In this document: positions 1 through 64,000 of the stretch, one piece after another
How the letters are laid out: the number at the start of each line of letters is the position of its first letter
How positions within the stretch are numbered: position 1 is the first letter of the stretch
From: an uncultured Planctomycetota bacterium
GTDB lineage: Bacteria; Planctomycetota; Planctomycetia; Isosphaerales; Isosphaeraceae
DNA: 64,000 nucleotides
Assembly: GCA_963845755.1 (NCBI GenBank)
Contig: CAWJTV010000036.1
Span: 224,001 to 288,000 of the forward strand
Direction: 5' to 3'
The notes under the pieces: model-generated
The model's database searches: none
Told to the model about the DNA's origin: nothing
What the model saw: the letters and a program-made list of their open reading frames with translations, nothing else
Translations under genes and position numbers: made by a program

Positions 1-429
1 GCAGCCGCGACGGACAGACTGTTGATGAGAAATCGCTACTTGATTGGGTTCAAAAGGCTCGCTCACTTGCCAAAGTGCGGGGCCTGCTCGAAATCTGTGA
101 TTCGCGGATCGGCGAGGTGCTCGCTTATGCTCCGGCGGAAGCCGACGGTTCCTGGCCCTGCATCCCCGTGAGAGACGTACTGGAGGAGATCGGCGCGGAA
201 TCGGAAGAGATTCTCAAAGGCTTCCATGACGGAATCTACGTCAAGAGAGAAGTTTACGAGGAGGTACTGAGGGAAGGAGAAGCCCAGGAGCGCGAGCTTG
301 CGACAAAATATCGAGATTTCGCTGAGGCCAGTACCGATTGGCCAATCACAGCCAAGGCACTCCGCGATCGCGAAGGAATACGAGGAGGAGGCTCGTCGCG
401 AGGACGAGCGGGCTGACCTCGACGAATGA
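1..429 (+). CDS. C-terminal part of a large hypothetical protein (5'-truncated by window edge, frameshift near 365)
   Basis: Frame is open from the edge (DGQTVDEKSLLDWVQKARSL...IGEVLAYAP...WPCIPVRDVLEE...QERELATKY). A shifted frame continues IAKEYEEEARREDERADLDE* to TGA at 427-429. Confidence 0.6.
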
Positions 430-521
430 TCCTTCGCCCCATCTTCTCTGGCGGAATCGACTCAATCGTCTAACATGGATACAGGAGCGAAGTCGAGGGA
501 GCCGAGGCGAGACGATCGATC

Positions 522-2345
522 GTGAAGACAATCCGCCGCATTGGAGGCTGGCTGGCCCCGTATCGGGGGCGGATGATCCTGGCGATGGGGCTGACGGCGC
601 TGGCGTGCCTGTTCAACCTGCCGGTTCCGCTCCTCGTCCAGGGACTGGTCGACCGCGTGGTGACTCAGGGGCACTGGAGTGCCCTGCCGCTCTACGCCGC
701 GCTGCTCTTCGGCGTGTTCGCCGCGCAGGCGGCGCTGGCCTGGTCAACCAGCCTGGCCATCGGCAAGATCGGACAGGGCGTGGTTCGCGACCTGCGGCAT
801 TCGCTCTACGAGCGGCTCCAGCAGCTCGGGATGGATTACTTCGACAAGACCCCCAGTGGGGCGATCATCTCGCGCGTGATGGATGACGTCGGCGCGATCC
901 AGGTGTTCGTGACCAGCCAGACCTTCACGATCATCACCGACCTGGCTACGACTCTGGCGATCGCCGCACTCTTGCTGTCGTGGGACTGGCGGCTGGCGGT
1001 GGTGGTCTTTGTGGTCGTCCCGCTGTTCGCGCTCAACTTCCGCTATTTCCTGCGGAGGATCCGGGCCACGAATACGATCGTCCGGGAGAAGATGGACCTG
1101 ATCTTCGGCAACCTGAAGGCCAAGCTCGACGGGACCATGGTCATCAAGGCTTATGCGCACGAGCCGCAGGAGATCGCCGAGTTCGCGGCGCAACTGGATG
1201 ATGCCCACGGACCTCGGGTGCGGGAGGTCCAACTGGGGGCGGCCTTTTCCAATCTCAGCGGCCTGATCGGCGGGATCGGCACGGCGCTGGTGTTCGCGGC
1301 CGGTGCGTTGGAGGTGCTCGAGGGCCGGATGACGCCCGGCGGCGTGGTCGCGACGGCCGCCCTGGCGGGGATGATCTTCGGGCCCGTGGCGCGGCTGGCC
1401 GACCTGGCGTATGTCTTCGAGCAGACGGCCGCGAGCGTCGACCGGCTCGGCGAGATCCTCGACCTCGAGCCGGGCGTCGTCGAGCCGGCGCCGGAGGAGG
1501 TCCGGGCGCTGCCGGACCCGGGAGGGCGGGCGCGCGGGGCCGTCGAATTCGATCGGGTCGGCTTCGGTTATCTCGAGGGAGAGCCGGTCGTCTGGGACAT
1601 CCGGCTGAAGGTCGAGCCCGGGATGAAGATCGCCCTGGTGGGGCCGACCGGCTGCGGCAAGAGCACGCTGGTCAACCTGCTGATGCGGTTCTACGACCCG
1701 ACCTGGGGCGAAATTCGGCTGGACGACGTGCCAATCCGCACCATCCCGACCCGCACCCTCCGCCGTCAGATCGGCGTGGTCATGCAAGAACCCGTCGTGT
1801 TTCGATTGAGCCTGGCGGACAACATCCGGTATCGCGCGCGCGGCGCCAGCGACGCGGAGGTCGAGGCGGCGGCGAAGGCCGCGCGGGTGCACGAGTTCGC
1901 CATGGCCCTGCCCGAAGGCTATGCCACGATCGTCGGCGAGGGCGGACACAAGCTCAGTCAGGGCGAGCGGCAACGGCTGGCGATCGCCCGCGCCCTCTGC
2001 AAGGAGCCGGCCCTGGTGGTCCTCGACGAGGCGACCAGCTCGCTGGATACCCCCAGCGAGGCCCTGATCCAGGCTGCACTGGTGAACTTGCTTCGCGATC
2101 GCACCGCCTTCATCATCGCCCACCGGCTCTCGACGATCGTCGACGCCGACCGGATCATCGTGATGGACGGCGGCCTGATCGTCCAGATAGGGACCCACGC
2201 CCAGCTCATGGCCGACCGCGCGGGCCTCTATCGGCGGCTCTGCGCCCGCCAGTTCGGCGAGCCGGCCCCGTCGATTGCGGCTCGTCCGTCCCCGGCCGTG
2301 GCGGGGCGACCGCGATCCGTGGCCTCTGTTGAAGGAGCCGGTTGA
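522..2345 (+). CDS. ABC transporter, fused permease/ATPase (MsbA/Sav1866-like exporter)
   Basis: N-terminal TM helices, Walker A GPTGCGKS, signature LSQGERQR, Walker B VVLDEATSSLD, IAHRLST. Confidence 0.95.
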   Translation: MKTIRRIGGWLAPYRGRMILAMGLTALACLFNLPVPLLVQGLVDRVVTQGHWSALPLYAALLFGVFAAQAALAWSTSLAIGKIGQGVVRDLRHSLYERLQQLGMDYFDKTPSGAIISRVMDDVGAIQVFVTSQTFTIITDLATTLAIAALLLSWDWRLAVVVFVVVPLFALNFRYFLRRIRATNTIVREKMDLIFGNLKAKLDGTMVIKAYAHEPQEIAEFAAQLDDAHGPRVREVQLGAAFSNLSGLIGGIGTALVFAAGALEVLEGRMTPGGVVATAALAGMIFGPVARLADLAYVFEQTAASVDRLGEILDLEPGVVEPAPEEVRALPDPGGRARGAVEFDRVGFGYLEGEPVVWDIRLKVEPGMKIALVGPTGCGKSTLVNLLMRFYDPTWGEIRLDDVPIRTIPTRTLRRQIGVVMQEPVVFRLSLADNIRYRARGASDAEVEAAAKAARVHEFAMALPEGYATIVGEGGHKLSQGERQRLAIARALCKEPALVVLDEATSSLDTPSEALIQAALVNLLRDRTAFIIAHRLSTIVDADRIIVMDGGLIVQIGTHAQLMADRAGLYRRLCARQFGEPAPSIAARPSPAVAGRPRSVASVEGAG

Positions 2346-2507
2346 GTTTCCCCTCATAAAATCCCAGGACCAATATTCCGGCACTGTCGCCGATAAACTT
2401 ATGGGGAGAAGAGAACCAACGCCGTCGTCGCCGCGTATATTTGAGGGAGGCGCCTCGCTCCGAGTCGAGTGCCGCGCCGTGATTGCGGTGGCCGAATCGA
2501 AGTGCGA

Positions 2508-3721
2508 ATGCGGAAGGAGCGATCCTTCATGCCGGGCGCGATTACCGTCGGAGACTGGATCGGCAATCGGTTCCAGGTCTTCGACATCCACGAAGGGGGC
2601 ATGAGCCTGGTCTACGTGGTCAACGACCACCTGGGCGAGCCCGGCCGTAAAGTGGTTGCTCTCAAAACTCTGCGCAGTGAACTCCTGCGCAACTCCATCC
2701 GGATTCGCCGGTTCGCCGCCGAGTGCCGGCTCTGGGCCCAACTTGGCGATCATCCGAACATCGTCCGGGCGTACTCGGTCGAGATCATCGACGAGCGGCC
2801 GTACGTGTTGCTCGAGCTGATTCAGGGCGGCGACCTGTATCGATGGATCGGCACGCCTCGGCTGGACCTGCCGCGGATCCTACGGTTTGGCCAGCAGTTC
2901 TGCGTGGGGATGGAGCATGCGCTGCGCCAGGGGCTGCACTGCCACCGCGACATCAAGCCGGGCAACCTGCTGGTAACCGAGGAGGGAATCCTCAAGATCA
3001 CCGACTTCGGGCTGGCGCGGGTCTGCGAAGAAATGGTGGCCGTGCGTCCCGAGCTGCCCGATGGCTCGATTCCCCTCTCCGAACCCACCACCCGCCACAC
3101 CATTACCTGGACCGATCCCCGGGACTGCGACTCACCGGGCCCCCTCGGGTCCGAGCGGAACCGGCTCGCGTCGAGTGCCGGCGGATTTCGGCGCGACGGC
3201 GATCGCGCCTCGGGTCCGGTCCGGGCTGGTGCGGCGATGGCCGCGAGGACCGCCGGGCGCCGCGCGTGTCGTCGCCGGATCCCGTCAGACGGCTGACGCC
3301 GACCACGGTCGATAAGGAGACCAGCGAGTACGTCTCGCCGCTGGAAACCTTCGACCCGCGACTGACGCGGACCGGCGCGCGGCTGGGCACGGGGGCTTAC
3401 ATGGCCCCGGAGCAGTCCCGCGATCCCAAGTCCGTCGATGTCCGCGCCGACCTCTACGCCTTTGGGATCGTTCTCTATGAGATGATCACCGGCGAGCTCC
3501 CCTTCAAGGGACGGTCGGCGGAAGCCCTCGCCCACCAGCATTCGTTGCACAAGCCACAGTCAGTAGTTCCGTCGATCGCCGGCCGTTACACCAAGCTCGC
3601 CAAGCCCGTCAACGGGATCGTCCAGCGCTGCCTCCAGAAAGAACCCGGCGACCGGTTCCGCTCGGTCGCCGAGCTGCGCATGGCCTTGAGGCAAGTTAGC
3701 GCCCAGCTCCCGCGGCGCTGA
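2508..3721 (+). CDS. Hanks-type Ser/Thr protein kinase (frameshifted between 2469..3296 and 2723..3721)
   Basis: VALK, HPNIV, HRDIKPGN and DFG in the first frame; GTGAYMAPE, DLYAFG and CLQKEPGDRF in the second. Confidence 0.9.
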
Positions 3722-3792
3722 ATGGAAGGGCATCAGGCAAAGGATGAAGGCCGAGTAAGACCAGATTGATTCCTCCTTCATCCTTCCAATCA

Positions 3793-3961
3793 CTAGCCGT
3801 CGGTCGGGTTTCCTTGCACGTGAACATGGGGCTGGTTGTCGTAGACCGATGGCGGAAACTCGGCGTAGGTCTCGGTCATGGTATGGATGCAGCCCGACGA
3901 GCCCAGCGCGGCGGAGACCGAGCAGCGCCAGGGCCACGGCGCGAGCGATTCTCGTCATCAT
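3793..3961 (-). CDS. Small putative lipoprotein (frameshifted)
   Basis: MMTRIARAVALALL, then shifted frame SAALGSSGCIHTMTETYAEFPPSVYDNQPHVHVQGNPTDG*, giving a signal peptide with lipobox-like SSGC. Confidence 0.45.
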
Positions 3962-4099
3962 CCACGTCCTTTCCAGCCGGAATGTGAGTGCGCCGTTCGG
4001 GAACCGTGCGGATCCATCCGTCACGGCGTTCCAGCGGGGGGCACCGCCGGTGGCGTCGTGGGCATCGCCCGCTCGCTTTCGGGAGGTTGGATCGCCTCG

Positions 4100-4354
4100 T
4101 TACTGGGTGCTGGCACGTTGGAAGACGGCGGGGTCACCATCCGCGTGGACGAGGGCGCGACTCTGCGCCGGCGGTCCGGTATAGCTCCCCGGCATCATCG
4201 AACCATTCGGCCCGTACGCCGGCGTGGGGAAGTCGTCACACTCGGAGCAGTGGAAGAGCGACCAGTGTGCGTAGTCGCCCACGTGGATGTTGGCGCAGCC
4301 CACCAGTCCCGCGGCCAGCGTCACGGCCAACAGCGCATTGCGGAGCCTGACCAT
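4100..4354 (-). CDS. Small putative lipoprotein (3' end uncertain)
   Basis: MVRLRNALLAVTLAAGLVGC lipobox, SD-like GGAAAGGAA upstream, CSEC motif. Confidence 0.55.
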   Translation of the reverse strand: MVRLRNALLAVTLAAGLVGCANIHVGDYAHWSLFHCSECDDFPTPAYGPNGSMMPGSYTGPPAQSRALVHADGDPAVFQRASTQ

Positions 4355-4798
4355 GCCGAATTCCTTTCCCTTCCGTGTCGGTTCCGAAGGCGATGTCCCG
4401 CGGCCGCCCATACCATCCTAATCCACGGCCATCGTGCAGCGCCATCTACTTGGAGTGGGAACGCCCGTCAAATTGCCTACGTCCTCTCCGGCCCCGGCGA
4501 CGCGCAATCCCGACGCCGGAGCTGACTTCGATTGATGCTGTGGTATATCGGCTGTCCCCGTCTTCGACAATCAGCCGAAATCGCCGACCACCCGGTGCCG
4601 GGCCGCACCACCCGTCATGAAATCGAAATGCGAGGGGTCGGCTATTCTTCCCAGGCCGCTCATTTCCCCACCCCGCGTTTCGCTTTGGACCGTGGGAGCC
4701 GGATCTTCAGGAAAAATGGAAAAACGGGGATTGGACAGGGACTCCGGCGCATAGGTAAGTTTAGCGGTTGAAGCGGAGGGGACCCCGAGTCATGGCGA

Positions 4799-6472
4799 AT
4801 GGATATGCGAGCGCAGGCGTTTCAGCAAGTGGCGCGGGTGTTCCAGGAAGGGACACTGGCAGGGATGCCGGATGGGGAGGTCCTGGGTCACTTCGTCGAG
4901 CATCGTGACGAGGCGGCGTTCGAGCTCCTGTTGCGGCGTCACGGGCCGATGGTCCGGAACGTCTGCCGCCAGACGGTGTTCGATCCGCATGAGGCCGAGG
5001 ACGCGTTCCAGGCGACCTTCCTGGCGCTGGTTTGCAAGGCCAGCTCGCTCCGGGTCGAGGATTCGCTGGGCCCTTGGCTGTACCGGGTGGCGAGCCGGGT
5101 CTCGGCCCGTGCCCGCGCGAACGGGCGGCGGCGGAGTGAGCGAGAAGTCTCGAGCGCGCGTCGCTCCCCGAGCCGACGTACCGTGAGGACCCGGACCGCG
5201 GGGAGATTCCCCGCGTCGTCCATGAAGAGCTTGGCCGCCTGCCCGAACGGCTCCGCGCACCGCTGGTGTTGTGCTACCTCGAAGGGATGACTCACGAGCT
5301 GGCCGCCCGCCAACTGCGCTGTCCCGTCGGGACGGTGCGGAGCCGGCTGGCCCGCGCTCGGGCCCTGCTTCAAGAGCGGATCGCTCGTCGCGGGCTCTCG
5401 ACTTCGGCCGCAACGCTCGCCGCCTCGCTGGAATCGACTTCCCGGGCGGCCGCGCCGCCGCCCCAGATCGCAAGGTCCTTGATCGCGGTCGCGACACAAC
5501 TCGCCCCCGGTTCCGCGTCGATTCGGAGCGGAATGGGTGTATCCGCGTCCGTCACCGTTCTCCTGGAAGGAGTCCTGAACGTGATGAGAGTCAAGAAGCT
5601 CGTAAGCCTTGCTGGGGTCGTCGTGGGCGTGGGAGCCCTGGCCACTGTGGTCGGCCTGTCGGCGTTCCGTGCGTCAGGACAGACCGGAGACCGCTTCGAC
5701 CCGCGCCGCCAGGCCGACGACGGGCGGCCCATCGGGCCGGATGGGAGGCCCATCGGGCCGCTGCGCGAGCCAACCGGCGCTCCGACGGTCGCCAATCATC
5801 GTCAGATCGTCAAGACCTATTACATCGGCGACCTCATCGCGGCGAAGCCATCGCCGAAGTTCGCCCCGACCCCAGTGAACGACGCTCCCCAGGGATCGGT
5901 ACCGCCACCCGGGGCGCAACTGAACCTGGATATGTCACCTGTCATCGACCTGATCACTTCAACGGTCGCTCGGGGGTCATGGGCGGTTCGGGACGGTCAG
6001 GGGAAGACGATTGCGCCCGACGAAGCCCGCGGCCCCCGAGGTAGGAAAGCCGTACAGTCTTTGCCCGACGGGTCGATCACTCCCTTCTACCTGAGCATCA
6101 GCCTGATCATCCGGCACACGCCCGAAGTCCACGATGAAGTCGCCGACCTGCTGCGGAAGCTTCGCCGGCTCGTCGAAGCCGTGGGCAATCCTGGAGTGAA
6201 CCTCGATCGGGAAGAGCAGAAGCTCGTCCCCGGAGAGATCGTCCCGGCACCGCAGTACGGCGTCCCCGGAGCGATGATCCCGGCACCGCAGTCCCAGTCC
6301 AACGACCCAAAGCCGGTTGCTGGCGACTCGAGCAATGCGAAGCCAGTCGCTCCCGCCTCCCAAGATCGAAGGCTGCTCGTCCTCCCGAGCGCCGATCAGA
6401 AAGCTGCGCATTCAGCAGCTCCTGGACGCTCTTAGACAGGAAGTCGAGGAACTCCCGAAAGATCACGATTGA
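4799..6472 (+). CDS. ECF sigma-70 factor with TM helix and C-terminal extension (frameshifted)
   Basis: DEAAFELLLRRHGPMV and EAEDAFQATFL (region 2); LCYLEGMTHELAARQLRCPVGTVRSRLARAR (region 4); hydrophobic segment; C-terminal TYYIGDL...SLIIRHTPEVHDEVADLL. Confidence 0.85.
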
Positions 6473-6546
6473 TCCCGGCTCGCCCGACGCCGGAGACTCG
6501 CGACCCTGGCCCGGCTGTTTTGCCGGGCGGCGCCCCACACCCGATT

Positions 6547-9500
6547 TCACTCACCCGACTGCCGCAAAACCTCGATCGCGTCATCCACCTGGCGACGGAA
6601 CCGGGTCCAGTCTTCGAGGGGGAATAGTGCGTCGTGGTCGCGCTGGCCGAGGTGGAACGCGGATAGGCGCCGATCGATCAGCGCGCGGGCGGGCTGGGCC
6701 GCCGGATTGCCGGGATTCCGGCCTGCCAGGCGCGCGAGCGTGAGCAGCCGTCGATAGTCATCCAGGCCCTCGCGCAGCCGTTCAATTCGACCGAGGGAAT
6801 CAGCCGGCCGTCCGGCGAGGCGTTGCACCAGGCGTAATCGTCTTCGCGGCAGTCGAGTGCGTAGTAAGGGTCCCCGGCCACGACGTTCCAGTGCCAGGAC
6901 AGCCGGTACTTCATGCCGAACTGTTTGGCGGCCTTGTACATGTAGGTGCCGAAAGTCCATCGGTTGCCGCCGTTGTAGAAAGACCAATCGCTGTCGGCTT
7001 GATGAAGGAGGTTGACGCCCGCCTCGTCGTGGTCGTTCCACTCGACCACGTGCAGAGCCTTCGAGAGACGGAAGTGAGGGTTCTGACGGTCGTTGCCGGT
7101 GAAGCTGCTGGCCGCCGTGAAAAAGGGCGGGCCTTTGGGAAACGCCTTGCGATACGCTTCGGCATTCTCCGACGATCGGACGACGTCCTCGCCGACCGGT
7201 TCGTCGCCGATGTTGAAATACACGGGAATCCATCCGCTCTGCCGGGCGTGAGTCTGGACCTCGGTGTAGATGGCCTTGAGGAATCCGGCGTAGTCCTGGA
7301 ACCCGGCGGCGGTCATCTGGCTCTTGTCCTGGTAATAGGCGTCGAGGCTGGAGACGCCGCCGCCATAGGTGACCACGGCCAGGAATCCCAGGTCCTTGGC
7401 CTGCTTCATCTGGGCGTCGGCGGTCCGGAAATCGAGGACGGGCTTGCCGCCCTGGAAGCCTCGGTACGCGATCATCGGCACGCCGCTGAATGACGTGAAG
7501 CCATACTCGCGCAGCTTCCGGAGGCTGTTCGTCGTCATCTGCTTGTTGAAACTCACGGCCTGGGGATCGTCGTCGTACCAGGGGATGCCGATCCGGTGGC
7601 CGAAGGGGCCGGCGGGGATGTCCACCGGGTCCAGGGTCCCGGATCGGACCCGGAATTCGAGCGGAACGTCGGCCTTGTGTGCCTTTTCCGGATGGATCGT
7701 GACCGTCCCCTTGTAGAGGCCCGGCCGGGCATCGGCGGGCGTCCGGATCGTCAGCCAGAACCGTCGCGTCAGGCCAATGGGCACGTCCGCGGATCCGCCC
7801 GGCATGATCAGCCGGGGGCTGATCGTGTAGACCGTCCCTTCCATCGTGAGCCGGCTGAGCCGATTCGAGACGAAACCCACATCGATCGCACGCGACGGGA
7901 TCGTACCCCCCTGCCCTATCAGGTCTGAGCAACTCACCGTCACATTGCCCAGGTTGCGCAACGGAACCACGCCCACCGTGACCGGCTCGTACTCGCCCGC
8001 GAACGCCTCTCCGCGGAGCATCCGAACTTTCTCGGCCTCGTAGGGCGTGTCGTTCGGGAAGATGTCTCGCATGAAGTCGGACTGGAAGAGCACATATCCC
8101 ACTCGATAATTGTCGATGGACCACGGGAGAGGATCGCCGGTGGGGCGATGCAGGATCCGCTTGAAGTAGTTGTCGAAGTAGAACCGGCGTTTGGCCAGCA
8201 CGTAGTCGAGGAATGCTTCGCCGCGAGCGGCCTCGGCCACGGGGTAGATCACGACCGCGGAGACGCAGCAGGCCCAGTTCTCCCCCTGGAATTCGAGGTT
8301 CAACTGGCCTTCTTTGACCTCCACATCAAAACGCTTCTCGGCGAAGTTGGTTCGCTGATACTTGTCGAACGTGACGTCGCCGGGTCGATCTTCGACATTC
8401 CAGAAGCGGAAATACTTCGCACGGAAGCGCCGCGAAATCCATGGTCTCGCTCACGACCGGCCGGCCCTCGGCGAGGACAGCCCGCTTCCGATAAATCTGG
8501 TACTCGCCCCAGAATCCGGAAGGGCTGTCGATGTTGACGAACACCCGATACTTGCCGTTGGGGACGTCAACCGCCAGGCCGCCGCCTTCGATGCAGACGA
8601 AGTCCTGGTAAAGCGGGTCGGGCTGGAGTGCGTCGAAGGCCCGCCAGATCCGCGCATCCTTCAACCCATATCCGCGGCCCCGGTCGTAGAGCGTGGCCGG
8701 CGTGATCGGGGTGAAGCCTTCCAACACCGGGCTGGAGGTCGTGCCGAAATCGAAGGCATGCAGTCCGGCGAACCGCACCCGCGCGGCCGAGTCGTCGCGC
8801 TCCAGGCGGATGTTGTCCAGGATGAGGGATCCGGCGGGTGTGTCACCGATGCTGAAGACCAGCCGGGTAATCTGGCCCAGCATGAGCATCCGGCCCGGCC
8901 GCGCCTTCTCGCCCACATAGAGCTGCTTCACGGGTACGATCAAGGTGCTCCGGCCGGGTGGTACGACCGTCACGTAGTTGACCCGGGTCCAGTAGTCTCG
9001 GGTGCCGGTATCCCGGATCTCCACGTTGAGGTCCATCGGGAGTGTGGCCTTGGAGTCGATATCGGCCTTGAGGAGGTCGTAGCCGAGCCAGTCCTGGGGC
9101 TGGTCCATGCTCGCGTACGACCGGTCGATCCGCAGCGCCTTGCGCCTTCCGGTGCGCCCGAGGCGACGACGACGCCCCCGGAAAAGGGGTTCACGCCCTC
9201 GAACGTGGCGATCGGCTTGACCGCTGGGACCGGGCTCGAGGTGGCCGCCGCGGTCTCGAGCGGGTGCCGCAGGCGTAGCACGACTCCCACGCGCCGTTAC
9301 GGTAGCCGCAGTCCGGGCACTTGACAGCCTCCGCCGGGATCTCACCCGGCGGCGCGATCGGGGATTCCTCCGCGCCGAGGACCGGCTTCTCGGTCAGGGG
9401 GATGTCCGGCCCGACCTTCTCCAGTGACACATCGTCGATCCAGTAATAACCCGATCTCATCAATCCGAAGGACGGACCGGCTTGCTTCCTCTCCTTGACC

Positions 9501-9928
9501 TCGCCGACATACGTGAGCTTGGTCCAGCCGAAGGTCCCCGACTTGTGGAGCGAGATGTAGTTCCCATCGAACATGAACTCGGTGCTCATGCCAGAGGTGC
9601 CAGTACCAATATCCAGCCCGCGCAGAGAGGCGGTGACGCGGTATCGGCCTGGTTCGAGCGCCACGTTCTGAACAACACGGATCTTGGGAGCCGATCCACC
9701 GAAGAGCAGGCACGAGTGCTTTCCGGAGTGAGCGACCAGGCCGACCCGGAAATCACAATCGCCCTCGTACTTCCAACCGCCCCACCTGGCGAGGACCAGG
9801 CCGAACTGGTCCTTGTCCTTGGTGACTTCGAACGAGGGGTCTTCGAGGAGATTGCCGGACGCTTGCCCGTGGGCCAGGCCGGGAAAGGCCACCAGTGCCA
9901 TCGCGAATAACGCCTTACAGATCGACAT
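6547..9928 (-). CDS. Large secreted carbohydrate-binding / glycoside-hydrolase-like protein (about 1100 aa, several frameshifts)
   Basis: Signal peptide, GNLLEDPSFE CBM-like start, AFDFG...GFTPITPATLYDRGRGYG domain, NIGDEP and GLDDY-type C-terminus. Joins ORFs 9191-9976, 8326-9345, 6678-8324 and the tail of 6547-8124. Confidence 0.65.
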
Positions 9929-10138
9929 GTCGCATCGCTTCACCTTAAAAAGCCATACGATCGGCCGCCCGGCCATCCCCGGCAGGGGTTTTGGACCATA
10001 TTATCGGGTTTCAGCGAGGAAAAACACGGCCTAACATCCTGGGACTCGGGGCCGGATTCGGCGTAGGCCAGCACTTCCTAAGTGTCAAACCATCGACTAT
10101 ACTTCATCGAGTCAGGGCTCGTGCAACGGAGCGAAACG

Positions 10139-10945
10139 ATGTCAGCATCTACGGCCTTTTCGCTGTTCTCTCGAAGCCTTTCCGTCAGGTTTATACAGGG
10201 GTACAGGTACTTGGACCGTTGTGGAGAGTGCTTGATCCGCCTGGAAGGAGCGCTCGACACAGACTGGATCCCTACGGAGACTTCTCCAACCAGCGGATCC
10301 ATGAAGAATCAGACCCTGGGGATGGCTTTGAGTTTCAACTCGGAAGGGTTCACAGTAAAGCAATCAGATTTCTTAGAATTCAATATATTCTTGGATCAAT
10401 CATGTAAAATTCATGATATTTTGTGGAGAACACTTGATGTTAATAAAATTAACACGCCATCGGTAACAAGTCAGTATCAGTTGGGATTCGACGAGGAGAA
10501 GGCTGATGCGGCGGAGGAGTATTTGCTTTCGATGAAGCTCTGCCAAGCCGAGGAAGGACTGGTGCAAGCCATGGGGGGGAAGCAACACGCGATTCAGTTC
10601 GTCGTCGTGACACAGGTTGGTTCCACGGCACAAGACACCTCTGTTGAAAGGCGGCGGCGTTTCCAAGCGGGCGTTGTCAGACAAGAAAGACAGCCGAGTT
10701 TCAATGCGCGACTGCTTCAACGAGCAAGAACCCTTAGTTCGAAGCAACGCGATGCCCTCGTCGCACTCATGAGAATGAAGCGGCAGCATCCGGAGATCAA
10801 ACCATTCGCCGTCCAGTTCGACCTCGAGGACAGTTTGGACACGGAACTCCTCACTCGGGAGTTCAATGCGCTAGATTTCATTAAAGAAGCACGTGATTGG
10901 TCCGACAATCTGCTGAACACCATCGTTAAGTTGCGGAAAGGCTGA
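10139..10945 (+). CDS. Hypothetical protein, possibly TIGR04255-like
   Basis: Low-GC ORF of about 268 aa with alpha/beta pattern (SVRFIQGYRYLDRCGE...QFDLE). Family assignment tentative. Confidence 0.6.
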   Translation: MSASTAFSLFSRSLSVRFIQGYRYLDRCGECLIRLEGALDTDWIPTETSPTSGSMKNQTLGMALSFNSEGFTVKQSDFLEFNIFLDQSCKIHDILWRTLDVNKINTPSVTSQYQLGFDEEKADAAEEYLLSMKLCQAEEGLVQAMGGKQHAIQFVVVTQVGSTAQDTSVERRRRFQAGVVRQERQPSFNARLLQRARTLSSKQRDALVALMRMKRQHPEIKPFAVQFDLEDSLDTELLTREFNALDFIKEARDWSDNLLNTIVKLRKG

Positions 10946-10949
10946 GAAT

Positions 10950-11585
10950 CATGGTCCGAGAGTCGGGGACTATCATCTCCGTTGCAAGCGTGGATGCGAG
11001 CAGTGGCGCGACTCAGCGAGAGCGGATCCGCTCTCAAGTCCCGGCCGAGAGAGTCTTCCAGGGAGAGGATCCGATCGACATCGGAGTCCGCCAGTTTTGA
11101 CCTACTCGCCCGCCTTCGGCCGGAGGCGACGCCTGCCGGCAGTTCAAAGGAATCCAGGAAACGGCCTGTCAGTCAGGCCAATTATCAAGCGTTCCGAAGA
11201 CTCTGCGATCGGTTGGTGGTCGAGCTCGAGCGGGCCGATGACTATCTGATCGATGATCGATTGAGCGAGGAAGGCGTGGGCATGATTCTTGAAGTTCAGC
11301 AGATCCTCGATGAACTCTATCGGGTACCCTGGGGGAGCTCGCGAGTGTCTCAAGCGTGTGATTGTTGCCATTAGATCGCAGATCAATAACATCCAATGGA
11401 CGACGGACCATGTCAGCTTCATGCAGGACATCGCCCGACTTCTCCGGAACACCTATCAGATCGACGAATCCTTCATCGAGGAATGCTATAAAATGATAAG
11501 CGGCTATGGTCTCGAAGTGTTCCGTGGTACTATCACCGAGACGGAGGTTCGCAAGAGATATCGGATCGTGGAGGTTGAATCGTGA
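10950..11585 (+). CDS. Hypothetical helical protein (frameshifted)
   Basis: ATG 4 nt after the preceding stop. Segments ANYQAFRRLCDRLVVELE and CLKRVIVAIRSQ...YRIVEVES* lie in adjacent frames. Stop overlaps the next GTG (GTGA). Confidence 0.55.
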
Positions 11586-12422
11586 GCGGCCCTTCGGGGC
11601 GAGGATCGACGCGCCCTCCTTGACACGACCATCCAGACTCGATCGACTCAAGAGCGCGAGTCGGAAGGAAAGCCTGAACCGACTTCTCTCCGAGTTCCGA
11701 TTGAAGTTCGCGACGAGCTTCTCCTTGGTCGAGTTCAAGGCGACAATCATTCAAGAGTGTATCACGATCCATAATCAACTGCGGGTGAAGGGTGCTCGTT
11801 TCACAAGGGTCAGGGATATGCTCATGGAGAAAGACCATCGACAATTCAGCTTAAGAGCACATATATTTAATAATTATATCAATGTCTTTGCTCCGTCTTC
11901 GTTCGATATCACACCGCAAGAGGACGAGGAGTTGGCCGAGCAGGCGAGGTTGCTCCTGGAGAATCAGATTCCCCTGCTATACGAGTGGTTCGTCGCCGAT
12001 AGCGCAGACGCGGTGTTGACGGATAGACTGAAGTGCGACCTGCCCGTGAGGCTCCGATCAAGAAGTCCGTTACGTTTGATACCAACCTTCCAAGTGCCGT
12101 CGGGGGAAGAACAAGACCTGTCGAGTCGAACAGCTCATCAGGGAGGATGGCCAGAGTCTGATCGAGGGGCTCCGACCGTTCTTGGGGGAATCGGAACAGT
12201 TGTCGGGATTCGTAGACGTGTTTGAGCGGGTTATTCGAGATTCCGCCGCTCGAGCTCAGCGTGGACGATTGTCGGCGGGCGGGGGACTGCCTGATCGCTC
12301 TTGAAGGTGCAGACTCTGCCACGCACGCTCTTTCGAGCAATCGACGCGAATGGAGGCCCATCTCACACGCTGTGGGCTTCGAGTTTGTCCATGTTACGTA
12401 TCCCGAGGAGCGGACCCGTTGA
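11582..12422 (+). CDS. PIN-like nuclease domain protein (frameshifted)
   Basis: N-terminal LLDTTIQ, central SLVEFKA and C-terminal AGDCLIALE...ALSSNRREW match the PIN D/E/D/N layout once frames are joined. Confidence 0.55.
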
Positions 12423-12525
12423 AGGTCGTCGGCACATGACCTGGCGCCACGATCCGCGTTTGATGGACCGAATCGGCTGCCAGGATTGGGGCGAATCCGG
12501 GATGCCGGAGTCATCGAGACGCCCG

Positions 12526-15500
12526 CTATCGAGGCCCGCGGAGCGGATCTTCGGGTTTGAGCGACTGTCGCAGTTCGGCGACCCCCCTGTTCTTGAAGTC
12601 GATGCCGAACAGGGTGAGGAGGAGATCCAGTAATGGGGGGAAGTACTCGTCCTCGCGACGGAAGTCGGCGAACACTTTCCCTCTCATTAAAGGAGGTAAC
12701 GATGTCCGTTCGTCGCCTTCCAAGAGCAACGGCAGCACGGTCGCCTTGTGTTGCTGGGTCCCTGTGTATCGGAGGTTGATGAGATCTACTTCCGTCGCGA
12801 CCACCCGCCCGGTCGTCGGATCTTTGTTCTCATATTTCTCGCGGTAGCGAGGTGTCCCGACCGCGATCACGAACCTCTTGGGTATCCTCCAGTAAACTGA
12901 GGAATCGCGCAATGTCCGACCCGATCGACGCATTGTCCCAGCGGTCGAGGACGACCTCGACACCGGCGTTGTGGAGATCGCGTGCCAGCTTCTTCTCGAC
13001 CCATTGCTCGTGTTCCCGCACGCCCCAGGCATAGCTGATGAAGCAAGCGGGGCGATCGTTCCGGGCGAGGGATTTGACCGCCCTACCGCGCCGCCTCATA
13101 CCGGGTCCGCAGGTCGGCAGTGGCACGCTCCTGCTCAACCTCCACGCGGTCGATCCGAGCCGATGTGATGACTTCTCCAACGCCTGCGAGACTGACCTTC
13201 TTTCCGCACTCGCTACAGAACATGTCTGGACGGTGCTCGCGGATGCGTCGGACAACCTCCTCCCGTTTTTGCCGGTAGCCGCATCCTCGCTTACGGCAGA
13301 TGACTGGCGGATACCGAATGATCTTGACCCGACGTCGGGTCAGGAACCGCTCGAACAGCCCCTGAAAGAGAAGCCTTGTATGCGAAACGACATGCTTGGC
13401 GTAGTACAGGACGAACTCAACCTCACCCTCGATTCCCCTGGCTACCTGCCGGAAGCCGCAAACCTCATGCTCGCCGAGCACGTACTGTGCCTGGTCCTGC
13501 CACTGATGGGTTCGCGTGAAGACGTTTGTGTAGCCTAACAGCACAACCAGAGCGGCGTAGGCGTTCTCCACCTCCCCGGACACCTCATACGATACATCTT
13601 CTTCCAGCTCCACCCCGCCATCGATCTGCGGCCGTTTCTGGTTGATCAACTCGGGGAAGATGAGGTACGTCGAGGCCCCTTCCTTCTCCCGGAAGCAGAG
13701 GTTGTGCCCCAGGAAGAGCGTCGTGGTTGCGTCGAGGAGAATCCGGCAATCCCGATCGCTCAACCCTTTCAATTCCTGGAAAGGATAATCGCCCTTCAGG
13801 AGGCGTCCTTCGTCGAGCGAGCCGAGCCCTTTGGGATTGCGGCGTGCTTCCAACACAATGGAAGAGGCGAGGTTGTTCGAGAGCTTAGAAGCGAGCAGAA
13901 TGCTTTGCTCGCCGGTGGACGTGCGGATCACACAGACGTAGCCGTAGTTGGCCAGATGCCCTACGGCCGTCATCATCTCGTCGTCGCTGAATTCCCAGTT
14001 TGTGTCGGTCTCCTCGAGCCGCCGGCGCAGCTCGGGCGGATCGAAGAGCGATTCCGTTCTCGTCGGGTCCTCCTTCGAGCGGAGCACGAAATCCTTGATG
14101 CGCTTGAACGTGTCGGTTGTGACCGTGGGAGGCATGTCCTCCCAGCCGACCAGCTCTTTGGCCCGCTCGACCAGTTCGACCAGCCCGTCGCCGCGCTTGG
14201 CGCTCGGTGCCGACGTAGCCTCCATCAATGCCACGGGTACGGCAATAATCGTCGATCTCCTCCAGGGTCAGGCTCGGGTCACCGACGTCGAGCCGAGCGC
14301 AGACCAGGATTGTGCGGCACGTTGGCGGCCATGGGCCAGCGCCTTGAGCCAGTAGTCGACCCCATGGAGCGGTTCCTGGCGGTTGGCGGCGTTGAACAAG
14401 ACTAGGGCCAAGTTCGCGTCGTCGAGGAACAGAGTATGGATCAGCCGGTAGTCCGGCTGACCGGCAAGGTCCCATAGCACCGCTTCGCAATCAGCCCCGT
14501 CCGATCGTCGATGCTTCCACTCATCCAGCACCCAGAACTGCTGGCCATGCGTCGAGGGATGTTCTTTGAACTTGTCATGTGCCAGCCGCCACCCAAACCC
14601 CGTTTTGCCGACGCCCGAGTCGCCGACCAGCACGATCTTCGCCGTGATGTGGTGTACGGCACGCGCCGAGCAGTGCGGCCAATCAGGGTTTTCGGGTCGT
14701 AGTCCCAGATCTGGATCTTGTTCCCATCTCTCAAGGAACGATCGATAGTCACTATGGTGGGGGACCGCGGGTTGAAAGCCGGGTACCCAAGCCCATTGCC
14801 AGCCCATGGTAGGCCTGTCACGGTTTGCCAGGACTCGCGTAGCCACAGCCGGACCGTCTGGTCGGAAGAGGCCGAGGCGAGAACTCGGCCGTCGGGAGAC
14901 CACGCGACGCTCGTGACGGGGTCGGAGTGCTCCCTCCAGAGTGCAGATCGGCCGACAACTAGGTGCCTGCCACAACCGCACCGTTTTGTCGTCGGACGCC
15001 GATGCGAGGCTGAGTCCGTCAGGCGACCATGACACGCAATTGACATCACCAACGTGGTCCTCCAGGGTCCGGATCGCTCGGCCGCTCGATGCCTCCCACA
15101 GCCGCACCGTGTTGTCTCTGGACGCCGAGGCAACTGTGAGTCCGTCTGGCGACCACGACACGCCGAATACAACCCCAGCGTGGCCCTTGAGGGTTCGGAT
15201 CGCCCGGCCGCTCGATGTCTCCCACAGCCGCACCGTCTTATCTCTGGACGCCGAGGCAATTGTGAGTCCGTCTGGCGACCACGACACTCCAAAGACACTG
15301 TCGGCGTGGCCTTTGAGGGTTCGGATCGCCCGGCCGCTCGATGCCTCCCACAGCCGCACTGTCCGGTCGAAGGACGCTGAGGCGATTGTGAGTCCGTCTG
15401 GCGAGAACGCCACGCAGCAGACGGGTCGGAGTGCCTCTGGAGGGTCCGGATGGCCCGGCCGCTCGATGCCTCCCACAGCCGCACCGTCCGGTCGAATGAG

Positions 15501-15724
15501 GCCGAGGCCAATGTGAGTCCATCGGGTGACCACGCCACGCTGGTGATATCTCTACGTGTGCCGCGGAGGGTGTGGCGGAGCGTGAAAGTGGGCGGCGTGG
15601 AATCTGTCTTGATCTTCTTGGCGTGGTTGGGTTGTCTCTCTCCTCGATTAGTTCCTCCAATCCACGGTGGAATTGTCGGCCTTCTGCTCTCAGTCTCCGC
15701 AATGTCTCTTCGAAGGTTCACCAT
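12526..15724 (-). CDS. WD40-repeat / Roc small GTPase / COR / Zn-ribbon / TIR(SEFIR) multidomain protein (frameshifted)
   Basis: About 6 WD40 units (GH..V..VSWSPDGLTIASAS.D.TVRLWE); Roc KIVLVGDSGVGKT, STHG, WDLAGQ; CRKRGC...CSEC; TIR CFISYAW...LARDLHNAGVEVVLDRWD...ATEVDL. Confidence 0.85.
14850..15545 (-). repeat. Near-identical 126-bp WD40 tandem repeats
   Basis: CGGATCGCCCGGCCGCTCGATGCCTCCCACAGCCGCAC recurs near 15070, 15196, 15322 and 15447. Confidence 0.9.
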
Positions 15725-15946
15725 GGTCTCCCAGGCGTGCATGCTTACATCGCAATGGTATCCGAGCCGGACTCGGGTAACCAGCAGGGGACCGGCTGGC
15801 CGAAGAATGCGTGGAGATTGCCCTGGGGGTGGCCGGGAGTCAACCCGGCCGTTACTCTGGTGAGTCATGTAGATCAGGCTTTCCAGCCTGACAAAACTCG
15901 GCGCAGGCTGGAAAGTGAGTACAGTTCGTACCGAGGGAGAGGATTC

Positions 15947-18554
15947 ATGGCGTGGCGAATCTGGGGGATCGTGTGTGTGCTGGCATGGGCATCTGAGACA
16001 GGGGCGGCCGATCCCCGGCAAGTGGCCGCGCAACAACCGCCGGCCCAGGGCAAGAGCGCGGCCGAGCATGCGACCGTCGAGGGCGATCAAGCCCGGGCCG
16101 GATCGGCGGCTGTGATGGGCAAGGAGCGCATCACCTGGCCGGGCATGACCCGCGAGGGGACCGTCCTGCTGCCCAACGGCTGGTCGCTCAAGCCGGCCGG
16201 GCGTCAGACGAGGCTGGGAGACTTCCCGGTGCAGATCGCGCTCCATCCGAGTCGGCCGATCCTGGCGATCCTCCACGCCGGCTATGGCGAGCATGAGGTC
16301 GTCACGGTGGATGGGTCGAACGGGAAGGTGCTCGGCCGGGTCGCGCTGCCCGGGACGTTCGCTGGTCTGGTCTGGTCGGCCGATGGCAAGCAGCTCTTCG
16401 CCGGCGGCGGGTTCGATGACGTGATCTATCGGTTCGACCATGCCGATGGGCTGCTGTCGAAGAAGACCGTCTTCAAGTACCTCGATGTCAATGTGTTTGT
16501 GGCGCCACGAAACCCGCCCGAGGGCGAGCCGGCCAAGAAACCCACGCGGACACCCGCCGGGCTGGCGGTCACCCGGGACGGCAAGACGGTCTACGTCTCC
16601 GCCGCCTTCGGCCACTCGCTGGGGCGGTTCGACGCCCAGTCGGGGGCCTGTCAGGGCGAGATCGCCCTAGGGGCCGACAGTTATCCTTATGGACTGGCGC
16701 TTGATGAGTCGCGCGGACGGTTGTACGTCGAGCCTCTGGAACAAGGCCGCCGTCGCGGTCGTCGATACCGCGTCTTTCAAAGTCGTCGGGACCTGGCCGA
16801 CCCAGGAGCATCCCAACGAGATGGTCCTGGCGCGAAAGGGGAAGGTCCTGTACGTGGCCAACGCCAATCGCAACACGGTCACAGTGATCGACACCGAGGC
16901 CGGCAAGCCGATCGAGACGATCGGCACGGCCATCGACCCGAAGGCTCCCTCGGGGAGCACGCCGAACTCGCTGGCACTCTCGCCCGACGAATCGATGCTG
17001 TTCGTCGCCAACGCCAATACCAATAACCTGGCGGTCGTCAACGTCAAACAACCCGGGGCCAGTGCCCCGCTGGGTTTCATCCCGGTCGGCTGGTATCCCA
17101 CGTCGGTCCGGGTCGCCCGCGACGGCAAGACCCTTTACGTGACTAATGGCAAGGGCTCGACTTCGAAGGCCAATCGCGACGGCCCGAGGCCGGGCTTCCC
17201 CCGCGCCGGGGGGCCGACGATTGAGTACATCGGTGGCCTCTTCCAGGGAACGCTGTCGGTGATTCCCATGCCCACTGCCAAACAAATGGCGACCTACTCG
17301 CAGACGGTCTACGAGTGCAGCCCGCTCCGTCGGGGCGATCCGGTCGGTGTTCGCGGGGCCCTCCCCGCAGCCGGGCACCCGATCCCCGCGAAGGTCGGCG
17401 ACCCCTCGCCAATCAAGTACGTCGTCTACATCATCAAGGAGAACCGCACCTACGACCAGGTCTTCGGCGACATGCCCGAAGGCAATGGCGAGCCGGCCAT
17501 CTGCCTGTTCCCCGAGGCTGTCTCGCCCAACCACCACGCCCTGGTCCGCGAATTCGTTCTGCTCGACAACTTTTACGTCGAGAGCGAGGTCAGCGCCGAT
17601 GGCCACGAGTGGACCATGGGCGCCTATGCCAGCGACTTCGTCGAGCGGATCTGGCCGGTGGGCTATCGCGGCGACCGCCGCGTCCCCTATCCGTCCGAGG
17701 GAGGTGAAGTGTTGGAGGTCGCCAAACCAGCCGGCGGCTACCTCTGGGATAAGGCCGCTGAGAAGGGAGTCACCTACCGGAGCTATGGCGAGTTCGTCTC
17801 CAACGCACCGACGCCGAGCCAGCCCGCCACCACGCGAGTCAAGGCGCTGGAGGGCCACTTCGACCCGATGTTCCGCGGATTCGACATGGATTATCCCGAC
17901 GCCAAGCGCGCCGACCGCTTCCTCGAAGAGCTCGCCGGGTTCGAGAAGTCCGGCGAGATGCCGCGCCTGGTGATCCTCAAGCTGCCCAACGACCACACCT
18001 CGGGGACCTCCGTCGGCAAGTGGACCGTGACCGCGTGCGTCGGCGACAACGACCTGGCGCTGGGGCGGGTCGTCGAGGGCCTGAGCCAGAGCCGGTTCTG
18101 GAAGCAGATGGCCATCTTCGTGGTCGAGGACGACGCCCAGAACGGCTCGGACCACGTCAACGCCCATCGGACCGTCGCGCTGGCGATCAGCCCGTACATC
18201 AAGAGGCACTCGGTCAACTCGACGATGTACAGCACCTCGTCGATGCTCCGCACCATGGAGCTGATCCTGGGCCTCGAGCCGATGAGTCAGTTCGACGCCT
18301 CAGCCCGTCCGATGTTCGCCTCGTTCACGACTCTGCCCGACGTCGCCCCGTACGTCCACCGCCCGGCCGGCGTGGATTTGAACGCTCGCAACCGTCGCGA
18401 TGCGCCGATGGCCAAGGTCTCGCAACGGCTCAACCTCGAGATCGAGGACCGCAACGACGATATCCTCTTCAACGAGATCATCTGGAAGGCCGTCAAGGGG
18501 AAGGACTCGGTGATGCCGCCGCCGGTCCGGGCGGCGTTCGTGGTGCCGCGGTAA
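15947..18554 (+). CDS. YVTN/YncE beta-propeller plus phosphoesterase (alkaline-phosphatase-like) protein (frameshift near 16730)
   Basis: Signal peptide, LPNGWSLKPAG, LYVANAN repeats, YIIKENRTYDQVFGD, SADGHEW, LPNDHT, EDDAQNGSDHV. Confidence 0.9.
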
Positions 18555-18670
18555 TCGGTCCTAGCTCGTTGTCCGTCGCAAACAGTCATCTGCGACCTTT
18601 CGCCGATCGGGGAGATGTTCTATGATCGAGGGAGGGTTCCAGAGGATCGCTGGAGCCCGAGGAGGCTCAT

Positions 18671-18931
18671 GTGCCCCGCATTTCCGCATTCTACGGTATC
18701 GCGATCTACATGTATTATCGCGATCACCTGCCGCCTCACTTCCACGCCATCTATGGTGAGTTTGATGCGGCGGTGGCGATCGAGACGGGCGAGATGCTGG
18801 AGGGGCAATTGCCGCGGCGGGCTCGGGCGCTGGTTTCGGAGTGGACCGCGGCCCATCGGGCCGAATTGCGACAGGCCTGGGACTTGGCTCGTGCCAACCA
18901 GCCCTTACCCGCGATCGCAGGGCTGGAGTGA
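18671..18931 (+). CDS. DUF4160 family protein (HicA-like putative toxin)
   Basis: MPRISAFYGIAIYMYYRDHLPPHFHAIYGE is the typical family signature. Confidence 0.9.
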   Translation: MPRISAFYGIAIYMYYRDHLPPHFHAIYGEFDAAVAIETGEMLEGQLPRRARALVSEWTAAHRAELRQAWDLARANQPLPAIAGLE

Positions 18932-18946
18932 ATCGAGGAGATTGCT

Positions 18947-19208
18947 ATGATTCTTCGCATCCATGACGCCCGAGTCTGTGGCCCGCACTCGTTGCAACTG
19001 AGGTTCAGCGACGGAACCACCAAGCAGGTCGATGTGCGTCCATTGCTCGATGGTCCGATTTTCGAGCCCTTGCGAGATCCTGCCTATTTCGCGAGCGCAG
19101 TCCCTGGACACCATTTGCGGCACGGTCGTCTGGCCCAACGGTGCGGACTTCGCGCCGGAGGCCCTTTACGAGTTGGAGGCCGAAACGATGTCCGAGTCCG
19201 CCGCCTGA
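18947..19208 (+). CDS. DUF2442 family protein (putative antitoxin; frameshift near 19103)
   Basis: LRFSDG...VDVRPLLDGPIFEPLRDPAYF, then LDTICGTVVWPNGADFAPEALY. Confidence 0.85.
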
Positions 19209-19370
19209 CCGGGTCGCGAGGGTCGGGCTCGCTCGGTGATGCCGCCGGTCCGGGCGGCGTTCATCGTGCCGCGGTGAGCCCGGCTTGTTGACCGCCGAGC
19301 GACCTGCGAGGATAGATGTCGGGTCGAGGTTTCGGTGTCCAGCTCAACCCTTCCTTCGGGCGATGAGGGG

Positions 19371-19673
19371 ATGATTGCCTTCGAGATCGCGTTTTCGGCG
19401 GACGCCCGCGACCACCTCCGGTCGCTGAAGAAGCGCGGTCAACAGATCATCGTCGATGCCATCGCCGAGCAACTGACGCACCAGCCCGATTAGCCGACCG
19501 CTCGTCGCAAGCGATTGGAGGACAATCCGATTGCTCCTTGGGAGCTGCTGCGCATCGGGGATTTCCGCGTTTTCTACGATATCAGCGGTGACGATCAGAG
19601 GGTCATCGTGGTCGCGGTCGGTGAGAAGTCCCATTATGAACTCCGGATCGGTGGCGAAGAGATCGAGCTATGA
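19371..19673 (+). pseudogene. RelE/ParE family toxin with in-frame TAG at 19491-19493
   Basis: MIAFEIAFSADARDHLRSL...QPD*PTARRKRLEDNPIAPWELLRIGDFRVFYDI...VVAVGEK, 101 codons. Stop overlaps the antitoxin ATG. Confidence 0.8.
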
Positions 19674-19987
19674 CTGTCGTACCATTGGAAGAGACAACGC
19701 TGTCCGTGCCCGAGTTGGTCGAGCCGGCCAAGGAAGAGGCCGTCATCCTGACGCGCGACGGCCAACCGGTCGTGTCCGTCAGGGACCTATCGGGTTCGGA
19801 TTGGGAGTCCACGGCGCTGGCGAATAATTCGCGCTTCGTCGAGATCATCGAGCAATCGCGCCGATCGTATCGGGAGCAGGGAGGCATCGGCATCGAGCAG
19901 CTCCGCCGAGAACTCGGCCTGGAGACGAGCGAATGCGGCCCTGTTCCAGACGCCTGGCTTCATGTCTCCGACGACGAGGTCGAGTAA
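19670..19987 (+). CDS. Phd/YefM-like antitoxin
   Basis: ELVEPAKEEAVILTRDGQPVVSV; ATGA-coupled to the RelE-like gene. Confidence 0.75.
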   Translation: MTVVPLEETTLSVPELVEPAKEEAVILTRDGQPVVSVRDLSGSDWESTALANNSRFVEIIEQSRRSYREQGGIGIEQLRRELGLETSECGPVPDAWLHVSDDEVE

Positions 19988-20021
19988 TGACGGCCGCGGA
20001 ACTGGTGCGGGAGGCGTTGTC

Positions 20022-20823
20022 ATGAGGGGCTTGCTGGTGCGCTCGGGGGCGGCTGTGCGGCGACCTTGGTTCATCATCCTTTCGTCAATCGTGGTCGTTG
20101 TTGGAGTCGCGGCCGGGGTCAGCCTCCTTTGCTTGATCGGGATTCCCATGCTTCTTCCTCCTCCCGGCGAGATGTATCCGCGGGCCCCTGCCATGCCCCC
20201 CACGGTGCCCGAGACGGCTGGTGACTTGCTCTCGCGCTTTGAACGCATCCTGCGGGATCGCGCGCTGAAGTTCTCGCGTCCATGCAGCGCGGGCTAACCG
20301 ACGCCCGGATCGATGCTCTTCAGTCGAGGCACGGGTTCGTTCTTCCGCCCGACTTGCGGGCGCTGCTACCGCTGGCGGAATGGCAGCCCGCGCGGCAGTC
20401 GAACTCGACGTGTTCGCCGGCCACCGGTTCGTGCCGTTCGATGAGGCATTGACGGCGCGTGAGGTCATGCGGCGGCAAATCAAAGCCGCGGCTACGCGGC
20501 TCCGACGATGGGCTTACGCGACATACGTACGGCATCGCGATGGGTGGCTCGGCCTGATCGTGGACCTGGCGGGTGACGGCTACTTCTTCGATCCCGGTAG
20601 ATCCGAGGCCGAAGGCTCATTCTTCTTCTGCTTCGTCGAGGATGGGAGCTACGTGTTCTTCCCGGCCTTCCGAAACTTTCTCGCCGGCATAATCGAAGGG
20701 CACGAATCGGGCATATTGAAGTTCGGGGGCCATGGTGCCGAAACCGTGGACTTCGTCCGAGCCCGCGAGATCCGGTGCCGGTATGGCGCGGAGAATCCAC
20801 GCGACGAGGAAATCGAGCCATGA
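20022..20823 (+). CDS. SMI1/KNR4 family protein with N-terminal TM (frameshifted)
   Basis: IDALQSRHGFVLPPDLRALL...W...G and WLGLIVDLAGDGYFFD...FRNFL. Confidence 0.65.
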
Positions 20824-20937
20824 ATCGAGCGATCGCGGCGCTCGTATCGGGACCAGGGAGGCATTGGCATCGAGCACCTGCACCAAGAACTCGAACTGGA
20901 GAAGACCCCCAGGTGGGTCCATGAGGGAGGGAAACGA

Positions 20938-21598
20938 ATGTCCGTCAAGCGATTGACCGATCTGTTGATCCTGGCACTGGTGGCCTGCACTCCCCTGGCC
21001 GTGGGTGCGGCCGACGAGCCGAAGGAGGATCCTGAGCCGCCGCAAATCTTCTATCTGGAGTTCGACGGTAAGAAGGTCCCCGTCGAATTGAACAAGCCGT
21101 TTCCGACCGAAACCCTCAAAGGGAGCAAGGCCGTGACCCTGCGTGTCGAGCCCTTCCGGGTGTTTCGATATGCCGGATTGTCCTTCCAGTATCCTCGGGA
21201 GTACACCTTTCAAGCCGACCATACCAATCCCGGCGTGGCGTTGTGGACGCTCTCCGGCAGCGATTGTATGATCATGGTTCAGCGGTTCGAGGACCAGGGA
21301 GATCCCGAGGCCGTGCGACAGTTGCTGGTGGATGAACTGGCGGCCAGGTACAAGGATGCCAGGAAGAAGCAGGGTGCGATCACCTGGAAGCTCGAGGGGA
21401 CCACGCTGAAAGGGATCCGGCTCGAGGTCGAATTCGCAGGGACCACGCTCTACCAGGACCTGTACTCCTTCCGCGCGGGAAACGGCTCGGTGGTGCTGCT
21501 GGTCCAGGATTCCTTGCAGGACGACGGGAAACCGAGTGTCGAACCGAGTACGGGCCGAGACGATGCTCACGAAGACGTTGCGGCTGCCCGCCAAATGA
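20938..21598 (+). CDS. Secreted hypothetical protein (frameshift near 3' end)
   Basis: SD GGAGGG, signal peptide, DcrB/PsbP-like GLSFQYP pattern; shifted end MLTKTLRLPAK*. Confidence 0.6.
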
Positions 21599-21646
21599 GG
21601 CCAAACACCTCGGACAGGACGCCCCTGGTCTCGGCTGCCGTGAGGT

Positions 21647-22099
21647 GTGTCCATGCGAGATATTTGGTTCCGAAAGGCGAACCGGTCGAGCCTGCCGGCC
21701 AGATACCAGGTCGTCTTCTTTGTTCTGCCGATCGCGCTCATGTTCGGCTCATTCGTGCCGCTCTGGTTCCTCGCCATGGGGCTGGCCCATGCCCTGGGCA
21801 TCCCCGAGCATGCCCCCGTTCGAGAGCAACCGCTCGGCCTTTTGTGGTTCGCCCTGTTCCTCGCCATGTCGTGGATCTTCCTATTCGCCGGCCTGCTGTG
21901 CGGATTCTTGTTGAATGCGGCGATCTTGCGTCATGGCATGGGATACCCCTGGTCCGTGATTCGAGAGATCGGCGTTTGTCCGCATTGGCTCGTCAACTGC
22001 CTCGGAGGTTGGCGATCGAGCCCCACCGGGTCCAAGGATCGCAAAGGGCACGAAGACCCCATGTACGATCCCCACCTGGACGATCTGGCGCGGAGATAA
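21647..22099 (+). CDS. Hypothetical membrane protein
   Basis: Two hydrophobic helices, C-terminal PMYDPHLD. Confidence 0.55.
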   Translation: MSMRDIWFRKANRSSLPARYQVVFFVLPIALMFGSFVPLWFLAMGLAHALGIPEHAPVREQPLGLLWFALFLAMSWIFLFAGLLCGFLLNAAILRHGMGYPWSVIREIGVCPHWLVNCLGGWRSSPTGSKDRKGHEDPMYDPHLDDLARR

Positions 22100-22303
22100 C
22101 GCCCCTGGGAGGATTCCGGCGGCCCATCGACGGGATAGGACGACGAGCAGACCGTCGCCGGTCGGCTTGACCGAGACCCGCTTGCGGCTTCCCCGGACGA
22201 GCGGGACAATCATGTGTTGAACACGGCAGCTTCGAGGCCCCTGCGCATCGACCGATCCAATCGGTGGGTCGACCATGCCGGCCAATCATCCGCGAGCGAA
22301 ACC

Positions 22304-23225
22304 ATGCAGACCAATACCCTGACCGACACGACGGACGATTATCTTCCAGTGCCACGCGCCGAAGCCGCCCCGCTCGGCGCTTCGTGCGCGGCGGTCCAGG
22401 TCGATCTCGCAGGCCTGACTCATCAAGGTAAGGTCAGATCCAACAACGAGGATAACTTCCTGGTCGTCCGGTTCGGCCGGTTCCTCCAGACGATCGAGAC
22501 GAGCCTGCCCGACGGTCATGTACCGAGCGAATTCGGGGAGACGGGATATGGCCTGGTCGTCGCCGACGGGATGGGCGGCATGGCCGCCGGTGAGGTCGCG
22601 AGCCGGCTGGCCATCTCGCTCCTGGTCAACCTCGTGCTGGACACACCCGACTGGATCATGGGGTGCGACGGCTCCCATTCGGAAGAGCAGATCGCCAGGG
22701 CGGTCAAACGCTTCGAAACCGTGAATGCGTCGATCCTCGAGCAGGCCCGGCGCCAGCCGGCGCTCAGCGGCATGGGGACGACGCTGACCATGGCGTACAG
22801 CCTGGGCACGGACCTGCTCATCGCTCATGTCGGCGACTCGCCGGTCTATCTGTCTCGCGGAGGGACGTTGCACAAATTGACGCGCGTCCACACCGTGGCC
22901 CAGGAGATGGCCGACCACGAATCGATCCCCATCGAGGAGGTTCCCTCGCGATTCCATCACATGTTGACCCAGGCCATCGGCATCCGGGAGACCGGGGCCG
23001 AGCCCGACATCCGGCGACTGCCGCCTCGCCGACGGCGACCGACTCCTGCTCTGTACCGATGGTCTGACCGACATGGTCGATGACGCGACGATCGCGACTG
23101 TACTGCAAGGCAATGCGTCCTCCGATGCGGCCTGTCAGGCGCTGATCGACCTGGCCCTGGAACGCGGGGGCAGAGACAATGTGACGGTCGTCGTCGCCGG
23201 TTACCTCTTCCCTGTCGAGTCGTGA
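22304..23225 (+). CDS. PP2C-family Ser/Thr phosphatase (frameshift near 23020)
   Basis: THQGKVRSNNED, VADGMGG, MGTT, HVGDS, LLLCTDGL, GGRDNVT. Confidence 0.9.
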
Positions 23226-23257
23226 GAGGCGGGACGGTCGAACCGAGAGGAGTTGCC

Positions 23258-23785
23258 ATGGTCTCGCAAGGCCGCGGAACCGCCGTGATTGCCATGTTAC
23301 TCGGTTTGATACCGGGTTGTTCGAGTGGGCCGACCGAGAGCTCAACGATCCGACAGGCCGAACGGCTGACCTTGTACGAGGGCCTCCCGCACCCGATGTA
23401 CGAACCGACTGCGCTCGCAGCGGAGAAGAAGGCCAAGCCGACCGTCGAGTTGCACGGCTTTCCGTTCTATCGCGAGGCCCTCGAAGTGAAGGCGGGGGAC
23501 GATGAGAAGCTCAAAGCCTTGCTGGCGGATCCGCGGACGCTCGAGCCATTCTCCGGCGAGAAGCGATGTGGGGGCTTCCATCCCGACTATGCGGTCGAAT
23601 GGTCGGTTGGCGGTAAGATTCGCTCGGGCTTGATCTGCTTCGGTTGCGGTGAGGTCATGATCTATGGACCGACGGGTGAGGCGCGCTACGATATCCGAAA
23701 CGATGCCCGCCGGCCGCTCCAGGACCTACTCACGCCCTACCGAAAGAACCGGCCACCACGCGACACGTCCCGTCTCGAAGGTTGA
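23258..23785 (+). CDS. Hypothetical lipoprotein
   Basis: LIPGC lipobox; conserved-looking YEGLPHP, CGGFHPDY, CFGC. Confidence 0.7.
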   Translation: MVSQGRGTAVIAMLLGLIPGCSSGPTESSTIRQAERLTLYEGLPHPMYEPTALAAEKKAKPTVELHGFPFYREALEVKAGDDEKLKALLADPRTLEPFSGEKRCGGFHPDYAVEWSVGGKIRSGLICFGCGEVMIYGPTGEARYDIRNDARRPLQDLLTPYRKNRPPRDTSRLEG

Positions 23786-24007
23786 TTTTCGTTGATCCGA
23801 TCGCTCCGGCGGTGCCGGAGAGCCGCAGTCGCCCTGGATCGTGAACGCGCGCTTCTCGCGACTGGAGGCCCTTGACCCATCCCGGCATGGGCTTCGTAAT
23901 ATAAGAACAGGCGGGCCGTCCTACGACTCGCCCGGATTTCCGGGCTCGACCTTGAGCGGGAAGGTTGCCGAGGTGGAGTTGCGGATCACTTTGATAGGAG
24001 CACACCA

Positions 24008-24901
24008 ATGTTTTCGCTGGTGCGGGGCGGTGGCAGATTCCCCTTGATGGCGCTGGTCCTGGCGTCGGGGATCTGGGTCTTCTCCGGTTCATCGGCCATG
24101 GCCCACGGCGGTGGTGGTGGCGGCGGCGGACATGGAGGTGGTGGCGGGGGCCACATGGGCGGCATGGGCATGGGCGGCATGGGCATGGGTGGCATGGGCA
24201 TGGGTGGCATGGGCATGGGCGGCATGGGCATGGGCCACATGGGCGGCTTCGGCGGCTTTGGCAACCGCGGCTTTGGTGGGTTCGGCGGGATTGGGTTCTT
24301 CCCGGGCTTCTATGGTCTGGGTTACGGCGGTTATGGCCTGGGCTACGGCGGCTATGGCCTGGGTTACGGGCTGGGCTACGGCGGTTATGGCTATGGCTAC
24401 CCCTTCTACGGCGGTTACGGGATGGGCTATGGCTCTCCCTACTACGGCGGTTACGGGATGGGCTATGGCTACCCCTACTCCGGCTACGGCTATGGCGGTT
24501 ACGGAGGCTCTAGTGGGTATGGCTATCCTCTCACGACCGCGGGTTACAACGCTCCGGCCGGTGGCTTCGGCTATTCATCGGCTTACGTGGCTCCCGGCGC
24601 CGGCGCCGTTACCACGGCGTCCCCTCGAGGTCGCTATCTCGGGATCGACGAGGAGCCGACGGTCGACGCGAACGGCGTGCGGGGCATGAAAATTACCAAC
24701 GTCTATCCGGGAACCGCCGCGGAGAAGGCCGGTCTCCAGATAGGCGACGTGATCCACTCCATCAATGGCTACGTCACCGAACAGCGTGGAAACCTGGCCT
24801 GGATCATCGCCAATGCGGCTCCGGCGAACGTCCTCAAGATGAACGTCCGCACCGTCCGTGATGGGAAAGAGTACACCGTCACGGCCCAGATCCCGTCATG
24901 A
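24008..24901 (+). CDS. Secreted Gly/Tyr/Met-rich low-complexity protein with C-terminal PDZ domain
   Basis: Signal peptide, (GGMGM)n and (GYGG)n repeats, YLGI...VYPGTAAEKAGLQIGDVIHSING. Confidence 0.85.
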   Translation: MFSLVRGGGRFPLMALVLASGIWVFSGSSAMAHGGGGGGGGHGGGGGGHMGGMGMGGMGMGGMGMGGMGMGGMGMGHMGGFGGFGNRGFGGFGGIGFFPGFYGLGYGGYGLGYGGYGLGYGLGYGGYGYGYPFYGGYGMGYGSPYYGGYGMGYGYPYSGYGYGGYGGSSGYGYPLTTAGYNAPAGGFGYSSAYVAPGAGAVTTASPRGRYLGIDEEPTVDANGVRGMKITNVYPGTAAEKAGLQIGDVIHSINGYVTEQRGNLAWIIANAAPANVLKMNVRTVRDGKEYTVTAQIPS

Positions 24902-24932
24902 TCGGGTCTCGGTCCACAGGGGAGCCCCGTCT

Positions 24933-25358
24933 TCAGCCGATCGACCGGTTCGGGTTCCGGCTCGAGGCGGGAATCCCGGTGGGTGCGGTCGAGACGTTGT
25001 CCCGATCGTCTTCATTCACCCATTCGGCGCGGCTCCAGTCCCTCATGAGGAACATCACGGCGAGGACGACCAGGCTGGCGACTGCCAGGAGGCCGCTGGG
25101 CATGAACTTGCGCGTCTTGACCGCATATCGGTAGCCGAACAGCAGGAAGAGAACAATCGAGAGAATCAGCCCCAGAGGGGTCCCCCATCGGCTGTTGCCG
25201 ATCGAGAGGCCCAGGGCCGTGAAGGCAGCGAGTGCGCTGATCGACCCGGCGATCAAGGACGCACGGCTGCCGGCCTTCAGGTATCCGATCAAACCGCCCA
25301 CGGCCAGCAACACCGCATAGATTCCCAGCGTGACCTGTCCCACAATCGGGCTGTTCAT
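24933..25358 (-). CDS. TMEM14 family membrane protein
   Basis: YAVLLAVGGLIGYLKAGSRASLIAG...KTRKFMPSG. Confidence 0.9.
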   Translation of the reverse strand: MNSPIVGQVTLGIYAVLLAVGGLIGYLKAGSRASLIAGSISALAAFTALGLSIGNSRWGTPLGLILSIVLFLLFGYRYAVKTRKFMPSGLLAVASLVVLAVMFLMRDWSRAEWVNEDDRDNVSTAPTGIPASSRNPNRSIG

Positions 25359-25724
25359 TCGAGGAGCCTCTCGGGATCTTGGGGAGTGAATTCCGTTGTA
25401 AGTTAGGCACCGATTCCCGGGACGTCAACGACCGGGTGCATGGATCACCTGGCGAAAGTCATGCCGGAGACCGAGACGCCCGATCGGCTGGGGTTCGATG
25501 CCCGAACCGACCGTCGTCAAGGCGGCGAGACAACCGGGGAATGGGAGAACGCGGCGAGATCGGCTTTTGCCGCCGGGGCTGTCGCGGTCTCTCAATCCGG
25601 AGGGGTGGTTCCGGTTGAGAGTCCGCGAGTCGCCTCGCCGGCCGGTGCGGGCCGGTCTCGCCGCGTGGGGACCATGAGCGGCAAGGAAGTATCAAACCCC
25701 GGGATTCGACGTCGTGGGGGTCGA

Positions 25725-26230
25725 TCAGGGCTGGGGGTTGCCTCCTTGCGCCGCGTCGGGTGGGGGCACATTGCCCGCTCCACCGGGTGGCGGTACGGCA
25801 CCAGCACCCGGTGCGGCACCGGGTTGCACGGGAACGACACCCCCTGGACCGGGAACGCCCGCCGGACCGGGGACAGGCCCCGGAATGGGAGGCACCGGGA
25901 TCACGCCGCCTCCAAGAGGCACACCGGCGCCGGGGCGCCCATGCCAGATGGGACGGTGCCGACGGGCCCCGGCGGCGGCCCCGGCTCGATCCCCATTGCA
26001 CGCATTCGTGCCCGTTGCGTCGCGGCCTGGGTATTGGCCCAGGGGAAGTCCGGACTGCTCGGGAAGTACTGGACGTCATCGTGCATGTACCGGCCCGAGG
26101 GCAACGTCATGCCGCCGTATTCCACCTGGCAGCCGACCGAGGGCAGGATCACCCCCATGGCCAGCGCCGACCATTGCGCGATGCGCCGCCTCGTGGACCG
26201 TCGCGGCGATCTCTTGCGGGGCAACCCCAT
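25725..26230 (-). CDS. Pro/Gly-rich hypothetical lipoprotein (frameshifted)
   Basis: SVGCQVEYGGMTLPSGRYMHDDVQYFP followed by a Pro-rich tail. Confidence 0.6.
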
Positions 26231-26869
26231 TGTCTCCACCCTCCTTGGCGTATTCGGCGGCCCCTCGGTTCCGTCCTTCGAGGGAGGACTCACCGCCGTC
26301 GGGGCGTCCATTCCTGGTCCCGCCCGCCCGAGCCCGTCCCACCTGCGGGGTCCGATCCCTCGCGGTCGAGCCGAGCGAGTTGCGCCGACTCCGCTGCCGC
26401 CTGGGGCCATCGACCTTGCGGTGCGGTCGTCGGGTTTCTTACTGGGTTACCAAATCGGTCGGATTCCCCTTCCCGGACCAATGATTCCGTTCATTTTGAA
26501 GAAAACTCCATTGCTCAGCCTGCGGAATGGTCCCGATGGGCCGATTCGCCCGCTTGATCCGGATCGTCGGACGTAGCAGCCCCTCCTCAACACCCGATCC
26601 TCGCTACGCCCGGGATCCGGATGCCCGTGCCACATCCTTCCGATCCCTTGGGGCCGACGAGACTTGCCGGTTTTTCTGCGGGTTTTTACTCTTGTCGATC
26701 TGGCGGAAATGTGTTAGCCTTCCGTTGGGGAACAGCCGTCTACTATTCGATGAGAGCCGATCTGACCTGCGCCACGAAATCCACGTCGATGCGGTGGTCG
26801 GATTCGGGCGTGACGGCATGCGGGCTCGGCGCACGGTGCTGACGAGGGCTTGAGGGGAGGGTCGAGGCG

Positions 26870-27455
26870 ATGGCCGATTTGAACAAGGTGTTTCTGATAG
26901 GTCGAACTGGTCGGCGACCCGGTGTTGCGACGGACACCCAACGGGACGGCGGTGACCGATCTGGGCATAGCCACCACCCGTTCCTGGGCGGGCCCCGACG
27001 GTGATCGTCGCGAGGAGACGCTGTTCATCGATGTAACCGTCTGGGATCGCCAGGCCGAGAACTGTTGCCAGTTCTTGCGGAAAGGGAGGACCGTCCATGT
27101 GGAAGGATTCCTCCGCAAGGATTCCTGGGAAGACAAGACCACGGGCGAGAAGCGGTCGAAGATTCGCCTGATCGCCGAGCGCGTGCAATTTCTCGACTCC
27201 CGGCCGGCCGATTCCGCCGGAGGAATGGGCGGTGGTGCCGGGATGGACGACGACCTCGCACCGTCGCCGCCGCCGGCCCGTGATGCCGGCATGCGCCGGG
27301 GCGGTCCCGCACCGGCCAGAGGACCCGGGGGCGGTTACGGCGAGGTCCGCGGCCCGGCCAACGGACCGGGGCGAGCCCCTTATCCACCGCCCGGCGGTCC
27401 AGGCGGCCCTCCCCCGATGGACGATGAACGAGAAGAAGACGATATCCCGTTCTGA
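26870..27455 (+). CDS. ssb: Single-stranded DNA-binding protein (frameshift near 26905)
   Basis: MADLNKVFLIGR...DPVLRRTPNG, FIDVTVW, C-terminal DDIPF; SD GGAGG. Confidence 0.95.
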
Positions 27456-27473
27456 GCCGCCCTGCGTTCGGCG

Positions 27474-27493
27474 CGGGCCGAGAACCCGGCCCG
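27474..27493 (+). terminator. GC hairpin after ssb
   Basis: GGGCCGAGAACCCGGCCC inverted repeat; no clear U-tract. Confidence 0.3.
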
Positions 27494-27873
27494 TGGCCCC
27501 TGAGTCGGGAGCTCTGTGAGCATCGGAGCGGGCCTGCTCGGAGGATTGGTGCTTGCAGAGCACGCTACAGACCAACGGACGAGACGACTAGCGCACAAAC
27601 GCACCGATTGGTCGAAAGTGGCCCCCCACGTTACTTTAGAGCGAGATTCCCGCGGGCGCATGTGCCGCCACTGCCACCGAACCGATCGAAAACCTCAGTC
27701 ACGAACGGGTTTCCCGGCGTTTACGATCGGTTCCATGAACCCTCGCTCCCGGGATCGGCGAGACTCATCGGTGACGTGCACGAAGGACTCCGGAGCCAGC
27801 GTCCCGAGAGCCACCTTCCTTCCAACCCAACCTGCCGGAGCTGGATTAGAACAGGAACGAAACGAGCGGATCC

Positions 27874-28515
27874 ATGGCCAAGACGACTGACAGCAAAGCC
27901 AAGCCCAAGCGCACAGCGAGCAAGACCAAGACCTCGTCCTCGACGACCGACAGTTCCACGGCGACTCTCAGGGGCCCGTCGGCGGCCCAACCCCGGCAGC
28001 CGGGCGTCGAGCGTCGGCGCAACCATCCCATCCGCGCCAAGCATGGTTACATTCAATTGATCCTGACTCAGGCGATGCCTCATCTCGGTCAGGCCGGCGA
28101 CCTGGTGAAGGTCCGCCCGGGCTTCGCACGCAACTACCTGGTACCGCAGGGTTTGGCGACGTTCGCGACTCAGAATAACCTGCGGATGGTGGATAAGCAC
28201 CGCCAGCGGCTCAAGGAGCTGGAGGAGGCTCGGCGTGCCGACCTGCAAAATCTGGGGGCCCAGATCGCCCAGCGCTCGCTGACCATCGAAGCCAATGCCA
28301 ACGCCGAAGGACACCTTTACGGCTCGGTCAACTCCGAACAGATTTCCGCAGCCCTTCGAACGGAGGGCTTCCCGATCGACCCGGAAAATGTCCGGATCGA
28401 GGGACCTCTCAAGGAGCTGGGGCTCTACACGATCAAGATCCACCTGGCCCAGGACATCGCCAGCGAGGTCAAACTCTGGGTCGTCCCGACCCATACCGAA
28501 GAAGCCGTTGGTTGA
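27874..28515 (+). CDS. rplI: 50S ribosomal protein L9 with N-terminal extension
   Basis: LGQAGDLVKVRPGFARNYLVPQG, GHLYGSV, LKELGLY. Confidence 0.97.
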   Translation: MAKTTDSKAKPKRTASKTKTSSSTTDSSTATLRGPSAAQPRQPGVERRRNHPIRAKHGYIQLILTQAMPHLGQAGDLVKVRPGFARNYLVPQGLATFATQNNLRMVDKHRQRLKELEEARRADLQNLGAQIAQRSLTIEANANAEGHLYGSVNSEQISAALRTEGFPIDPENVRIEGPLKELGLYTIKIHLAQDIASEVKLWVVPTHTEEAVG

Positions 28516-28964
28516 GATTCGGGCGGAGGGAGGTCGCTGTCGGAGACCACCCCGAGACTTCCCCTGCGCCTCGAGTGGCTCCGCCGAACTCGAGGACGGA
28601 TCCTGGATTCCGCTCTCCAGGTGGCGATTCTCCACGCCGTTCCTGGAATCCCGAATCTGGAATCCGTCCGATCAAGGGCCGTTCGCTCGGCGAAGGGACG
28701 CCACGGAGTATAGAATAGATTGCAGTTGACATCATCGGCTCGCCTTGGTACAAACGTCCAGTAAGAGATGATGCCGACCGGAGCCGGGGCGATTTTGTGG
28801 GGCATCCTGGATTTGTGGAGGATATCTTCCGAAAGGAATCGAGGAGTTCGACCCGGCGACGGTGGGATCGCATCAAGCGGTGGCGTCGAGCCGGCTCGTG
28901 AGGGGATCGCCCCCATGCGAGTCGTGCGCAGAAAAGAGGCGATAGCCACGGAGCTTGACGGACG

Positions 28965-30399
28965 ATGTCGGCGGTCAACAACGGTCCCGGGAATGGCAAG
29001 GGGAACTATAACGGCTCCGGTCGTGTGGCCAAGCCCGACACGACCGCGCTGGGCGATCGGTTGCCGCCGCAGAATCTCGAGGCCGAGATGAGCGTGCTGG
29101 GCAGCATCCTGCTGGACAATGACGTCCTGCATGAAGTCATCCCGATCCTCGGGGTCGGCGATTTCTACCGCGACGCTCATCAGATCATGTATGAGGCGAT
29201 TCGCGAGCTGTACGACCTGGGCAAGGGCGTCGACGCAGTGACCCTGGCCGATGAGCTGATCCGGCGCGATCAGTTCCAGAAGATCGGCGGGGATGAGACG
29301 CTCCATGAGATCGTGGACTTCGTCCCGCACGCGGCCAACGCCAAGTATTACGCCGGGATCGTCCGGGAGAAATCGATCAGCCGGCAATTGATCGACGGCG
29401 CGACCGAGATCATCCGCGAGGGTTATTCCAACCAGTACACCGCGCAGGACCTGCTGGAATCGGCCGAGCGGAAGATCTATGGAATCGCCGAGGACCAGGT
29501 CCAGGGCGAGACGATCGAGGTGAAGGACCTGGTCATCAAGGCGATGGACGAGATCGCCCGGCGAGCCGATTCGGGCGGGCATGTCATCACGGGGGTGGCC
29601 TCGGGCCTGAATGACCTGGACGACATCACCGGCGGGTTCCAGCCCGGTCAGCTCGTCATCCTCGCCGCCCGTCCCAGCATGGGCAAGACCGCGATGGCGC
29701 TGAATGTCTGCGACCATGCCGGCGTCCACCTCAAGGTCCCCGTGCTCTTCGTCAGCCTGGAGATGGGCCACATGGAGATCGCCTTGCGGCTCCTCGGCGC
29801 CGGCGCGAGTGGACGGCTACAAGCTGCGGACCGGCATGAAGATGCAGCTCGAGATGAATAAGCTGGTGAAGGCTTACAATGAGCTGAGGGCCGCTCAGAT
29901 CTTCATCGATGATACACCCGCCCGCAACATGCTCCAGATCACGGCCTCGTCGCGGCGGCTCAAGCTTCGCAAGGAGCTCGGCCTGATCGTGGTCGATTAC
30001 ATCCAACTGGTCGACTCGGAGGACTCGCGCGACAGCCGGCAGGAACAGATCGCCAAGATCAGCCGGCGGCTCAAGACGCTGGCCCGCGAGCTCGAAGTCC
30101 CCGTCATCGCCCTGTCCCAGTTGAACCGCGCCGTCGAGAGCCGCGAGGACCGCCGCCCTCGCATGGCCGATCTTCGCGAATCCGGCGCGATCGAGCAGGA
30201 TGCAGACATCGTATTACTCCTTCATAGACCGGACTATTACGACGCCAACGACCAGCCGGGGATCGCCGAGCTGATCATCGCCAAGAACCGCAACGGGGCG
30301 ACCGATACCATCAAGCTCACCTTCCTCAAGAACCTGACCCGGTTCGAGAACTCCTCCATGGTGGTCGAGCCGATGGATGAAGGGGGAAGCCCGTTCTGA
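28965..30399 (+). CDS. dnaB: Replicative DNA helicase (frameshift near 29800)
   Basis: LPPQNLEAE, ILAARPSMGKT, VDYIQL, LSQLNR, DLRESGAIEQDAD, IAKNRNG. Confidence 0.97.
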
Positions 30400-30501
30400 A
30401 CGGGTAGACGAGGGGCGTGGAAGGCGGTTTGTGGGGTGCCCTGTGAGCACCGGGGCGCAAGCCCCAGGCCGGACGCGATACCTCGCAGCGTACCCCGCAT
30501 T

Positions 30502-32204
30502 TCACCGCATCGCCTGGGCCTCGGCGAGCATGGCCTTGGCCTCCTGGCGGGTCCCTTCGGCGGCGGAATCGCCGCGGAGCATCAGTGCGAGCTCGGCGAT
30601 GCGTTCGGACTCGTCGAGGGGCGCGATGGTGGTCCGCGACCGGCCGCGTTCGACGTGTTTGCGGATGGCCCACTGGTGGCGGGCGTAGCTGGCCATCTGG
30701 GGCAGGTGCGTCACGCAAATCACCTGGTGATGGCGCCCCAGCACGGCGAGGTTCTTGCCGAGCGCCGAGCCCAGCCGGCCGCCGACGCCGGTGTCGATCT
30801 CGTCGAAGACCAGCGTGGGGACGCGATCGACGGCGGCCAGCACCGTCTTGACGGCGAGCGTCACTCGGGACAGCTCGCCGCCGGAGGCGATCTTGCGCAG
30901 GGGGCGGGCCTCCTCGCCGGGATTGGCGGAGAAGAGCATCTCGACGCGGTCGCTTCCGGAACCGGGCGGCGCAGACGCGGTGGGGTCGTCGCCCAGCTCG
31001 CGCGGGTCGACGGCAACACTCAGCCGCGCGCCGTCGAGGCCCAGCGGCTTGAGCCGCGCCTGGATGGCCTTGGCGAAGTCCTTGGCGATCTTGCGCCGGG
31101 CGGTGGTGAGCGCGGCGGCGGCCTGCTTCAACGCGGCCCAGGCGGCGGCCAGGGGCGGATCCAGGGCGAGCAGATCGGCGTCGTCGCGGTCGAGCGCGGC
31201 GAGCTGGGCCTCGGTCGCGGCACGGCGGTCGACCAGCTCGTCGGGCGTGCAGCGGAACCGCGCGGCCAGCCGCCGATAGAGGGCCAGCCGGGCCTCGATG
31301 TCCTCGAGCCGCGCCGGGTCGTCGTCACAGCTCTGGCCCAGGTCGCGGAGGCTGAAGGCGACCTCGCGGGTCTCTTCGGCCAGCCGTTCGAGGGCCGAGG
31401 TGGCCTCGGCCAGCTCGGGCACGGCACGCGCGAGGGGGTCCAGCGAGCGCGCGACGCGCTTGAGAAGCCCTTGCGCCGAGCGGTCGGCCTCGTAGAGCAG
31501 CGCATAGCCTTCCGCGGCCGCGGTGCGGAGCTGGTCGGTGTGGGCCAGCCGCTGGGCCTCGCGCGCCAGCTCCTCGGACTCGCCCTTCCGCGGATCGGCG
31601 GCGGCCAGCTCGTCGCGCTCGAATTCCAGCAAGGCCCGTTCGCGCCGCCGCGCCGCGGCCGAGTCGATCAGCTCCTGACGCTTGCGGCGCAGCGTCTCGT
31701 GGGCCTGGCGCGCCGACCGATAGGTCTCGAGCCGGTCGCTCAGCCCGCCGTAGGCGTCCAGCAGCTCTCGCTGCCGGTCCGGGTCCATCAGGGCGCGGCC
31801 CTCGTGCTGGCCGTGGATGTCCACCAGGCGCTCGCCCAGCTTTTGCAGCGTGGCGATCGTCACCGGGAGGGCGTTGACCGTCGCGCCTCCGCGCCCTGCG
31901 CCGAGATCCGACGGGTCACGATCAGCGAGTCCTCATCGAGCACGCCGTCGCCGCCCAGGATCGCCTCGACCTCCGCCCGGAGCCCGGGATCGGCGATCTC
32001 GAAGACCGCGGCCGCGCGTGCCTCGGTCTTGCCCGAGCGGATCAGGTCGGCCGACGCCTTCTCCCCGAGGATCAAGCCCAACGCGGTCAGGAGCAGGCTC
32101 TTCCCCGCGCCGGTCTCGCCCGTCCAGGCACAGTAACCGGCCTCCAGCTCGACATGCACGTCTTCGATCAGCGCCAGGTTCTGCACCGAGAGTTCACGCA
32201 ACAC
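30502..32204 (-). CDS. recN: DNA repair protein RecN (frameshift near 31880)
   Basis: MLRELSVQNLALI, TGETGAGKS, DIHGQHE, ASGGELSR, FDEIDTGVGG, VTHLPQ. Confidence 0.97.
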
Positions 32205-32218
32205 GGCCGCCTCCTCGA

Positions 32219-32983
32219 CTAGCCGCTGATCCGCTGGATCTTCAGGTTCCTGGTGTGGAAGGCAATCGCCTCCTGGATGTGTTTATCCCAGTAGCCCCAC
32301 TCGTGCGCGCCGGGAAACTCCTGGTACTCGTGCGGGACATGAAGCGACTCCAGTTGGGCATGGAAGGCCCGGTTCTGGTCTAACAGGAAGTCGTCGGTGC
32401 CGCAATCGATCCGCATCGCGGGGGTGCGGCCGTGATCGATGCGTTCGAGGATCGCGAACGGGTCCTCCGGGCCGCCGGCAGGCGACTTGCCGAAGACCCG
32501 GTCGAACTCGGGATAGTGCTCCTTGGACCGCTTGAGGTCACCGCGCAGGAAGCCCACGGCGCCCGAATGCGAATTCACGCTGGCGAACAGGTCCGGGTGC
32601 TTCAGCCCCAGCTTGATCGCCCCGTAGCCGCCCATGGAGAGCCCGCCGATGGCGCGGCCGGAACGATCGGGTTTGACGGGGAACGTCCGCTCCACCAGGC
32701 CCATGACATCCTTGAGCAGGTCGTCCTCGAAAGCGTCGCCATCGATGGCGTTGGTATAGAACCCGCGGCCGCCATCGGGCATCACCACCACCAGGGGCCA
32801 GCCGGCGACGTAGCGCTCGATACTCGTGCGCCGCTCCCAGATCGTGTTGTCATCGGACAGGCCGTGGAGGAGGTAGAAGGTCGACCAGGGCCGGGCTGCG
32901 GCCGGCTCCTCGGGGAAAACGATGTTGAACGCGGAGGCCTTGCGGAGCGACCGGCTGAAATAGTGGATCGTGGCGAACGCCAT
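32219..32983 (-). CDS. Alpha/beta hydrolase, tributyrin esterase / S-formylglutathione hydrolase family
   Basis: YLLHGLSD, GLSMGG nucleophile, DCGTDD, GAHEW. Confidence 0.9.
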   Translation of the reverse strand: MAFATIHYFSRSLRKASAFNIVFPEEPAAARPWSTFYLLHGLSDDNTIWERRTSIERYVAGWPLVVVMPDGGRGFYTNAIDGDAFEDDLLKDVMGLVERTFPVKPDRSGRAIGGLSMGGYGAIKLGLKHPDLFASVNSHSGAVGFLRGDLKRSKEHYPEFDRVFGKSPAGGPEDPFAILERIDHGRTPAMRIDCGTDDFLLDQNRAFHAQLESLHVPHEYQEFPGAHEWGYWDKHIQEAIAFHTRNLKIQRISG

Positions 32984-33018
32984 CGTGTTGTCCTCTCCTG
33001 GGAACCGTGAAAAATGGG

Positions 33019-34624
33019 TCACTCGCGGTAGGCTTTGGCCGCGAGGAGCGGGTCATTCCGCAACATCTCGAGCGCGTCGTCGATCCGATCGAGGAGGTCC
33101 GGCAAGCGGCCGGCCGCGACGTCGGCCAGCTCGTCGGTCAACAGTTCCTCGGCGCGCGCCGGAGTCGCTGCGGGTCGGTTCGCTCGAGGATCGCCCGGAG
33201 GTCCAGGCGCTGGAGCAACGCCTTGGTGATCGGCCGCTTGGCATCCGGAAAGCTCGCCGAATGGATCAGCTCCAGCGCGATGGGGTCGTTACAGAGGGCC
33301 GCCATCGCGGCGGCCTCCGCGCCGGACGAACAGGGCAGGACGTAGCAGGTATCGTCCAGCATGACGGGCCGGCCGTTGACCGGTCCGAGGGCGCGGAAGA
33401 CCGGAGTCTTGTGCAGTCCGGAGATCGCCACCTTGTACGGTGCAAAGCTGTAGGGTCCGACGCCGAACAAGGCGAATGGGGGCCGGCCGCGGTAGATCGA
33501 CGACTTGCGTCGTTCGAACCGGCCGGCATTCGCCCGCAGGTAAGCCCAGAGCCTGGGCGCAGCTCGGCGAGCCAGGTCGTGTCGTCGCCGATCCGTTGCT
33601 GGGTGACGAGCACCGCCCGAGACGGCCGGTCGGCCCGCGGCCGCTTCAGGTCCGCCCCTTTGAGCAGCGGATAGACGAACTCGGCCTCGACGTCGACGGT
33701 CTGCCCCGTCCGGTCCTGGAGCTGTCCCGTGCCCGCGTCGATCGAGAGTTCCATCACGGCGGCGGCGTCGTGCTTGAGCCCCTGCCGCCACGTCACCGGG
33801 CAGTTGCCGTCGGCGAATGCACAGCGATGATGCGTCGCGCGATCGGCGATCAGCCAGCCGCGCGCGAAACCCATCACCGCGGCGGGTTCGCCCGATTCGA
33901 GCGCGGGATAGACCGGAATGGTCCTGTACCCGTCTCCTCCGCCCACCGTATCGGCCTTCGCCAGCGTGACGCGGAACCAGCAGGCGTCGACGGCCGCGCG
34001 GAACCAGCGCGGGGCGTCGATCCGATGAATGGTCGCGTCGGCGATGGGCAGGCCGGCGCGGTGGGCGAACTGGAGGATGCTCCGCGCCACCGAGGTCTTG
34101 CACAACATCGCGATCGTCGGCGCCTCGGCGGCGAGGTCGCGGGCCAGCTTGAGCCAGACCGCCTCTGCGACGTCAAAATTGGAGGCGCCGGTCCGGGCTT
34201 CGAGTCCGCTCAGGCCCTTGACGTTGGACTTCGGTGGCGTCTGGGCACCCGCCAAGCTTCCCAGCTCGGCATTCGTGACCCACGGCGGATTGCCGACGAC
34301 CAGCAAGGGACCGCCTCTTCGCCAGCGAAGGTCGCGCCCCAGGTCGAGCCGGAAGAGGTCCGCGCAGGTGATCGTCACCCCGCCGCCGCGGTCGCCGAAC
34401 CGCGCCACGCGCTCGCCCGCTGCCCGGCAGTGCGCCGGCTGGATCTCGATGGCCTGGATCTCGCAGGGCGGCGATGCGTGCTCGAGCAGCCCGGCCAGAA
34501 AGTGCCCCTGGCCACAGGTCGGCTCCAGCACCCGAGGCCAACGCGCACCGATCGGCCCCAGGGTGTCCAGCACCGCGGCGACAAGCTCGGGCGGAGTCTG
34601 GAAGTCACCAAGGTCCCGTCGCAC
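33019..34624 (-). CDS. N6-adenine DNA methyltransferase (gamma class, frameshifted)
   Basis: GDFQTP, motif I LEPTCGQGHF, motif IV GNPPW, TRD-like GVGPYSFAPYKVAISG. Confidence 0.85.
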
Positions 34625-34691
34625 GCGTTTCGGTTCCCAGTGGTCAGTGGTCAGGAAGGAGACATCGATTTGCTGAACACTGAACCCGGCG

Positions 34692-35024
34692 TTATTTGAT
34701 CTTCGCCCCTACCACGCAGGTCGGATCGTCCAGCGTGAGCAGGATCACCTTCTCTTCCGAGGTCGCCGCCAGGAGCATCCCGTTGGAGGTCTCGCCGCGT
34801 AGCATGGCCGGCTCCAGGTTGTTGACCACCACGATCAACTTCCCCACGAGCTGTTCCGGTGTGTAGTGCTGCCGGATCCCCGCCACGATTTGTTTCTGCT
34901 GTTCACCCACGTCGATCTGTAAGAGCAGCAGCTTGTCCGCATTGGGGTGCGGCCGGGCCTCCAGGACCTTGGCCACCCGTAACTCCAGCTTGGCGAAATC
35001 TTCGTACTTGATCGGATCGGCCAT
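34692..35024 (-). CDS. tRNA-binding OB-fold protein (MetRS C-terminal / Trbp111-like)
   Basis: DFAKLELRVAKV...HPNADKLL...QIVAGI...NLEPAMLRGETSNGMLLA. Confidence 0.9.
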   Translation of the reverse strand: MADPIKYEDFAKLELRVAKVLEARPHPNADKLLLLQIDVGEQQKQIVAGIRQHYTPEQLVGKLIVVVNNLEPAMLRGETSNGMLLAATSEEKVILLTLDDPTCVVGAKIK

Positions 35025-35236
35025 CGCGATTTGGTCCTTGGTTCTTGGTCCTTGGTTGGATGACAAGCAGCCCCGCGATGTTGGGCGCGGGTCCCCTGAC
35101 CCTGCCCATGGTCCGACCGTAGGTCTCCCGGATTTGACCAGGAATCGCTGAGACCAAGGCGTGGGGACGATGGACCCAGGACCCGCTAGCCTAGCCGTTA
35201 GCTCGAAAGGCTGTCAAGTCTAATGTGTACAAAAGT

Positions 35237-35851
35237 TCAGTTAATCGCAACGGGGCCGAGCAATTCCGTGGGCCGGACTTCCAGGCCAGGCAGGAACACC
35301 GTCCGGTAGGTGCCGTTCTCGGGGACGATGGTCTCTTCCCAGGTATCGCCCTCGCGGCTGAGGACGATCATGCGACGGTTTTCGGCGTCGAGGATCCAGT
35401 ATTCGCGGACGCCAACGCGCAGGTATTCTTCGCGCTTGTCGATCAAGTCGCGATCCTCGCCGCCGGGGCTGACGACCTCGACGACGATGTGCGGGATCCA
35501 CTTCGTCCAGACCCTGGGTCCGGAGGGTTCGGGATCGAGGTAGATCGCCTGGTCCGGATGGCGGTCCGAGACCATGCCCGGCAATCTCATCCGGCATTCG
35601 CCACTGCCGGCGCGATACTTGATGAGGCCAGGATGCTGTTCATCATAGTGGATGAACATCCGCGCGAAACGATCGACGATCCGACCATGCCATGGGCCTG
35701 GAATCTCGGTCACTTCGACGACTCCTCTCGCCAGCTCGTAGAGCCAACCTTCTTGCAAATCGACTGCGATGAATTCGTCCAGCGTCATGCGGCGGCCGTG
35801 ATCCTGCGGGCCGATCCGCATGGTGGGGGCGGGAGCCGTCGCTGTCGCCAT
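35237..35851 (-). CDS. Uma2 (DUF820) family endonuclease-like protein
   Basis: YELARG, HPD, VVEVVSPG, KREEYLRVGVREYWILD. Confidence 0.9.
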   Translation of the reverse strand: MATATAPAPTMRIGPQDHGRRMTLDEFIAVDLQEGWLYELARGVVEVTEIPGPWHGRIVDRFARMFIHYDEQHPGLIKYRAGSGECRMRLPGMVSDRHPDQAIYLDPEPSGPRVWTKWIPHIVVEVVSPGGEDRDLIDKREEYLRVGVREYWILDAENRRMIVLSREGDTWEETIVPENGTYRTVFLPGLEVRPTELLGPVAIN

Positions 35852-35892
35852 CGCTCGACCCTCATTCGGTACGGGGAGTCATCTCATCCAGT

Positions 35893-36216
35893 TTAACGGC
35901 CTCGCCGGGGCATCACCAGGCGGACCAGGCCACTCCAGAGCCCGCGGATGACCGACCAGGCGACGATGAAGGGCGTGCTTGGGTGTTTGAGGACCGTGGG
36001 GATGTTCCGCTCGAAGACGAAGTGGCCGAAGAACATGATCGCGTAGGCCGACACGAAGAGCGCAAGCGACCAGAGTGGACGAAACGGGACCAGCAGGACG
36101 GCGGCGGCGGCCATCGGCCAGCCCACGCCGACGTGGAGGATGTGATTGACCGGATTGCGGTGGTCCTGGCGGTACCGGGCGACCAGGCCGGCTGAGCGGG
36201 GAGCGGCTTCGCTCAT
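35893..36216 (-). CDS. DUF962 / Mpo1-like membrane protein
   Basis: YRQDHRNPVNHILH...GHFVFERN. Confidence 0.85.
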   Translation of the reverse strand: MSEAAPRSAGLVARYRQDHRNPVNHILHVGVGWPMAAAAVLLVPFRPLWSLALFVSAYAIMFFGHFVFERNIPTVLKHPSTPFIVAWSVIRGLWSGLVRLVMPRRGR

Positions 36217-36242
36217 CGGGGACTCCTTTCCTCGGGTTCGAG

Positions 36243-37877
36243 TCAATGCTTGCTCTGGGGAACCTCGGGGACCGCGACGGCCGGGCTGGATCGGGCCAAT
36301 TTGGGGACGAAACCGCGATGGACCTTCGGGTCGGTGTAGGTATCGAGGCCCTTGTGGCTGATCTTACCGTAGTAGGTGGCGAAGTCGAAATGCGGCGAGT
36401 TATCCAGATCGTGGCAGCGGGCGCAGAGACCATTCTTGTCCGCCTGTTCGGCGGTCAGTGCCATGAGCTTGCGGAACTCTGGGGTTTCGGGTTCGGAGAC
36501 GTGCTTCGAGCCCGGCCCATGGCAGTTCTCGCACTGGTTGCCGGCCAGGTAGGGCGTCTCCACCTTGGAGTGCCAGCCCGAGTTGTATTCGAACCCGGTC
36601 GTGTGGCAGGTGATGCATTCCGCATCGTAGATCGTGTTCGGCTTGTGGTCCTTTTCCAGGGAGACGAAGGCCTGGGCGTGCTTGGTCGTCGACCACTTGA
36701 TATACGTGTTCGGGTGGCAGGACTTGCAGTTCTCGGCACCGACGAAGGTCGCGCCGGGCGCGCCGTTGACATAGTTGTGCCGGGTGAATTGCTCGACGAC
36801 CTGGACCTGGCGGAGCATGTCGCGGTATTCGTCCTCGATCAGGGCCTTCATGGCCTTCGCCGGGCCGTCAAATTTCTGGTTCAAGGTCACGCGCTGGTAG
36901 CGCAGGCGCTCGGATTCCTTGGGATAAAGCCCGAAGACCCCGACGTACTTCCCCCTCTGGCCGACGTCGATCAGCCAGGTCTTGCCGCCGTTGAGCCGGT
37001 CGGGCTCGGGGGTCAACGGGTCGGCCGTCTCGGCCGTCGCGACGACGATGTCGAAACCGGGATAGGCCGCCGCGAGCCGCCTGGCCAGCGCCGGCGGGCC
37101 CTGGACCATCAGTACCTGGTAGTCGCTCTTGGGCTCGAGGGCGGCCAGCACGTCGGGTAGGACCTCCTCGGGCCTCTTGACGGTCGGCAGCAGCAGTTCC
37201 TGGTCGGGATCGACGAGCTTGCGGAGCGACTCGGGATCGATCACGGCGGTGACGCCGAGCTTCACCGGGCCGGCGGTCACGACGAGGCTGGGCTGGAAGA
37301 TCGTCTCGTATCCGGCGGCCGGCTGCACGTTGGCGACGACGACCTTGGTGGTCCCGCCGAGGTAGTTGTCGAACCGGCTCAGGGCCTCGCCCACGCCGAT
37401 CTTCAGGTCCTCGGCGCCCAGTGCCATCGCGCTGTAGTTCAGCAGCTTCAGGGCCCGGAGGGAATAATCGAACTTGAGCTTCGCTTGCTCGAAGCCCCCG
37501 CGGGCGACGGCCGGGTTCTTGATCAGGCTCCCCAGGTCGATCTGGCAGGTCGGCCACTGGTTCTGCTCGTGCAGCCGCTCGAGTAAATCATAGCGGCGGA
37601 GCAGGCCGCCAACTTGCCCTTCGGTGCAACCGCACGGCTCCAGGTAGCCGAGTTGCTCGCCCGTGACGATCAGGACCGCCGCGGGATTGCCCAGGTTGGC
37701 CAGTGGTTTCTGCGTCGTCGCGCTGCTCCCGACCGGCGAACCGGTCGGTCCGCTCTTCGAGACGGTTGAGGGCGAGGCTGAGGGGCTGGTCGGGCTCGAT
37801 GACGAGCATCCCACATAGGCCAGGACCGCCACGAACAAGATAACACCGGCCCAGGGGCGGAAGTCGATTCGAGTCAT
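36243..37877 (-). CDS. Lipoprotein with metallophosphoesterase-like N-domain and tetraheme c554-like cytochrome domain
   Basis: YVGC lipobox, GYLEPCGC..GGLLRR, four CxxCH motifs (CKSCH, CITCH, CENCH, CARCH). Confidence 0.9.
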   Translation of the reverse strand: MTRIDFRPWAGVILFVAVLAYVGCSSSSPTSPSASPSTVSKSGPTGSPVGSSATTQKPLANLGNPAAVLIVTGEQLGYLEPCGCTEGQVGGLLRRYDLLERLHEQNQWPTCQIDLGSLIKNPAVARGGFEQAKLKFDYSLRALKLLNYSAMALGAEDLKIGVGEALSRFDNYLGGTTKVVVANVQPAAGYETIFQPSLVVTAGPVKLGVTAVIDPESLRKLVDPDQELLLPTVKRPEEVLPDVLAALEPKSDYQVLMVQGPPALARRLAAAYPGFDIVVATAETADPLTPEPDRLNGGKTWLIDVGQRGKYVGVFGLYPKESERLRYQRVTLNQKFDGPAKAMKALIEDEYRDMLRQVQVVEQFTRHNYVNGAPGATFVGAENCKSCHPNTYIKWSTTKHAQAFVSLEKDHKPNTIYDAECITCHTTGFEYNSGWHSKVETPYLAGNQCENCHGPGSKHVSEPETPEFRKLMALTAEQADKNGLCARCHDLDNSPHFDFATYYGKISHKGLDTYTDPKVHRGFVPKLARSSPAVAVPEVPQSKH

Positions 37878-38104
37878 CGTCTTATCTCCTTTGTCGTGGC
37901 GAGTGTACGGTCAACCCGCGATGGGCGGGTTGGAGTCCCGCCTTGAGACGGAGCCACTTCGGAATCGACCCCGCTCACCAGGTTTCCCCATCTTCACACA
38001 TTCACTCGCCACGCGCCGCTCACGACATCCTGAGGTTTTAGCCTCCTGGCAGATCGGCGAACAGATCAGATCGATCGGAAGGGCCAAGGCCGGCGTGGCT
38101 GGGC

Positions 38105-39247
38105 TCAGCCGGCGTTCGCTTGCGAGATGTAGATCGTCACCGGGATCTTCAGCTCGCCGACCTTGGGGTGGTCGGTCTTCAGGATGATCGGATCGTCCAG
38201 GAGGCCCGGGGGAGAGTCCGGGGGCACTGTGACCCTCATGCGATACCGTCCCGTCACGCCCGGCCTGTCATCCGGCGCGATGGCCACCTGGAGCTTCCCC
38301 GGCACATGGGCCACCTGGAATTGCGTCGCCTTCCCGCCGCGGACGATCAGCGTGAGGTCGCTCGAAGCCCCCTTCCGGCTGGAAACGCTGGGCATCCCGA
38401 GTTTGTCGGGGAAGACGCTGATCGGCCCGATCACCTTCCCGGCGACCGTCACTTTCAGCTCAGGTTGCTTCGGATGATCGGTCTGAAAGACCACTTCCTC
38501 CCGGAACTCACCCAGGGGCATGCCCGGCTTGACCTCCACAACGACATGGTAACCCGACGGGACTCGTCGCGTCTTGAGCTCTTCGGCCGTCATGGGCTTG
38601 ATGTCGGCGACAATCCGGTCCGGGTTCGAGCTCGTCACCTTCGTCACCTTCAGCCCAGCCCGGTCCGGCGAGAGGATCGTGAGCTCCGACCGATTGGTCT
38701 CTTCGTTGGAGATCTTGGGGAATGCCACCGTGTCCGAGGGCTCGACCTCCACCGGAAAGAGGACCTTTCCTCGGATCGTCAGGCTGAGGATGGGAGTGTC
38801 CAGGTCGTTGGTCCCCAGCGTCGCCGTCTGGTGGAATTTGACCCAATTCTTGGTTTCCCAGGTCACCTCGATCGATGTCGAGCCGCCCGGGGCGACCTTC
38901 ACCCGCTTCTTCTCCCCTTTCCCTTTGCCCTTGGTCTTATCGTTCTCGAGCGTGGCGACGGTACACGAACATGAGGTCTCCTCGAGCCAGATGTCGAGCT
39001 CGCCCTCGCCGACGTTCTGGATCTCCCACGAATGGACGCCATCGGACGTCTTGGGCATCGTGCCGAAGTCGAAGACCGGCTGGCCGACGAGCTTCACCTT
39101 CGGTTGGCCTCCTTCGTCTTCATGGAATGACACGGGCGGGGGCGCCTCCGTGTCCGTGTCCAACCCATACCAGAAGGCGAAAGTCCCGGCCACGGTCAGG
39201 ACCACCACCGCACACGCCAGGACGATCCAGCGAACCATCTCGGACAT
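38105..39247 (-). CDS. DUF1573 domain protein
   Basis: N-terminal TM, FDFGTM, IQNVGEG, SCSCT, TND, TDHP repeats. Confidence 0.85.
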   Translation of the reverse strand: MSEMVRWIVLACAVVVLTVAGTFAFWYGLDTDTEAPPPVSFHEDEGGQPKVKLVGQPVFDFGTMPKTSDGVHSWEIQNVGEGELDIWLEETSCSCTVATLENDKTKGKGKGEKKRVKVAPGGSTSIEVTWETKNWVKFHQTATLGTNDLDTPILSLTIRGKVLFPVEVEPSDTVAFPKISNEETNRSELTILSPDRAGLKVTKVTSSNPDRIVADIKPMTAEELKTRRVPSGYHVVVEVKPGMPLGEFREEVVFQTDHPKQPELKVTVAGKVIGPISVFPDKLGMPSVSSRKGASSDLTLIVRGGKATQFQVAHVPGKLQVAIAPDDRPGVTGRYRMRVTVPPDSPPGLLDDPIILKTDHPKVGELKIPVTIYISQANAG

Positions 39248-39399
39248 CCTCCCGTACGCAATACGCGGTGAAGTGAAGTACAGACGATCTCCCGCATCCC
39301 GGTCTTCGGGGGAAAGGCATCGTCGTCAGAAGGCTGAAGGCTGAATCAATCCGATCCTACTCAGCCTTCAGCCGTCATCCTTCAGCCTTTCAAGAGCCT

Positions 39400-40505
39400 T
39401 CAAGAAGGGCCCGATCGGGAGACCAGGATATCGACCGGGATCTTCAGCTCACCGACGAGGGGATGATCGGTTTTCAAGACGATCTCGCCCTCGATCGGCC
39501 CCGCGGCGGTGCCGGGGGGCACCTTGACCGCCAAGCGATAGCGGCCCTTCATGCCCGGCCGATCGTCCGGCAAGACGTCCACGTCCACGTGCTCCGGCTT
39601 GGACACGACCTGGAAATGCGTCTCCTTGCCGCCACGGACCATCAGGGTCAGGTCACGGGAAGTCGCCTTCCCGGCGGGTGACATCGCGCATCCGCAACCC
39701 CGGTGGGACGATGCTGATGGGTCCGATCACTTTCCCCCCGACGGAGACCCTCACCTCCGGCCGCTTGGGATGGTCGGTCTGGACGACCACCTCATCGAGG
39801 AATTGGCCCTGGGGCATGCCCGGCTTGACCTCGACGAGGATGCTAAAACCCTCCTCGACTTTGAGAGACTTGGCTTCATCGGGCGTCAACGGCCTGACCG
39901 TGGTGACGATCCGGTCCGGCTTCGAAGTCGTCACCTTCGTCACCTTCAGCTTGGGCCGGTCCAGCGAGTAAACCGCGAACATCCGCCCGTTCGTCTCTTC
40001 GTTGGAGATCGTCGGGAACTGGATCATCTCCGGGGGGTAGACGACCACCGGTGGGTGGACCTTCCCCTTGATCGTCAGATGGAAGGTGGGGTGGAGCGGG
40101 TCGTTGGTCCCGAATTCCGCCCCCTGCGAATATTCGTCATGGAACTCCTTGGTGTTCCATTCCAGGTCGATCGTGGTCGACTTGCCGGGCTCGACCACCG
40201 CCTTCTGGTTACCCTCGAGCTTGGCGATCGTGCAGGAGCATGTCGGCTTCCCGATCATCCACAACTCCAGGGTCGCCTCGCCGGTGTTCTTGATCCGCCA
40301 GGTGTGCATCCCCTTGTCATGCTGCGACATCTTGTCGAAATCGTAGATCGGATCCTGGTCGATCTCCACCTTGGGCTGGGGCCCCCGGCTTTCATTGACC
40401 GGGGTCTTGGGCGCAGGCCTCAGGATCCGGCAGGTACAGGGGCACTAAGGTCGCCGCCGCGGTCAGGAAGACCACGGCCACCGCCAAGATCACCCACCGT
40501 AACAT
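39400..40505 (-). CDS. DUF1573 domain protein, tandem paralogue (frameshifted)
   Basis: MLRWVILAV TM, IKNTGEA, TCSCT, TDHP; clearly similar to 38105-39247. Confidence 0.8.
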
Positions 40506-40911
40506 TTTGGGAATTCTCCAGATAAGTCCATATGGATGAGGTCGGCGACGATCGCGGAACAGGCCCCTCTGGGGCGGTTGGCCGACGGAACGGCCCACGG
40601 CCGGATCCGGGCGGCGTCCCTCCTCGATTGGATCGCCGGTCACTCTCCTTCGATCTTAAAGGGACAGGCCGTCGGCGGGCAAGCCATCTCGCGATCGAAT
40701 GGTCGGGGGAAAACGGTTCAGTCGCCTCTTGTTTCCGATCGACCGCCGGGGCATCCTAAACTTTCTGACAGAGGGGTCGGTGGCCCAGGACGCGGTCAAG
40801 GAGGCCGGAAGGCCGCCGGAGGCTATCTCGGATCGTCCGCTTCTCTCCCGATGGCCACTCACCACCGGTCACGGACGGCAGACCATGGACCACTGGCGAC
40901 CGACCACCGAT

Positions 40912-41178
40912 ATGAACAAGCTCACGATCGAGGTCTGGGACGCGACGGGCAATAAGAAGCAGTTAGTTGAGCTGCCGTCGGACGCCCCGGTGAACCGGGT
41001 GATCGCCGTCCTCGTCGAGAAGATGAACCTGCCGCGATACAGCCCGGACGGGCAGTTGATGAGTTACAAGTTCCACCACAAGGCCAGCGGGCGGCAGTTG
41101 CTCGACGACCAGACCCTGGCCTCGGCCGACATCCACAGCGGCGACGTGCTGCGGCTCCAGCCGGAGATCACCGCCGGG
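40912..41178 (+). CDS. Ubiquitin-like beta-grasp protein (YukD/EsaB-like), read in frame with downstream E1
   Basis: 89-aa domain VELPSDAPV...LVEKMNL...LLDDQTLASADIHSGDVLRLQPEITAG ending in Gly. Confidence 0.85.
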
Positions 41179-41253
41179 CGCGAGCCGGCGACGGCCGGGT
41201 GTCACCCGTCGGCCCCGAGTGCCCACTCTGAGGAAACGGGGAGGGGCGCGACC

Positions 41254-42447
41254 TTGAGCGACGTGATCCGGATCGAGGACGCGGAGACCGCGGCGGGGCG
41301 GGAGGACCGGTTCGCTCGGTTCCGGCTGATCAGTTGGTGGGACCAGGAGCGGCTGGCCGGTGCGCGCGTCCTGGTCATCGGCGCGGGGGCGCTGGGCAAC
41401 GAGATCCTCAAGGACCTGGCCCTGCTGGGCGTGGGCCGGGTCTTCGTGGCCGATCGCGATCGCGTGGAGAACTCGAACCTGTCGCGCTCGATCCTTTTCC
41501 GGGAGCGCGACTGCGGCCGGCCCAAGGCCGAGGTCGCCGCCGAGCGGGCGGCCGAGATCTATGCCGGGATCCGCGTCCGGCCGTTTTCCGGCAACGTGGT
41601 CTACGACCTGGGGCTGGGGATCTATCGATGGGCCGACGTGATCCTCGGCGGCCTGGACAACCGCGAGGCCCGGGTCGCGATCAACCTGGCGGCGGCGTGC
41701 GCCGGCAAGGTCTGGATCGACGGGGCGATCGAACGGCTCGACGGCGTCGCACGGGTCTTCGACCCGGCCACCGGGCCCTGCTATGAGTGCACCATGGGCG
41801 AGAACGACTGGAAAATGCTCGAGGCCCGGCGCAGTTGTGCCCTGCTCTCCCGCGGCGAGATGGAGCAGGGCAAAGTGCCGACGACCCCCACGACTGCCTC
41901 GATCGTTGCCGGGGTGCAGGTCCAGGAGGCGGTGAAGTATCTCCACGGCCTGGATGTCATCGCCGGACAGGGCTTCGTCTTCGACGGCAGCCATCACCAG
42001 AGCTACCTCGTGAGCTACACTCGCAAGGAGGATTGCCCGGCGCACGAAGCCGATGAGCCGGTCGAGGTCCTCACCGCGCGGGCCGACGCGATCCGTGTCG
42101 GCGACCTTCTCGAGCGCGTTCGCTCCGACCTGGGCCCCGAGGCGGTGCTCGAGACCGGCCGGGACCTGCTCGCCTCGCTCCGCTGCGAAGACTGCGGCGA
42201 GGGCGAGCCGATCTTCGCGTCGCTGGGCAAGGTCACCGAGGCCCAGGGGCGGTGCCCGCGCTGCGGTCGCCCCCGCACGCCCGCGATGTTCCACACCATC
42301 GACGGTCGCCACCAGGACCTCCTCGACAGGACCCTCGCCGAGATCGGGATCCCGCCGTGGGACGTTCTCGGCGGCCGCGCGGGGATGTTGCAGCGGTTCT
42401 ACGAGTTCGGCGGCGATCGCGGCGATGTCCTCGGTCCACTGAACTGA
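41254..42447 (+). CDS. ThiF/MoeB/E1-like adenylating enzyme with Zn-binding C-terminus
   Basis: VIGAGALG, DRDRVENSNLSR, GLDNREAR, PCYEC, RRSC, CEDC...CPRC; own SD GGGGAGG and TTG at 41254. Confidence 0.9.
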   Translation: MSDVIRIEDAETAAGREDRFARFRLISWWDQERLAGARVLVIGAGALGNEILKDLALLGVGRVFVADRDRVENSNLSRSILFRERDCGRPKAEVAAERAAEIYAGIRVRPFSGNVVYDLGLGIYRWADVILGGLDNREARVAINLAAACAGKVWIDGAIERLDGVARVFDPATGPCYECTMGENDWKMLEARRSCALLSRGEMEQGKVPTTPTTASIVAGVQVQEAVKYLHGLDVIAGQGFVFDGSHHQSYLVSYTRKEDCPAHEADEPVEVLTARADAIRVGDLLERVRSDLGPEAVLETGRDLLASLRCEDCGEGEPIFASLGKVTEAQGRCPRCGRPRTPAMFHTIDGRHQDLLDRTLAEIGIPPWDVLGGRAGMLQRFYEFGGDRGDVLGPLN

Positions 42448-42662
42448 GCTGAGAGAATGTGGATGAATTGGATAGAAGTTTTCAAATCCGAGATTTGATG
42501 AACATCATGCTCGGTACGGGGACGACCGGCATTTCATTTTGAATCGAGATCTTCGCGGGCTCCGAGAGTGAGCGACGTGGGGGAAAGCGACTCGAGAAGG
42601 CGACGCGGTCAGGGCAGTTTACGTACTGGAAACTGAAAACCGGACACTGAAAACTGGACAAC

Positions 42663-43778
42663 ATGGACGAGCTCGATATCCGGCTATTGAAGCGTGAGGA
42701 GCTGCCGCAGGAGGTCTTCCCCGGCGGGCGGAGCGAGCCGTTCCGCGTGTTCTTCACGCCCGAGGTCCACGCCGCGCTCTGGAAGCATGCCTGCGAGGAT
42801 ACCTCGGTCGAGATCTGCGGGGTGCTGGTCGGGAGCTGGCATCGCGACGAGGTCGGGCCATTCGTCAAGATCGTCGACTCGATCCGCGGCGAGGGGGCCA
42901 AGACCCAGTTTGCCGAGGTGACGTTCACCCACCAGACCTGGGCGAAGATCAACAGCGAGATGGATACGAAATTCGCCGCGCTCAAGATCGTGGGCTGGTA
43001 CCACACCCACCCGGACTTCGGGATCTTCCTCTCGGATCGCGACCGGTTCATCCAGGAAAACTTCTTCTCCGGGCCGGGCCAGATCGCCCATGTGATCGAT
43101 CCGATCCGCAAGATCGAGGGGGTCTTCGTCTGGCAGAAGAACCAGCCGAGCCTCACCGAACACTTCTGGGTCGGCGACCGCATCGTGACCGGCCTGCCCG
43201 CCGGCGCGGAAGGTTCGGGCGAATCGGCCGGCGATCGTCGCCGAGGCGGGCCGACGGGCGGAGGGACAGGGACCGCACGAGCGCCGGGGTCCGCCGCGCA
43301 AGGCCGCCCCGACGACCCGCTCCCGCCCATGGGGCGGCTCCTGATTTATGGTGGTGTCTTCCTCGTCGGCTACCTGCTGGCTACGCTGTATTCGGGGTGG
43401 GAGCGCCAGCGATTCGTCGAGAGCATGCTGGCGAGCAACGGCGTCGCGTCTCTCCTCCGCCTGGGCCTTTCCGATCAGCTCGATCGATTGCAGCGCGACC
43501 TGGTGGGGGTCGGCGGACCGCTCGATGCCGCGCAGGCCAAGGCCCAGCAGGCGGATTCGGCATTCGGAGAGATTCGCGACCAGTTGAGGGGCGCCTCACG
43601 GCGGATCGAGGACATCAAGGTCCGGTATGGAAATACCGCGACCGAGGACGAGTACCTCCGCCGATTCCTGCTCGAGAAGTATGCCGAGACCGCGCGGGGC
43701 CGGGAGTCGTCGGCCCCGCCGGTCGCCAAGGATCCGCCGCCGTCGCCGGCTGCACCCACCGAGGCCAAGAAGCCATGA
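42663..43778 (+). CDS. JAB/MPN (JAMM) metalloprotease with TM helix and coiled coil
   Basis: EICGVLVG and WYHTHPDFGIFLSDRD (HxH-x7-S-x2-D); TM LLIYGGVFLVGYLLATLY. Confidence 0.92.
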   Translation: MDELDIRLLKREELPQEVFPGGRSEPFRVFFTPEVHAALWKHACEDTSVEICGVLVGSWHRDEVGPFVKIVDSIRGEGAKTQFAEVTFTHQTWAKINSEMDTKFAALKIVGWYHTHPDFGIFLSDRDRFIQENFFSGPGQIAHVIDPIRKIEGVFVWQKNQPSLTEHFWVGDRIVTGLPAGAEGSGESAGDRRRGGPTGGGTGTARAPGSAAQGRPDDPLPPMGRLLIYGGVFLVGYLLATLYSGWERQRFVESMLASNGVASLLRLGLSDQLDRLQRDLVGVGGPLDAAQAKAQQADSAFGEIRDQLRGASRRIEDIKVRYGNTATEDEYLRRFLLEKYAETARGRESSAPPVAKDPPPSPAAPTEAKKP

Positions 43779-43950
43779 CCACGATCCCCCGTCGAGAGAT
43801 CGAGAGCCTGTGGAAGAATCGATTCAAGATCGCAAATTCGAGGTAGAAATAAATGTAATTTCTTCTGATATAGCAGATTACATTTATTGAATCTTGAATC
43901 TCGAATGTTCCATTCGATCCCTTCGCGGCTTCCCAGAGGAGACCCGGCCC

Positions 43951-45021
43951 ATGTCCGCGCCCATGTCACAGGAGCCGCTCCGACTGACCGAGGAGGACCT
44001 GTTCGCCCCCAAGGTGGACGCGTTCCTGGACGAGCAGTCCATGCTGAGCCGGGCGCTGCCCGAGATCGAAACGCAACCGTGGATCCTCCGCGTGGTCTAC
44101 TCGAGCTACTTCTACCTCAGCCTGGCCAGCGGGCTGGGTGCGTTCGTGGGGTGGATGATCTTCGAGCCGTTCATCAGCGACCGGGAGATCGGCGAGAACT
44201 TGATCGGACTCCTGCTCTTTCCGACGGTCGCGGGCTTCGTGGGGCTGTTCCTGGGCGCGGCGGAGGGGATCATGTGCCGCAACCTGCCGCGGGCCGCGAT
44301 CAGTGCCTTGGTCGGACTGGGAATCGGCTTCGTGGGCGGCTTGATCGTGATCATCCCCGCCGGCATCATCTTCGCGATCATGAAAGGGATCATGTTCCGA
44401 TTCTGGACGAACCCCCAGAAAGGTGAGATGCCGACGGGCATCGCCCTTCTGATCTTCATGATGGGCCGGGGCGCGGCCTGGAGCCTGGCGGCGATCCCCG
44501 CCGGGATCGGCCAGGGGATCGCGCTACGTGAGTCGAAAGTGATCCTCAACGGCCTGCTCGGCGCCGTGCTCGGCGGCCTGTTGGGCGGCCTGGTGTTCGA
44601 CCCGATCTCCATCATCATCCCCCCGACCGATGGCGAGGCCTGGCTCAGTCGCGCCATCGGACTGACCCTGATCGGGCTCATGGTCGGCCTGTTCGTCGGC
44701 ATCGTCGAGCAATGGACCAAGTCGGCCTGGCTCCTGATGCGGGCCGGCCCGCTGGCCGGCAAGCAGTTCGTCATCTTCCGCAACCCGACCGTGCTGGGCA
44801 GCTCGCCCAAGGCCGAGGTCTACCTGTTCAAGGACGAGGCGATCGAACCGCGCCACGCCCTGATCCACGACCGCGGCGGCCGCTTCGAAATCGAGGACCT
44901 CAAGACGGCCGACGGGACCTACGTCAACGGCATCCCCGTCCAGCGGCAGATCCTCAAGTCCGGCGATCGGATCGTCCTCGGCAAGACCGTACTGGAATTC
45001 GCCCTTCGGGATAGTAAGTAG
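43951..45021 (+). CDS. Multi-pass membrane protein with C-terminal FHA domain
   Basis: About 6 Gly-rich TM helices, then LGSSP...RHALI...DLKTADGTYVNG...LKSGDRIVLG. Confidence 0.85.
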   Translation: MSAPMSQEPLRLTEEDLFAPKVDAFLDEQSMLSRALPEIETQPWILRVVYSSYFYLSLASGLGAFVGWMIFEPFISDREIGENLIGLLLFPTVAGFVGLFLGAAEGIMCRNLPRAAISALVGLGIGFVGGLIVIIPAGIIFAIMKGIMFRFWTNPQKGEMPTGIALLIFMMGRGAAWSLAAIPAGIGQGIALRESKVILNGLLGAVLGGLLGGLVFDPISIIIPPTDGEAWLSRAIGLTLIGLMVGLFVGIVEQWTKSAWLLMRAGPLAGKQFVIFRNPTVLGSSPKAEVYLFKDEAIEPRHALIHDRGGRFEIEDLKTADGTYVNGIPVQRQILKSGDRIVLGKTVLEFALRDSK

Positions 45022-45025
45022 AGTT

Positions 45026-45107
45026 TTCCGTGTTCCGTGTTCCGTGTTCCGTGTTCCGTGTTCCGTCTTCCGTGTCCGGTGTTCATTGACTGACCACTGA
45101 CCACTGA
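45026..45107. repeat. Heptamer tandem repeats (TTCCGTG about 7 copies, then TGACCAC 2 copies)
   Basis: Directly visible in the intergenic sequence. Confidence 0.9.
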
Positions 45108-45122
45108 AAAAAGGACCACCCC

Positions 45123-45689
45123 ATGCCGATCTCGTTCTCGTGTTCGAAATGCGGCAAGAAGCTCAAGGCGCCGGACAGTGCGGCGGGCAAATCCTCGAAG
45201 TGCCCGCAATGCGGATCCTCGGTGACGTGTCCGGAACCGGTCTACGACGCAGAACTCGTGGAACCGCCCGGCGGCGTGGACCCCTACGGCGATCTCGACT
45301 CGGACAAGCCCTATGCCGTGGCCACTCCCGCCTCGTCCGCGGCTCCAGCGTCGGAGACCGACGGCCGTCGCCCCTGTCCGATGTGCGGCGAGATGATCGT
45401 GGCCACGGCCGCCAAGTGCCGCTTCTGCGGCGAAGTCTTCGACGCGACGCTCAAGAAGGCGAAATCCAAGAAGAAGAAGAAATATAGTTCGGATGAGGCG
45501 GACCTATCGACGGGGGACATCGTCGTTGGCCTGCTCTGCTCCGTGATCGGCTGTATCGCCGGGCTCGTCTGGATGATCCAGGGGAAGCCCAAAGGGCTAA
45601 AGATGGTGGGTTTGTCGATCGTCGCCGATATCGTGAAGTCGGTGATCTGGGCGATCATCCAATCGAATCAACACGGAGGCGCGGGGTAA
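45123..45689 (+). CDS. Double Zn-ribbon membrane protein
   Basis: CSKC..CPQC and CPMC..CRFC, two C-terminal TM helices. Confidence 0.85.
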   Translation: MPISFSCSKCGKKLKAPDSAAGKSSKCPQCGSSVTCPEPVYDAELVEPPGGVDPYGDLDSDKPYAVATPASSAAPASETDGRRPCPMCGEMIVATAAKCRFCGEVFDATLKKAKSKKKKKYSSDEADLSTGDIVVGLLCSVIGCIAGLVWMIQGKPKGLKMVGLSIVADIVKSVIWAIIQSNQHGGAG

Positions 45690-45833
45690 TGAGGATGGTG
45701 AGGCACCCGTCATCCGCCGCGCATCCGATCACCGGCTACGGTCGCCGACGAACCGCGGCTTGAATTGCCCGGAGCCAGGGCGTTTCTCGCCGGGCGCCGA
45801 CTTGGTCGGACCCGTTCTCAACGGAGGTCGTTC

Positions 45834-46670
45834 ATGATCATTGGACTGGCGTCACCCTGTGTTGCCTCATCACTCGATGCGGGTCTGGACAAGATCAAGA
45901 CGTTCCTGTCCGAAGCGTCCTCCCAGGGCGCGGCGATCGTGTGTTTCCCGGAAGCCTATCTCCCCGGCTTGCGGGGAGTGGGTATTGACGTGTTACCCTT
46001 CGGTCAATCGGAGACACGCGCGGGTACTCGAGGTTGTGGCGCAGTCGGCGCGAGCGTATTCGGTCGCCGCGATCCTCGGGACGGAACGGCTCACGGGTGC
46101 GGGTCGGCAGATTGCCGCCTATGTCATCGACGCCCAGGGCCGGATTCAGGGATACCAAACCAAGAACCAACTGGACCCATCCGAAGATCCGTTCTATGTG
46201 CCGGGAAACACCCGGCAACTCTTTGAAATCGACGGGTTGAAGTTCGGCGTGGCGATCTGTCATGAGGGCTGGCGCTATCCCGAGACGGTGCGCTGGGCGG
46301 CGGCGCGGGGCGCCAGATCGTCTTTCATCCGCAGCACACGGGGAGCGATCAGGAAGGCGTCTGTCCCACGCAGTGGGGCGCGGCCGGCGGACCCTACTAC
46401 GAGAAGGCCATGATGTGTCGCGGCCTGGAAAACACGATCTACTTCGCCAGCGTCAATTATGCGTTGCGCTTCCAGGAATCGGCGACAAGTCTTATCGACC
46501 CGTCGGGCCAGTGTCAGGCGTACTTACCCTATGGGCAGGAAGGCGTCCTGGTGCAGGCCATCAACGTCGAGGAAGCAACCGGTTTGCTCGCCAAGCGGTA
46601 CGCACCCGAGCGTTATCAAACCTCCGAGGAAACGGCCCAGAAGCCCATGGCGGCGATGCAGAGGGAATGA
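45834..46670 (+). CDS. Carbon-nitrogen hydrolase (nitrilase family; frameshifted)
   Basis: Catalytic triad contexts FPEAYL, QTKNQL and AICHEG; ENTIYFASVN. Confidence 0.88.
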
Positions 46671-46748
46671 GTCGCCGAGGCCATGGTGCGGGAAATGATC
46701 GTCTTCCTCCGTAGGATCCCTCGCCGTGCGCGCATCTGGGGGAGCCTT

Positions 46749-46841
46749 GATTCCGAATTCCGGATTCCGGATTCCGAATTCCGGATTCCGGATTCCCGAA
46801 TCCTTCTTTATCCGGAATCCGGAATCGGGAATCCGGAATCC
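46749..46841. repeat. Inverted heptamer array (GATTCCG)n...(CGGAATC)n between convergent genes
   Basis: Forms a long imperfect hairpin; possibly a bidirectional terminator. Confidence 0.85.
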
Positions 46842-46858
46842 CTCGTCCTATCCGAGAA

Positions 46859-47881
46859 TCACCGGCGGTTTTCGTTGACCGCGTGGGTCTTGGTGACGGG
46901 TGCGACGGTCGAGCTTCCGGCACTGGTCCGGCCGTTGAGGGATCGACCGCCGGATCGACCACTAAGGCGAGACTGTCGCAGTTCGGAGAGTGCGACGATG
47001 GTGTCCAGCCGGTGGTCGAGCAGGAGCTGACGGATGCTCTCGCGCGAGGCGAAGACGCCCATGCGGTGCCCGCGGACCAGTTCGGCGTGTCCCACGCACA
47101 CCCCGATCAGCTCGCCGTTGTCGAGGAAGAGGCCCCCGCCGGATCGGCCGTGCTCGGGGGCTTGGTTGGTGATGAAGAAGAGGCGTTCGTCGTGGCTTTC
47201 ATTGAGCTCGAACCAGAGGGATTCCACCAGTCGCGTGCTCCAGCTCGAGAGCTTGGTCCCCAGGTCGATCCCGATCGAGATTACCAGCGAATCGGCCGCC
47301 GGCTCCGGGTGGCTGGGGGCCAGCCGGGCCACATAGGGCAGCGCGGGGATCTTCTCGATGCGCAGGATGGCCAGGTCGGCGGCCGGGTCGGTGGCCGCCA
47401 CGAAGGCGTTGAGGGATCGCGGCCAGGGCTTCGGTGTGGGTCGCGATCGTTCCTGTCCGAGATTGTATCGGTGCAACTCGACGATGATCGGCCCGCGCTC
47501 CTGGACGACGTGGGCGGCGGTCAGGACGAGGGTCTCCCCATCGATCGAGGCGATGATGGTCCCGCTGCCCTGCGAGGTGCCCCGTCGCACCACCACGGTC
47601 GGACGGAAGGTCCAATCGTCGGAGGGGAGCACGCTCTTGGACGGATCCACCGGCGCGGCGGGCCGATCTGTACGAGTGGCCGGGCGCGCCGTCTGGGGCG
47701 AAAGGGGCGGCGCACTCGTCCGCGGCCTGGCCTCCGACCCGGTCCCCTGTGCCGCAATCGCTTGACCCCCGCTGCATGCCCAGAAAGCCATGCCGACCAC
47801 GGCCATGATCGGGATCACTGCCGCGACCTCAGCGGCCTGCGCGACCCCATGCCGAGCTCGCCGACGATTCCCAATCATCAT
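46859..47881 (-). CDS. Trypsin-like (S1) serine protease
   Basis: GSGTI, VLTAAHV, DLAIL, GRSGGGL (His-Asp-Ser). Confidence 0.88.
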   Translation of the reverse strand: MMIGNRRRARHGVAQAAEVAAVIPIMAVVGMAFWACSGGQAIAAQGTGSEARPRTSAPPLSPQTARPATRTDRPAAPVDPSKSVLPSDDWTFRPTVVVRRGTSQGSGTIIASIDGETLVLTAAHVVQERGPIIVELHRYNLGQERSRPTPKPWPRSLNAFVAATDPAADLAILRIEKIPALPYVARLAPSHPEPAADSLVISIGIDLGTKLSSWSTRLVESLWFELNESHDERLFFITNQAPEHGRSGGGLFLDNGELIGVCVGHAELVRGHRMGVFASRESIRQLLLDHRLDTIVALSELRQSRLSGRSGGRSLNGRTSAGSSTVAPVTKTHAVNENRR

Positions 47882-48253
47882 CGATCACGGCTCCTTTCTG
47901 CCCTCCTGTCCTGCCGAGCTGACAGACCGCCCACGCCCGGCGCGCATCGGATCAATGTTGACGATCTCCCGGCCTTCTTGCAAGCCCTCGCCCGCCGATC
48001 GCCCGCGCGCTCCCGCCCGGTTCGAGGCAGCCCCGCGGCCCACCGGCCGGACCGGCGGTCGCCTCGATGGGAAGTGGACAACCGGTGTTGAATAAATCCA
48101 CCGCTCGGCGAGAGACTCTTGCACCGTCATCTCCGAAATGATTCAATCCCGGAGTTAGCTCGACGGGCCGGGCTCGTCCAGTGAACGGGAGATCGGATTC
48201 GCAGGATGCCCCGATCCAGAACCGACGGCGGTACTTCTTGAGGGATGTTGATC

Positions 48254-48745
48254 ATGGTGTTATCGAATCGAATCGGCTCGCGTACGTCCGGGACCGGCCT
48301 GACCATCCTCCTGGTCGTGGCCCTCTGGGCGGGTTTCAGCCTGGGCGGGGGCGCTGTCCTCGCACTGGGTGATGACGACAAGTCTTCATCCGAGGTGCTC
48401 AAATCCTTGAAAGGCACCTGGGTCTCGGAGTCGGATGAGATTGATTCCAAATGGACCTTCGAAGGAGAGACGCTCAAGGCGAGCGTCAACGGGATCGACT
48501 ACACCTGCAAGGTCAAGGTCGACGCGAAGGCCAAGCCCCACGCGACCGTGGACTTCCTCATCAACGAGGGCCCCGAGGACGCCAAGGGGAAGACCTCGCA
48601 GTGCATCTACAAGCTCGACAAAGAGAAGCTCACGCTCTGTGTCTCCCTGCCCGGCAAGGACCGGCCCAAGGAATTCGAGCAGGCCGAAGGTGAAGCGTTC
48701 CTCTTCAAGCTGAAGAAAGAAAAGTCCGGCGAGAAGAAGGATTGA
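48254..48745 (+). CDS. TIGR03067 planctomycete domain protein
   Basis: Signal peptide, LKGTW, IYKLDKEKLTLC...RPKEF. Confidence 0.85.
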   Translation: MVLSNRIGSRTSGTGLTILLVVALWAGFSLGGGAVLALGDDDKSSSEVLKSLKGTWVSESDEIDSKWTFEGETLKASVNGIDYTCKVKVDAKAKPHATVDFLINEGPEDAKGKTSQCIYKLDKEKLTLCVSLPGKDRPKEFEQAEGEAFLFKLKKEKSGEKKD

Positions 48746-49322
48746 ACGGCCAAGCCTGGACCATTGGGGTTCTGCGGGAGTGCGAGGCGGGTTCGATGAA
48801 CGGTTCGCCTCGCCCTCCCCGAGCGTTCCTTTCCCGTATTGTTGCGCCTTGCGGGCTACTGTAAGTTGACCTTTCCTGCGATTGCGCCGGCTGTCCTCTC
48901 ATCGCTCGACGTCACTCGACTCTCGTTGCGCAACCGACAATTCTCACGCTCTCGGCCAGACACTTCGAGTCCATCGCGTCCCGGCTGAGCCTGTGGCCCT
49001 GGAACCCGTCGGTCCGGACCGCCGAACCTCCGGCGATTCCGATCGCACACAGCCAATCCGTTCCTCGTGCAACGCTCCGGCGACTTGCGACACGCAGGGT
49101 AAGGGTTCGGTTTGTCCCTGTAAAGGGTGCACGAGATGCTCCCGTAGAAGCCCACCGGGTTCTCCGTCGAAGCCGTCGGGCGTCGCCTCGATGAATTGAG
49201 GCTCGAATGGATCAGACGGAAAACTCGAACCGAGACAGTTTTTGAGACACGGACTCCCAGCGAGGGCGTACTGGTAGCGGATCGACGACTCGCGATGCGC
49301 AAGCCTAGGAGGAGGGCGGCGA

Positions 49323-50050
49323 ATGAAGCTCCCCGGAACGATCACACGCATCATTCGCGACCTGGAGAGCACCGAGCAATTGCGACGCGATGCCGCCGTG
49401 CGAGAACTCTGGGAACGGTTCTTCGCCGACTTGACGGCCTATGCTCGAAAACGCTTGAAGGCGATGAATGCATCGCGAGGTCCGGCGGACGAGGAGGATG
49501 CCGCCTCGCGAGCCTTCATGAAGGTCTGCCGCGGAATCGAGCCGCGGTCAGCTCAAACTGGCCAACCGAGTGGACCTGACGAAGGTCCTGCGGTCGGCCA
49601 CCGCGCGAGAGGTGTTCACGCTGCTCAGCCGGTCAAAGGGATCGGGTGGGCGGCCCATCGACGACATCGCCCTGGGCCAGGTCGTCGACCCGGCCCTTCC
49701 GCCCGACCTCCTCCTCCTGGCCTTCGACGCCTGCCAGCGTCTGCTCGACCTGCTCGAGACCGACGATGTCCGACACGTCGCCATCTGGAAGCTGGCCGGT
49801 CACACCAACGAGGCGATCGCGGTCAAGCTCGACTGCTCGGCAGCCACGGTCGAGCGCACCTTGTCCCACATCCGAGAGACCTGGAGGCGGTCATGGGGCG
49901 ACGCCGTGCCCCGCGGGCCGGCGAAGCCCGGACCTCGACGCGGCTCGAGCGCGCGCGGCGAATCCCATCGCGTCCCCGCTTCCGGGCGTCGATGACATGG
50001 ACGCCGATGCTGCGGCCAGGCTCCTTCGCGACCTCGCCGGGCTGACGTGA
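49323..50050 (+). CDS. ECF-type sigma factor (frameshifted)
   Basis: ELWERFFADL...ADEEDAA; WKLAGHTNEAIAVKLDCSAATVERTL HTH. Confidence 0.8.
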
Positions 50051-50206
50051 TCGCGTGGCCAATCTCGCCTGTGGACCGACTCACCTCTTTCCTCATGATC
50101 CGCATCATGCGAGGCTAGCATCAGCCGCCAGCGGTGCAGGCCGGCGAGCGTCCGCATCGCGCGAGCGGTTCGTGCCCGAATGGGCGTCCAGAAAGCGAGG
50201 CGGATC

Positions 50207-51773
50207 ATGAGGTTGATGTCGCGGGCAGGCTGGCTTGGGGTTGTCGTGGGGCTCGCTGGACTCGTCCCGCGGGCCGGTGCCGCGGAGGGACCCGAGCCGA
50301 TCATCTACGCGATCCGATTCCCGGCGGCCGGCCAGCATATCGCCGAGGTCGAGGCCACGGTCCCGACTCAAGGGCGCCCGGAGATCGCCCTCATGATGGC
50401 GGTCTGGTCGCCGGGATTCTATCGCCTCGAGGACTACGCCCAGAAGATCCAGGGCCTCTCGGCACGGGCCACGAACGGGGCGGCGCTGGGGGTCGAACAT
50501 CCCCAGAAGAACCGCTGGACCATCACGAACACGGGTGGCGGTCCGAAGGTGGTCGTGACGTATCGGCTCACTTGCGATCGCCGGTCCGTCACCACGAACT
50601 GGGTCGGCGAGGACCTCGTCGTCTTGAACGGGGCGGCAACTTGCGTCACGCTGGTCGAGCCGGTCCGCCGTCCTCATGAAGTCCGGCTCGAGTTGCCGGC
50701 TCGTTGCAAGCGTTCGGCGACGGCGATGGATCCGGCCCCCGACGGCCTGCCGAACCACTATCGCGCCGAGGACTATGACACGCTGGTCGATTCGCCGATC
50801 GTCGCCGGAGACCTGTCGATCCACGAGTTCTCGGTCGATGGCAGTCAGCACATCCTCGCGGATGCCGGCGAGGTCGGCCAATGGGACGGCGAGCTCGCGG
50901 CGCGCAATCTGGAGAAGATGGTCGGCGAGGCGCGTCGCTTCTGGGGTTTCTTGCCGTTCCGGCGATACGTCTTCCTCAACGTGTTCCGCCCCGGCGGCGG
51001 CGGGCTGGAGCACAAGAATTCCACGCTGTTGACCGCGAGTCCCCGAGGCGGGAGGGAGCCGGGCTCCGTGCGCTGGCTCTCCTTCATCAGCCACGAGTAT
51101 TTTCATGCGTTCAACGTCAAGCGACTGCGGCCGATCGAGCTGGGACCGTTCGACTACGAGCACCCGCCGTTCAACCAAGAGCCTCTGGATCGCCGAGGGC
51201 CTCACCACCTATTTCGGCGACCTGATCATCAGCCGCGCCGGGCTCGCCAGGCCGAACGACCTCCTGGGCATGCTGTCCTCGCACATCGGGCAACTCCAGA
51301 ACTCGAAAGGACGGCTCGTCCAGACGCTCGAGCAGGCGTCCCTGGACGTCTGGGCCTCCGGGACTTCCGGAGTGGGACGGGACCCCGCCACCAAGCTCAG
51401 CTACTACGTCAAGGGGCCCGTCGTCGGCTTCCTGCTCGACGCCCGGATCCGTCGCGCGACCGGCGGCAAGAAGAGCCTGGATGATGTGATGAGGCACGCC
51501 TACAATCGCTATTCGGGCGACCGTGGTTTCACTCCGGAGCAGTTCCGCGCCGTAGCCGAGGAAGTTGCTGGTGTCGACCTCAAGGAGTGGTATCACAAGG
51601 CGATCGCCTCGACCGAGGAGCTGGATTACCAGGAGGCTCTCGACTGGTTCGGCCTGCGGTTCGCCCCCTCGGACGATCCGTCCAAGGGCTGGAAGCTCGA
51701 GATCCTCGCGGAGGCCACGGAGACGCAGAAAGCACATCTTCGGGCCTGGGCCGAGGCCGCTGGCGGATCTTAG
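50207..51773 (+). CDS. M61 family metallopeptidase (frameshift near 51172)
   Basis: WSPGFY, LVDSP, GGGLEH, HEYFHAFNVKRLRP, LWIAEGLT, SYYVKG. Confidence 0.92.
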
Positions 51774-51809
51774 TATCCGCACTACAGAGAAACGGCCTGG
51801 AATTCCCTC

Positions 51810-51871
51810 GGGAGGGCGAACCTCCGTGCGAGCCGGCATTAACAAGAGGCTCGGACGAGCCTCGCACTCCC
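51810..51871. repeat. REP-like palindrome
   Basis: GGGAGGGCGAACCTCCGTGCGAGCC...GGCTCGGACGAGCCTCGCACTCCC; related GGGAGTGCGAGGC...GCCTCGCCCTCCC at about 48776-48820. Confidence 0.6.
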
Positions 51872-51955
51872 GAATTCCGATCCCCATTTCCGTGGAGTGG
51901 TACTTATCGAAAACAAATTCTCAGATCGCTCTCTTTCTTTGGAAAGGCATCTCCG

Positions 51956-53308
51956 ATGAATATGAGTGACAGCTCCCAGGCGAGCCCGCAAACCCCGTCT
52001 GCCGGTGACGCATTCCCACAGCCCGGCCCGGCTGCCGACTCTTCTCTGGAGGCGAAACCATCGAGGCCCCGGCGCTCGATCCTCCGGAGGCTCTCCGGTC
52101 ACTGGTGGCGGATTCTCCTGCTCTGGCTGGTGGTGTCCACTCCCCTGGCCTATATGATCTACGTGGTCGTCGAGCCGACCTACGAGGCATTCAGCTTGCT
52201 CCAGGTTGAGCCAACGAAGACGATGCTCTTCTCGGTTGATGTGCAAGGCATCGCCGACCGCAGGGACGACGAGCCCTACCTCCAGACGCAAGTGCAACTG
52301 ATCACCAGCGATGTAGTGCTCGACCAGGCCCTCTCCCGTGACGCCCGGATCGCCAGGCTCCCGATGATCAAGGAGTCGGAGGACCCGAAGGCCGATCTTC
52401 GCAAGAAGATGGAGGTCGGGATCGTGAACAAGAACACCTACCTGATCCGGGTCGCCCTGGCCTCCGGGAATCCCGAAGAGGCGGCCATGATCGTCAACGC
52501 GGTGGTCAACGCCTACATGGATCAGCATACCGAGTATCACCGGTCCGCCAACAAGGCGCTCCACAAGAGCTTGGCCGAGGAGCTCGAGAAGCTGGCCAAG
52601 GAGATCCTTGAGAAGAAGAACGAGCTGAAGAACCTGGACCATGGGGCCGCCATCGCGAGCCATGTGATGACACGGCCGGTTGCCGCGAAGAAGGACGACC
52701 TGGGAATCCCGTCGCTCGATGTCATCTCGGAAGAGCAGTTTGCCAGGGTGGTCGACCGATTGTCCCAGGCCGACCTCGAACTGATCGATGCCCAGGCGAA
52801 GCTCGAGACGGCCAGGCTCGCCCGGAAAGCCCGCGAGGCCAGACCGGACGATCAACCCGCGATTGCCGAAGGCTCGAAGCAGGCGGCCGAGGAGAAGATC
52901 CAGGAGCAGGAGGCTGCCGTAGAGGAGATCAAGAGGAAACGGATCGGCTACTTGCAGTACCTCGAGAAGGCGAAGGTTCAAACCCGTTTCAAGAACAACG
53001 ACACCCTCGCCGCGGGGATGGTGAACCAGGAGCTGTCGAGCTTGCTGAAGATGCAGGAGATCATCAACCAGAAGCTCGAGCAACTGAATTTCGAGACCAA
53101 GCAGGACGTGTATCGCATCTCTCAGCACGACCGTGCGGGAGTGCCGAAGGTCCCTTCGAATAATATGCGACTCAGGTACATGGCCGCGGCGCCCGTGGGC
53201 GTCCTGTTCCTGATTCTCGGCTGGTTTCTGATCGTGGAGATCAAGGCAGGGCCGGTCGCCGATCCGAAGGAGCTGTCCTCGAGGAAGTACACGACCCGCG
53301 AACTTTGA
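51956..53308 (+). CDS. GumC/Wzz-like polysaccharide co-polymerase domain protein (no kinase domain)
   Basis: TM, PTYEAFSLLQVEP, YLQTQVQLITSDVVL, AAMIVNAVVNAY, coiled coil, second TM. Confidence 0.8.
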   Translation: MNMSDSSQASPQTPSAGDAFPQPGPAADSSLEAKPSRPRRSILRRLSGHWWRILLLWLVVSTPLAYMIYVVVEPTYEAFSLLQVEPTKTMLFSVDVQGIADRRDDEPYLQTQVQLITSDVVLDQALSRDARIARLPMIKESEDPKADLRKKMEVGIVNKNTYLIRVALASGNPEEAAMIVNAVVNAYMDQHTEYHRSANKALHKSLAEELEKLAKEILEKKNELKNLDHGAAIASHVMTRPVAAKKDDLGIPSLDVISEEQFARVVDRLSQADLELIDAQAKLETARLARKAREARPDDQPAIAEGSKQAAEEKIQEQEAAVEEIKRKRIGYLQYLEKAKVQTRFKNNDTLAAGMVNQELSSLLKMQEIINQKLEQLNFETKQDVYRISQHDRAGVPKVPSNNMRLRYMAAAPVGVLFLILGWFLIVEIKAGPVADPKELSSRKYTTREL

Positions 53309-53880
53309 CAGTCCTTGGAACAACGAGGATGGCGCACGGAGCCGAAACTCCGACTCCGGCCACCTCGTGCAGTTGGGGCCGAGGAGACGAAAGAGGCGGG
53401 AACGCGTTCGATCAGTGCGCAGTCACGTTTGCGTTGCGAACCGGGCAGTCGGGTGCTCTGCGAACACCGATCCGTGTCGCCATCCCGTCCCGGTGCTCAC
53501 AACGCACCCTACGGAACCGGCCAGGTGCGGGCGCGTGTGTGCCGCATCGAGGTGCAGGAAACGTCGAAGACGACACCTTCCGCCTGCACGGCGAAAAGGA
53601 AGGCTGCCAACCCGGCTTCGTGGTCTCCAACCCGTTCGTCGAAGGTGCGGGAACGGGTCCAGTTCGATGCCACGGTGGCATCAGCTTTCTGCCACGCCTA
53701 TCGCTCGACCTCTCCGGTCGCCAGAGACTGATCCCGGTCGATGATCGGGAGTCCGGCGAACGGAACTCGCCCGGACACCTCGCGGCTCGACACCTCCCCA
53801 AGACGATGACCGACCGACGAGCTCGTCGTGCGCGCTCCCAGCTCTCCCCATGAGGCGGCCAGCGAGATGCCGAGGGGAGG

Positions 53881-53937
53881 CCGAAATCGATTTCGGCGAT
53901 TCGCAAGCGGGAACCGCCGTCACGAAGCCGATTTCGG
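53881..53937. promoter_or_regulatory. Candidate upstream activator sites for a sigma-54 activator
   Basis: Perfect palindrome CCGAAATCGATTTCGG (53881-53896) and degenerate copy ACGAAGCCGATTTCGG (53922-53937), 145-200 bp upstream of the sigma-54 box. Confidence 0.55.
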
Positions 53938-54080
53938 GTTCGGTCGCCGAGAGCGCCAGGAACGCCCTCGAGTCCTGGAGGGAAATCGGGAGAGCACGTC
54001 CCCATCCGAGCCGCGTTTCCAGGGCTCGAATGAAGGCTCGCCCCGCGGAAATCCTCTTGTTTCAGGGACCCGTATTGCAT

Positions 54081-54096
54081 TGGCACGAGGATTGCA
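54081..54096 (+). promoter_or_regulatory. Sigma-54 (-24/-12) promoter
   Basis: TGGCACGAGGATTGCA matches TGGCAC-N5-TTGCW exactly, 60 bp before the ATG at 54156. Confidence 0.85.
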
Positions 54097-54155
54097 ATTC
54101 CTACACATCAGTTCGCTGTTACCTAGGTCTCAACATGTTTTTGGAGTGTTCAATC

Positions 54156-55482
54156 ATGCACGACATCGACAGGACCCAACTCCAGTCCGGGGTACGGCTC
54201 GGCGAGCAAGAGGCCGGTTACCAGGAGTTTGAATCCGAGCTCTACGAGTCCGAGGGGGAAGGTGAAGCGGAATCCGAGATGTTCTACGAGGGCGAGGCCT
54301 ACGAGTCCGAGGGCGAGCAGTTCTACGAGGCCGAGGGCGAGCAGTTCTACGAGGCCGAGGGCGAGCAGTTCTACGAGGCCGAGGGCGAGGCCTACGAGGC
54401 CGAGGGCGAGGCCTACGAGGCCGAGGCCGAGCAGTTCTACGAGTCCGAGGCCTGGGAAATGGAGATGGCCGCCGAACTGCTGGCGGTCCGAGACGAGGCG
54501 GAACTCGAGCAGTTTCTCGGCGGCCTGGTGAGCGGGCTCTCGGGCCTTGCTAAGAAGGCCGCTCCGTTCCTCGGTTCTGCTCTGAAGACGGTTGCCAAGA
54601 AGGCTCTGCCTGTTGTCGGCGGGGCTTTGGGAGGGCTCGCCGGAGGCCCGATCGGTGCCCAACTCGGCAGCCAGCTCGCGAGCACTGCGGGCAATATGTT
54701 CGGGCTCGAGCTCGAAGGTCTCAGCTACGAAGACCAGGAGTTCGAAGCCGCGAAGGGGTTCGTTCGTTTCGCGAACGATGCGGCGAATATCCTGCAAGAG
54801 ACCGCCCATCACCACTCCACCCCGAAGAAAGCGGCGCATGCCGCTATGAGCGCGTCTGCCAAGAAGAATGCGCCGGACTTCACGGCTCGCCCTCGTCGCA
54901 CAAGGGCGGAGGAGCACCACGCCATAACGGAGCTCACGCGTCGCATCACGCGGGTCCGAAGCCGCCGCACCATGCGGGTCCGAAGCCGTCGCACCACCCG
55001 GGTGCACACCACCCCGGTTCGCCTCACCCGCACCACCCCGGTTCGCCTCACCCGCACCACCCGGGTGCGCGCACCACCCCGGTTCGCCTCACCCGCACCA
55101 CCCGGGTGCGCACCACCCCGGTTCGCCTCACCCGCACCACCCGGGTGCGCACCACCCCGGTTCGCCTCACCCGCACCACCCGGGTCACCGGCCGCGGCAT
55201 CCCCACGTTGGGGCGCCGGGCACAGGCGTTGCGACGGGGCCAGGTCCCGGATGGCGCGGGCCACACTTCGGGCCGTTCCCTGGCCTACCGGGGATCGACG
55301 TTCAGGGTCCAGGTGGATTGACCATAGACGGGATCTTCGGCTATCCGCCTGGCACCTCGGGTCCGGGTCCAGGCGCGGAGGGCACCGGCCAGGGTGGCCC
55401 GGCCGTGGGACGGGGTTGCGTGGGGAACGCGACGGGTCGGTGGTATCGCCGTGGTGACAAGATTGTCCTGGTCGGGGTCTAG
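54156..55482 (+). CDS. Uncharacterised acidic-repeat / Gly-zipper / His-Pro-repeat protein (two frameshifts, near 54875 and 55070)
   Basis: SD GGAG; MHDIDRTQ; (EAEGEQFY)n; EMEMAAELL...ELEQFLGGL; Gly zipper; HHPGSPHP repeats in shifted frame; ends GRWYRRGDKIVLVGV* 3 nt before the next ATG. Confidence 0.8.
54280..54452 (+). repeat. 24-nt and 21-nt coding tandem repeats (EQFYEAEG / EAYEAEG)
   Basis: GAGCAGTTCTACGAGGCCGAGGGC x3 and GAGGCCTACGAGGCCGAGG repeats. Confidence 0.9.
54935..55190 (+). repeat. 24-nt and 39-nt coding tandem repeats (HHPGSPHP / HHPGA)
   Basis: CACCACCCCGGTTCGCCTCACCCG about 5 copies. Confidence 0.9.
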
Positions 55483-55485
55483 CCA

Positions 55486-56820
55486 ATGGTCGATCACCCT
55501 ATCGCCAACCGGCTGCTGGCCGACGAGGCCCGCGCCCTCCTGACTCGCCTGGGACGCGTCAAGTCGTTCGCGCTGAACGAGACGATGGTCCCGGCGGCTG
55601 CGCTGTCGCTGCTGGCGCAAACGGCCATCGAGCATCAGCTCGCGGGAGGTCGGCGTGCCCTGCGGCGACGGGTGAACGACTACCTGTGCTGGCTCTGCGG
55701 GCCGGGCGGCCGTGCAGCCTCCCCCGCCGAGGCGCACCGACGGTTCAGCCTGCTCCGCATGCTGTTCAATGCCGGGCTCGCTCAATTCGACCTGTTCTCA
55801 CAGGTCGTCACACAACGCAGCGAGAATGAGATCGGGGTGTGGCTTTCCGGGCTCGACTACGTCGCCGAGGATGCGCTGGAGCTGCCCGGTTACTACGAGG
55901 CCCCACCCCTGGCTTGCTACCTCGATCGCGGCCCCGGGGCCGCCATCCGGCGGGCACGTACCCGGCTGCCCGGAGGAGGTGAGAACCCGGTCGCGATCAT
56001 CCGCGTCCCGCGCGAGCGGATGATCGGCAGTGCCATCGCCTCGTCGCTGGTCCACGAGGTCGGCCACCAGGCCGCGGCCCTGCTCGACCTGGTCCCGTCG
56101 CTCCGCTCCGCGCTTCGCCGCGTGGGCCGCCGCGCCGACAACAAGGACGTCTGGAACGTCTTCGATCGTTGGATCTCCGAGATCGTGGCGGATTTCTGGG
56201 CGATGGCCCGGCTTGGGATCGGCGCGACCCACGGGCTGATGGCTGTGGTCAGCCTCCCGCGCGCCTTCATGTTCCGCGTCAAGGCCAACGACCCGCACCC
56301 GTCCCCTTGGATCCGTGTCAAGCTGAGCTGTGCCCTGGGCCGGGCCCTCTTCCCCGACCCCCAGTGGGACCGACTGGCTGAACTTTGGGATTCGTACTAT
56401 CCGCTCGAAGGTCTGACGGGGACGGTCCGGGATCTCCATCGGCGGCTCGAAGGGGCATTACCCGAGTTTGTCGACCTGTTGATCCGGCACCGTCCGGCGT
56501 CGTTACACGGCCAGGCGCTGGGGGAGGTTATGCAGTCGGAGAAACTTCAGCCGCATCGGCTCATGGCTCTGTACCGGACCTGGAAGGCCGCACCCGCGAT
56601 GCTCCGCCGGGCCCCGCCGACACTGGTGTTCGCCGTCATCGGCCAGGCCCGGGCCGATGGTGAGATCAGCCCGGAACTGGAGTCCCGGGTCCTCTCCAGC
56701 CTGCTCACGTACTGGGCCCTGCGCAGCAACCTCGATACTTCCGAAATTTGTGCGACGCGGGGACCTCGCATTGCGCTCGTCCCCGCTCGTGAAACACTTG
56801 CAATCCAACACAGAAGGTGA
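55486..56820 (+). CDS. Conserved hypothetical with HEXXH motif (putative zincin metallopeptidase)
   Basis: SSLVHEVGHQ, downstream WISEIVADF (possible third ligand Glu) and DPHP. Confidence 0.75.
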   Translation: MVDHPIANRLLADEARALLTRLGRVKSFALNETMVPAAALSLLAQTAIEHQLAGGRRALRRRVNDYLCWLCGPGGRAASPAEAHRRFSLLRMLFNAGLAQFDLFSQVVTQRSENEIGVWLSGLDYVAEDALELPGYYEAPPLACYLDRGPGAAIRRARTRLPGGGENPVAIIRVPRERMIGSAIASSLVHEVGHQAAALLDLVPSLRSALRRVGRRADNKDVWNVFDRWISEIVADFWAMARLGIGATHGLMAVVSLPRAFMFRVKANDPHPSPWIRVKLSCALGRALFPDPQWDRLAELWDSYYPLEGLTGTVRDLHRRLEGALPEFVDLLIRHRPASLHGQALGEVMQSEKLQPHRLMALYRTWKAAPAMLRRAPPTLVFAVIGQARADGEISPELESRVLSSLLTYWALRSNLDTSEICATRGPRIALVPARETLAIQHRR

Positions 56821-56824
56821 ACCC

Positions 56825-58585
56825 ATGGCACGACGTAGAAGAGATCGCCAGAACTTCGACCCCCTGAACCCGCAGCCGCCTTTCTCGTCGCCGGTGAGCC
56901 CGGAGTCGATCATCCCGCCGATCACGAACCCCGAGCCGATCATCCCGCCGGCAGAGGAGCTCGGGACGGGGCCGGAGGGTGACTTGACGGAGGACCTCGC
57001 GAGGTTTGTGCCCGTACGCCCCGAGGTCAACGTCCGGCTCGCCCAACCGGCGGGAATCAACCCGACGTTGGACCAGGGCCTCTGGATCGCGATCCGCAAC
57101 ACCGCCCAGAGGACCTCCTTCGAGCATTACCGCCTGTTCATCGACCGGGTCCTGTGCCAGCCGGACAGTCCCCGCATCGGTTCCGACGACGGCCCGGATG
57201 ATGAAATCGCGGGTCTGGTCCGCACGGCGCAGTGGCCCCATAGCAAAGGGGGCCTCGGCTTGCACGCCTACGGCGTCAACGCGTACAACATCCTCAGGCT
57301 TGCGACCGAGACGTTCCTGCTGATGCGGTGCGGCGTCGCGATCCGGGGCCACTACCGCCCGGATTGGGATGAAGCCCGGCTCTATCAGCGTTTCAGCGCC
57401 GAGGACGCCTGTGGCATGCTCCAGAGCTATCTGAGGGAGCCGGGGGCGATCCTGCCCTACCTCGAACAGGTCTTCAACGCCCTGGATGCCACAGACCGGC
57501 AGACGTTGACACCGGGAAGGGACGACGTCAACTCGCCCTTCTGCATCATGCCTCTCATCCAGAGGATCACAGCACCCTGCCTCGTCGAGCTGATCTGGTC
57601 GTACTGGCACGAGCAAGGCATGCTGGTGCAAACGATGAATGCGATCAGCATGCGATTCCAGAACAAGCGGTCCAGCCCCGGTGCCAAGGACCCGCTGGCA
57701 ACCATGGAGATCGACCCGCTCCGGCCGGTCAATAACCTGCTCTGGGGATTCGTCCAGGACGAGTTCAACCGGCTGAGCGTCCCGCGTCGATCCAGCGAGT
57801 ACGACCATCAGTACGGGCTCAAGCTCGTGGGTCGCGCCGTGCCCGGCGCACCCGCCGCGGACAGCCGCTCGAAATTCCTCGAAGCGTTCCACGACCTGAT
57901 GATGCGCACCAAGCTCTTCTACGATGAGGACGCGGATCGCACCATTGAGTCGAATGCGTTTCCGCTGCTCAACGGCCTCCGCGAGGTCCACCTCCTGCTG
58001 GCCGAGGGCGCGCACAACCAGTTCGGCGACCTGCCCTGGACCGCCCGCGTCGAGATGCTGATCCAGCAGTATTTGCTGGCACGGCCCGAGATGCGGGAAT
58101 TCCTCGGAGGACGCGTGATGGTGCCTTACCCCGAGCCCTGGATGGGCCGCGTGGACACCATGAAGGCCCTCCAGGGGTGGACCGACGTCCCCGTCCTGCA
58201 CTTCCGCAACCTCGGGGTCTACGCGGAACAGATCCTGCTCTCGATCCGCTACGGTGACTGGGTCGACGTCATCGACCACGACCGGGCGCGGAACTGGGCA
58301 CGGTTCTGGAGACCGGAGATCGAGGGATATGTCCACACCTACCGCGTCGTCACGGGCGTGGATTTGACGACGGCCACGACGGTCGACTCGACTCAGCCCG
58401 CGATCCTGGTGGGCCGCCGCCTCCAAGGCTACGGCCGTACGTCGCGAGCGGTGCGGGTCGTGGACGCCACACCCCGGCCCCAGTCGCTGCCCGGGGCGCC
58501 GGCGCCGACCCAGCGCACGATCGCGTCGCTGACGAAGCCTTCGCAGAACGGCATCCCCGATAGCCGCGTGAAGTCGAAGTCCTGA
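56825..58585 (+). CDS. Conserved hypothetical protein (586 aa)
   Basis: Long intact ORF 4 nt after the previous stop, SD GAAGGTGA, low-complexity N-terminus, aromatic-rich core (ELIWSYWHEQG, EYDHQYG, EGAHNQFGDLPW). Confidence 0.8.
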   Translation: MARRRRDRQNFDPLNPQPPFSSPVSPESIIPPITNPEPIIPPAEELGTGPEGDLTEDLARFVPVRPEVNVRLAQPAGINPTLDQGLWIAIRNTAQRTSFEHYRLFIDRVLCQPDSPRIGSDDGPDDEIAGLVRTAQWPHSKGGLGLHAYGVNAYNILRLATETFLLMRCGVAIRGHYRPDWDEARLYQRFSAEDACGMLQSYLREPGAILPYLEQVFNALDATDRQTLTPGRDDVNSPFCIMPLIQRITAPCLVELIWSYWHEQGMLVQTMNAISMRFQNKRSSPGAKDPLATMEIDPLRPVNNLLWGFVQDEFNRLSVPRRSSEYDHQYGLKLVGRAVPGAPAADSRSKFLEAFHDLMMRTKLFYDEDADRTIESNAFPLLNGLREVHLLLAEGAHNQFGDLPWTARVEMLIQQYLLARPEMREFLGGRVMVPYPEPWMGRVDTMKALQGWTDVPVLHFRNLGVYAEQILLSIRYGDWVDVIDHDRARNWARFWRPEIEGYVHTYRVVTGVDLTTATTVDSTQPAILVGRRLQGYGRTSRAVRVVDATPRPQSLPGAPAPTQRTIASLTKPSQNGIPDSRVKSKS

Positions 58586-58612
58586 GCCGGTCGGCGCGGT
58601 CGCCGGCCCGGG

Positions 58613-58645
58613 CCTGGCGTTCGGTCGCGACGACCGAACGCCAGG
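58613..58645 (+). other. Perfect 15-bp-stem hairpin between operon genes 3 and 4
   Basis: CCTGGCGTTCGGTCG-CGA-CGACCGAACGCCAGG; no U-tract. Confidence 0.8.
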
Positions 58646-58718
58646 ATGGGCCGAGCATACCGCGTCGTGGAGCGCGCCGGTCCGGGCCGATTGGATCTGT
58701 AACCTGGTGGTCACACGG

Positions 58719-59852
58719 ATGCTCGATTTCAGCTCGTCGCTCTACCTGGGCTTGCGGCACGCAAGCCGATCGCTGGCCGCGTGGGATCGATTGACGGAGG
58801 GAAAGCCGTCGGCCCTCGATGAGCCCCCAGGCGCCGCGGCCGTGGCCGCAGCAATGTCCGTCCTCACCGGCTGCGAGCGGGCGGTCCTCCTCCCCTCGAC
58901 GTTGCATCTATTCTGGGATCTGTTCGGCATGCGGGCTGGCGACGCCATCGCCATTTACGTCGACGCCGGCACCTACCCGATCGCCCGTTGGGGCGTCGAG
59001 CGGGCGGCGGCGCGGGGGACAACCGTGCGATACTTCGCCCATCACGACGCGCACGCTTTGGGGCGTCTCCTCTTGCACGAGACACGGAGGGGCGTCCGGC
59101 CTCTCGTCGTCGCCGACGGATTCTGCCCACGGTGCGGGCGCGCGGCGCCGGTGCCGGAATACCTCGAGGCGACCCGCACGTTCGGCGGCTCGCTGCTGAT
59201 CGATGATACACAGGCCCTCGGCATCTTCGGCCACTCGCCCGGCCCGGATTCGCCCTACGGCCACGGTGGCGGTGGGACGTCGCGGCGGTGGGACGTCGCG
59301 GGCCCCGATGTCTTGATCGGTGCCTCGATGGCCAAGGCCTTCGGCACGCCGGTCGCCGTCCTGTGCGGGGCCGCGGCCGAAGTCCGCCGCTTCATGACGC
59401 TCGGCGAAACCCGCGTGCATTGCAGCCCGCCCTCCGTGGCGAACATCCGCGCGGCGGCCCACGCCCTGGAGCTCAATCGTACCTGCGGCGACGCCTTACG
59501 GCTCCGCCTGGCCGGCCTCGTCGGCCGGTTCCGCGCCCGCCTTGCCGAGCGCGGACTCTCCGCGTCGGGTGGCCTCTTCCCCGTGCAGCGCGTCGCGGTC
59601 CCGCCGGGGCACGACGCATCCCTGCTGCACCGGCACTTGCTCCGGCTCGGCGTCCGGGCTGTCCTCGTGCGCGACGCCCCCCGCCGCAGCCCGGGACTTT
59701 GCTTCCTGATCAATGCGCGTCAACATCCTTGTGTGATCGACCGAGCGGCCGGTGCCCTCGCGTCTGCGTTGAGAAGATCCCCACTTGTTTCGAGGCCCAG
59801 TGACCATCCCGCCCCGCGTCCTTCGCCCGTGGGCGGCGGTTTCCAGTCGTAA
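58719..59852 (+). CDS. PLP-dependent class II aminotransferase / alpha-oxoamine synthase (BioF-like, divergent)
   Basis: LDFSSSLYLGL, FAHHD, IDDTQALG, SMAKAFG (PLP lysine). Confidence 0.85.
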   Translation: MLDFSSSLYLGLRHASRSLAAWDRLTEGKPSALDEPPGAAAVAAAMSVLTGCERAVLLPSTLHLFWDLFGMRAGDAIAIYVDAGTYPIARWGVERAAARGTTVRYFAHHDAHALGRLLLHETRRGVRPLVVADGFCPRCGRAAPVPEYLEATRTFGGSLLIDDTQALGIFGHSPGPDSPYGHGGGGTSRRWDVAGPDVLIGASMAKAFGTPVAVLCGAAAEVRRFMTLGETRVHCSPPSVANIRAAAHALELNRTCGDALRLRLAGLVGRFRARLAERGLSASGGLFPVQRVAVPPGHDASLLHRHLLRLGVRAVLVRDAPRRSPGLCFLINARQHPCVIDRAAGALASALRRSPLVSRPSDHPAPRPSPVGGGFQS

Positions 59853-59882
59853 GACATGGCGAAGACCAAGAGGAGAATCATC

Positions 59883-61406
59883 ATGGGATGCGGCTGCAAA
59901 CACGGGCACGGTCCGAATGCTTTCGACCTGAGCCATCTCGAGGTTGGAGAGGGTGAGGTCGCCTTGCCCATCTCCGCCATGTTCGAGCTGGGAGAACTGG
60001 AACAAGAGCGGCGCGGGTTCGGGAGGGCCCCACGCCGGGCCTCCGTGGCGCGGCCGCGGATGAGGCGACGGGCACCATCGGCGCCGATGGCCCGCCCGAA
60101 GGGTCAAGCGTCGCTGTTGCGGCGCAAAACCCTGGGACATGCGGCCCAGGGGGCGGGAAAGCACCTGGCGACTAAGAGGCGCACACAACAACAAGCCAGG
60201 CCCGGCGGCTTTCCCGGCGCTCAGAGGAGGTTCCGTAGAGGCCGATCGCCCTTGGGCCCTGCCGCCCCCATCGGTGGACTGGCCATGGCCCCGAACCCGG
60301 TGATCTTGAACCGCCGTTATTCCGACCAGTTGGGATGGCGGGCCTATTACAACCAGATCCTCACACTGCTCGGACCCCTCGCCACGGGCGGCGAATCGGC
60401 ATTCGTCCAGGCCGTTGCGCAGTGGCAAGCGACCAAGGGCCTGCCCGCGAATGGGGTGCTCGATCCGACGAGCTGGGCTCAGATGCAGGGCGATCTGGCG
60501 GCCGGTCCGGCTGCCCCGCCACTCGCTCCGCTTCCCGCCGCGCTGGAGCCGCCCGACGCGGCGCTACCGCTTGGAGCCGAGCCGCCCCCATTGGCAGAGC
60601 CTGCTCCACTCGGCGGCGAGATGGAATGGGAGTCCGAATCGGGCTCTCGATACACCCGGCCGGCATCGCGGCGCTGGGCTCACTGCCCTCCTACGGCGGA
60701 AATGCCTCCAACCGAGCGCACCGTGCTGGCAGTGACGAGTCGACTCCAGACCGGTAAGCCTTTTGCCTGCACAGTCTCCGCTCACGACGGCATCTCGATG
60801 GGCCTGATCCGGTGGAATCTCCGGAATGGCACGCTCCAGCGACTGCTGGCGCGCTTCGAAAACCGGAGCGGTCGGCTCATCCGGTTCTTCCGTGCCGACT
60901 ACGACCGACTCATGGGACTGATCGCCCTGCGTCACTCGGCACCCCAGCGAGGTCGGGCCGTCGCGGTGGCATTCGCGGATCGGCTGGCCGATCGCTGGCG
61001 CGGTCCCCTGCTCTCCCTCTTCTCCGACACGACCTTCTACTCAATGCTGATGCAGGACGTTCGCGGCCGCCTCGCCGCGGCCAAGGGTGCTGCACGGCGA
61101 CTGGGCGTGTGGACCGTACGTGGCCTGGCCCTGTTGTTCGACATCGCCGCCTGCGAGGGCCTCGGCCGATCGAAGATCGCGCGACTCGCCGCCCGCCTCC
61201 GGCGTCTCGAGGCGACCAGGGGGCCACTCTCCGAGCAGGAGAAGCTCGTCGCCATCGTCGATGAATCCGTCCGTCGCCTGGCCCGTCATCGCGATGAGCG
61301 ACGCGCCCTTCGGATGGTGATCGCGACCGGCTCGGGACCGGCTCGGGGCCGGTGGTGGGACCTCGGCCGCGACTATGCCAACCTCGACGCCCCGTGGGAA
61401 TCGTGA
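59883..61406 (+). CDS. Peptidoglycan-binding domain plus lysozyme-like domain protein
   Basis: FVQAVAQWQATKGLPANGVLDPTSW (PG-binding) and DGISMGLIRWNLRNGTLQRLL...RGLALLFDI. Alternative start at 59856. Confidence 0.65.
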   Translation: MGCGCKHGHGPNAFDLSHLEVGEGEVALPISAMFELGELEQERRGFGRAPRRASVARPRMRRRAPSAPMARPKGQASLLRRKTLGHAAQGAGKHLATKRRTQQQARPGGFPGAQRRFRRGRSPLGPAAPIGGLAMAPNPVILNRRYSDQLGWRAYYNQILTLLGPLATGGESAFVQAVAQWQATKGLPANGVLDPTSWAQMQGDLAAGPAAPPLAPLPAALEPPDAALPLGAEPPPLAEPAPLGGEMEWESESGSRYTRPASRRWAHCPPTAEMPPTERTVLAVTSRLQTGKPFACTVSAHDGISMGLIRWNLRNGTLQRLLARFENRSGRLIRFFRADYDRLMGLIALRHSAPQRGRAVAVAFADRLADRWRGPLLSLFSDTTFYSMLMQDVRGRLAAAKGAARRLGVWTVRGLALLFDIAACEGLGRSKIARLAARLRRLEATRGPLSEQEKLVAIVDESVRRLARHRDERRALRMVIATGSGPARGRWWDLGRDYANLDAPWES

Positions 61407-61474
61407 GGTTCGCCGGCGGTGGCTCCGTCCCGATCATTGACGGTTATCGTCGCGCGGAAACGGGCGGGGACCCC

Positions 61475-61577
61475 CTGGGGGCATCGCCTTTCGGGCTCGA
61501 CCCCAGCTATCTCCGGTCTGGCTCCGAGAGCCGCGGGGTGGCTGGGGTCGAGCCGGCATTGCCGCGCTGCCCCCAGA
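61475..61577. repeat. REP-like inverted repeat pair between convergent genes
   Basis: GGCTCGACCCCAGC...GCTGGGGTCGAGCC with flanking CTGGGGGC / GCCCCCAG. Confidence 0.65.
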
Positions 61578-61653
61578 ATCGCCGCAGGCGTGAAGAGGTT
61601 CACCGCGGTGGTCGTCTGCGGAACCGGCGGGATCTCGATCACGAGAGACGCCC

Positions 61654-63054
61654 TCAGGCGTCGTGCCGGCCGTTGCCATTGCCATCGCCGTCCTGTTGAC
61701 GGCGGGAGGCCCGGCGGAGCTGGAGGGTTCGGTCGGTCACGCCGAGCCGCCGCGCCGCACGTTGCAAGTTCCCGTCCTCGGCCGCGACGGCGTTCCGCAC
61801 GGCCACGTCCTCGGCGACGCGGCCGATGTCCTTCAGGCCGACACCCCAGGCCAGGGCCTTGCGGATCGTCCTCTCGAACATCTCATCGCACCAATCGTCC
61901 GGCCGGTCGGACGGATCCGGTCGTTCGTCCTCGGGGACGTCGCCGACGGTGATCGGGGCCGGTCCCACGTGGCGGCAGGCGATCCGCGAGATTAATTGCC
62001 GGAGGTCACGCACGTTACCCGGATACGTCCGTCGCAGCAGGTACTGACGAACCGGCTCGTCCAGTTCGATGGCTCCCAGGTCGGGCCGGAACTGGGTGAG
62101 GAAGTGGCGTGTTAGCGGCAAGATGTCTTCCACTCGCTCGCGCAATGGAGGAAGCTTGCATGTGCATCCGGCGATTCGGTAGTAGAAATCGCGTCGGAAG
62201 CGGCCCTGGGCCTCTTCCTGGAGCAGGTCCCGGTTGGTGGCGCAGACCAGGCGGAAGTCGGTCTTTTCCCAGGAATTGCTCCCCACGCGCTTGTAAGTCC
62301 GCTCCTGCACGACGCGGAGCAAGTCGGCCTGGAGCATCAGGGGGAGCTCGCCGACCTCGTCGAGGAACAGCGTCCCGCCATGAGCCAGGGCGAAGGCGCC
62401 GTCGCGCGCGGCGACGGCGTTGGTGAACGCCCCGCGCTCGTGGCCGAAGAATTCGCTACCGGCCAGCTCGGGGACGATCGTCGTGCAGTCCAGGATGACG
62501 AGATCGCCCTTGTTGGACCGCCGGTCGAGCGTGTGGAGCAGGCGCGCCACCAACTCCTTCCCCGTCCCGCTCTCGCCGGTGATCATCACGGCGGCATCGG
62601 TGAATACGGCGACTTCGATGACCTGGCGCAGGGCCATCGTCCAGGCAGGGCTGCATCCGACCAGGTTGCCAGCAACCAGGGAGGAGCGTACCAGGTCGTC
62701 CACCGAGGCCCATCGCCGCAGCCGGCGCAGATCGCAGCGCCCGCATCGGCCCCGCCGTTCCAGGCGATGACGTCGGAGGCTCCCACCTTGAGCAGCGACC
62801 ACGACGAGCCGTCTGCCAGTGGCTCGGCCGAGATCGCGACGGCCAGCACTCTCCCCAGGCCATTTCGGCTGAGCTGGCGGACCTGATCGTAGACCGAAGG
62901 GCCGAGCCGATCGAAGACGACCAGCCCAGGGCCCGACGGTTCCTCGCTCTCCAGCGGTGAGGCCTCGATCCGCTCGCGCAAGCCGAGCGATGAGGTCCGA
63001 CCTCAGTGTGCCCTTTCCGTGCGTGTGAAAGTTGACCCAGATCTTGGTCGGCAT
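61654..63054 (-). CDS. Sigma-54-dependent transcriptional activator (bEBP; frameshifted N-terminus)
   Basis: GESGTGKE, SEFFGHERGAFTNA, GTLFLDEVGE, ATNRDL, FRRDFYYR, YPGNVRDL, Fis-type HTH; degenerate receiver-like N-terminus. Confidence 0.92.
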   Translation of the reverse strand: MPTKIWVNFHTHGKGTLRSDLIARLARADRGLTAGERGTVGPWAGRLRSARPFGLRSGPPAQPKWPGESAGRRDLGRATGRRLVVVAAQGGSLRRHRLERRGRCGRCDLRRLRRWASVDDLVRSSLVAGNLVGCSPAWTMALRQVIEVAVFTDAAVMITGESGTGKELVARLLHTLDRRSNKGDLVILDCTTIVPELAGSEFFGHERGAFTNAVAARDGAFALAHGGTLFLDEVGELPLMLQADLLRVVQERTYKRVGSNSWEKTDFRLVCATNRDLLQEEAQGRFRRDFYYRIAGCTCKLPPLRERVEDILPLTRHFLTQFRPDLGAIELDEPVRQYLLRRTYPGNVRDLRQLISRIACRHVGPAPITVGDVPEDERPDPSDRPDDWCDEMFERTIRKALAWGVGLKDIGRVAEDVAVRNAVAAEDGNLQRAARRLGVTDRTLQLRRASRRQQDGDGNGNGRHDA

Positions 63055-63600
63055 GAACGTCAGTCGAACCCGCCGGCCGGAAGTTTAACCTCGAAGGCGA
63101 CGTCCCGCCCAGCACGATGTTCGAATCCCTTGCATTTTTCGGGACCTCGGGCAAGCGGAGAGAGAACCCGCAGTATAGTCGCAGGACTAATCAAGCTCAC
63201 GACGACCCGTGCGCAATCACTCGCGGGTTTTTTGCGGAATCATGCGGGCAACCGTGGGGCCCGTGATATTTGAAGGTGCCTGTGTCTTGAAGATCACTCA
63301 TAGATTATTTATTTGCAGATTTATTTCGATGGCCTGCCGGTGGGAAGATGAGCGATTCCCCTGGTGAGGCGAGGCCCGCTCGCCGACGCGCGGCGGGCGC
63401 GTATCCACCCAGGGCCTCGTGGCTTTCCAGGGCGGCCGGGGAGTCATCGCCACCCCTGCACGCGATCGGCCGTCTCTGTCGCCGGCCCGGGGACCAACGA
63501 TCGAGGTCATCTACCGGCTGGATTCACCGGCGCGACTTCGCATGAGTGCAAGAAAGACATGCTGTGTCGAGTAGCTCAGGCTCGCTTGTACGCTGGCGGC

Positions 63601-64000
63601 CTAACGGTTCAGGTACCGGTTCGCGAGCCACAGTTGCTGAACGGCCCACGCCAATTCGCGGCCGTCGATCGAGATCTCGCAACGACGTTCCAGCGGATCC
63701 TCCTCATGGCTCTGGGCCTTGGTGTCCCCGACCGCCTGGATCAGGTTCGTATCCATGTTGGGGACGCCCCTGCGCTTCAGCCAGTCCACCACCGCGGCCT
63801 TCCGCTTCTCGGAGAGTTTCTGATTGTATCGGATTCGGTCCGCCGCATTGCCCCGGTATGCCACGCTCGCCCTGGCCTCGCCGCGCACGGGCAGCAATCC
63901 GCTGTCAAGGGCGACGCGCACCTCGTAGGTGGATACCAGGCTTTCATGGATGAACCTGTCGAGGTTGTCTCCGTCGTCTCTGCGGTGGCCATTCCGGTCC
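63601..64000 (-). CDS. OmpA-like C-terminal domain protein (5' part outside window)
   Basis: RAS...YNQKLSEKRKAAVVDWLKRRGV...AVG...RRCEI. Confidence 0.6.
   Translation of the reverse strand, partial: DRNGHRRDDGDNLDRFIHESLVSTYEVRVALDSGLLPVRGEARASVAYRGNAADRIRYNQKLSEKRKAAVVDWLKRRGVPNMDTNLIQAVGDTKAQSHEEDPLERRCEISIDGRELAWAVQQLWLANRYLNR

Follow-up and report, generated by a model that had tools for sequence, protein, structure and literature searches.

Does a planctomycete locus that places a gene for a ubiquitin-like protein (Ubl) beside those for an E1 and a JAB peptidase encode a protein-conjugation pathway, and if so, are all of its parts present and what would it serve? The locus (40912..45689) lies in a 64 000-nucleotide stretch of DNA, here called the window, from an uncultured Planctomycetota bacterium of the Isosphaeraceae, and was described in an initial annotation as an operon of five genes for conjugation at the membrane. 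Our reading, to which we give a probability of roughly 0.7, is that it represents the front half of an operon that is complete (Ubl–E1–E2–RING–JAB) and tethered to the membrane, with its back half on contig C11 of the same genome, and that the system probably attaches Gly89 of the Ubl covalently to lysines on proteins residing in the inner membrane or recruited to the membrane.

Genes of the window and their relatives

All five annotated coding units proved to be real and co-oriented on the plus strand, and are listed here together with the relevant subregions and the C11 genes.

40912-41178, +, Ubl; Pfam YukD, E 9e-11, above cut-off; mature end predicted at Gly89 (LQPEITAG)
41179..41253, +, Ubl C-terminal tail or spacer, in the E1 frame here; out-of-frame TGA at 41229-41231; GGAGG at 41240-41244
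41254-42447, +, E1; ThiF, 3e-51; TTG start; adenylation domain, Zn site, candidate catalytic Cys195
42049..42444, +, E1 C-terminal domain; probable ubiquitin-fold (E2-binding) domain with Zn-ribbon insert
42663-43778, +, JAB/JAMM metallopeptidase; JAB, 1e-11; one predicted transmembrane segment (TM) at 226-242; helical C-terminal part
43951-45021, +, FHA protein with six predicted TMs; FHA, 2e-13; N-terminal short motif, C-terminal FHA domain; GAGGAG precedes the ATG at 43951
45026..45084, no strand, tandem repeat with a 7-bp unit (8.4 copies), lying between the FHA gene and the Zn-ribbon gene
45123-45689, +, double Zn-ribbon membrane protein; Pfam Zn_Ribbon_1, 6e-6; two predicted TMs
C11:26701 and C11:27376, two Prok-RING_1 proteins, over cut-off
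C11:28686-29420, E2; UQ_con, 5e-11; HPN, Cys and WSP loop

Recurrence of these genes across 80 related loci, which are kin rather than independent samples (E1 in 80, JAB in 72, Ubl in 71 and the FHA membrane protein in 53), indicates that their association is not due to chance, and the catalytic residues of the window units are kept across the relatives. The peptidase is, as first described, a JAMM protease with a predicted TM anchor, membrane topology here and below being a hydropathy prediction only; the active-site residues E50, H114, H116, S124 and D127 are present, and the JAMM residues were intact in 71/71 relatives. Its best PDB match was CsRpn11 (6FJV, 1e-11), followed by eukaryotic Rpn11.

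The E1 has one ThiF domain, in which GxGxxG was kept in 80/80 relatives and the candidate catalytic Cys already pointed out in RRSC (codon 41836-41838) in 77/80. A Cys following the first CxxC is common to MoeB and ThiF, so that its position is not discriminating alone. Profile scores were higher for UBA3 (149 bits) and UBA2 (134 bits) than for ThiF (118 bits) and MoeB (114 bits). The C-terminus of the E1 is probably a ubiquitin-fold domain rather than a rhodanese: hhalign aligned it with the Ubl profile at an E-value of 1.3e-4 and a score of 28.7, over 37 columns only and with a probability of 51-53%, whereas 40 column shuffles reached at most 16.7 and the reversed control scored 15.0. E2_bind (0.79) and UAE_UbL (0.76) were obtained from the Atlas as leads only, direct PDB and Pfam searches with this domain returned nothing beyond Zn-ribbon noise, and no rhodanese domain was found in the E1.

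These results bear on whether the Ubl is instead a sulfur carrier of the ThiS/MoaD type, activated in ThiF/MoeB-like fashion and matured by the JAB peptidase. The E1 does match ThiF/MoeB models, PMC1779556 describes JAB-trimmed sulfur carriers, and a cysteine desulfurase gene lies ∼2 kb upstream in 1/26 loci (L012). However, all NCBIfam ThiF/MoeB scores were far under cut-off (best 132 versus 275 bits), no rhodanese was found, the ThiS family profile gave no match to the window Ubl, and thiamine, Moco and cysteine-biosynthesis families were absent from the window proteins scanned (sets of 14 and 39), in agreement with the initial annotation. Moreover, the genome encodes three ThiS/MoaD carriers apart from the window Ubl and has two further ThiF-type genes, one carrier gene adjoining its own ThiF-type gene on C39, and the E2 and RINGs considered below would have no place in sulfur transfer. 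We regard this explanation as extremely improbable.

The Ubl tail and the Ubl–E1 junction

Ala88-Gly89 of the Ubl was invariant in 69/69 aligned relatives, the terminus thus being Ala-Gly and not Gly-Gly. The best single-domain PDB matches of the family profile were CsUb structures (6FJ7, 2MQJ and 6FNN, E 0.001-0.002), with ThiS/MoaD absent among the matches listed. Beyond the invariant Gly, a variable tail was present in 51/71 relatives, its length being 1-5 aa in 30, 6-20 aa in 12, 21-70 aa in seven and >70 aa in two, with none in the remaining 20. As far as the alignment can tell, an invariant Gly with a variable tail is the mark of a JAB-trimmed precursor; the same pattern has been reported for the CsUb precursor cut by CsRpn11 (PMC6043591) and for BubAB cut by its own JAB (PMC11601596).

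No stop follows PEITAG, where the protein had been said to end: the Ubl, 25 codons and the E1 form one open frame of 511 aa (40912-42447). Most likely, this open frame is a one-base assembly slip. The spacer measures 75 nt here versus 73 nt in the close relatives L013 and L026; in all three a TGA lies 22 nt ahead of the E1 start codon, in frame only in L013 and L026. Alternatively, the fusion at this junction may be genuine and yield a polyprotein cleaved by JAB in the manner of BubAB, a possibility that we consider real though doubtful. The frame is indeed open throughout, read-through of the Ubl is evidently tolerated given the real-looking Ubl fusions to a Zn-ribbon/DUF4190 membrane protein in L007, L009, L097 (G006) and L098, and with roughly one frameshift every 3-4 kb it would itself be rare for an error to fall within 50 nt. 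On the other hand, read-through into the E1 was seen in 0/71 relatives, the stop survives, shifted by one base from the reading frame, the E1 retains its own ribosome-binding site and the conserved TTG, and frameshifts affected 4/20 test genes of this assembly (20 genes counted, one of 21 rows omitted) as well as dnaB in the same window. Two public runs were listed with small shares, none of the listed runs being RNA, and no listed piece spans 41179-41253; a promoter/terminator scan gave counts at chance level (1 vs 0.6; 3 vs 3.0).

Membrane partners and the E2/RING half

The polytopic FHA protein and the Zn-ribbon membrane protein were both confirmed, the former with a non-canonical FHA domain. 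In FHA domains of the GarA/OdhI type, phosphothreonine is bound by the Arg of G-R, the Ser of S-x-x-H and the Asn of N-G-T. The window protein has Ser, Glu and Asp at these positions, and among its relatives, aligned without the frameshifted L022, G-S was found in 52/53 and Glu or Leu at the Ser position in 45/53, with Asp the commonest residue at the Asn position. Measured against the GarA/OdhI type, the domain has to all appearances lost the usual phosphothreonine-binding residues. The link to Ser/Thr signalling that had been suggested is thus unsupported, and a kinase gene occurred near the Ubl in only 2/26 loci with scanned flanks. Searched against the Atlas, the TM region of the FHA protein brought up FHA-carrying clusters and no other family by name.

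The N-terminal motif of the FHA protein has the consensus I-R-I-T-x-x-D-L. With its threshold set so that flanks gave 12/367 hits, a matrix trained on this motif recognized 29/37 FHA membrane proteins (the training set), 6/8 RING-trypsin proteins, 6/38 E1, 0/27 JAB and 0/40 Ubl sequences, and 7/17 E2 sequences, there mostly within the folded domain; the RING-trypsin copy of this genome was under the threshold. A reading of the motif Thr as a pT-x-x-D site recognized by the FHA domain was rejected, since the column holds Thr in 23, Ser in nine and Asp in four of 36 sequences, a pattern typical of a helix N-cap.

The Zn-ribbon gene belongs to a variable array, and after this gene the operon breaks off; between the FHA and the first RING gene, L017 has no such gene, L002 two and L030 three. 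The 7-bp repeat upstream of it is probably incidental, and similar 7-mers occur at 46749-46841.

No E2 or E3 is encoded within the window, a point that the initial annotation had overlooked; an E2 and two RING proteins lie in the same genome at G000:C11:25843-29420. The neighbourhood comparison that had been called for revealed that they recur in cis: among the 53 FHA-type loci, 36 have the E2 and 40 a RING. In genome G006, which is 99% complete, the whole operon forms one contiguous stretch (C1, about 3,662,490-3,670,400). Within the family, the same 26/121 genomes carry the window-type Ubl (at least 63% identity) and the C11-type E2 (at least 56%); no genome among the 121 has this E2 without the Ubl, while two (G007 and G070) match the Ubl only in part and lack a C11-type E2. 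Gene order and co-occurrence thus favour the C11 E2 over the C34 E2 as the probable partner. The E2 Cys was conserved in 52/52 sequences, the RING core ligands in 44-45/45 and one His in 39/45. The RING-DUF4190-trypsin protein had an intact triad in 12/12 cases and three predicted TMs; the C11 copy of its gene is frameshifted in this assembly. The idea of membrane-associated conjugation is accordingly better supported than when first put forward, a cognate E2 and two Prok-RINGs sharing the operon in relatives and existing in this genome.

Pfam assigns the Ubl to YukD, and it lies, as YukD does, beside a membrane protein with FHA. It might hence help to assemble a membrane complex without being conjugated, in the manner of YukD, which contacts the FHA domains of YukB during type VIIb secretion; these contacts are described in PMC12637312, YukD is reported as not conjugated in PMC1779556, and the window FHA is likewise non-canonical. 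Yet YukD comes without a ligase cascade, whereas here the E1, E2, RING and JAB sites are intact and the terminal Gly is invariant with a disposable tail. YukD was absent from the 46 PDB matches of the Ubl profile, no FtsK ATPase, WXG100 protein or pseudokinase was found among the operon proteins read or scanned, and a non-covalent Ubl–FHA contact would be compatible with conjugation. A purely YukD-like function is therefore very unlikely.

Proposed conjugation, known systems and possible role

The closest solved relatives (CsUb, CsRpn11, UBA3/UBA2 and, for the E2, UBE2B) are all conjugation proteins, and covalent conjugation is, from the sequences, likely. In the proposed pathway, JAB would cut off the variable Ubl tail and expose Gly89, which the E1, its motifs being intact, would adenylate and hold as a thioester at Cys195. 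The probable ubiquitin-fold domain of the E1 would recruit the C11 E2 and the Ubl pass to E2 Cys95, whereupon the two membrane RINGs could carry E2~Ubl to substrates selected by the Zn-ribbon membrane proteins; the membrane JAB may later strip the tag. The FHA protein would serve as a scaffold or tag reader and not as a phospho-sensor.

The same five components define the prokaryotic tri-ligase Ubl systems of the Aravind group (Prok-RING_1, PF14446), for which JAB was proposed to release the Ubl from a longer precursor (PMC7159879). The present system has the C-terminal Gly of the Ubl, the E1 motifs with Cys, the linked E2 Cys, the linked RING and an intact JAMM, the E2 being linked in trans in this genome and in cis in the 36 loci mentioned. 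It differs from the tri-ligase example in eLife by its free-standing Ubl and E2, by lacking EAD1, FtsH and the vWA-MoxR module, by the membrane anchoring of most parts and by the split operon. This class was predicted by the Aravind group years ago. Burroughs, Iyer and Aravind reportedly remarked on membrane links in 2011, and their paper may also have covered the FHA, trypsin and TM partners.

The Caldiarchaeum subterraneum CsUb/E1/E2/RING/CsRpn11 cascade, reported as reconstituted in vitro (PMC5654768, PMC6043591), resembles the present one in its Ubl and JAB, the best PDB matches here, in the tailed precursor, in an E1 made as one chain that has a Zn site, a Cys and, at its end, a Ubl domain (the last probable here) and in an E2 with HPN and WSP loops. 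In contrast, it is archaeal, soluble and proteasome-linked and ends in Gly-Gly, while ours is membrane-anchored and ends in Ala-Gly. No proteasome or Pup ligase was found in the genome (88% complete), the sole Proteasome-family match being HslV beside HslU, and a proteasome/Pup link was discarded.

Bil (BilABCD) shares the Ubl, E1, E2 and JAB peptidase, but the E1 here has a single ThiF domain, RINGs are present and the BilD model matches weakly (2e-7). Bub likewise has a JAB-matured precursor and, as do Cap2/Cap3, E1/E2/JAB chemistry; however, Bub (6E/DUF6527) forms Tyr/Ser oxyesters, includes a DUF6527 protease and has an E1 and E2 without catalytic Cys, whereas the E1 and E2 cysteines are both conserved here. 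In type II CBASS, Cap2 joins E1 and E2 in one protein and acts on a CD-NTase; here the E2 is a separate gene, and with the PADLOC E1-E2 models no more than the adenylation core of the window E1 was matched. Neither DUF6527 nor a CD-NTase was found among the operon proteins scanned.

The same chemistry might nevertheless serve against phage as in Bil, with Zn-ribbon membrane proteins sensing infection and the Ubl being attached, at the membrane, to proteins of the phage or the host. Patchy occurrence (26/121 family genomes; FHA membrane protein gene in 19/301 phylum genomes; presence in several phyla) and the varying copy number of the Zn-ribbon array would fit such a purpose, and the bacterial conjugation systems tested so far serve in defence, a role that a preprint also predicts for those still untested (PMC10557695). 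The PADLOC check, however, gave weak matches for the operon proteins, limited to the adenylation or JAB core, and at ≤1e-8 matches for 10/113 flank proteins in 26 loci as a raw count, nearly all generic: kinases, ATPases, a cysteine desulfurase and a methyltransferase, with no recognizable defence system or defence-island context. Neighbours are stable among kin, the window Ubl is 100% identical between two genera, both halves were retained after the operon split, a paralogous system occurs in 105/121 family genomes and no Ubl relative was found in viral contigs. The earlier pointer to Bil/CBASS phage defence is thus an analogy only, and an anti-phage purpose seems rather unlikely.

We favour cell-envelope surveillance as the role, at about even odds, since in one of the RING proteins three predicted TMs connect the RING to an intact trypsin-like protease domain predicted to face the periplasm. 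More speculatively, and in our view improbable as a whole, the system could be a counterpart of ER-type membrane quality control, in which the RING–periplasmic protease would couple damage outside to tagging inside. The tag would in some genomes be stored as a membrane-anchored precursor (Ubl-Zn-ribbon/DUF4190) freed by JAB, and be read without a proteasome by the phosphate-blind FHA and the short strand-plus-capped-helix motif common to the FHA protein and the RING-protease.

From bacteria, cascades that lack an E3 have been reconstituted (Bil, Cap2, Bub), and from an archaeon a complete E1–E2–RING cascade; RING-containing bacterial operons were listed as uncharacterized in a 2023 preprint, and no later test of them was found in the literature searched. 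Conjugation, if shown, would mean that bacteria run a full eukaryote-style cascade, at the membrane and apparently without a proteasome. The split operon and frameshift-prone assembly make the window copy a poor test object, whereas the G006 operon is contiguous, and the present analysis supplies a predicted cleavage site, the cysteines, the cognate E2 and an FHA domain predicted not to bind phosphothreonine.

Gene content and the two halves of the operon

All five co-oriented coding units of the initial annotation were recovered on the plus strand, each with a Pfam family match:

40912-41178, +, ubiquitin-like protein (Ubl); YukD, E 9e-11
41254 (TTG start, behind GGAGG), +, E1; ThiF, E 3e-51
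42663-43778, +, JAB protease; JAB, E 1e-11
43951-45021, +, FHA membrane protein; FHA, E 2e-13
45123-45689, +, Zn-ribbon protein; Pfam Zn ribbons

No E2 or E3 gene was found within the 64-kb window. With the E1 as query, 80 loci were fetched from GTDB, most of them under Planctomycetota or Acidobacteriota titles; Isosphaerales are among the closest (80-89% identity). Of the 80, 72 have a JAB, 71 a Ubl, 53 the FHA membrane protein, 52 an E2 and 45 a RING protein. The full order, present in loci L002 and L010 and in the related genome G006, is Ubl, E1, JAB-TM, TM-FHA and Zn-ribbon membrane proteins, then RING-Zn ribbon-TM, RING-DUF4190-trypsin and E2, to which L002 adds DUF2752. Within the fetched stretch, 36 of the 53 FHA-type loci had an E2 and 40 a RING, and nine of the 17 lacking an E2 comprised <6.2 kb of sequence past the E1 start. 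Other titles among the related E1 loci were an archaeon (Methanoperedens), Actinomycetota, Anaerolineales and Rhodospirillales (L061, L062, L074, L076).

Two E2 genes are present in the window's own genome (G000), the second as a member of a paralogous operon:

C11:28686-29420, E2, preceded by Zn-ribbon membrane, RING-Zn ribbon-TM and RING-trypsin genes
L081:7630-12620 (contig C34, about 593.6-598.6 kb), -, paralogous operon: Ubl, E2, E1, JAB-TM-coiled coil, M48 peptidase

As read from the sequence, a glucose-6-phosphate dehydrogenase-like gene follows the E2 both on contig C11 and in L002, and the C11 group is the operon's predicted back half. Window-type Ubl (63-100% identity) and C11-type E2 (56-100%) were found in the same 26 of 121 family genomes, counts that are not independent trials because these genome sets overlap the 80 loci and are kin. 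C11-type E2 without window-type Ubl occurred in none of the 121, and two further genomes had a partial Ubl match and no C11-type E2. Ubl and E2 lay within 10 kb on one strand in 11 of the 26, 12-32 kb apart on one contig in six (three inverted) and on different contigs in nine, G000 among them. All five close relatives checked retain the C11-type E2 (91-94% identity); the split is therefore common to kin, with both halves retained. The window genes are real, and would form one half of a complete system of ubiquitin-like conjugation, tethered to the membrane. In genome G071 a window-type Ubl (92%) stands alone (L099:7915-8181): the 20 kb fetched there contained neither an E1 nor a JAB match, probably another mode of operon splitting.

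Upstream, a divergent block of two DUF1573/Ig-like membrane genes and a multi-haem cytochrome c (36243-40450) likewise precedes Ubl in L001, L003 and L013. Tandem repeats with a 7-bp unit, similar to each other in sequence, lie between genes at 45026-45084 and 46749-46841. The stretch 10001-14300, with a GC content of 52-60% against about 65% and ORFs without Pfam match at 1e-4, is possibly acquired DNA.

The predicted Ubl precursor and its junction with E1

Ala88-Gly89 of the Ubl was invariant in 69/69 aligned relatives, Gly89 being the predicted mature end. No residue follows this glycine in 20 of 71 relatives, 1-5 in 30, 6-20 in 12, 21-70 in seven and more in two, and the tails have no sequence in common; the C34 Ubl also has a short tail. 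An invariant glycine with a free tail has the appearance of a JAB-trimmed precursor: CsUb-pre is described as cut after Gly-Gly by CsRpn11 (PMC6043591), and BubAB as cut after Gly229 by Bub JAB (PMC11601596). In-frame fusion of the Ubl with a Zn-ribbon/DUF4190-type membrane protein was seen in L007, L009, G006 and G039, the loci concerned including L097:7491-8195 (G006) and L098. L008 and L100 have the fusion partner as a gene of its own, and the fused form is possibly a membrane-anchored precursor.

The window Ubl had been annotated as ending at PEITAG, where no stop codon exists; its frame runs on into E1 as a 511-aa ORF. None of 71 relatives showed such read-through, and the E1 TTG start is conserved in the seven aligned. 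The window shares with L013 and L026 a TGA located 22 nt upstream of that start; 48 nt precede it in these two relatives, where it is in frame, and 50 nt in the window, where it is not. Single-base frameshifts are numerous in this assembly: four of 20 test genes were affected (one artefact row being left out), dnaB is broken at 28965-30396, and the C11 RING-trypsin gene is also frameshifted. The read-through is probably an assembly slip, a genuine, tolerated indel being the less probable explanation; in either case the tag after JAB cleavage would be the same. Further split frames were seen in a recN-like gene, two ECF sigma factors and DUF1573, nitrilase-family and M61 peptidase genes (30505-32204, 4799-6432, 39400-40369, 45841-46670, 49323-49995, 50180-51773).

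Catalytic residues and the FHA domain

Among relatives, E1 retains GxGxxG in 80/80 and the candidate catalytic Cys195 in 77/80, the JAMM residues E/H/H/S/D are kept in 71/71 JABs, E2 has its Cys in 52/52 and HPN in 51/52, and the RING ligands are conserved. E2 matched eukaryotic E2s best and carries the WSP loop, described as a conserved E2 loop (PMC5654768). The E1 profile scored higher with UBA3 (149 bits) and UBA2 (134) than with ThiF (118) and MoeB (114), and E1 fell far under every ThiF/MoeB cut-off. The best PDB match of JAB was CsRpn11 (E 1e-11); the best single-domain matches of Ubl were CsUb entries, weak at E 0.001-0.002. The last 132 residues of E1 and the profile of the Ubl itself could be aligned across 37 columns (E 1.3e-4; score 28.7, with shuffles reaching at most 16.7). 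Together with the Atlas leads E2_bind and UAE_UbL (leads only), this suggests that E1 ends in a ubiquitin-fold domain into which a Zn ribbon is inserted; direct PDB and Pfam searches did not confirm this fold. Three ThiS-family carriers, one adjoining a ThiF-type gene, lie elsewhere in G000, and sulfur transfer is probably handled by genes other than the window Ubl and E1. Covalent conjugation by the system is our favoured reading, with a probability of about 0.8.

The FHA domain is nearest to GarA/OdhI (3e-14), with G-S for G-R (G-S in 52/53 relatives), E-P-R-H for S-R-R-H and A-D-G-T for L-N-G-T. The GarA/OdhI residues at these positions bind phosphothreonine. As these residues are degenerate and a kinase gene is close to Ubl in only 2/26 loci, the link to Ser/Thr signalling proposed earlier is unsupported; binding of YukD to the FHA domains of YukB is a described precedent for another use (PMC12637312). 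The FHA protein has an N-terminal motif, consensus I-R-I-T-x-x-D-L, in 39/51 (regular expression), which also follows the RING in 6/8 RING-trypsin proteins, was found in 0/27 JABs and may be a candidate Ubl-binding strand.

Directly upstream of Ubl, Ser/Thr kinase genes were seen at L024:5287-6864 and L027:4709-7654; a cysteine desulfurase was upstream at L012:4134-5321. As read from the sequence, TM-FHA paralogues of G000 lie among vWA-like membrane genes (L083:13186-19934; C11, about 1.387-1.394 Mb) and behind two Hsp70-like genes (L084:4687-10262; contig C31), with no Ubl operon seen beside either.

Probable role and relation to described systems

One TM is predicted for JAB, six for the FHA protein and three for RING-trypsin, whose catalytic triad is intact in 12/12; with the RING inside, the trypsin-like protease would face the periplasm. 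Together with the M48 membrane protease ending the C34 operon, this points to envelope surveillance, and given conjugation, envelope surveillance or regulation is somewhat favoured. Defence, a tentative second reading, would suit the patchy distribution (19/301 phylum genomes, with six candidates scored in each) and the variable Zn-ribbon array, but the neighbours are stable, PADLOC matches (10/113 flank proteins) are generic only, the Ubl is identical between two genera, and the paralogue's Ubl and E2 types, in 105/121 family genomes, are close to core. Any other role is unlikely. Neither a proteasome nor a Pup ligase was found in G000 (88% complete).

A 'tri-ligase' Ubl system of prokaryotes, complete with JAB, E1, E2 and RING, is described by Kaur et al. 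(2020; PMC7159879), who cite Burroughs et al. (2011), and the Chambers preprint (PMC10557695) refers to RING-containing bacterial operons as rare and uncharacterised; Bil differs in lacking an E3 and Bub in conjugating via oxyesters (for related literature see PMC1779556, PMC11601603, PMC11354881). The literature searched, which covered few subscription journals, yielded no experiment testing a RING-containing cascade from bacteria, and the present system is a new member of a kind predicted earlier, apparently without such a test. Its membrane partners may already be described in the text or supplements of Burroughs (2011, 2012). New here are the C11 half, linked by gene order and 26/26 co-occurrence, the precursor pattern with its membrane-anchored fusions, the degeneracy of the FHA and the probable artefact where Ubl runs into E1. 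The genome also has a third RING, part of a membrane protein, at C34:621874, about 23 kb from the C34 operon.

Follow-up and report, generated by a model that had tools for sequence, protein, structure and literature searches.

Gene content of the locus

The window, by which we mean the whole 64,000-nt stretch of DNA that was analyzed, contains at positions 54081..63054 five co-oriented genes (here g1 to g5) downstream of a sigma-54 promoter, together with an activator gene on the minus strand, and the gene set is thus as the earlier note had described it. The features of the locus are as follows.

54081..54096, plus strand: sigma-54 -24/-12 promoter, exact consensus TGGCAC-N5-TTGCA
54156..55482, plus strand: g1, core precursor (ATG at 54156; about 440 aa when read across two frameshifts)
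54156..54512, plus strand: acidic leader of g1 (119 aa, net charge -39, ends ELEQ)
54513..54716, plus strand: predicted mature core of g1 (68 aa, FLGG to LELE; putative bounds)
55486..56820, plus strand: g2, core HEXXH protein (444 aa)
56825..58585, plus strand: g3, core all-helical protein, activity unassigned (586 aa)
58719..59852, plus strand: g4, optional PLP enzyme, predicted alpha-oxoamine synthase type (377 aa)
59856..61406, plus strand: g5, variable cargo gene of the locus (516 aa)
61654..63054, minus strand: activator (enhancer-binding protein) with AAA+ domain, HTH and GAFTNA loop

The gaps between g1 and g5 measure 3, 4, 133 and 3 nt; the first three agree with the spacing reported previously, and the last widens to the reported 30 nt only if the second ATG (59883) is the start of g5. 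The reading frame of g1 is disrupted by frameshifts near 54877 and near 55066, and no intact g1 of near-identical sequence turned up in exact-sequence look-ups. The activator frame is open throughout, its N-terminal domain lying in another frame (about 62980 to 62725) as a result of a frameshift in the assembly. No sigma-70 promoter was found at the locus, and terminator-like sites occur there at chance level.

A conserved core with optional and variable genes

The earlier note had staked its proposal on the co-occurrence of homologues in other genomes, and such co-occurrence is found. Counted beside g3, in loci with enough flanking sequence, g2 is present in 72/72 loci and g1 in every one of the 56 loci whose sequence extends 4 kb upstream of g3 (37 of them with two or more g1 matches), and the loci span seven phyla with conserved synteny. 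The remaining genes are less constant: the small enzymes are the BioF-like g4 (47/64 loci), an amidohydrolase (absent from 10/26) and an M20 enzyme, and a whole g5 orthologue occurs in 1 of 24 genome loci. The conserved unit is therefore the g1-g2-g3 core with its sigma-54 promoter and activator, accompanied by optional small enzymes and a variable cargo slot. What had been presented as a five-gene system holds up as a co-occurring module and not as five fixed genes, g4 being optional and g5 interchangeable cargo.

Both unannotated core families are large, with at least 4963 sequence clusters for g3 and at least 5517 for g2. Their spread is patchy (within the host's phylum, 2 of 400 genomes carry the system, and none of 60 relatives has a close g2), and four plasmid records contain the system. 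In a g2 tree of 22 rows, 9 of whose 19 inner branches are open, Planctomycetota occupy two positions; the tree clusters by phylum more than shuffles do and does not prove transfer. Cultured carriers are Arthrobacter sp. Leaf137, Palleronia pelagia, Paraburkholderia phymatum STM815 and Rhizobium sp. CCGE532.

Promoter, activator and private RpoN

The exact -24/-12 promoter is the sole match to TGGCAC-N5-TTGCA in the window, where 0.03 would be expected and 3 of 100 shuffles contain one. Allowing one mismatch, the motif recurs in 47/65 loci no more than 300 nt ahead of the first g1, compared with 9/357 other genes. The activator, which had been recognized as a bacterial enhancer-binding protein belonging to the locus, matches Sigma54_activat (E 2.9e-55) and has the AAA+ domain, GAFTGA-type loop and HTH of that class; of 26 long loci, 25 have a close orthologue near g3. 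Among 45 activators, the loop reads GAFTGA in 37, GAFTNA in 5 (the form in the window) and GSFTGA in 3. Many loci also carry a private RpoN.

The host genome contains a second identical promoter, at C15:47560, ahead of unrelated genes. Actinobacterial RpoN genes are not generally part of the system: 12 of 400 sampled genomes have a match to the sigma-54 DNA-binding domain, and none of these 12 has a g2 match.

g1 encodes a predicted acidic-leader precursor

Read across its frameshifts, g1 consists of an acidic leader, a cationic glycine-rich core, a second conserved helix, a His/Pro linker and a C-terminal GRWxRRGxxIxLxGV motif. Its original description as an acidic, Gly-zipper, His-repeat protein stands with the proviso that the His/Pro repeat, like the C-terminal motif, is visible only across the frameshifts. 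Leader charge in the family has a median of -23.5 (34 sequences). The predicted core of the window's copy carries a net charge of +5 without its last four residues and combines an amphipathic start with a putative glycine zipper; family cores have a median length of 73 aa and a median charge of +8.5 (range, 0 to +16), values drawn from the 34 of 109 sequences that match both boundary patterns. E-x-E junctions occur at three sites within g1, in 70, 56 and 59 of 109 members.

Gly-zipper_Omp matches 11 of 70 g1 members (best E 0.0008), and core hydrophobicity is mild, the best 19-residue mean reaching 1.6 or more in 2/109. Bacteriocin families gave no match, searches of Pfam, NCBIfam and PHROGs returned nothing meaningful beyond compositional tape-measure matches, and the g1 profile found nothing credible among PDB sequences. 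The fold of g1 is uncertain, and prediction of a complex of the g1 core with g2 and g3 gave no verdict (score 0.00) and carries no weight here for or against an interaction.

Variable cargo carries recurrent E-x-E junctions

The cargo gene of the window, g5, has a Cys-rich start, a junction ELEQE (59994-60008), an Arg-rich stretch, a weak peptidoglycan-binding domain, a second junction EWESE (60624-60638) and a C-terminal domain. Its earlier designation as a peptidoglycan-binding, lysozyme-like protein holds in part: the peptidoglycan-binding match, at 19.5 bits, misses the Pfam cut-off of 23, and the C-terminus has no Pfam match, its likeness to lysozyme depending on a distant homologue that matches chitosanases nonsignificantly (E 0.13-1.4). 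The candidate catalytic Glu is Gln in g5, and 10 close relatives have E (4), Q (2), G (2) or A (2) at this position. The domain is thus possibly a degenerate lysozyme-like one, and the g5 of the window may be catalytically dead.

Across loci the cargo is polymorphic, often with several genes per locus. Most of it consists of lipases or of proteins that bind peptidoglycan or lyse the wall, and these lack signal peptides. Pfam families among 67 cargo proteins are PG_binding_1 (29), OmpA (8), Amidase_2 (4), DUF2272 (4), VanY (3), phospholipase D (3) and trypsin-like (2), with M23, muramidase, glucosaminidase, calpain, metallophosphatase and GIY-YIG occurring once each and 18 of the 67 lacking any Pfam family. 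A hydrophobic N-terminus is found in 1/69 cargo proteins versus 78/298 neighbors, and a membrane helix is predicted in 3 of 73 cargo-slot genes. Several Solirubrobacterales loci have a g4-amidohydrolase arrangement and no cargo gene.

The leader ends in an E-x-E junction, with an Arg-rich stretch after it, in 24/67 cargo proteins versus 1/298 neighbors (the other 43 cargo-slot genes fail this strict test), noting that the motif was defined after the cargo had been seen, that related loci are not independent and that start codons come from our own gene caller. Glu occupies position -3 in 30 of 41 acidic leaders, against 6/57 and a background of 23%, and junctions recur before internal cargo domains. 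In both trypsin-like cargo proteins, E-x-E directly precedes IIPPRD or ILGADD, the kind of site at which the mature N-terminus of a chymotrypsin-fold enzyme is expected; Glu-specific trypsin-like enzymes could cleave themselves, and these cases therefore do not single out g2. A genome-wide leader scan returned six matches, none convincing, and missed g5 because its basic start defeats the filter. Taken together, the junctions lend support, at the level of sequence, to the earlier suggestion that acidic-tagged proteins are processed.

As in polymorphic toxins, a constant targeting element is joined to variable effector domains, whereas the adjacent immunity genes and known export route of such toxins are not recurrent: no transporter, holin or immunity family occurs in three or more loci, and neither does a contractile or toxin-fused PVC-metallopeptidase family. 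The locus could alternatively serve to load or chaperone effectors for a type VI or extracellular contractile injection system whose genes lie elsewhere. The host genome does have tail-sheath and VipB homologues, and OmpA and glucosaminidase toxin domains and absent immunity genes are reported for PVC systems (PMC3482391). We nevertheless see only a slim chance for this explanation, given that no such genes recur near the locus, that a sheath was not matched in four of five carrier genomes and that the genomes of loci L003, L016 and L017, whose completeness is not stated, carry the locus with no sheath or VipB match.

A predicted metallopeptidase and an all-helical partner

The reading of g2 as a HEXXH protein is borne out by 133 sequences, in which H190, E191, H194, E232, D236 and DPHP are invariant. 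Its structural model (pLDDT 89.8) has an N-terminal three-helix bundle, two strands, a HEXXH helix (182-199) and a Glu helix (220-243), placing a downstream Glu ligand on a second helix as in gluzincins, and we predict from motif and model that g2 is a zinc metallopeptidase with gluzincin-type residues. It has no family match in Pfam, NCBIfam or PHROGs; profiles of g2 and of its catalytic region retrieved nothing credible, and no peptidase, among PDB sequences. Fold searches run on the whole protein, which the N-terminal bundle dominated, likewise returned no peptidase (Foldseek, no match; VIA, the bundle only).

In g3, H356, H389, N398 and Q399 are invariant and E353, E387 and H397 nearly so, a conserved His/Glu cluster that suggests a metal site. 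The protein has disordered termini and variable N-terminal add-ons, including a carboxypeptidase-regulatory-like domain in 13 of 120 matches. It has no family match in Pfam, NCBIfam or PHROGs, and no credible PDB match by profile, and Foldseek found nothing at E 0.001 in either PDB or BFVD; the best VIA matches are the lipid-binding bundles 2RDC (Z 5.7, rmsd 3.8, 100 aligned) and TIPE1 8GYN (Z 4.3), within the chance range for helical proteins. The absence of matches does not establish a new fold for g2 or g3, whose domains were searched only within whole proteins.

The earlier note had also proposed packaging into a particle, in which g3 (or g1) would self-assemble and the acidic leaders would be loading tags rather than masks that are cut off. 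The language-model features of g3 are indeed nearest those of partitivirus and picobirnavirus capsids (0.91-0.92), and its disordered termini and variable add-ons resemble surface decorations. However, the recognition score of 870 lies far below the guide value of 2300, no capsid appears among the Foldseek PDB, Foldseek BFVD or VIA results, and in trypsin-like cargo the position of the junctions, at the mature N-terminus, speaks for cleavage. Packaging is so far unsupported, and we regard a particle or compartment as distinctly unlikely.

g4 is a divergent alpha-oxoamine synthase relative

The assignment of g4 as a BioF-like PLP enzyme is upheld by sequence, far below the family cut-off: against the BioF profile TIGR00858 it scores 52.6 bits (cut-off, 426.45) and it lies below every family cut-off. 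Similar to the alpha-oxoamine synthases BioF, KBL, SPT and CqsA, it aligns over the greater part of BioF and has retained the PLP lysine (SxxKxxG in 53/54; E 2e-12 to BioF chains), which qualifies it as a predicted member of this superfamily (PLP fold I). Unlike BioF, it lacks the first approximately 40 residues, aligning from BioF residue 42, and has DDTQ in place of DDAH (DD[TS]Q in 47/54).

Ordinary biotin synthesis, which had been named as the alternative, or a chance cluster would be consistent with BioF as the best family match of g4, but the host genome encodes better candidates elsewhere (413.5 and 363.2 bits), and synteny is conserved in seven phyla; g4 is not the BioF of this genome, and the probability of this explanation is negligible. 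We would also give long odds against a ribosomal-peptide pathway, in which g2 trims the leader of g1, g3 is a metal-dependent modifier, g4 adds an acyl-amino-ketone or similar group and cargo enzymes borrow the leader. The leader-core layout of g1, the His/Glu cluster of g3, the altered PLP pocket of g4 and the weak fold matches of g3 to lipid-binding bundles would suit it, yet g4 is absent from 17/64 loci and the amidohydrolase from some, those fold matches are in the chance range and no exporter is present.

A proposed pro-toxin system

Our preferred reading, to which we assign a probability of roughly one half, is that the locus encodes an inducible antibacterial pro-toxin system whose maturase, g2, works in trans to unmask a bacteriocin-like peptide and lytic effectors. 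The activator, with the private RpoN in many hosts, would turn on one transcript; g1 and cargo would be made in the cytoplasm, where strongly acidic leaders mask cationic, membrane- or wall-seeking segments; and g2, acting in trans, would cut after E-x-E(Q) junctions. Cleavage of g1 would yield a cationic glycine-zipper peptide of about 70 residues and a cationic C-terminal piece, and cleavage of cargo would free peptidoglycan-binding, wall-lytic, lipase, nuclease or protease domains. We infer that the g1 peptide permeabilizes membranes, opening the target wall to the lytic cargo, and that other cells are killed. In this scheme g3 would be an obligatory partner (scaffold, chaperone or metal-dependent modifier) and g4, the amidohydrolase and M20 optional tailoring or signaling enzymes; export by lysis of the producer is our guess. 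What the sequences themselves show is the conservation, the promoter, the cargo classes and their lack of signal peptides, the junction motif and the g2 residues; the patchy spread also favors this reading. Against it count the 43 cargo-slot genes that fail the strict junction test, the lack of a recurrent transporter, holin or immunity family, the mild hydrophobicity of the g1 core and its lack of a bacteriocin match, the g2 catalytic domain matching no known peptidase, a g5 that may be catalytically dead, and loci in which lytic cargo is scarce or missing.

The same parts could instead form a self-directed switch for programmed lysis or envelope remodeling (in differentiation, dispersal or abortive defense), where the g1 peptide would play the part of a holin-like opener and the cargo that of endolysins. 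The lack of an exporter, signal peptides and immunity genes, the prevalence of wall-binding and wall-lytic cargo and an all-or-none sigma-54 switch with a private RpoN would all suit a lethal program, but the polymorphic and often multiple cargo, with nuclease, protease and phosphatase domains, suggests an arsenal rather than a lysis cassette, and no g3 match was found in 50,697 phage records. We consider this self-directed reading unlikely; it is compatible with the pro-toxin reading, which may need lysis for release.

More tentatively, at odds well short of even, the pro-toxin system could represent a new class of protein delivery that operates without a known secretion machine. The acidic E-x-E leader would be a portable address open to any enzyme, and g2 the maturase; matured g1 peptides would join g3, taken as a new helical fold whose Ig-like heads can be swapped, in a carrier that penetrates membranes and brings polymorphic wall-lytic enzymes to other cells. 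Its own sigma factor would allow the cassette to work in any phylum, and there would be at least one distant second subtype.

What the original description called a self-contained, sigma-54-driven module for acidic-tagged, cell-envelope-directed proteins is supported and extends across phyla. The operon gives two families (g2 and g3) that lack annotation and a clear fold match a genomic setting, together with a predicted protease recognition motif and a catalogue of cargo. A search of the openly available literature found no description of it; neighborhood tables in supplements (e.g., of PMC7159879 or PMC3482391) could list the operon. If the pro-toxin reading is right, soil bacteria would have an additional, new means of antagonizing one another or of lysing in a programmed way, and the locus would also supply a Glu-specific maturase of a new kind, a large reservoir of candidates for antimicrobial peptides and wall hydrolases that can be recognized by their leaders, and a portable sigma-54 expression cassette that works in Actinomycetota. 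The predictions are testable in cultured hosts.

Comparison with known systems

In animal antimicrobial peptide precursors, an anionic pro-piece neutralizes a cationic amphipathic peptide until proteolysis. The layout of g1 is analogous, and we claim analogy only, not homology.

Three bacterial systems share individual features with the locus.

(i) In PVC-metallopeptidase (eCIS) toxin systems, a HEXXH peptidase is proposed to release toxins (PMC3482391). Both systems combine constant machinery with variable toxins, OmpA or glucosaminidase domains and often absent immunity genes; in those systems toxin and peptidase are fused and delivery relies on a phage-tail syringe, whereas here the peptidase has a gene of its own, g2, without a Pfam match, what the proteins share is the acidic E-x-E leader, and the locus has no linked genes for tails or secretion.

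(ii) Cdz of Caulobacter is a contact-dependent glycine-zipper bacteriocin (CdzC/D, 84-86 aa) with type I export and a membrane immunity protein (PMC5380434). The two resemble each other in that a locus encodes one or two precursors with a leader and a putative glycine zipper, and in a predicted membrane action after leader removal. In contrast, g1 proteins are longer (200-440 aa), have additional domains besides a long acidic leader and are accompanied by lytic cargo, and the loci have no type I exporter or immunity gene.

(iii) RpoN3/AprX of Cereibacter, a sigma-54 paralogue with one activator and a small regulon (PMC11999139), shows the same dedicated RpoN-activator pairing. Unlike that pair, the sigma factor, activator and target here form one travelling cassette, even in Actinomycetota, a phylum described in PMC12316311 as effectively without RpoN.

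Operon layout and frame interruptions

The earlier note described five co-oriented genes behind an exact -24/-12 promoter, with a convergent enhancer-binding protein (bEBP) gene closing the locus, and each of these features was borne out. The promoter (TGGCAC-N5-TTGCA) is the sole match within the window, where 0.03 would be expected by chance, and the gaps of 3, 4, 133 and 3 (or 30) nt correspond to the claimed 3, 4, about 130 and about 30 nt. We refer to the genes as g1 (acidic precursor), g2 (HEXXH protein), g3 (all-helical protein), g4 (BioF-like PLP enzyme) and g5 (variable cargo). Features of the locus and its surroundings are as follows.

49323-49995: ECF-sigma-like gene, seemingly split over two frames
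50180-51773: M61 peptidase gene, seemingly split over two frames, whole in L001 (the nearest relative)
51962-53308: Wzz-like chain-length-determinant gene, syntenic with L001, outside the system
54081-54096: -24/-12 promoter
59886-59903: short Cys cluster
61654-63054 (-): activator (bEBP)
63601-64000 (-), continuing to G000:C36:288647 on the same contig: gene upstream of and co-oriented with the activator, beside a transposase-like fragment; encodes a protein of 348 aa whose C-terminal part matches OmpA weakly (OmpA-like domain, E 0.0066), not found in L001 and lacking an acidic leader

The g1 reading frame is interrupted by two frameshifts, and the N-terminal domain of the activator by two compensating ones. 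These are probably assembly errors, since the frames downstream remain conserved relative to L001, the ECF-sigma-like and M61 genes seem split in a way that fits indel errors of the assembly, and split reading frames affect core genes in 7/25 cases from nine bins of one series versus 0/255 in other loci. A real or programmed shift common to both loci is also conceivable, because L001, itself among those nine bins, shares two of the break sites.

Conservation and distribution

By sequence comparison, the operon is a real, widespread system. All loci were retrieved through g3, which is therefore present by construction; they comprise 24 genome loci (Planctomycetota, Myxococcota, Pseudomonadota, Chloroflexota, Actinomycetota, Rhodothermota and Acidobacteriota), to which were added 80 of 551 metagenome matches, 3 of 4 plasmid matches and 2 loci found by sampling a phylum. 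Among loci with sufficient flank, and with near-copies making the counts non-independent, g2 is present in 72/72 and g1 in 56/56 (37 with at least two g1 matches), so the homologues do co-occur beside g3 in other genomes of seven phyla. The proposed five-gene unit holds for g1-g2-g3, whose order is invariable, but g4 is optional (47/64 loci with sufficient flank) and g5 is interchangeable, with a whole orthologue in 1/24 genome loci and 11 relatives of its C-terminal domain in a protein search. The 26 longest loci contain the activator in 25 cases, an amidohydrolase in 16 and RpoN in 11.

Among 8000 candidates scored for each, g3 accounts for at least 4963 sequence clusters and g2 for at least 5517, the named ones being hypothetical proteins or taking their names only from an added domain. 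Distribution is patchy: the system occurs in 2/400 sampled genomes of the host phylum, a g2 search of 60 relatives returned one distant g2, and a g3 search of phage records did not find the system. One locus (L008:16-12484) bears two divergent, back-to-back operon copies, either real or an assembly artefact.

A candidate protease and a putative masked precursor

g2 is the sole conserved protease candidate in the operon. H190, E191, H194, E232 and D236 are invariant in 133 sequences, as is H271-P272 in a domain alignment of 67 rows, and a confident predicted model comprises a three-helix bundle, two strands, a HEXXH helix and a Glu helix, the gluzincin layout; family, profile and fold searches linked g2 to no known peptidase. 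Elsewhere in the host genome (L026, G000:C11:800835-803600), a 921-aa protein with a twin-arginine-like start carries a distant g2-type HEXXH domain (E 1e-13) and a C-terminal CHAT domain, apparently a g2-like peptidase joined to a caspase-like domain.

The g1 consensus runs from MHDxDR through an acidic leader, EEMELAAELL and ELEQ-FLG to an amphipathic and glycine-zipper core, followed by LELE-GLS, EFE-VARRFVR, a helix, APGLL, a variable linker and a C-terminal GRWxRRGxxIxLxGV (85/109). Its three internal junction sites are matched in 70/109, 56/109 and 59/109 members. Where both core boundaries are matched (34 members), median core length is 73 aa and median core charge +8.5, against -23.5 for the leader; the window copy has a 68-aa core of +5 and a leader of -39. 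g1 looks like a masked bacteriocin-type peptide precursor; its hydrophobicity is only mild, and a glycine-zipper model matched 11/70 members. Segments resembling g1 recur in the cargo slot, the interval between g3/g4 and the regulators, once opening a 956-aa protein that also has PG-binding and VanY domains (L040:7595-10462) and once as a separate gene (L112:23439-24164), which suggests that g1 can act as a carrier domain.

A distant second subtype is represented by L117:4664-13519 (G435:C3). Its g2 relative (E 3e-35, with HECGH, SEMAAD and DPHP) follows an acidic protein of 620 aa that has EQ-FLGG and a cationic amphipathic stretch (profile probability 56%), and downstream OmpA and PG-binding genes bear acidic regions. 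The locus also has a 90-aa gene, a nearby ECF-like sigma gene and, at the place of g3, a broken gene not significantly similar to g3; a search of the 400 nt upstream returned no sigma-54 site. The g1-g2-cargo scheme therefore reaches past the g3 family.

Cargo and the junction motif

Our own gene calling gave 73 open frames in the cargo slot, of which 67 were scanned (two minus-strand, two duplicate and two short frames were omitted).

Family matches among 67 cargo frames (family scan)
PG_binding_1: 29
OmpA: 8
M20 peptidase: 5
Amidase_2: 4
DUF2272: 4
VanY: 3
Phospholipase D: 3
Trypsin-like: 2
M23, muramidase, glucosaminidase, calpain, metallophosphatase, GIY-YIG, cysteine-desulfurase-type: one each
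No match: 18

DUF2272 is grouped with NlpC/P60-CHAP amidases in PMC10318531. A hydrophobic N-terminus is found in 1/69 cargo versus 78/298 neighbouring genes. Cargo leaders are rich in Glu and aromatic residues and close in [W/L/F/M/Q]-E-x-E; a hydrophobic residue comes next, then an Arg-rich stretch. A strict version of this motif, which was defined only after inspecting cargo, occurs in 24/67 cargo versus 1/298 other genes (the 43/67 that fail it include M20 enzymes and likely mis-called starts), and Glu stands at -3 in 30/41 acidic cargo leaders versus 6/57 other acidic starts (background 23%). Both trypsin-like cargo offer independent support, as E-x-E directly precedes IIPPRD or ILGADD, the expected site of the mature N-terminus in that fold. 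Junctions repeat ahead of internal cargo domains, and g5, itself cargo of this kind, has two (ELEQE-RRGFGR and EWESE-SGSRY). Several cargo and one g1 copy have a short cluster of Cys residues (CxC or CxxC) ahead of the acidic leader (the window, L001, L044, L046 and L112), possibly a metal-binding or redox tag.

g3 and g4

The predicted model of g3 is all-helical (pLDDT 79), with a helical hairpin carrying invariant H356, H389, N398 and Q399 and near-invariant E353, E387 and H397, a set that suggests a metal site; some homologues have extra N-terminal domains (PF13620 in 13/120). Language-model neighbours of g3 are RNA-virus capsids, at low recognition, and would suit a particle for which acidic leaders serve as loading tags. 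Fold searches listed no capsid, returning only weak helical bundles, three of which are listed as lipid-binding or related proteins, and we regard a particle as unlikely.

The alignment of g4 to BioF begins at residue 42; the PLP lysine is kept in 53/54 members, and DD[TS]Q replaces DDAH in 47/54. Ordinary biotin synthesis is hardly credible: g4 scores 52.6 of 426 bits while other candidates in the host genome reach 413.5 and 363.2, which rules it out as the biotin enzyme of that genome. Ribosomal-peptide modification, which a precursor such as g1 beside an enzyme such as g4 might bring to mind, is distinctly doubtful for a locus type in which g4 is dispensable.

Regulation by sigma-54

A -24/-12 site (at most 1 mismatch, no more than 300 nt from the first g1) precedes 47/65 loci, mostly 60-95 nt upstream, compared with 9/357 other genes, 0.8% of shuffles and 1/71 cargo genes. 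Across the long loci (19 of the 24 genome loci), RpoN is linked in Actinomycetota (6/7), Chloroflexota (4/4) and an alphaproteobacterial locus (1/1) and in 0/7 from Planctomycetota, Myxococcota and Rhodothermota; the single RpoN of the host genome is not linked to the operon. In three genomes (L003, L016 and L017), comparison of coordinates identified the locus copy as the sole sigma-54 match. Actinomycetota are described as effectively devoid of RpoN (PMC12316311), and the cassette brings its own into this phylum. Most actinobacterial RpoN genes are nevertheless not explained by the cassette. Sigma-54 matches of 186-197 bits unrelated to the system occur in 7/400 genomes of the phylum of G454 (G515, G530, G675, G688, G727, G774 and G818). 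In the host genome, a 16-base site identical to the operon promoter lies upstream of two related small genes (G000:C15:47560, minus strand).

Proposed function and relation to known systems

We give about even odds (roughly 0.5) to an inducible system of pro-toxins: g2 would strip acidic masks off a peptide that acts on membranes and off polymorphic lytic enzymes. Its function as a whole, with expression, cleavage and killing, we infer from sequence. When 463 non-core genes were clustered, no family of transporters, holins or immunity proteins recurred in at least three loci, and an ATPase-like cluster present in 7 loci lies outside the cargo slot. A self-lysis or differentiation programme, which could employ the same lytic enzymes, is a less likely alternative. 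An accessory role to contractile systems is very unlikely: the host genome has sheath and VipB genes, but away from the locus, and neither had a match in three other carriers.

The earlier note proposed an undescribed system, and the operon is apparently new to the open literature, taken without supplements or subscription journals. Polymorphic toxin systems have a releasing peptidase (PMC3482391), as is proposed here, and the Cdz glycine-zipper bacteriocins would work similarly (PMC5380434). In contrast to both, the operon appears to lack tail genes, an exporter and an immunity gene and to rely on a trans-acting, unclassified peptidase, which places it outside the polymorphic toxins and the Cdz bacteriocins.
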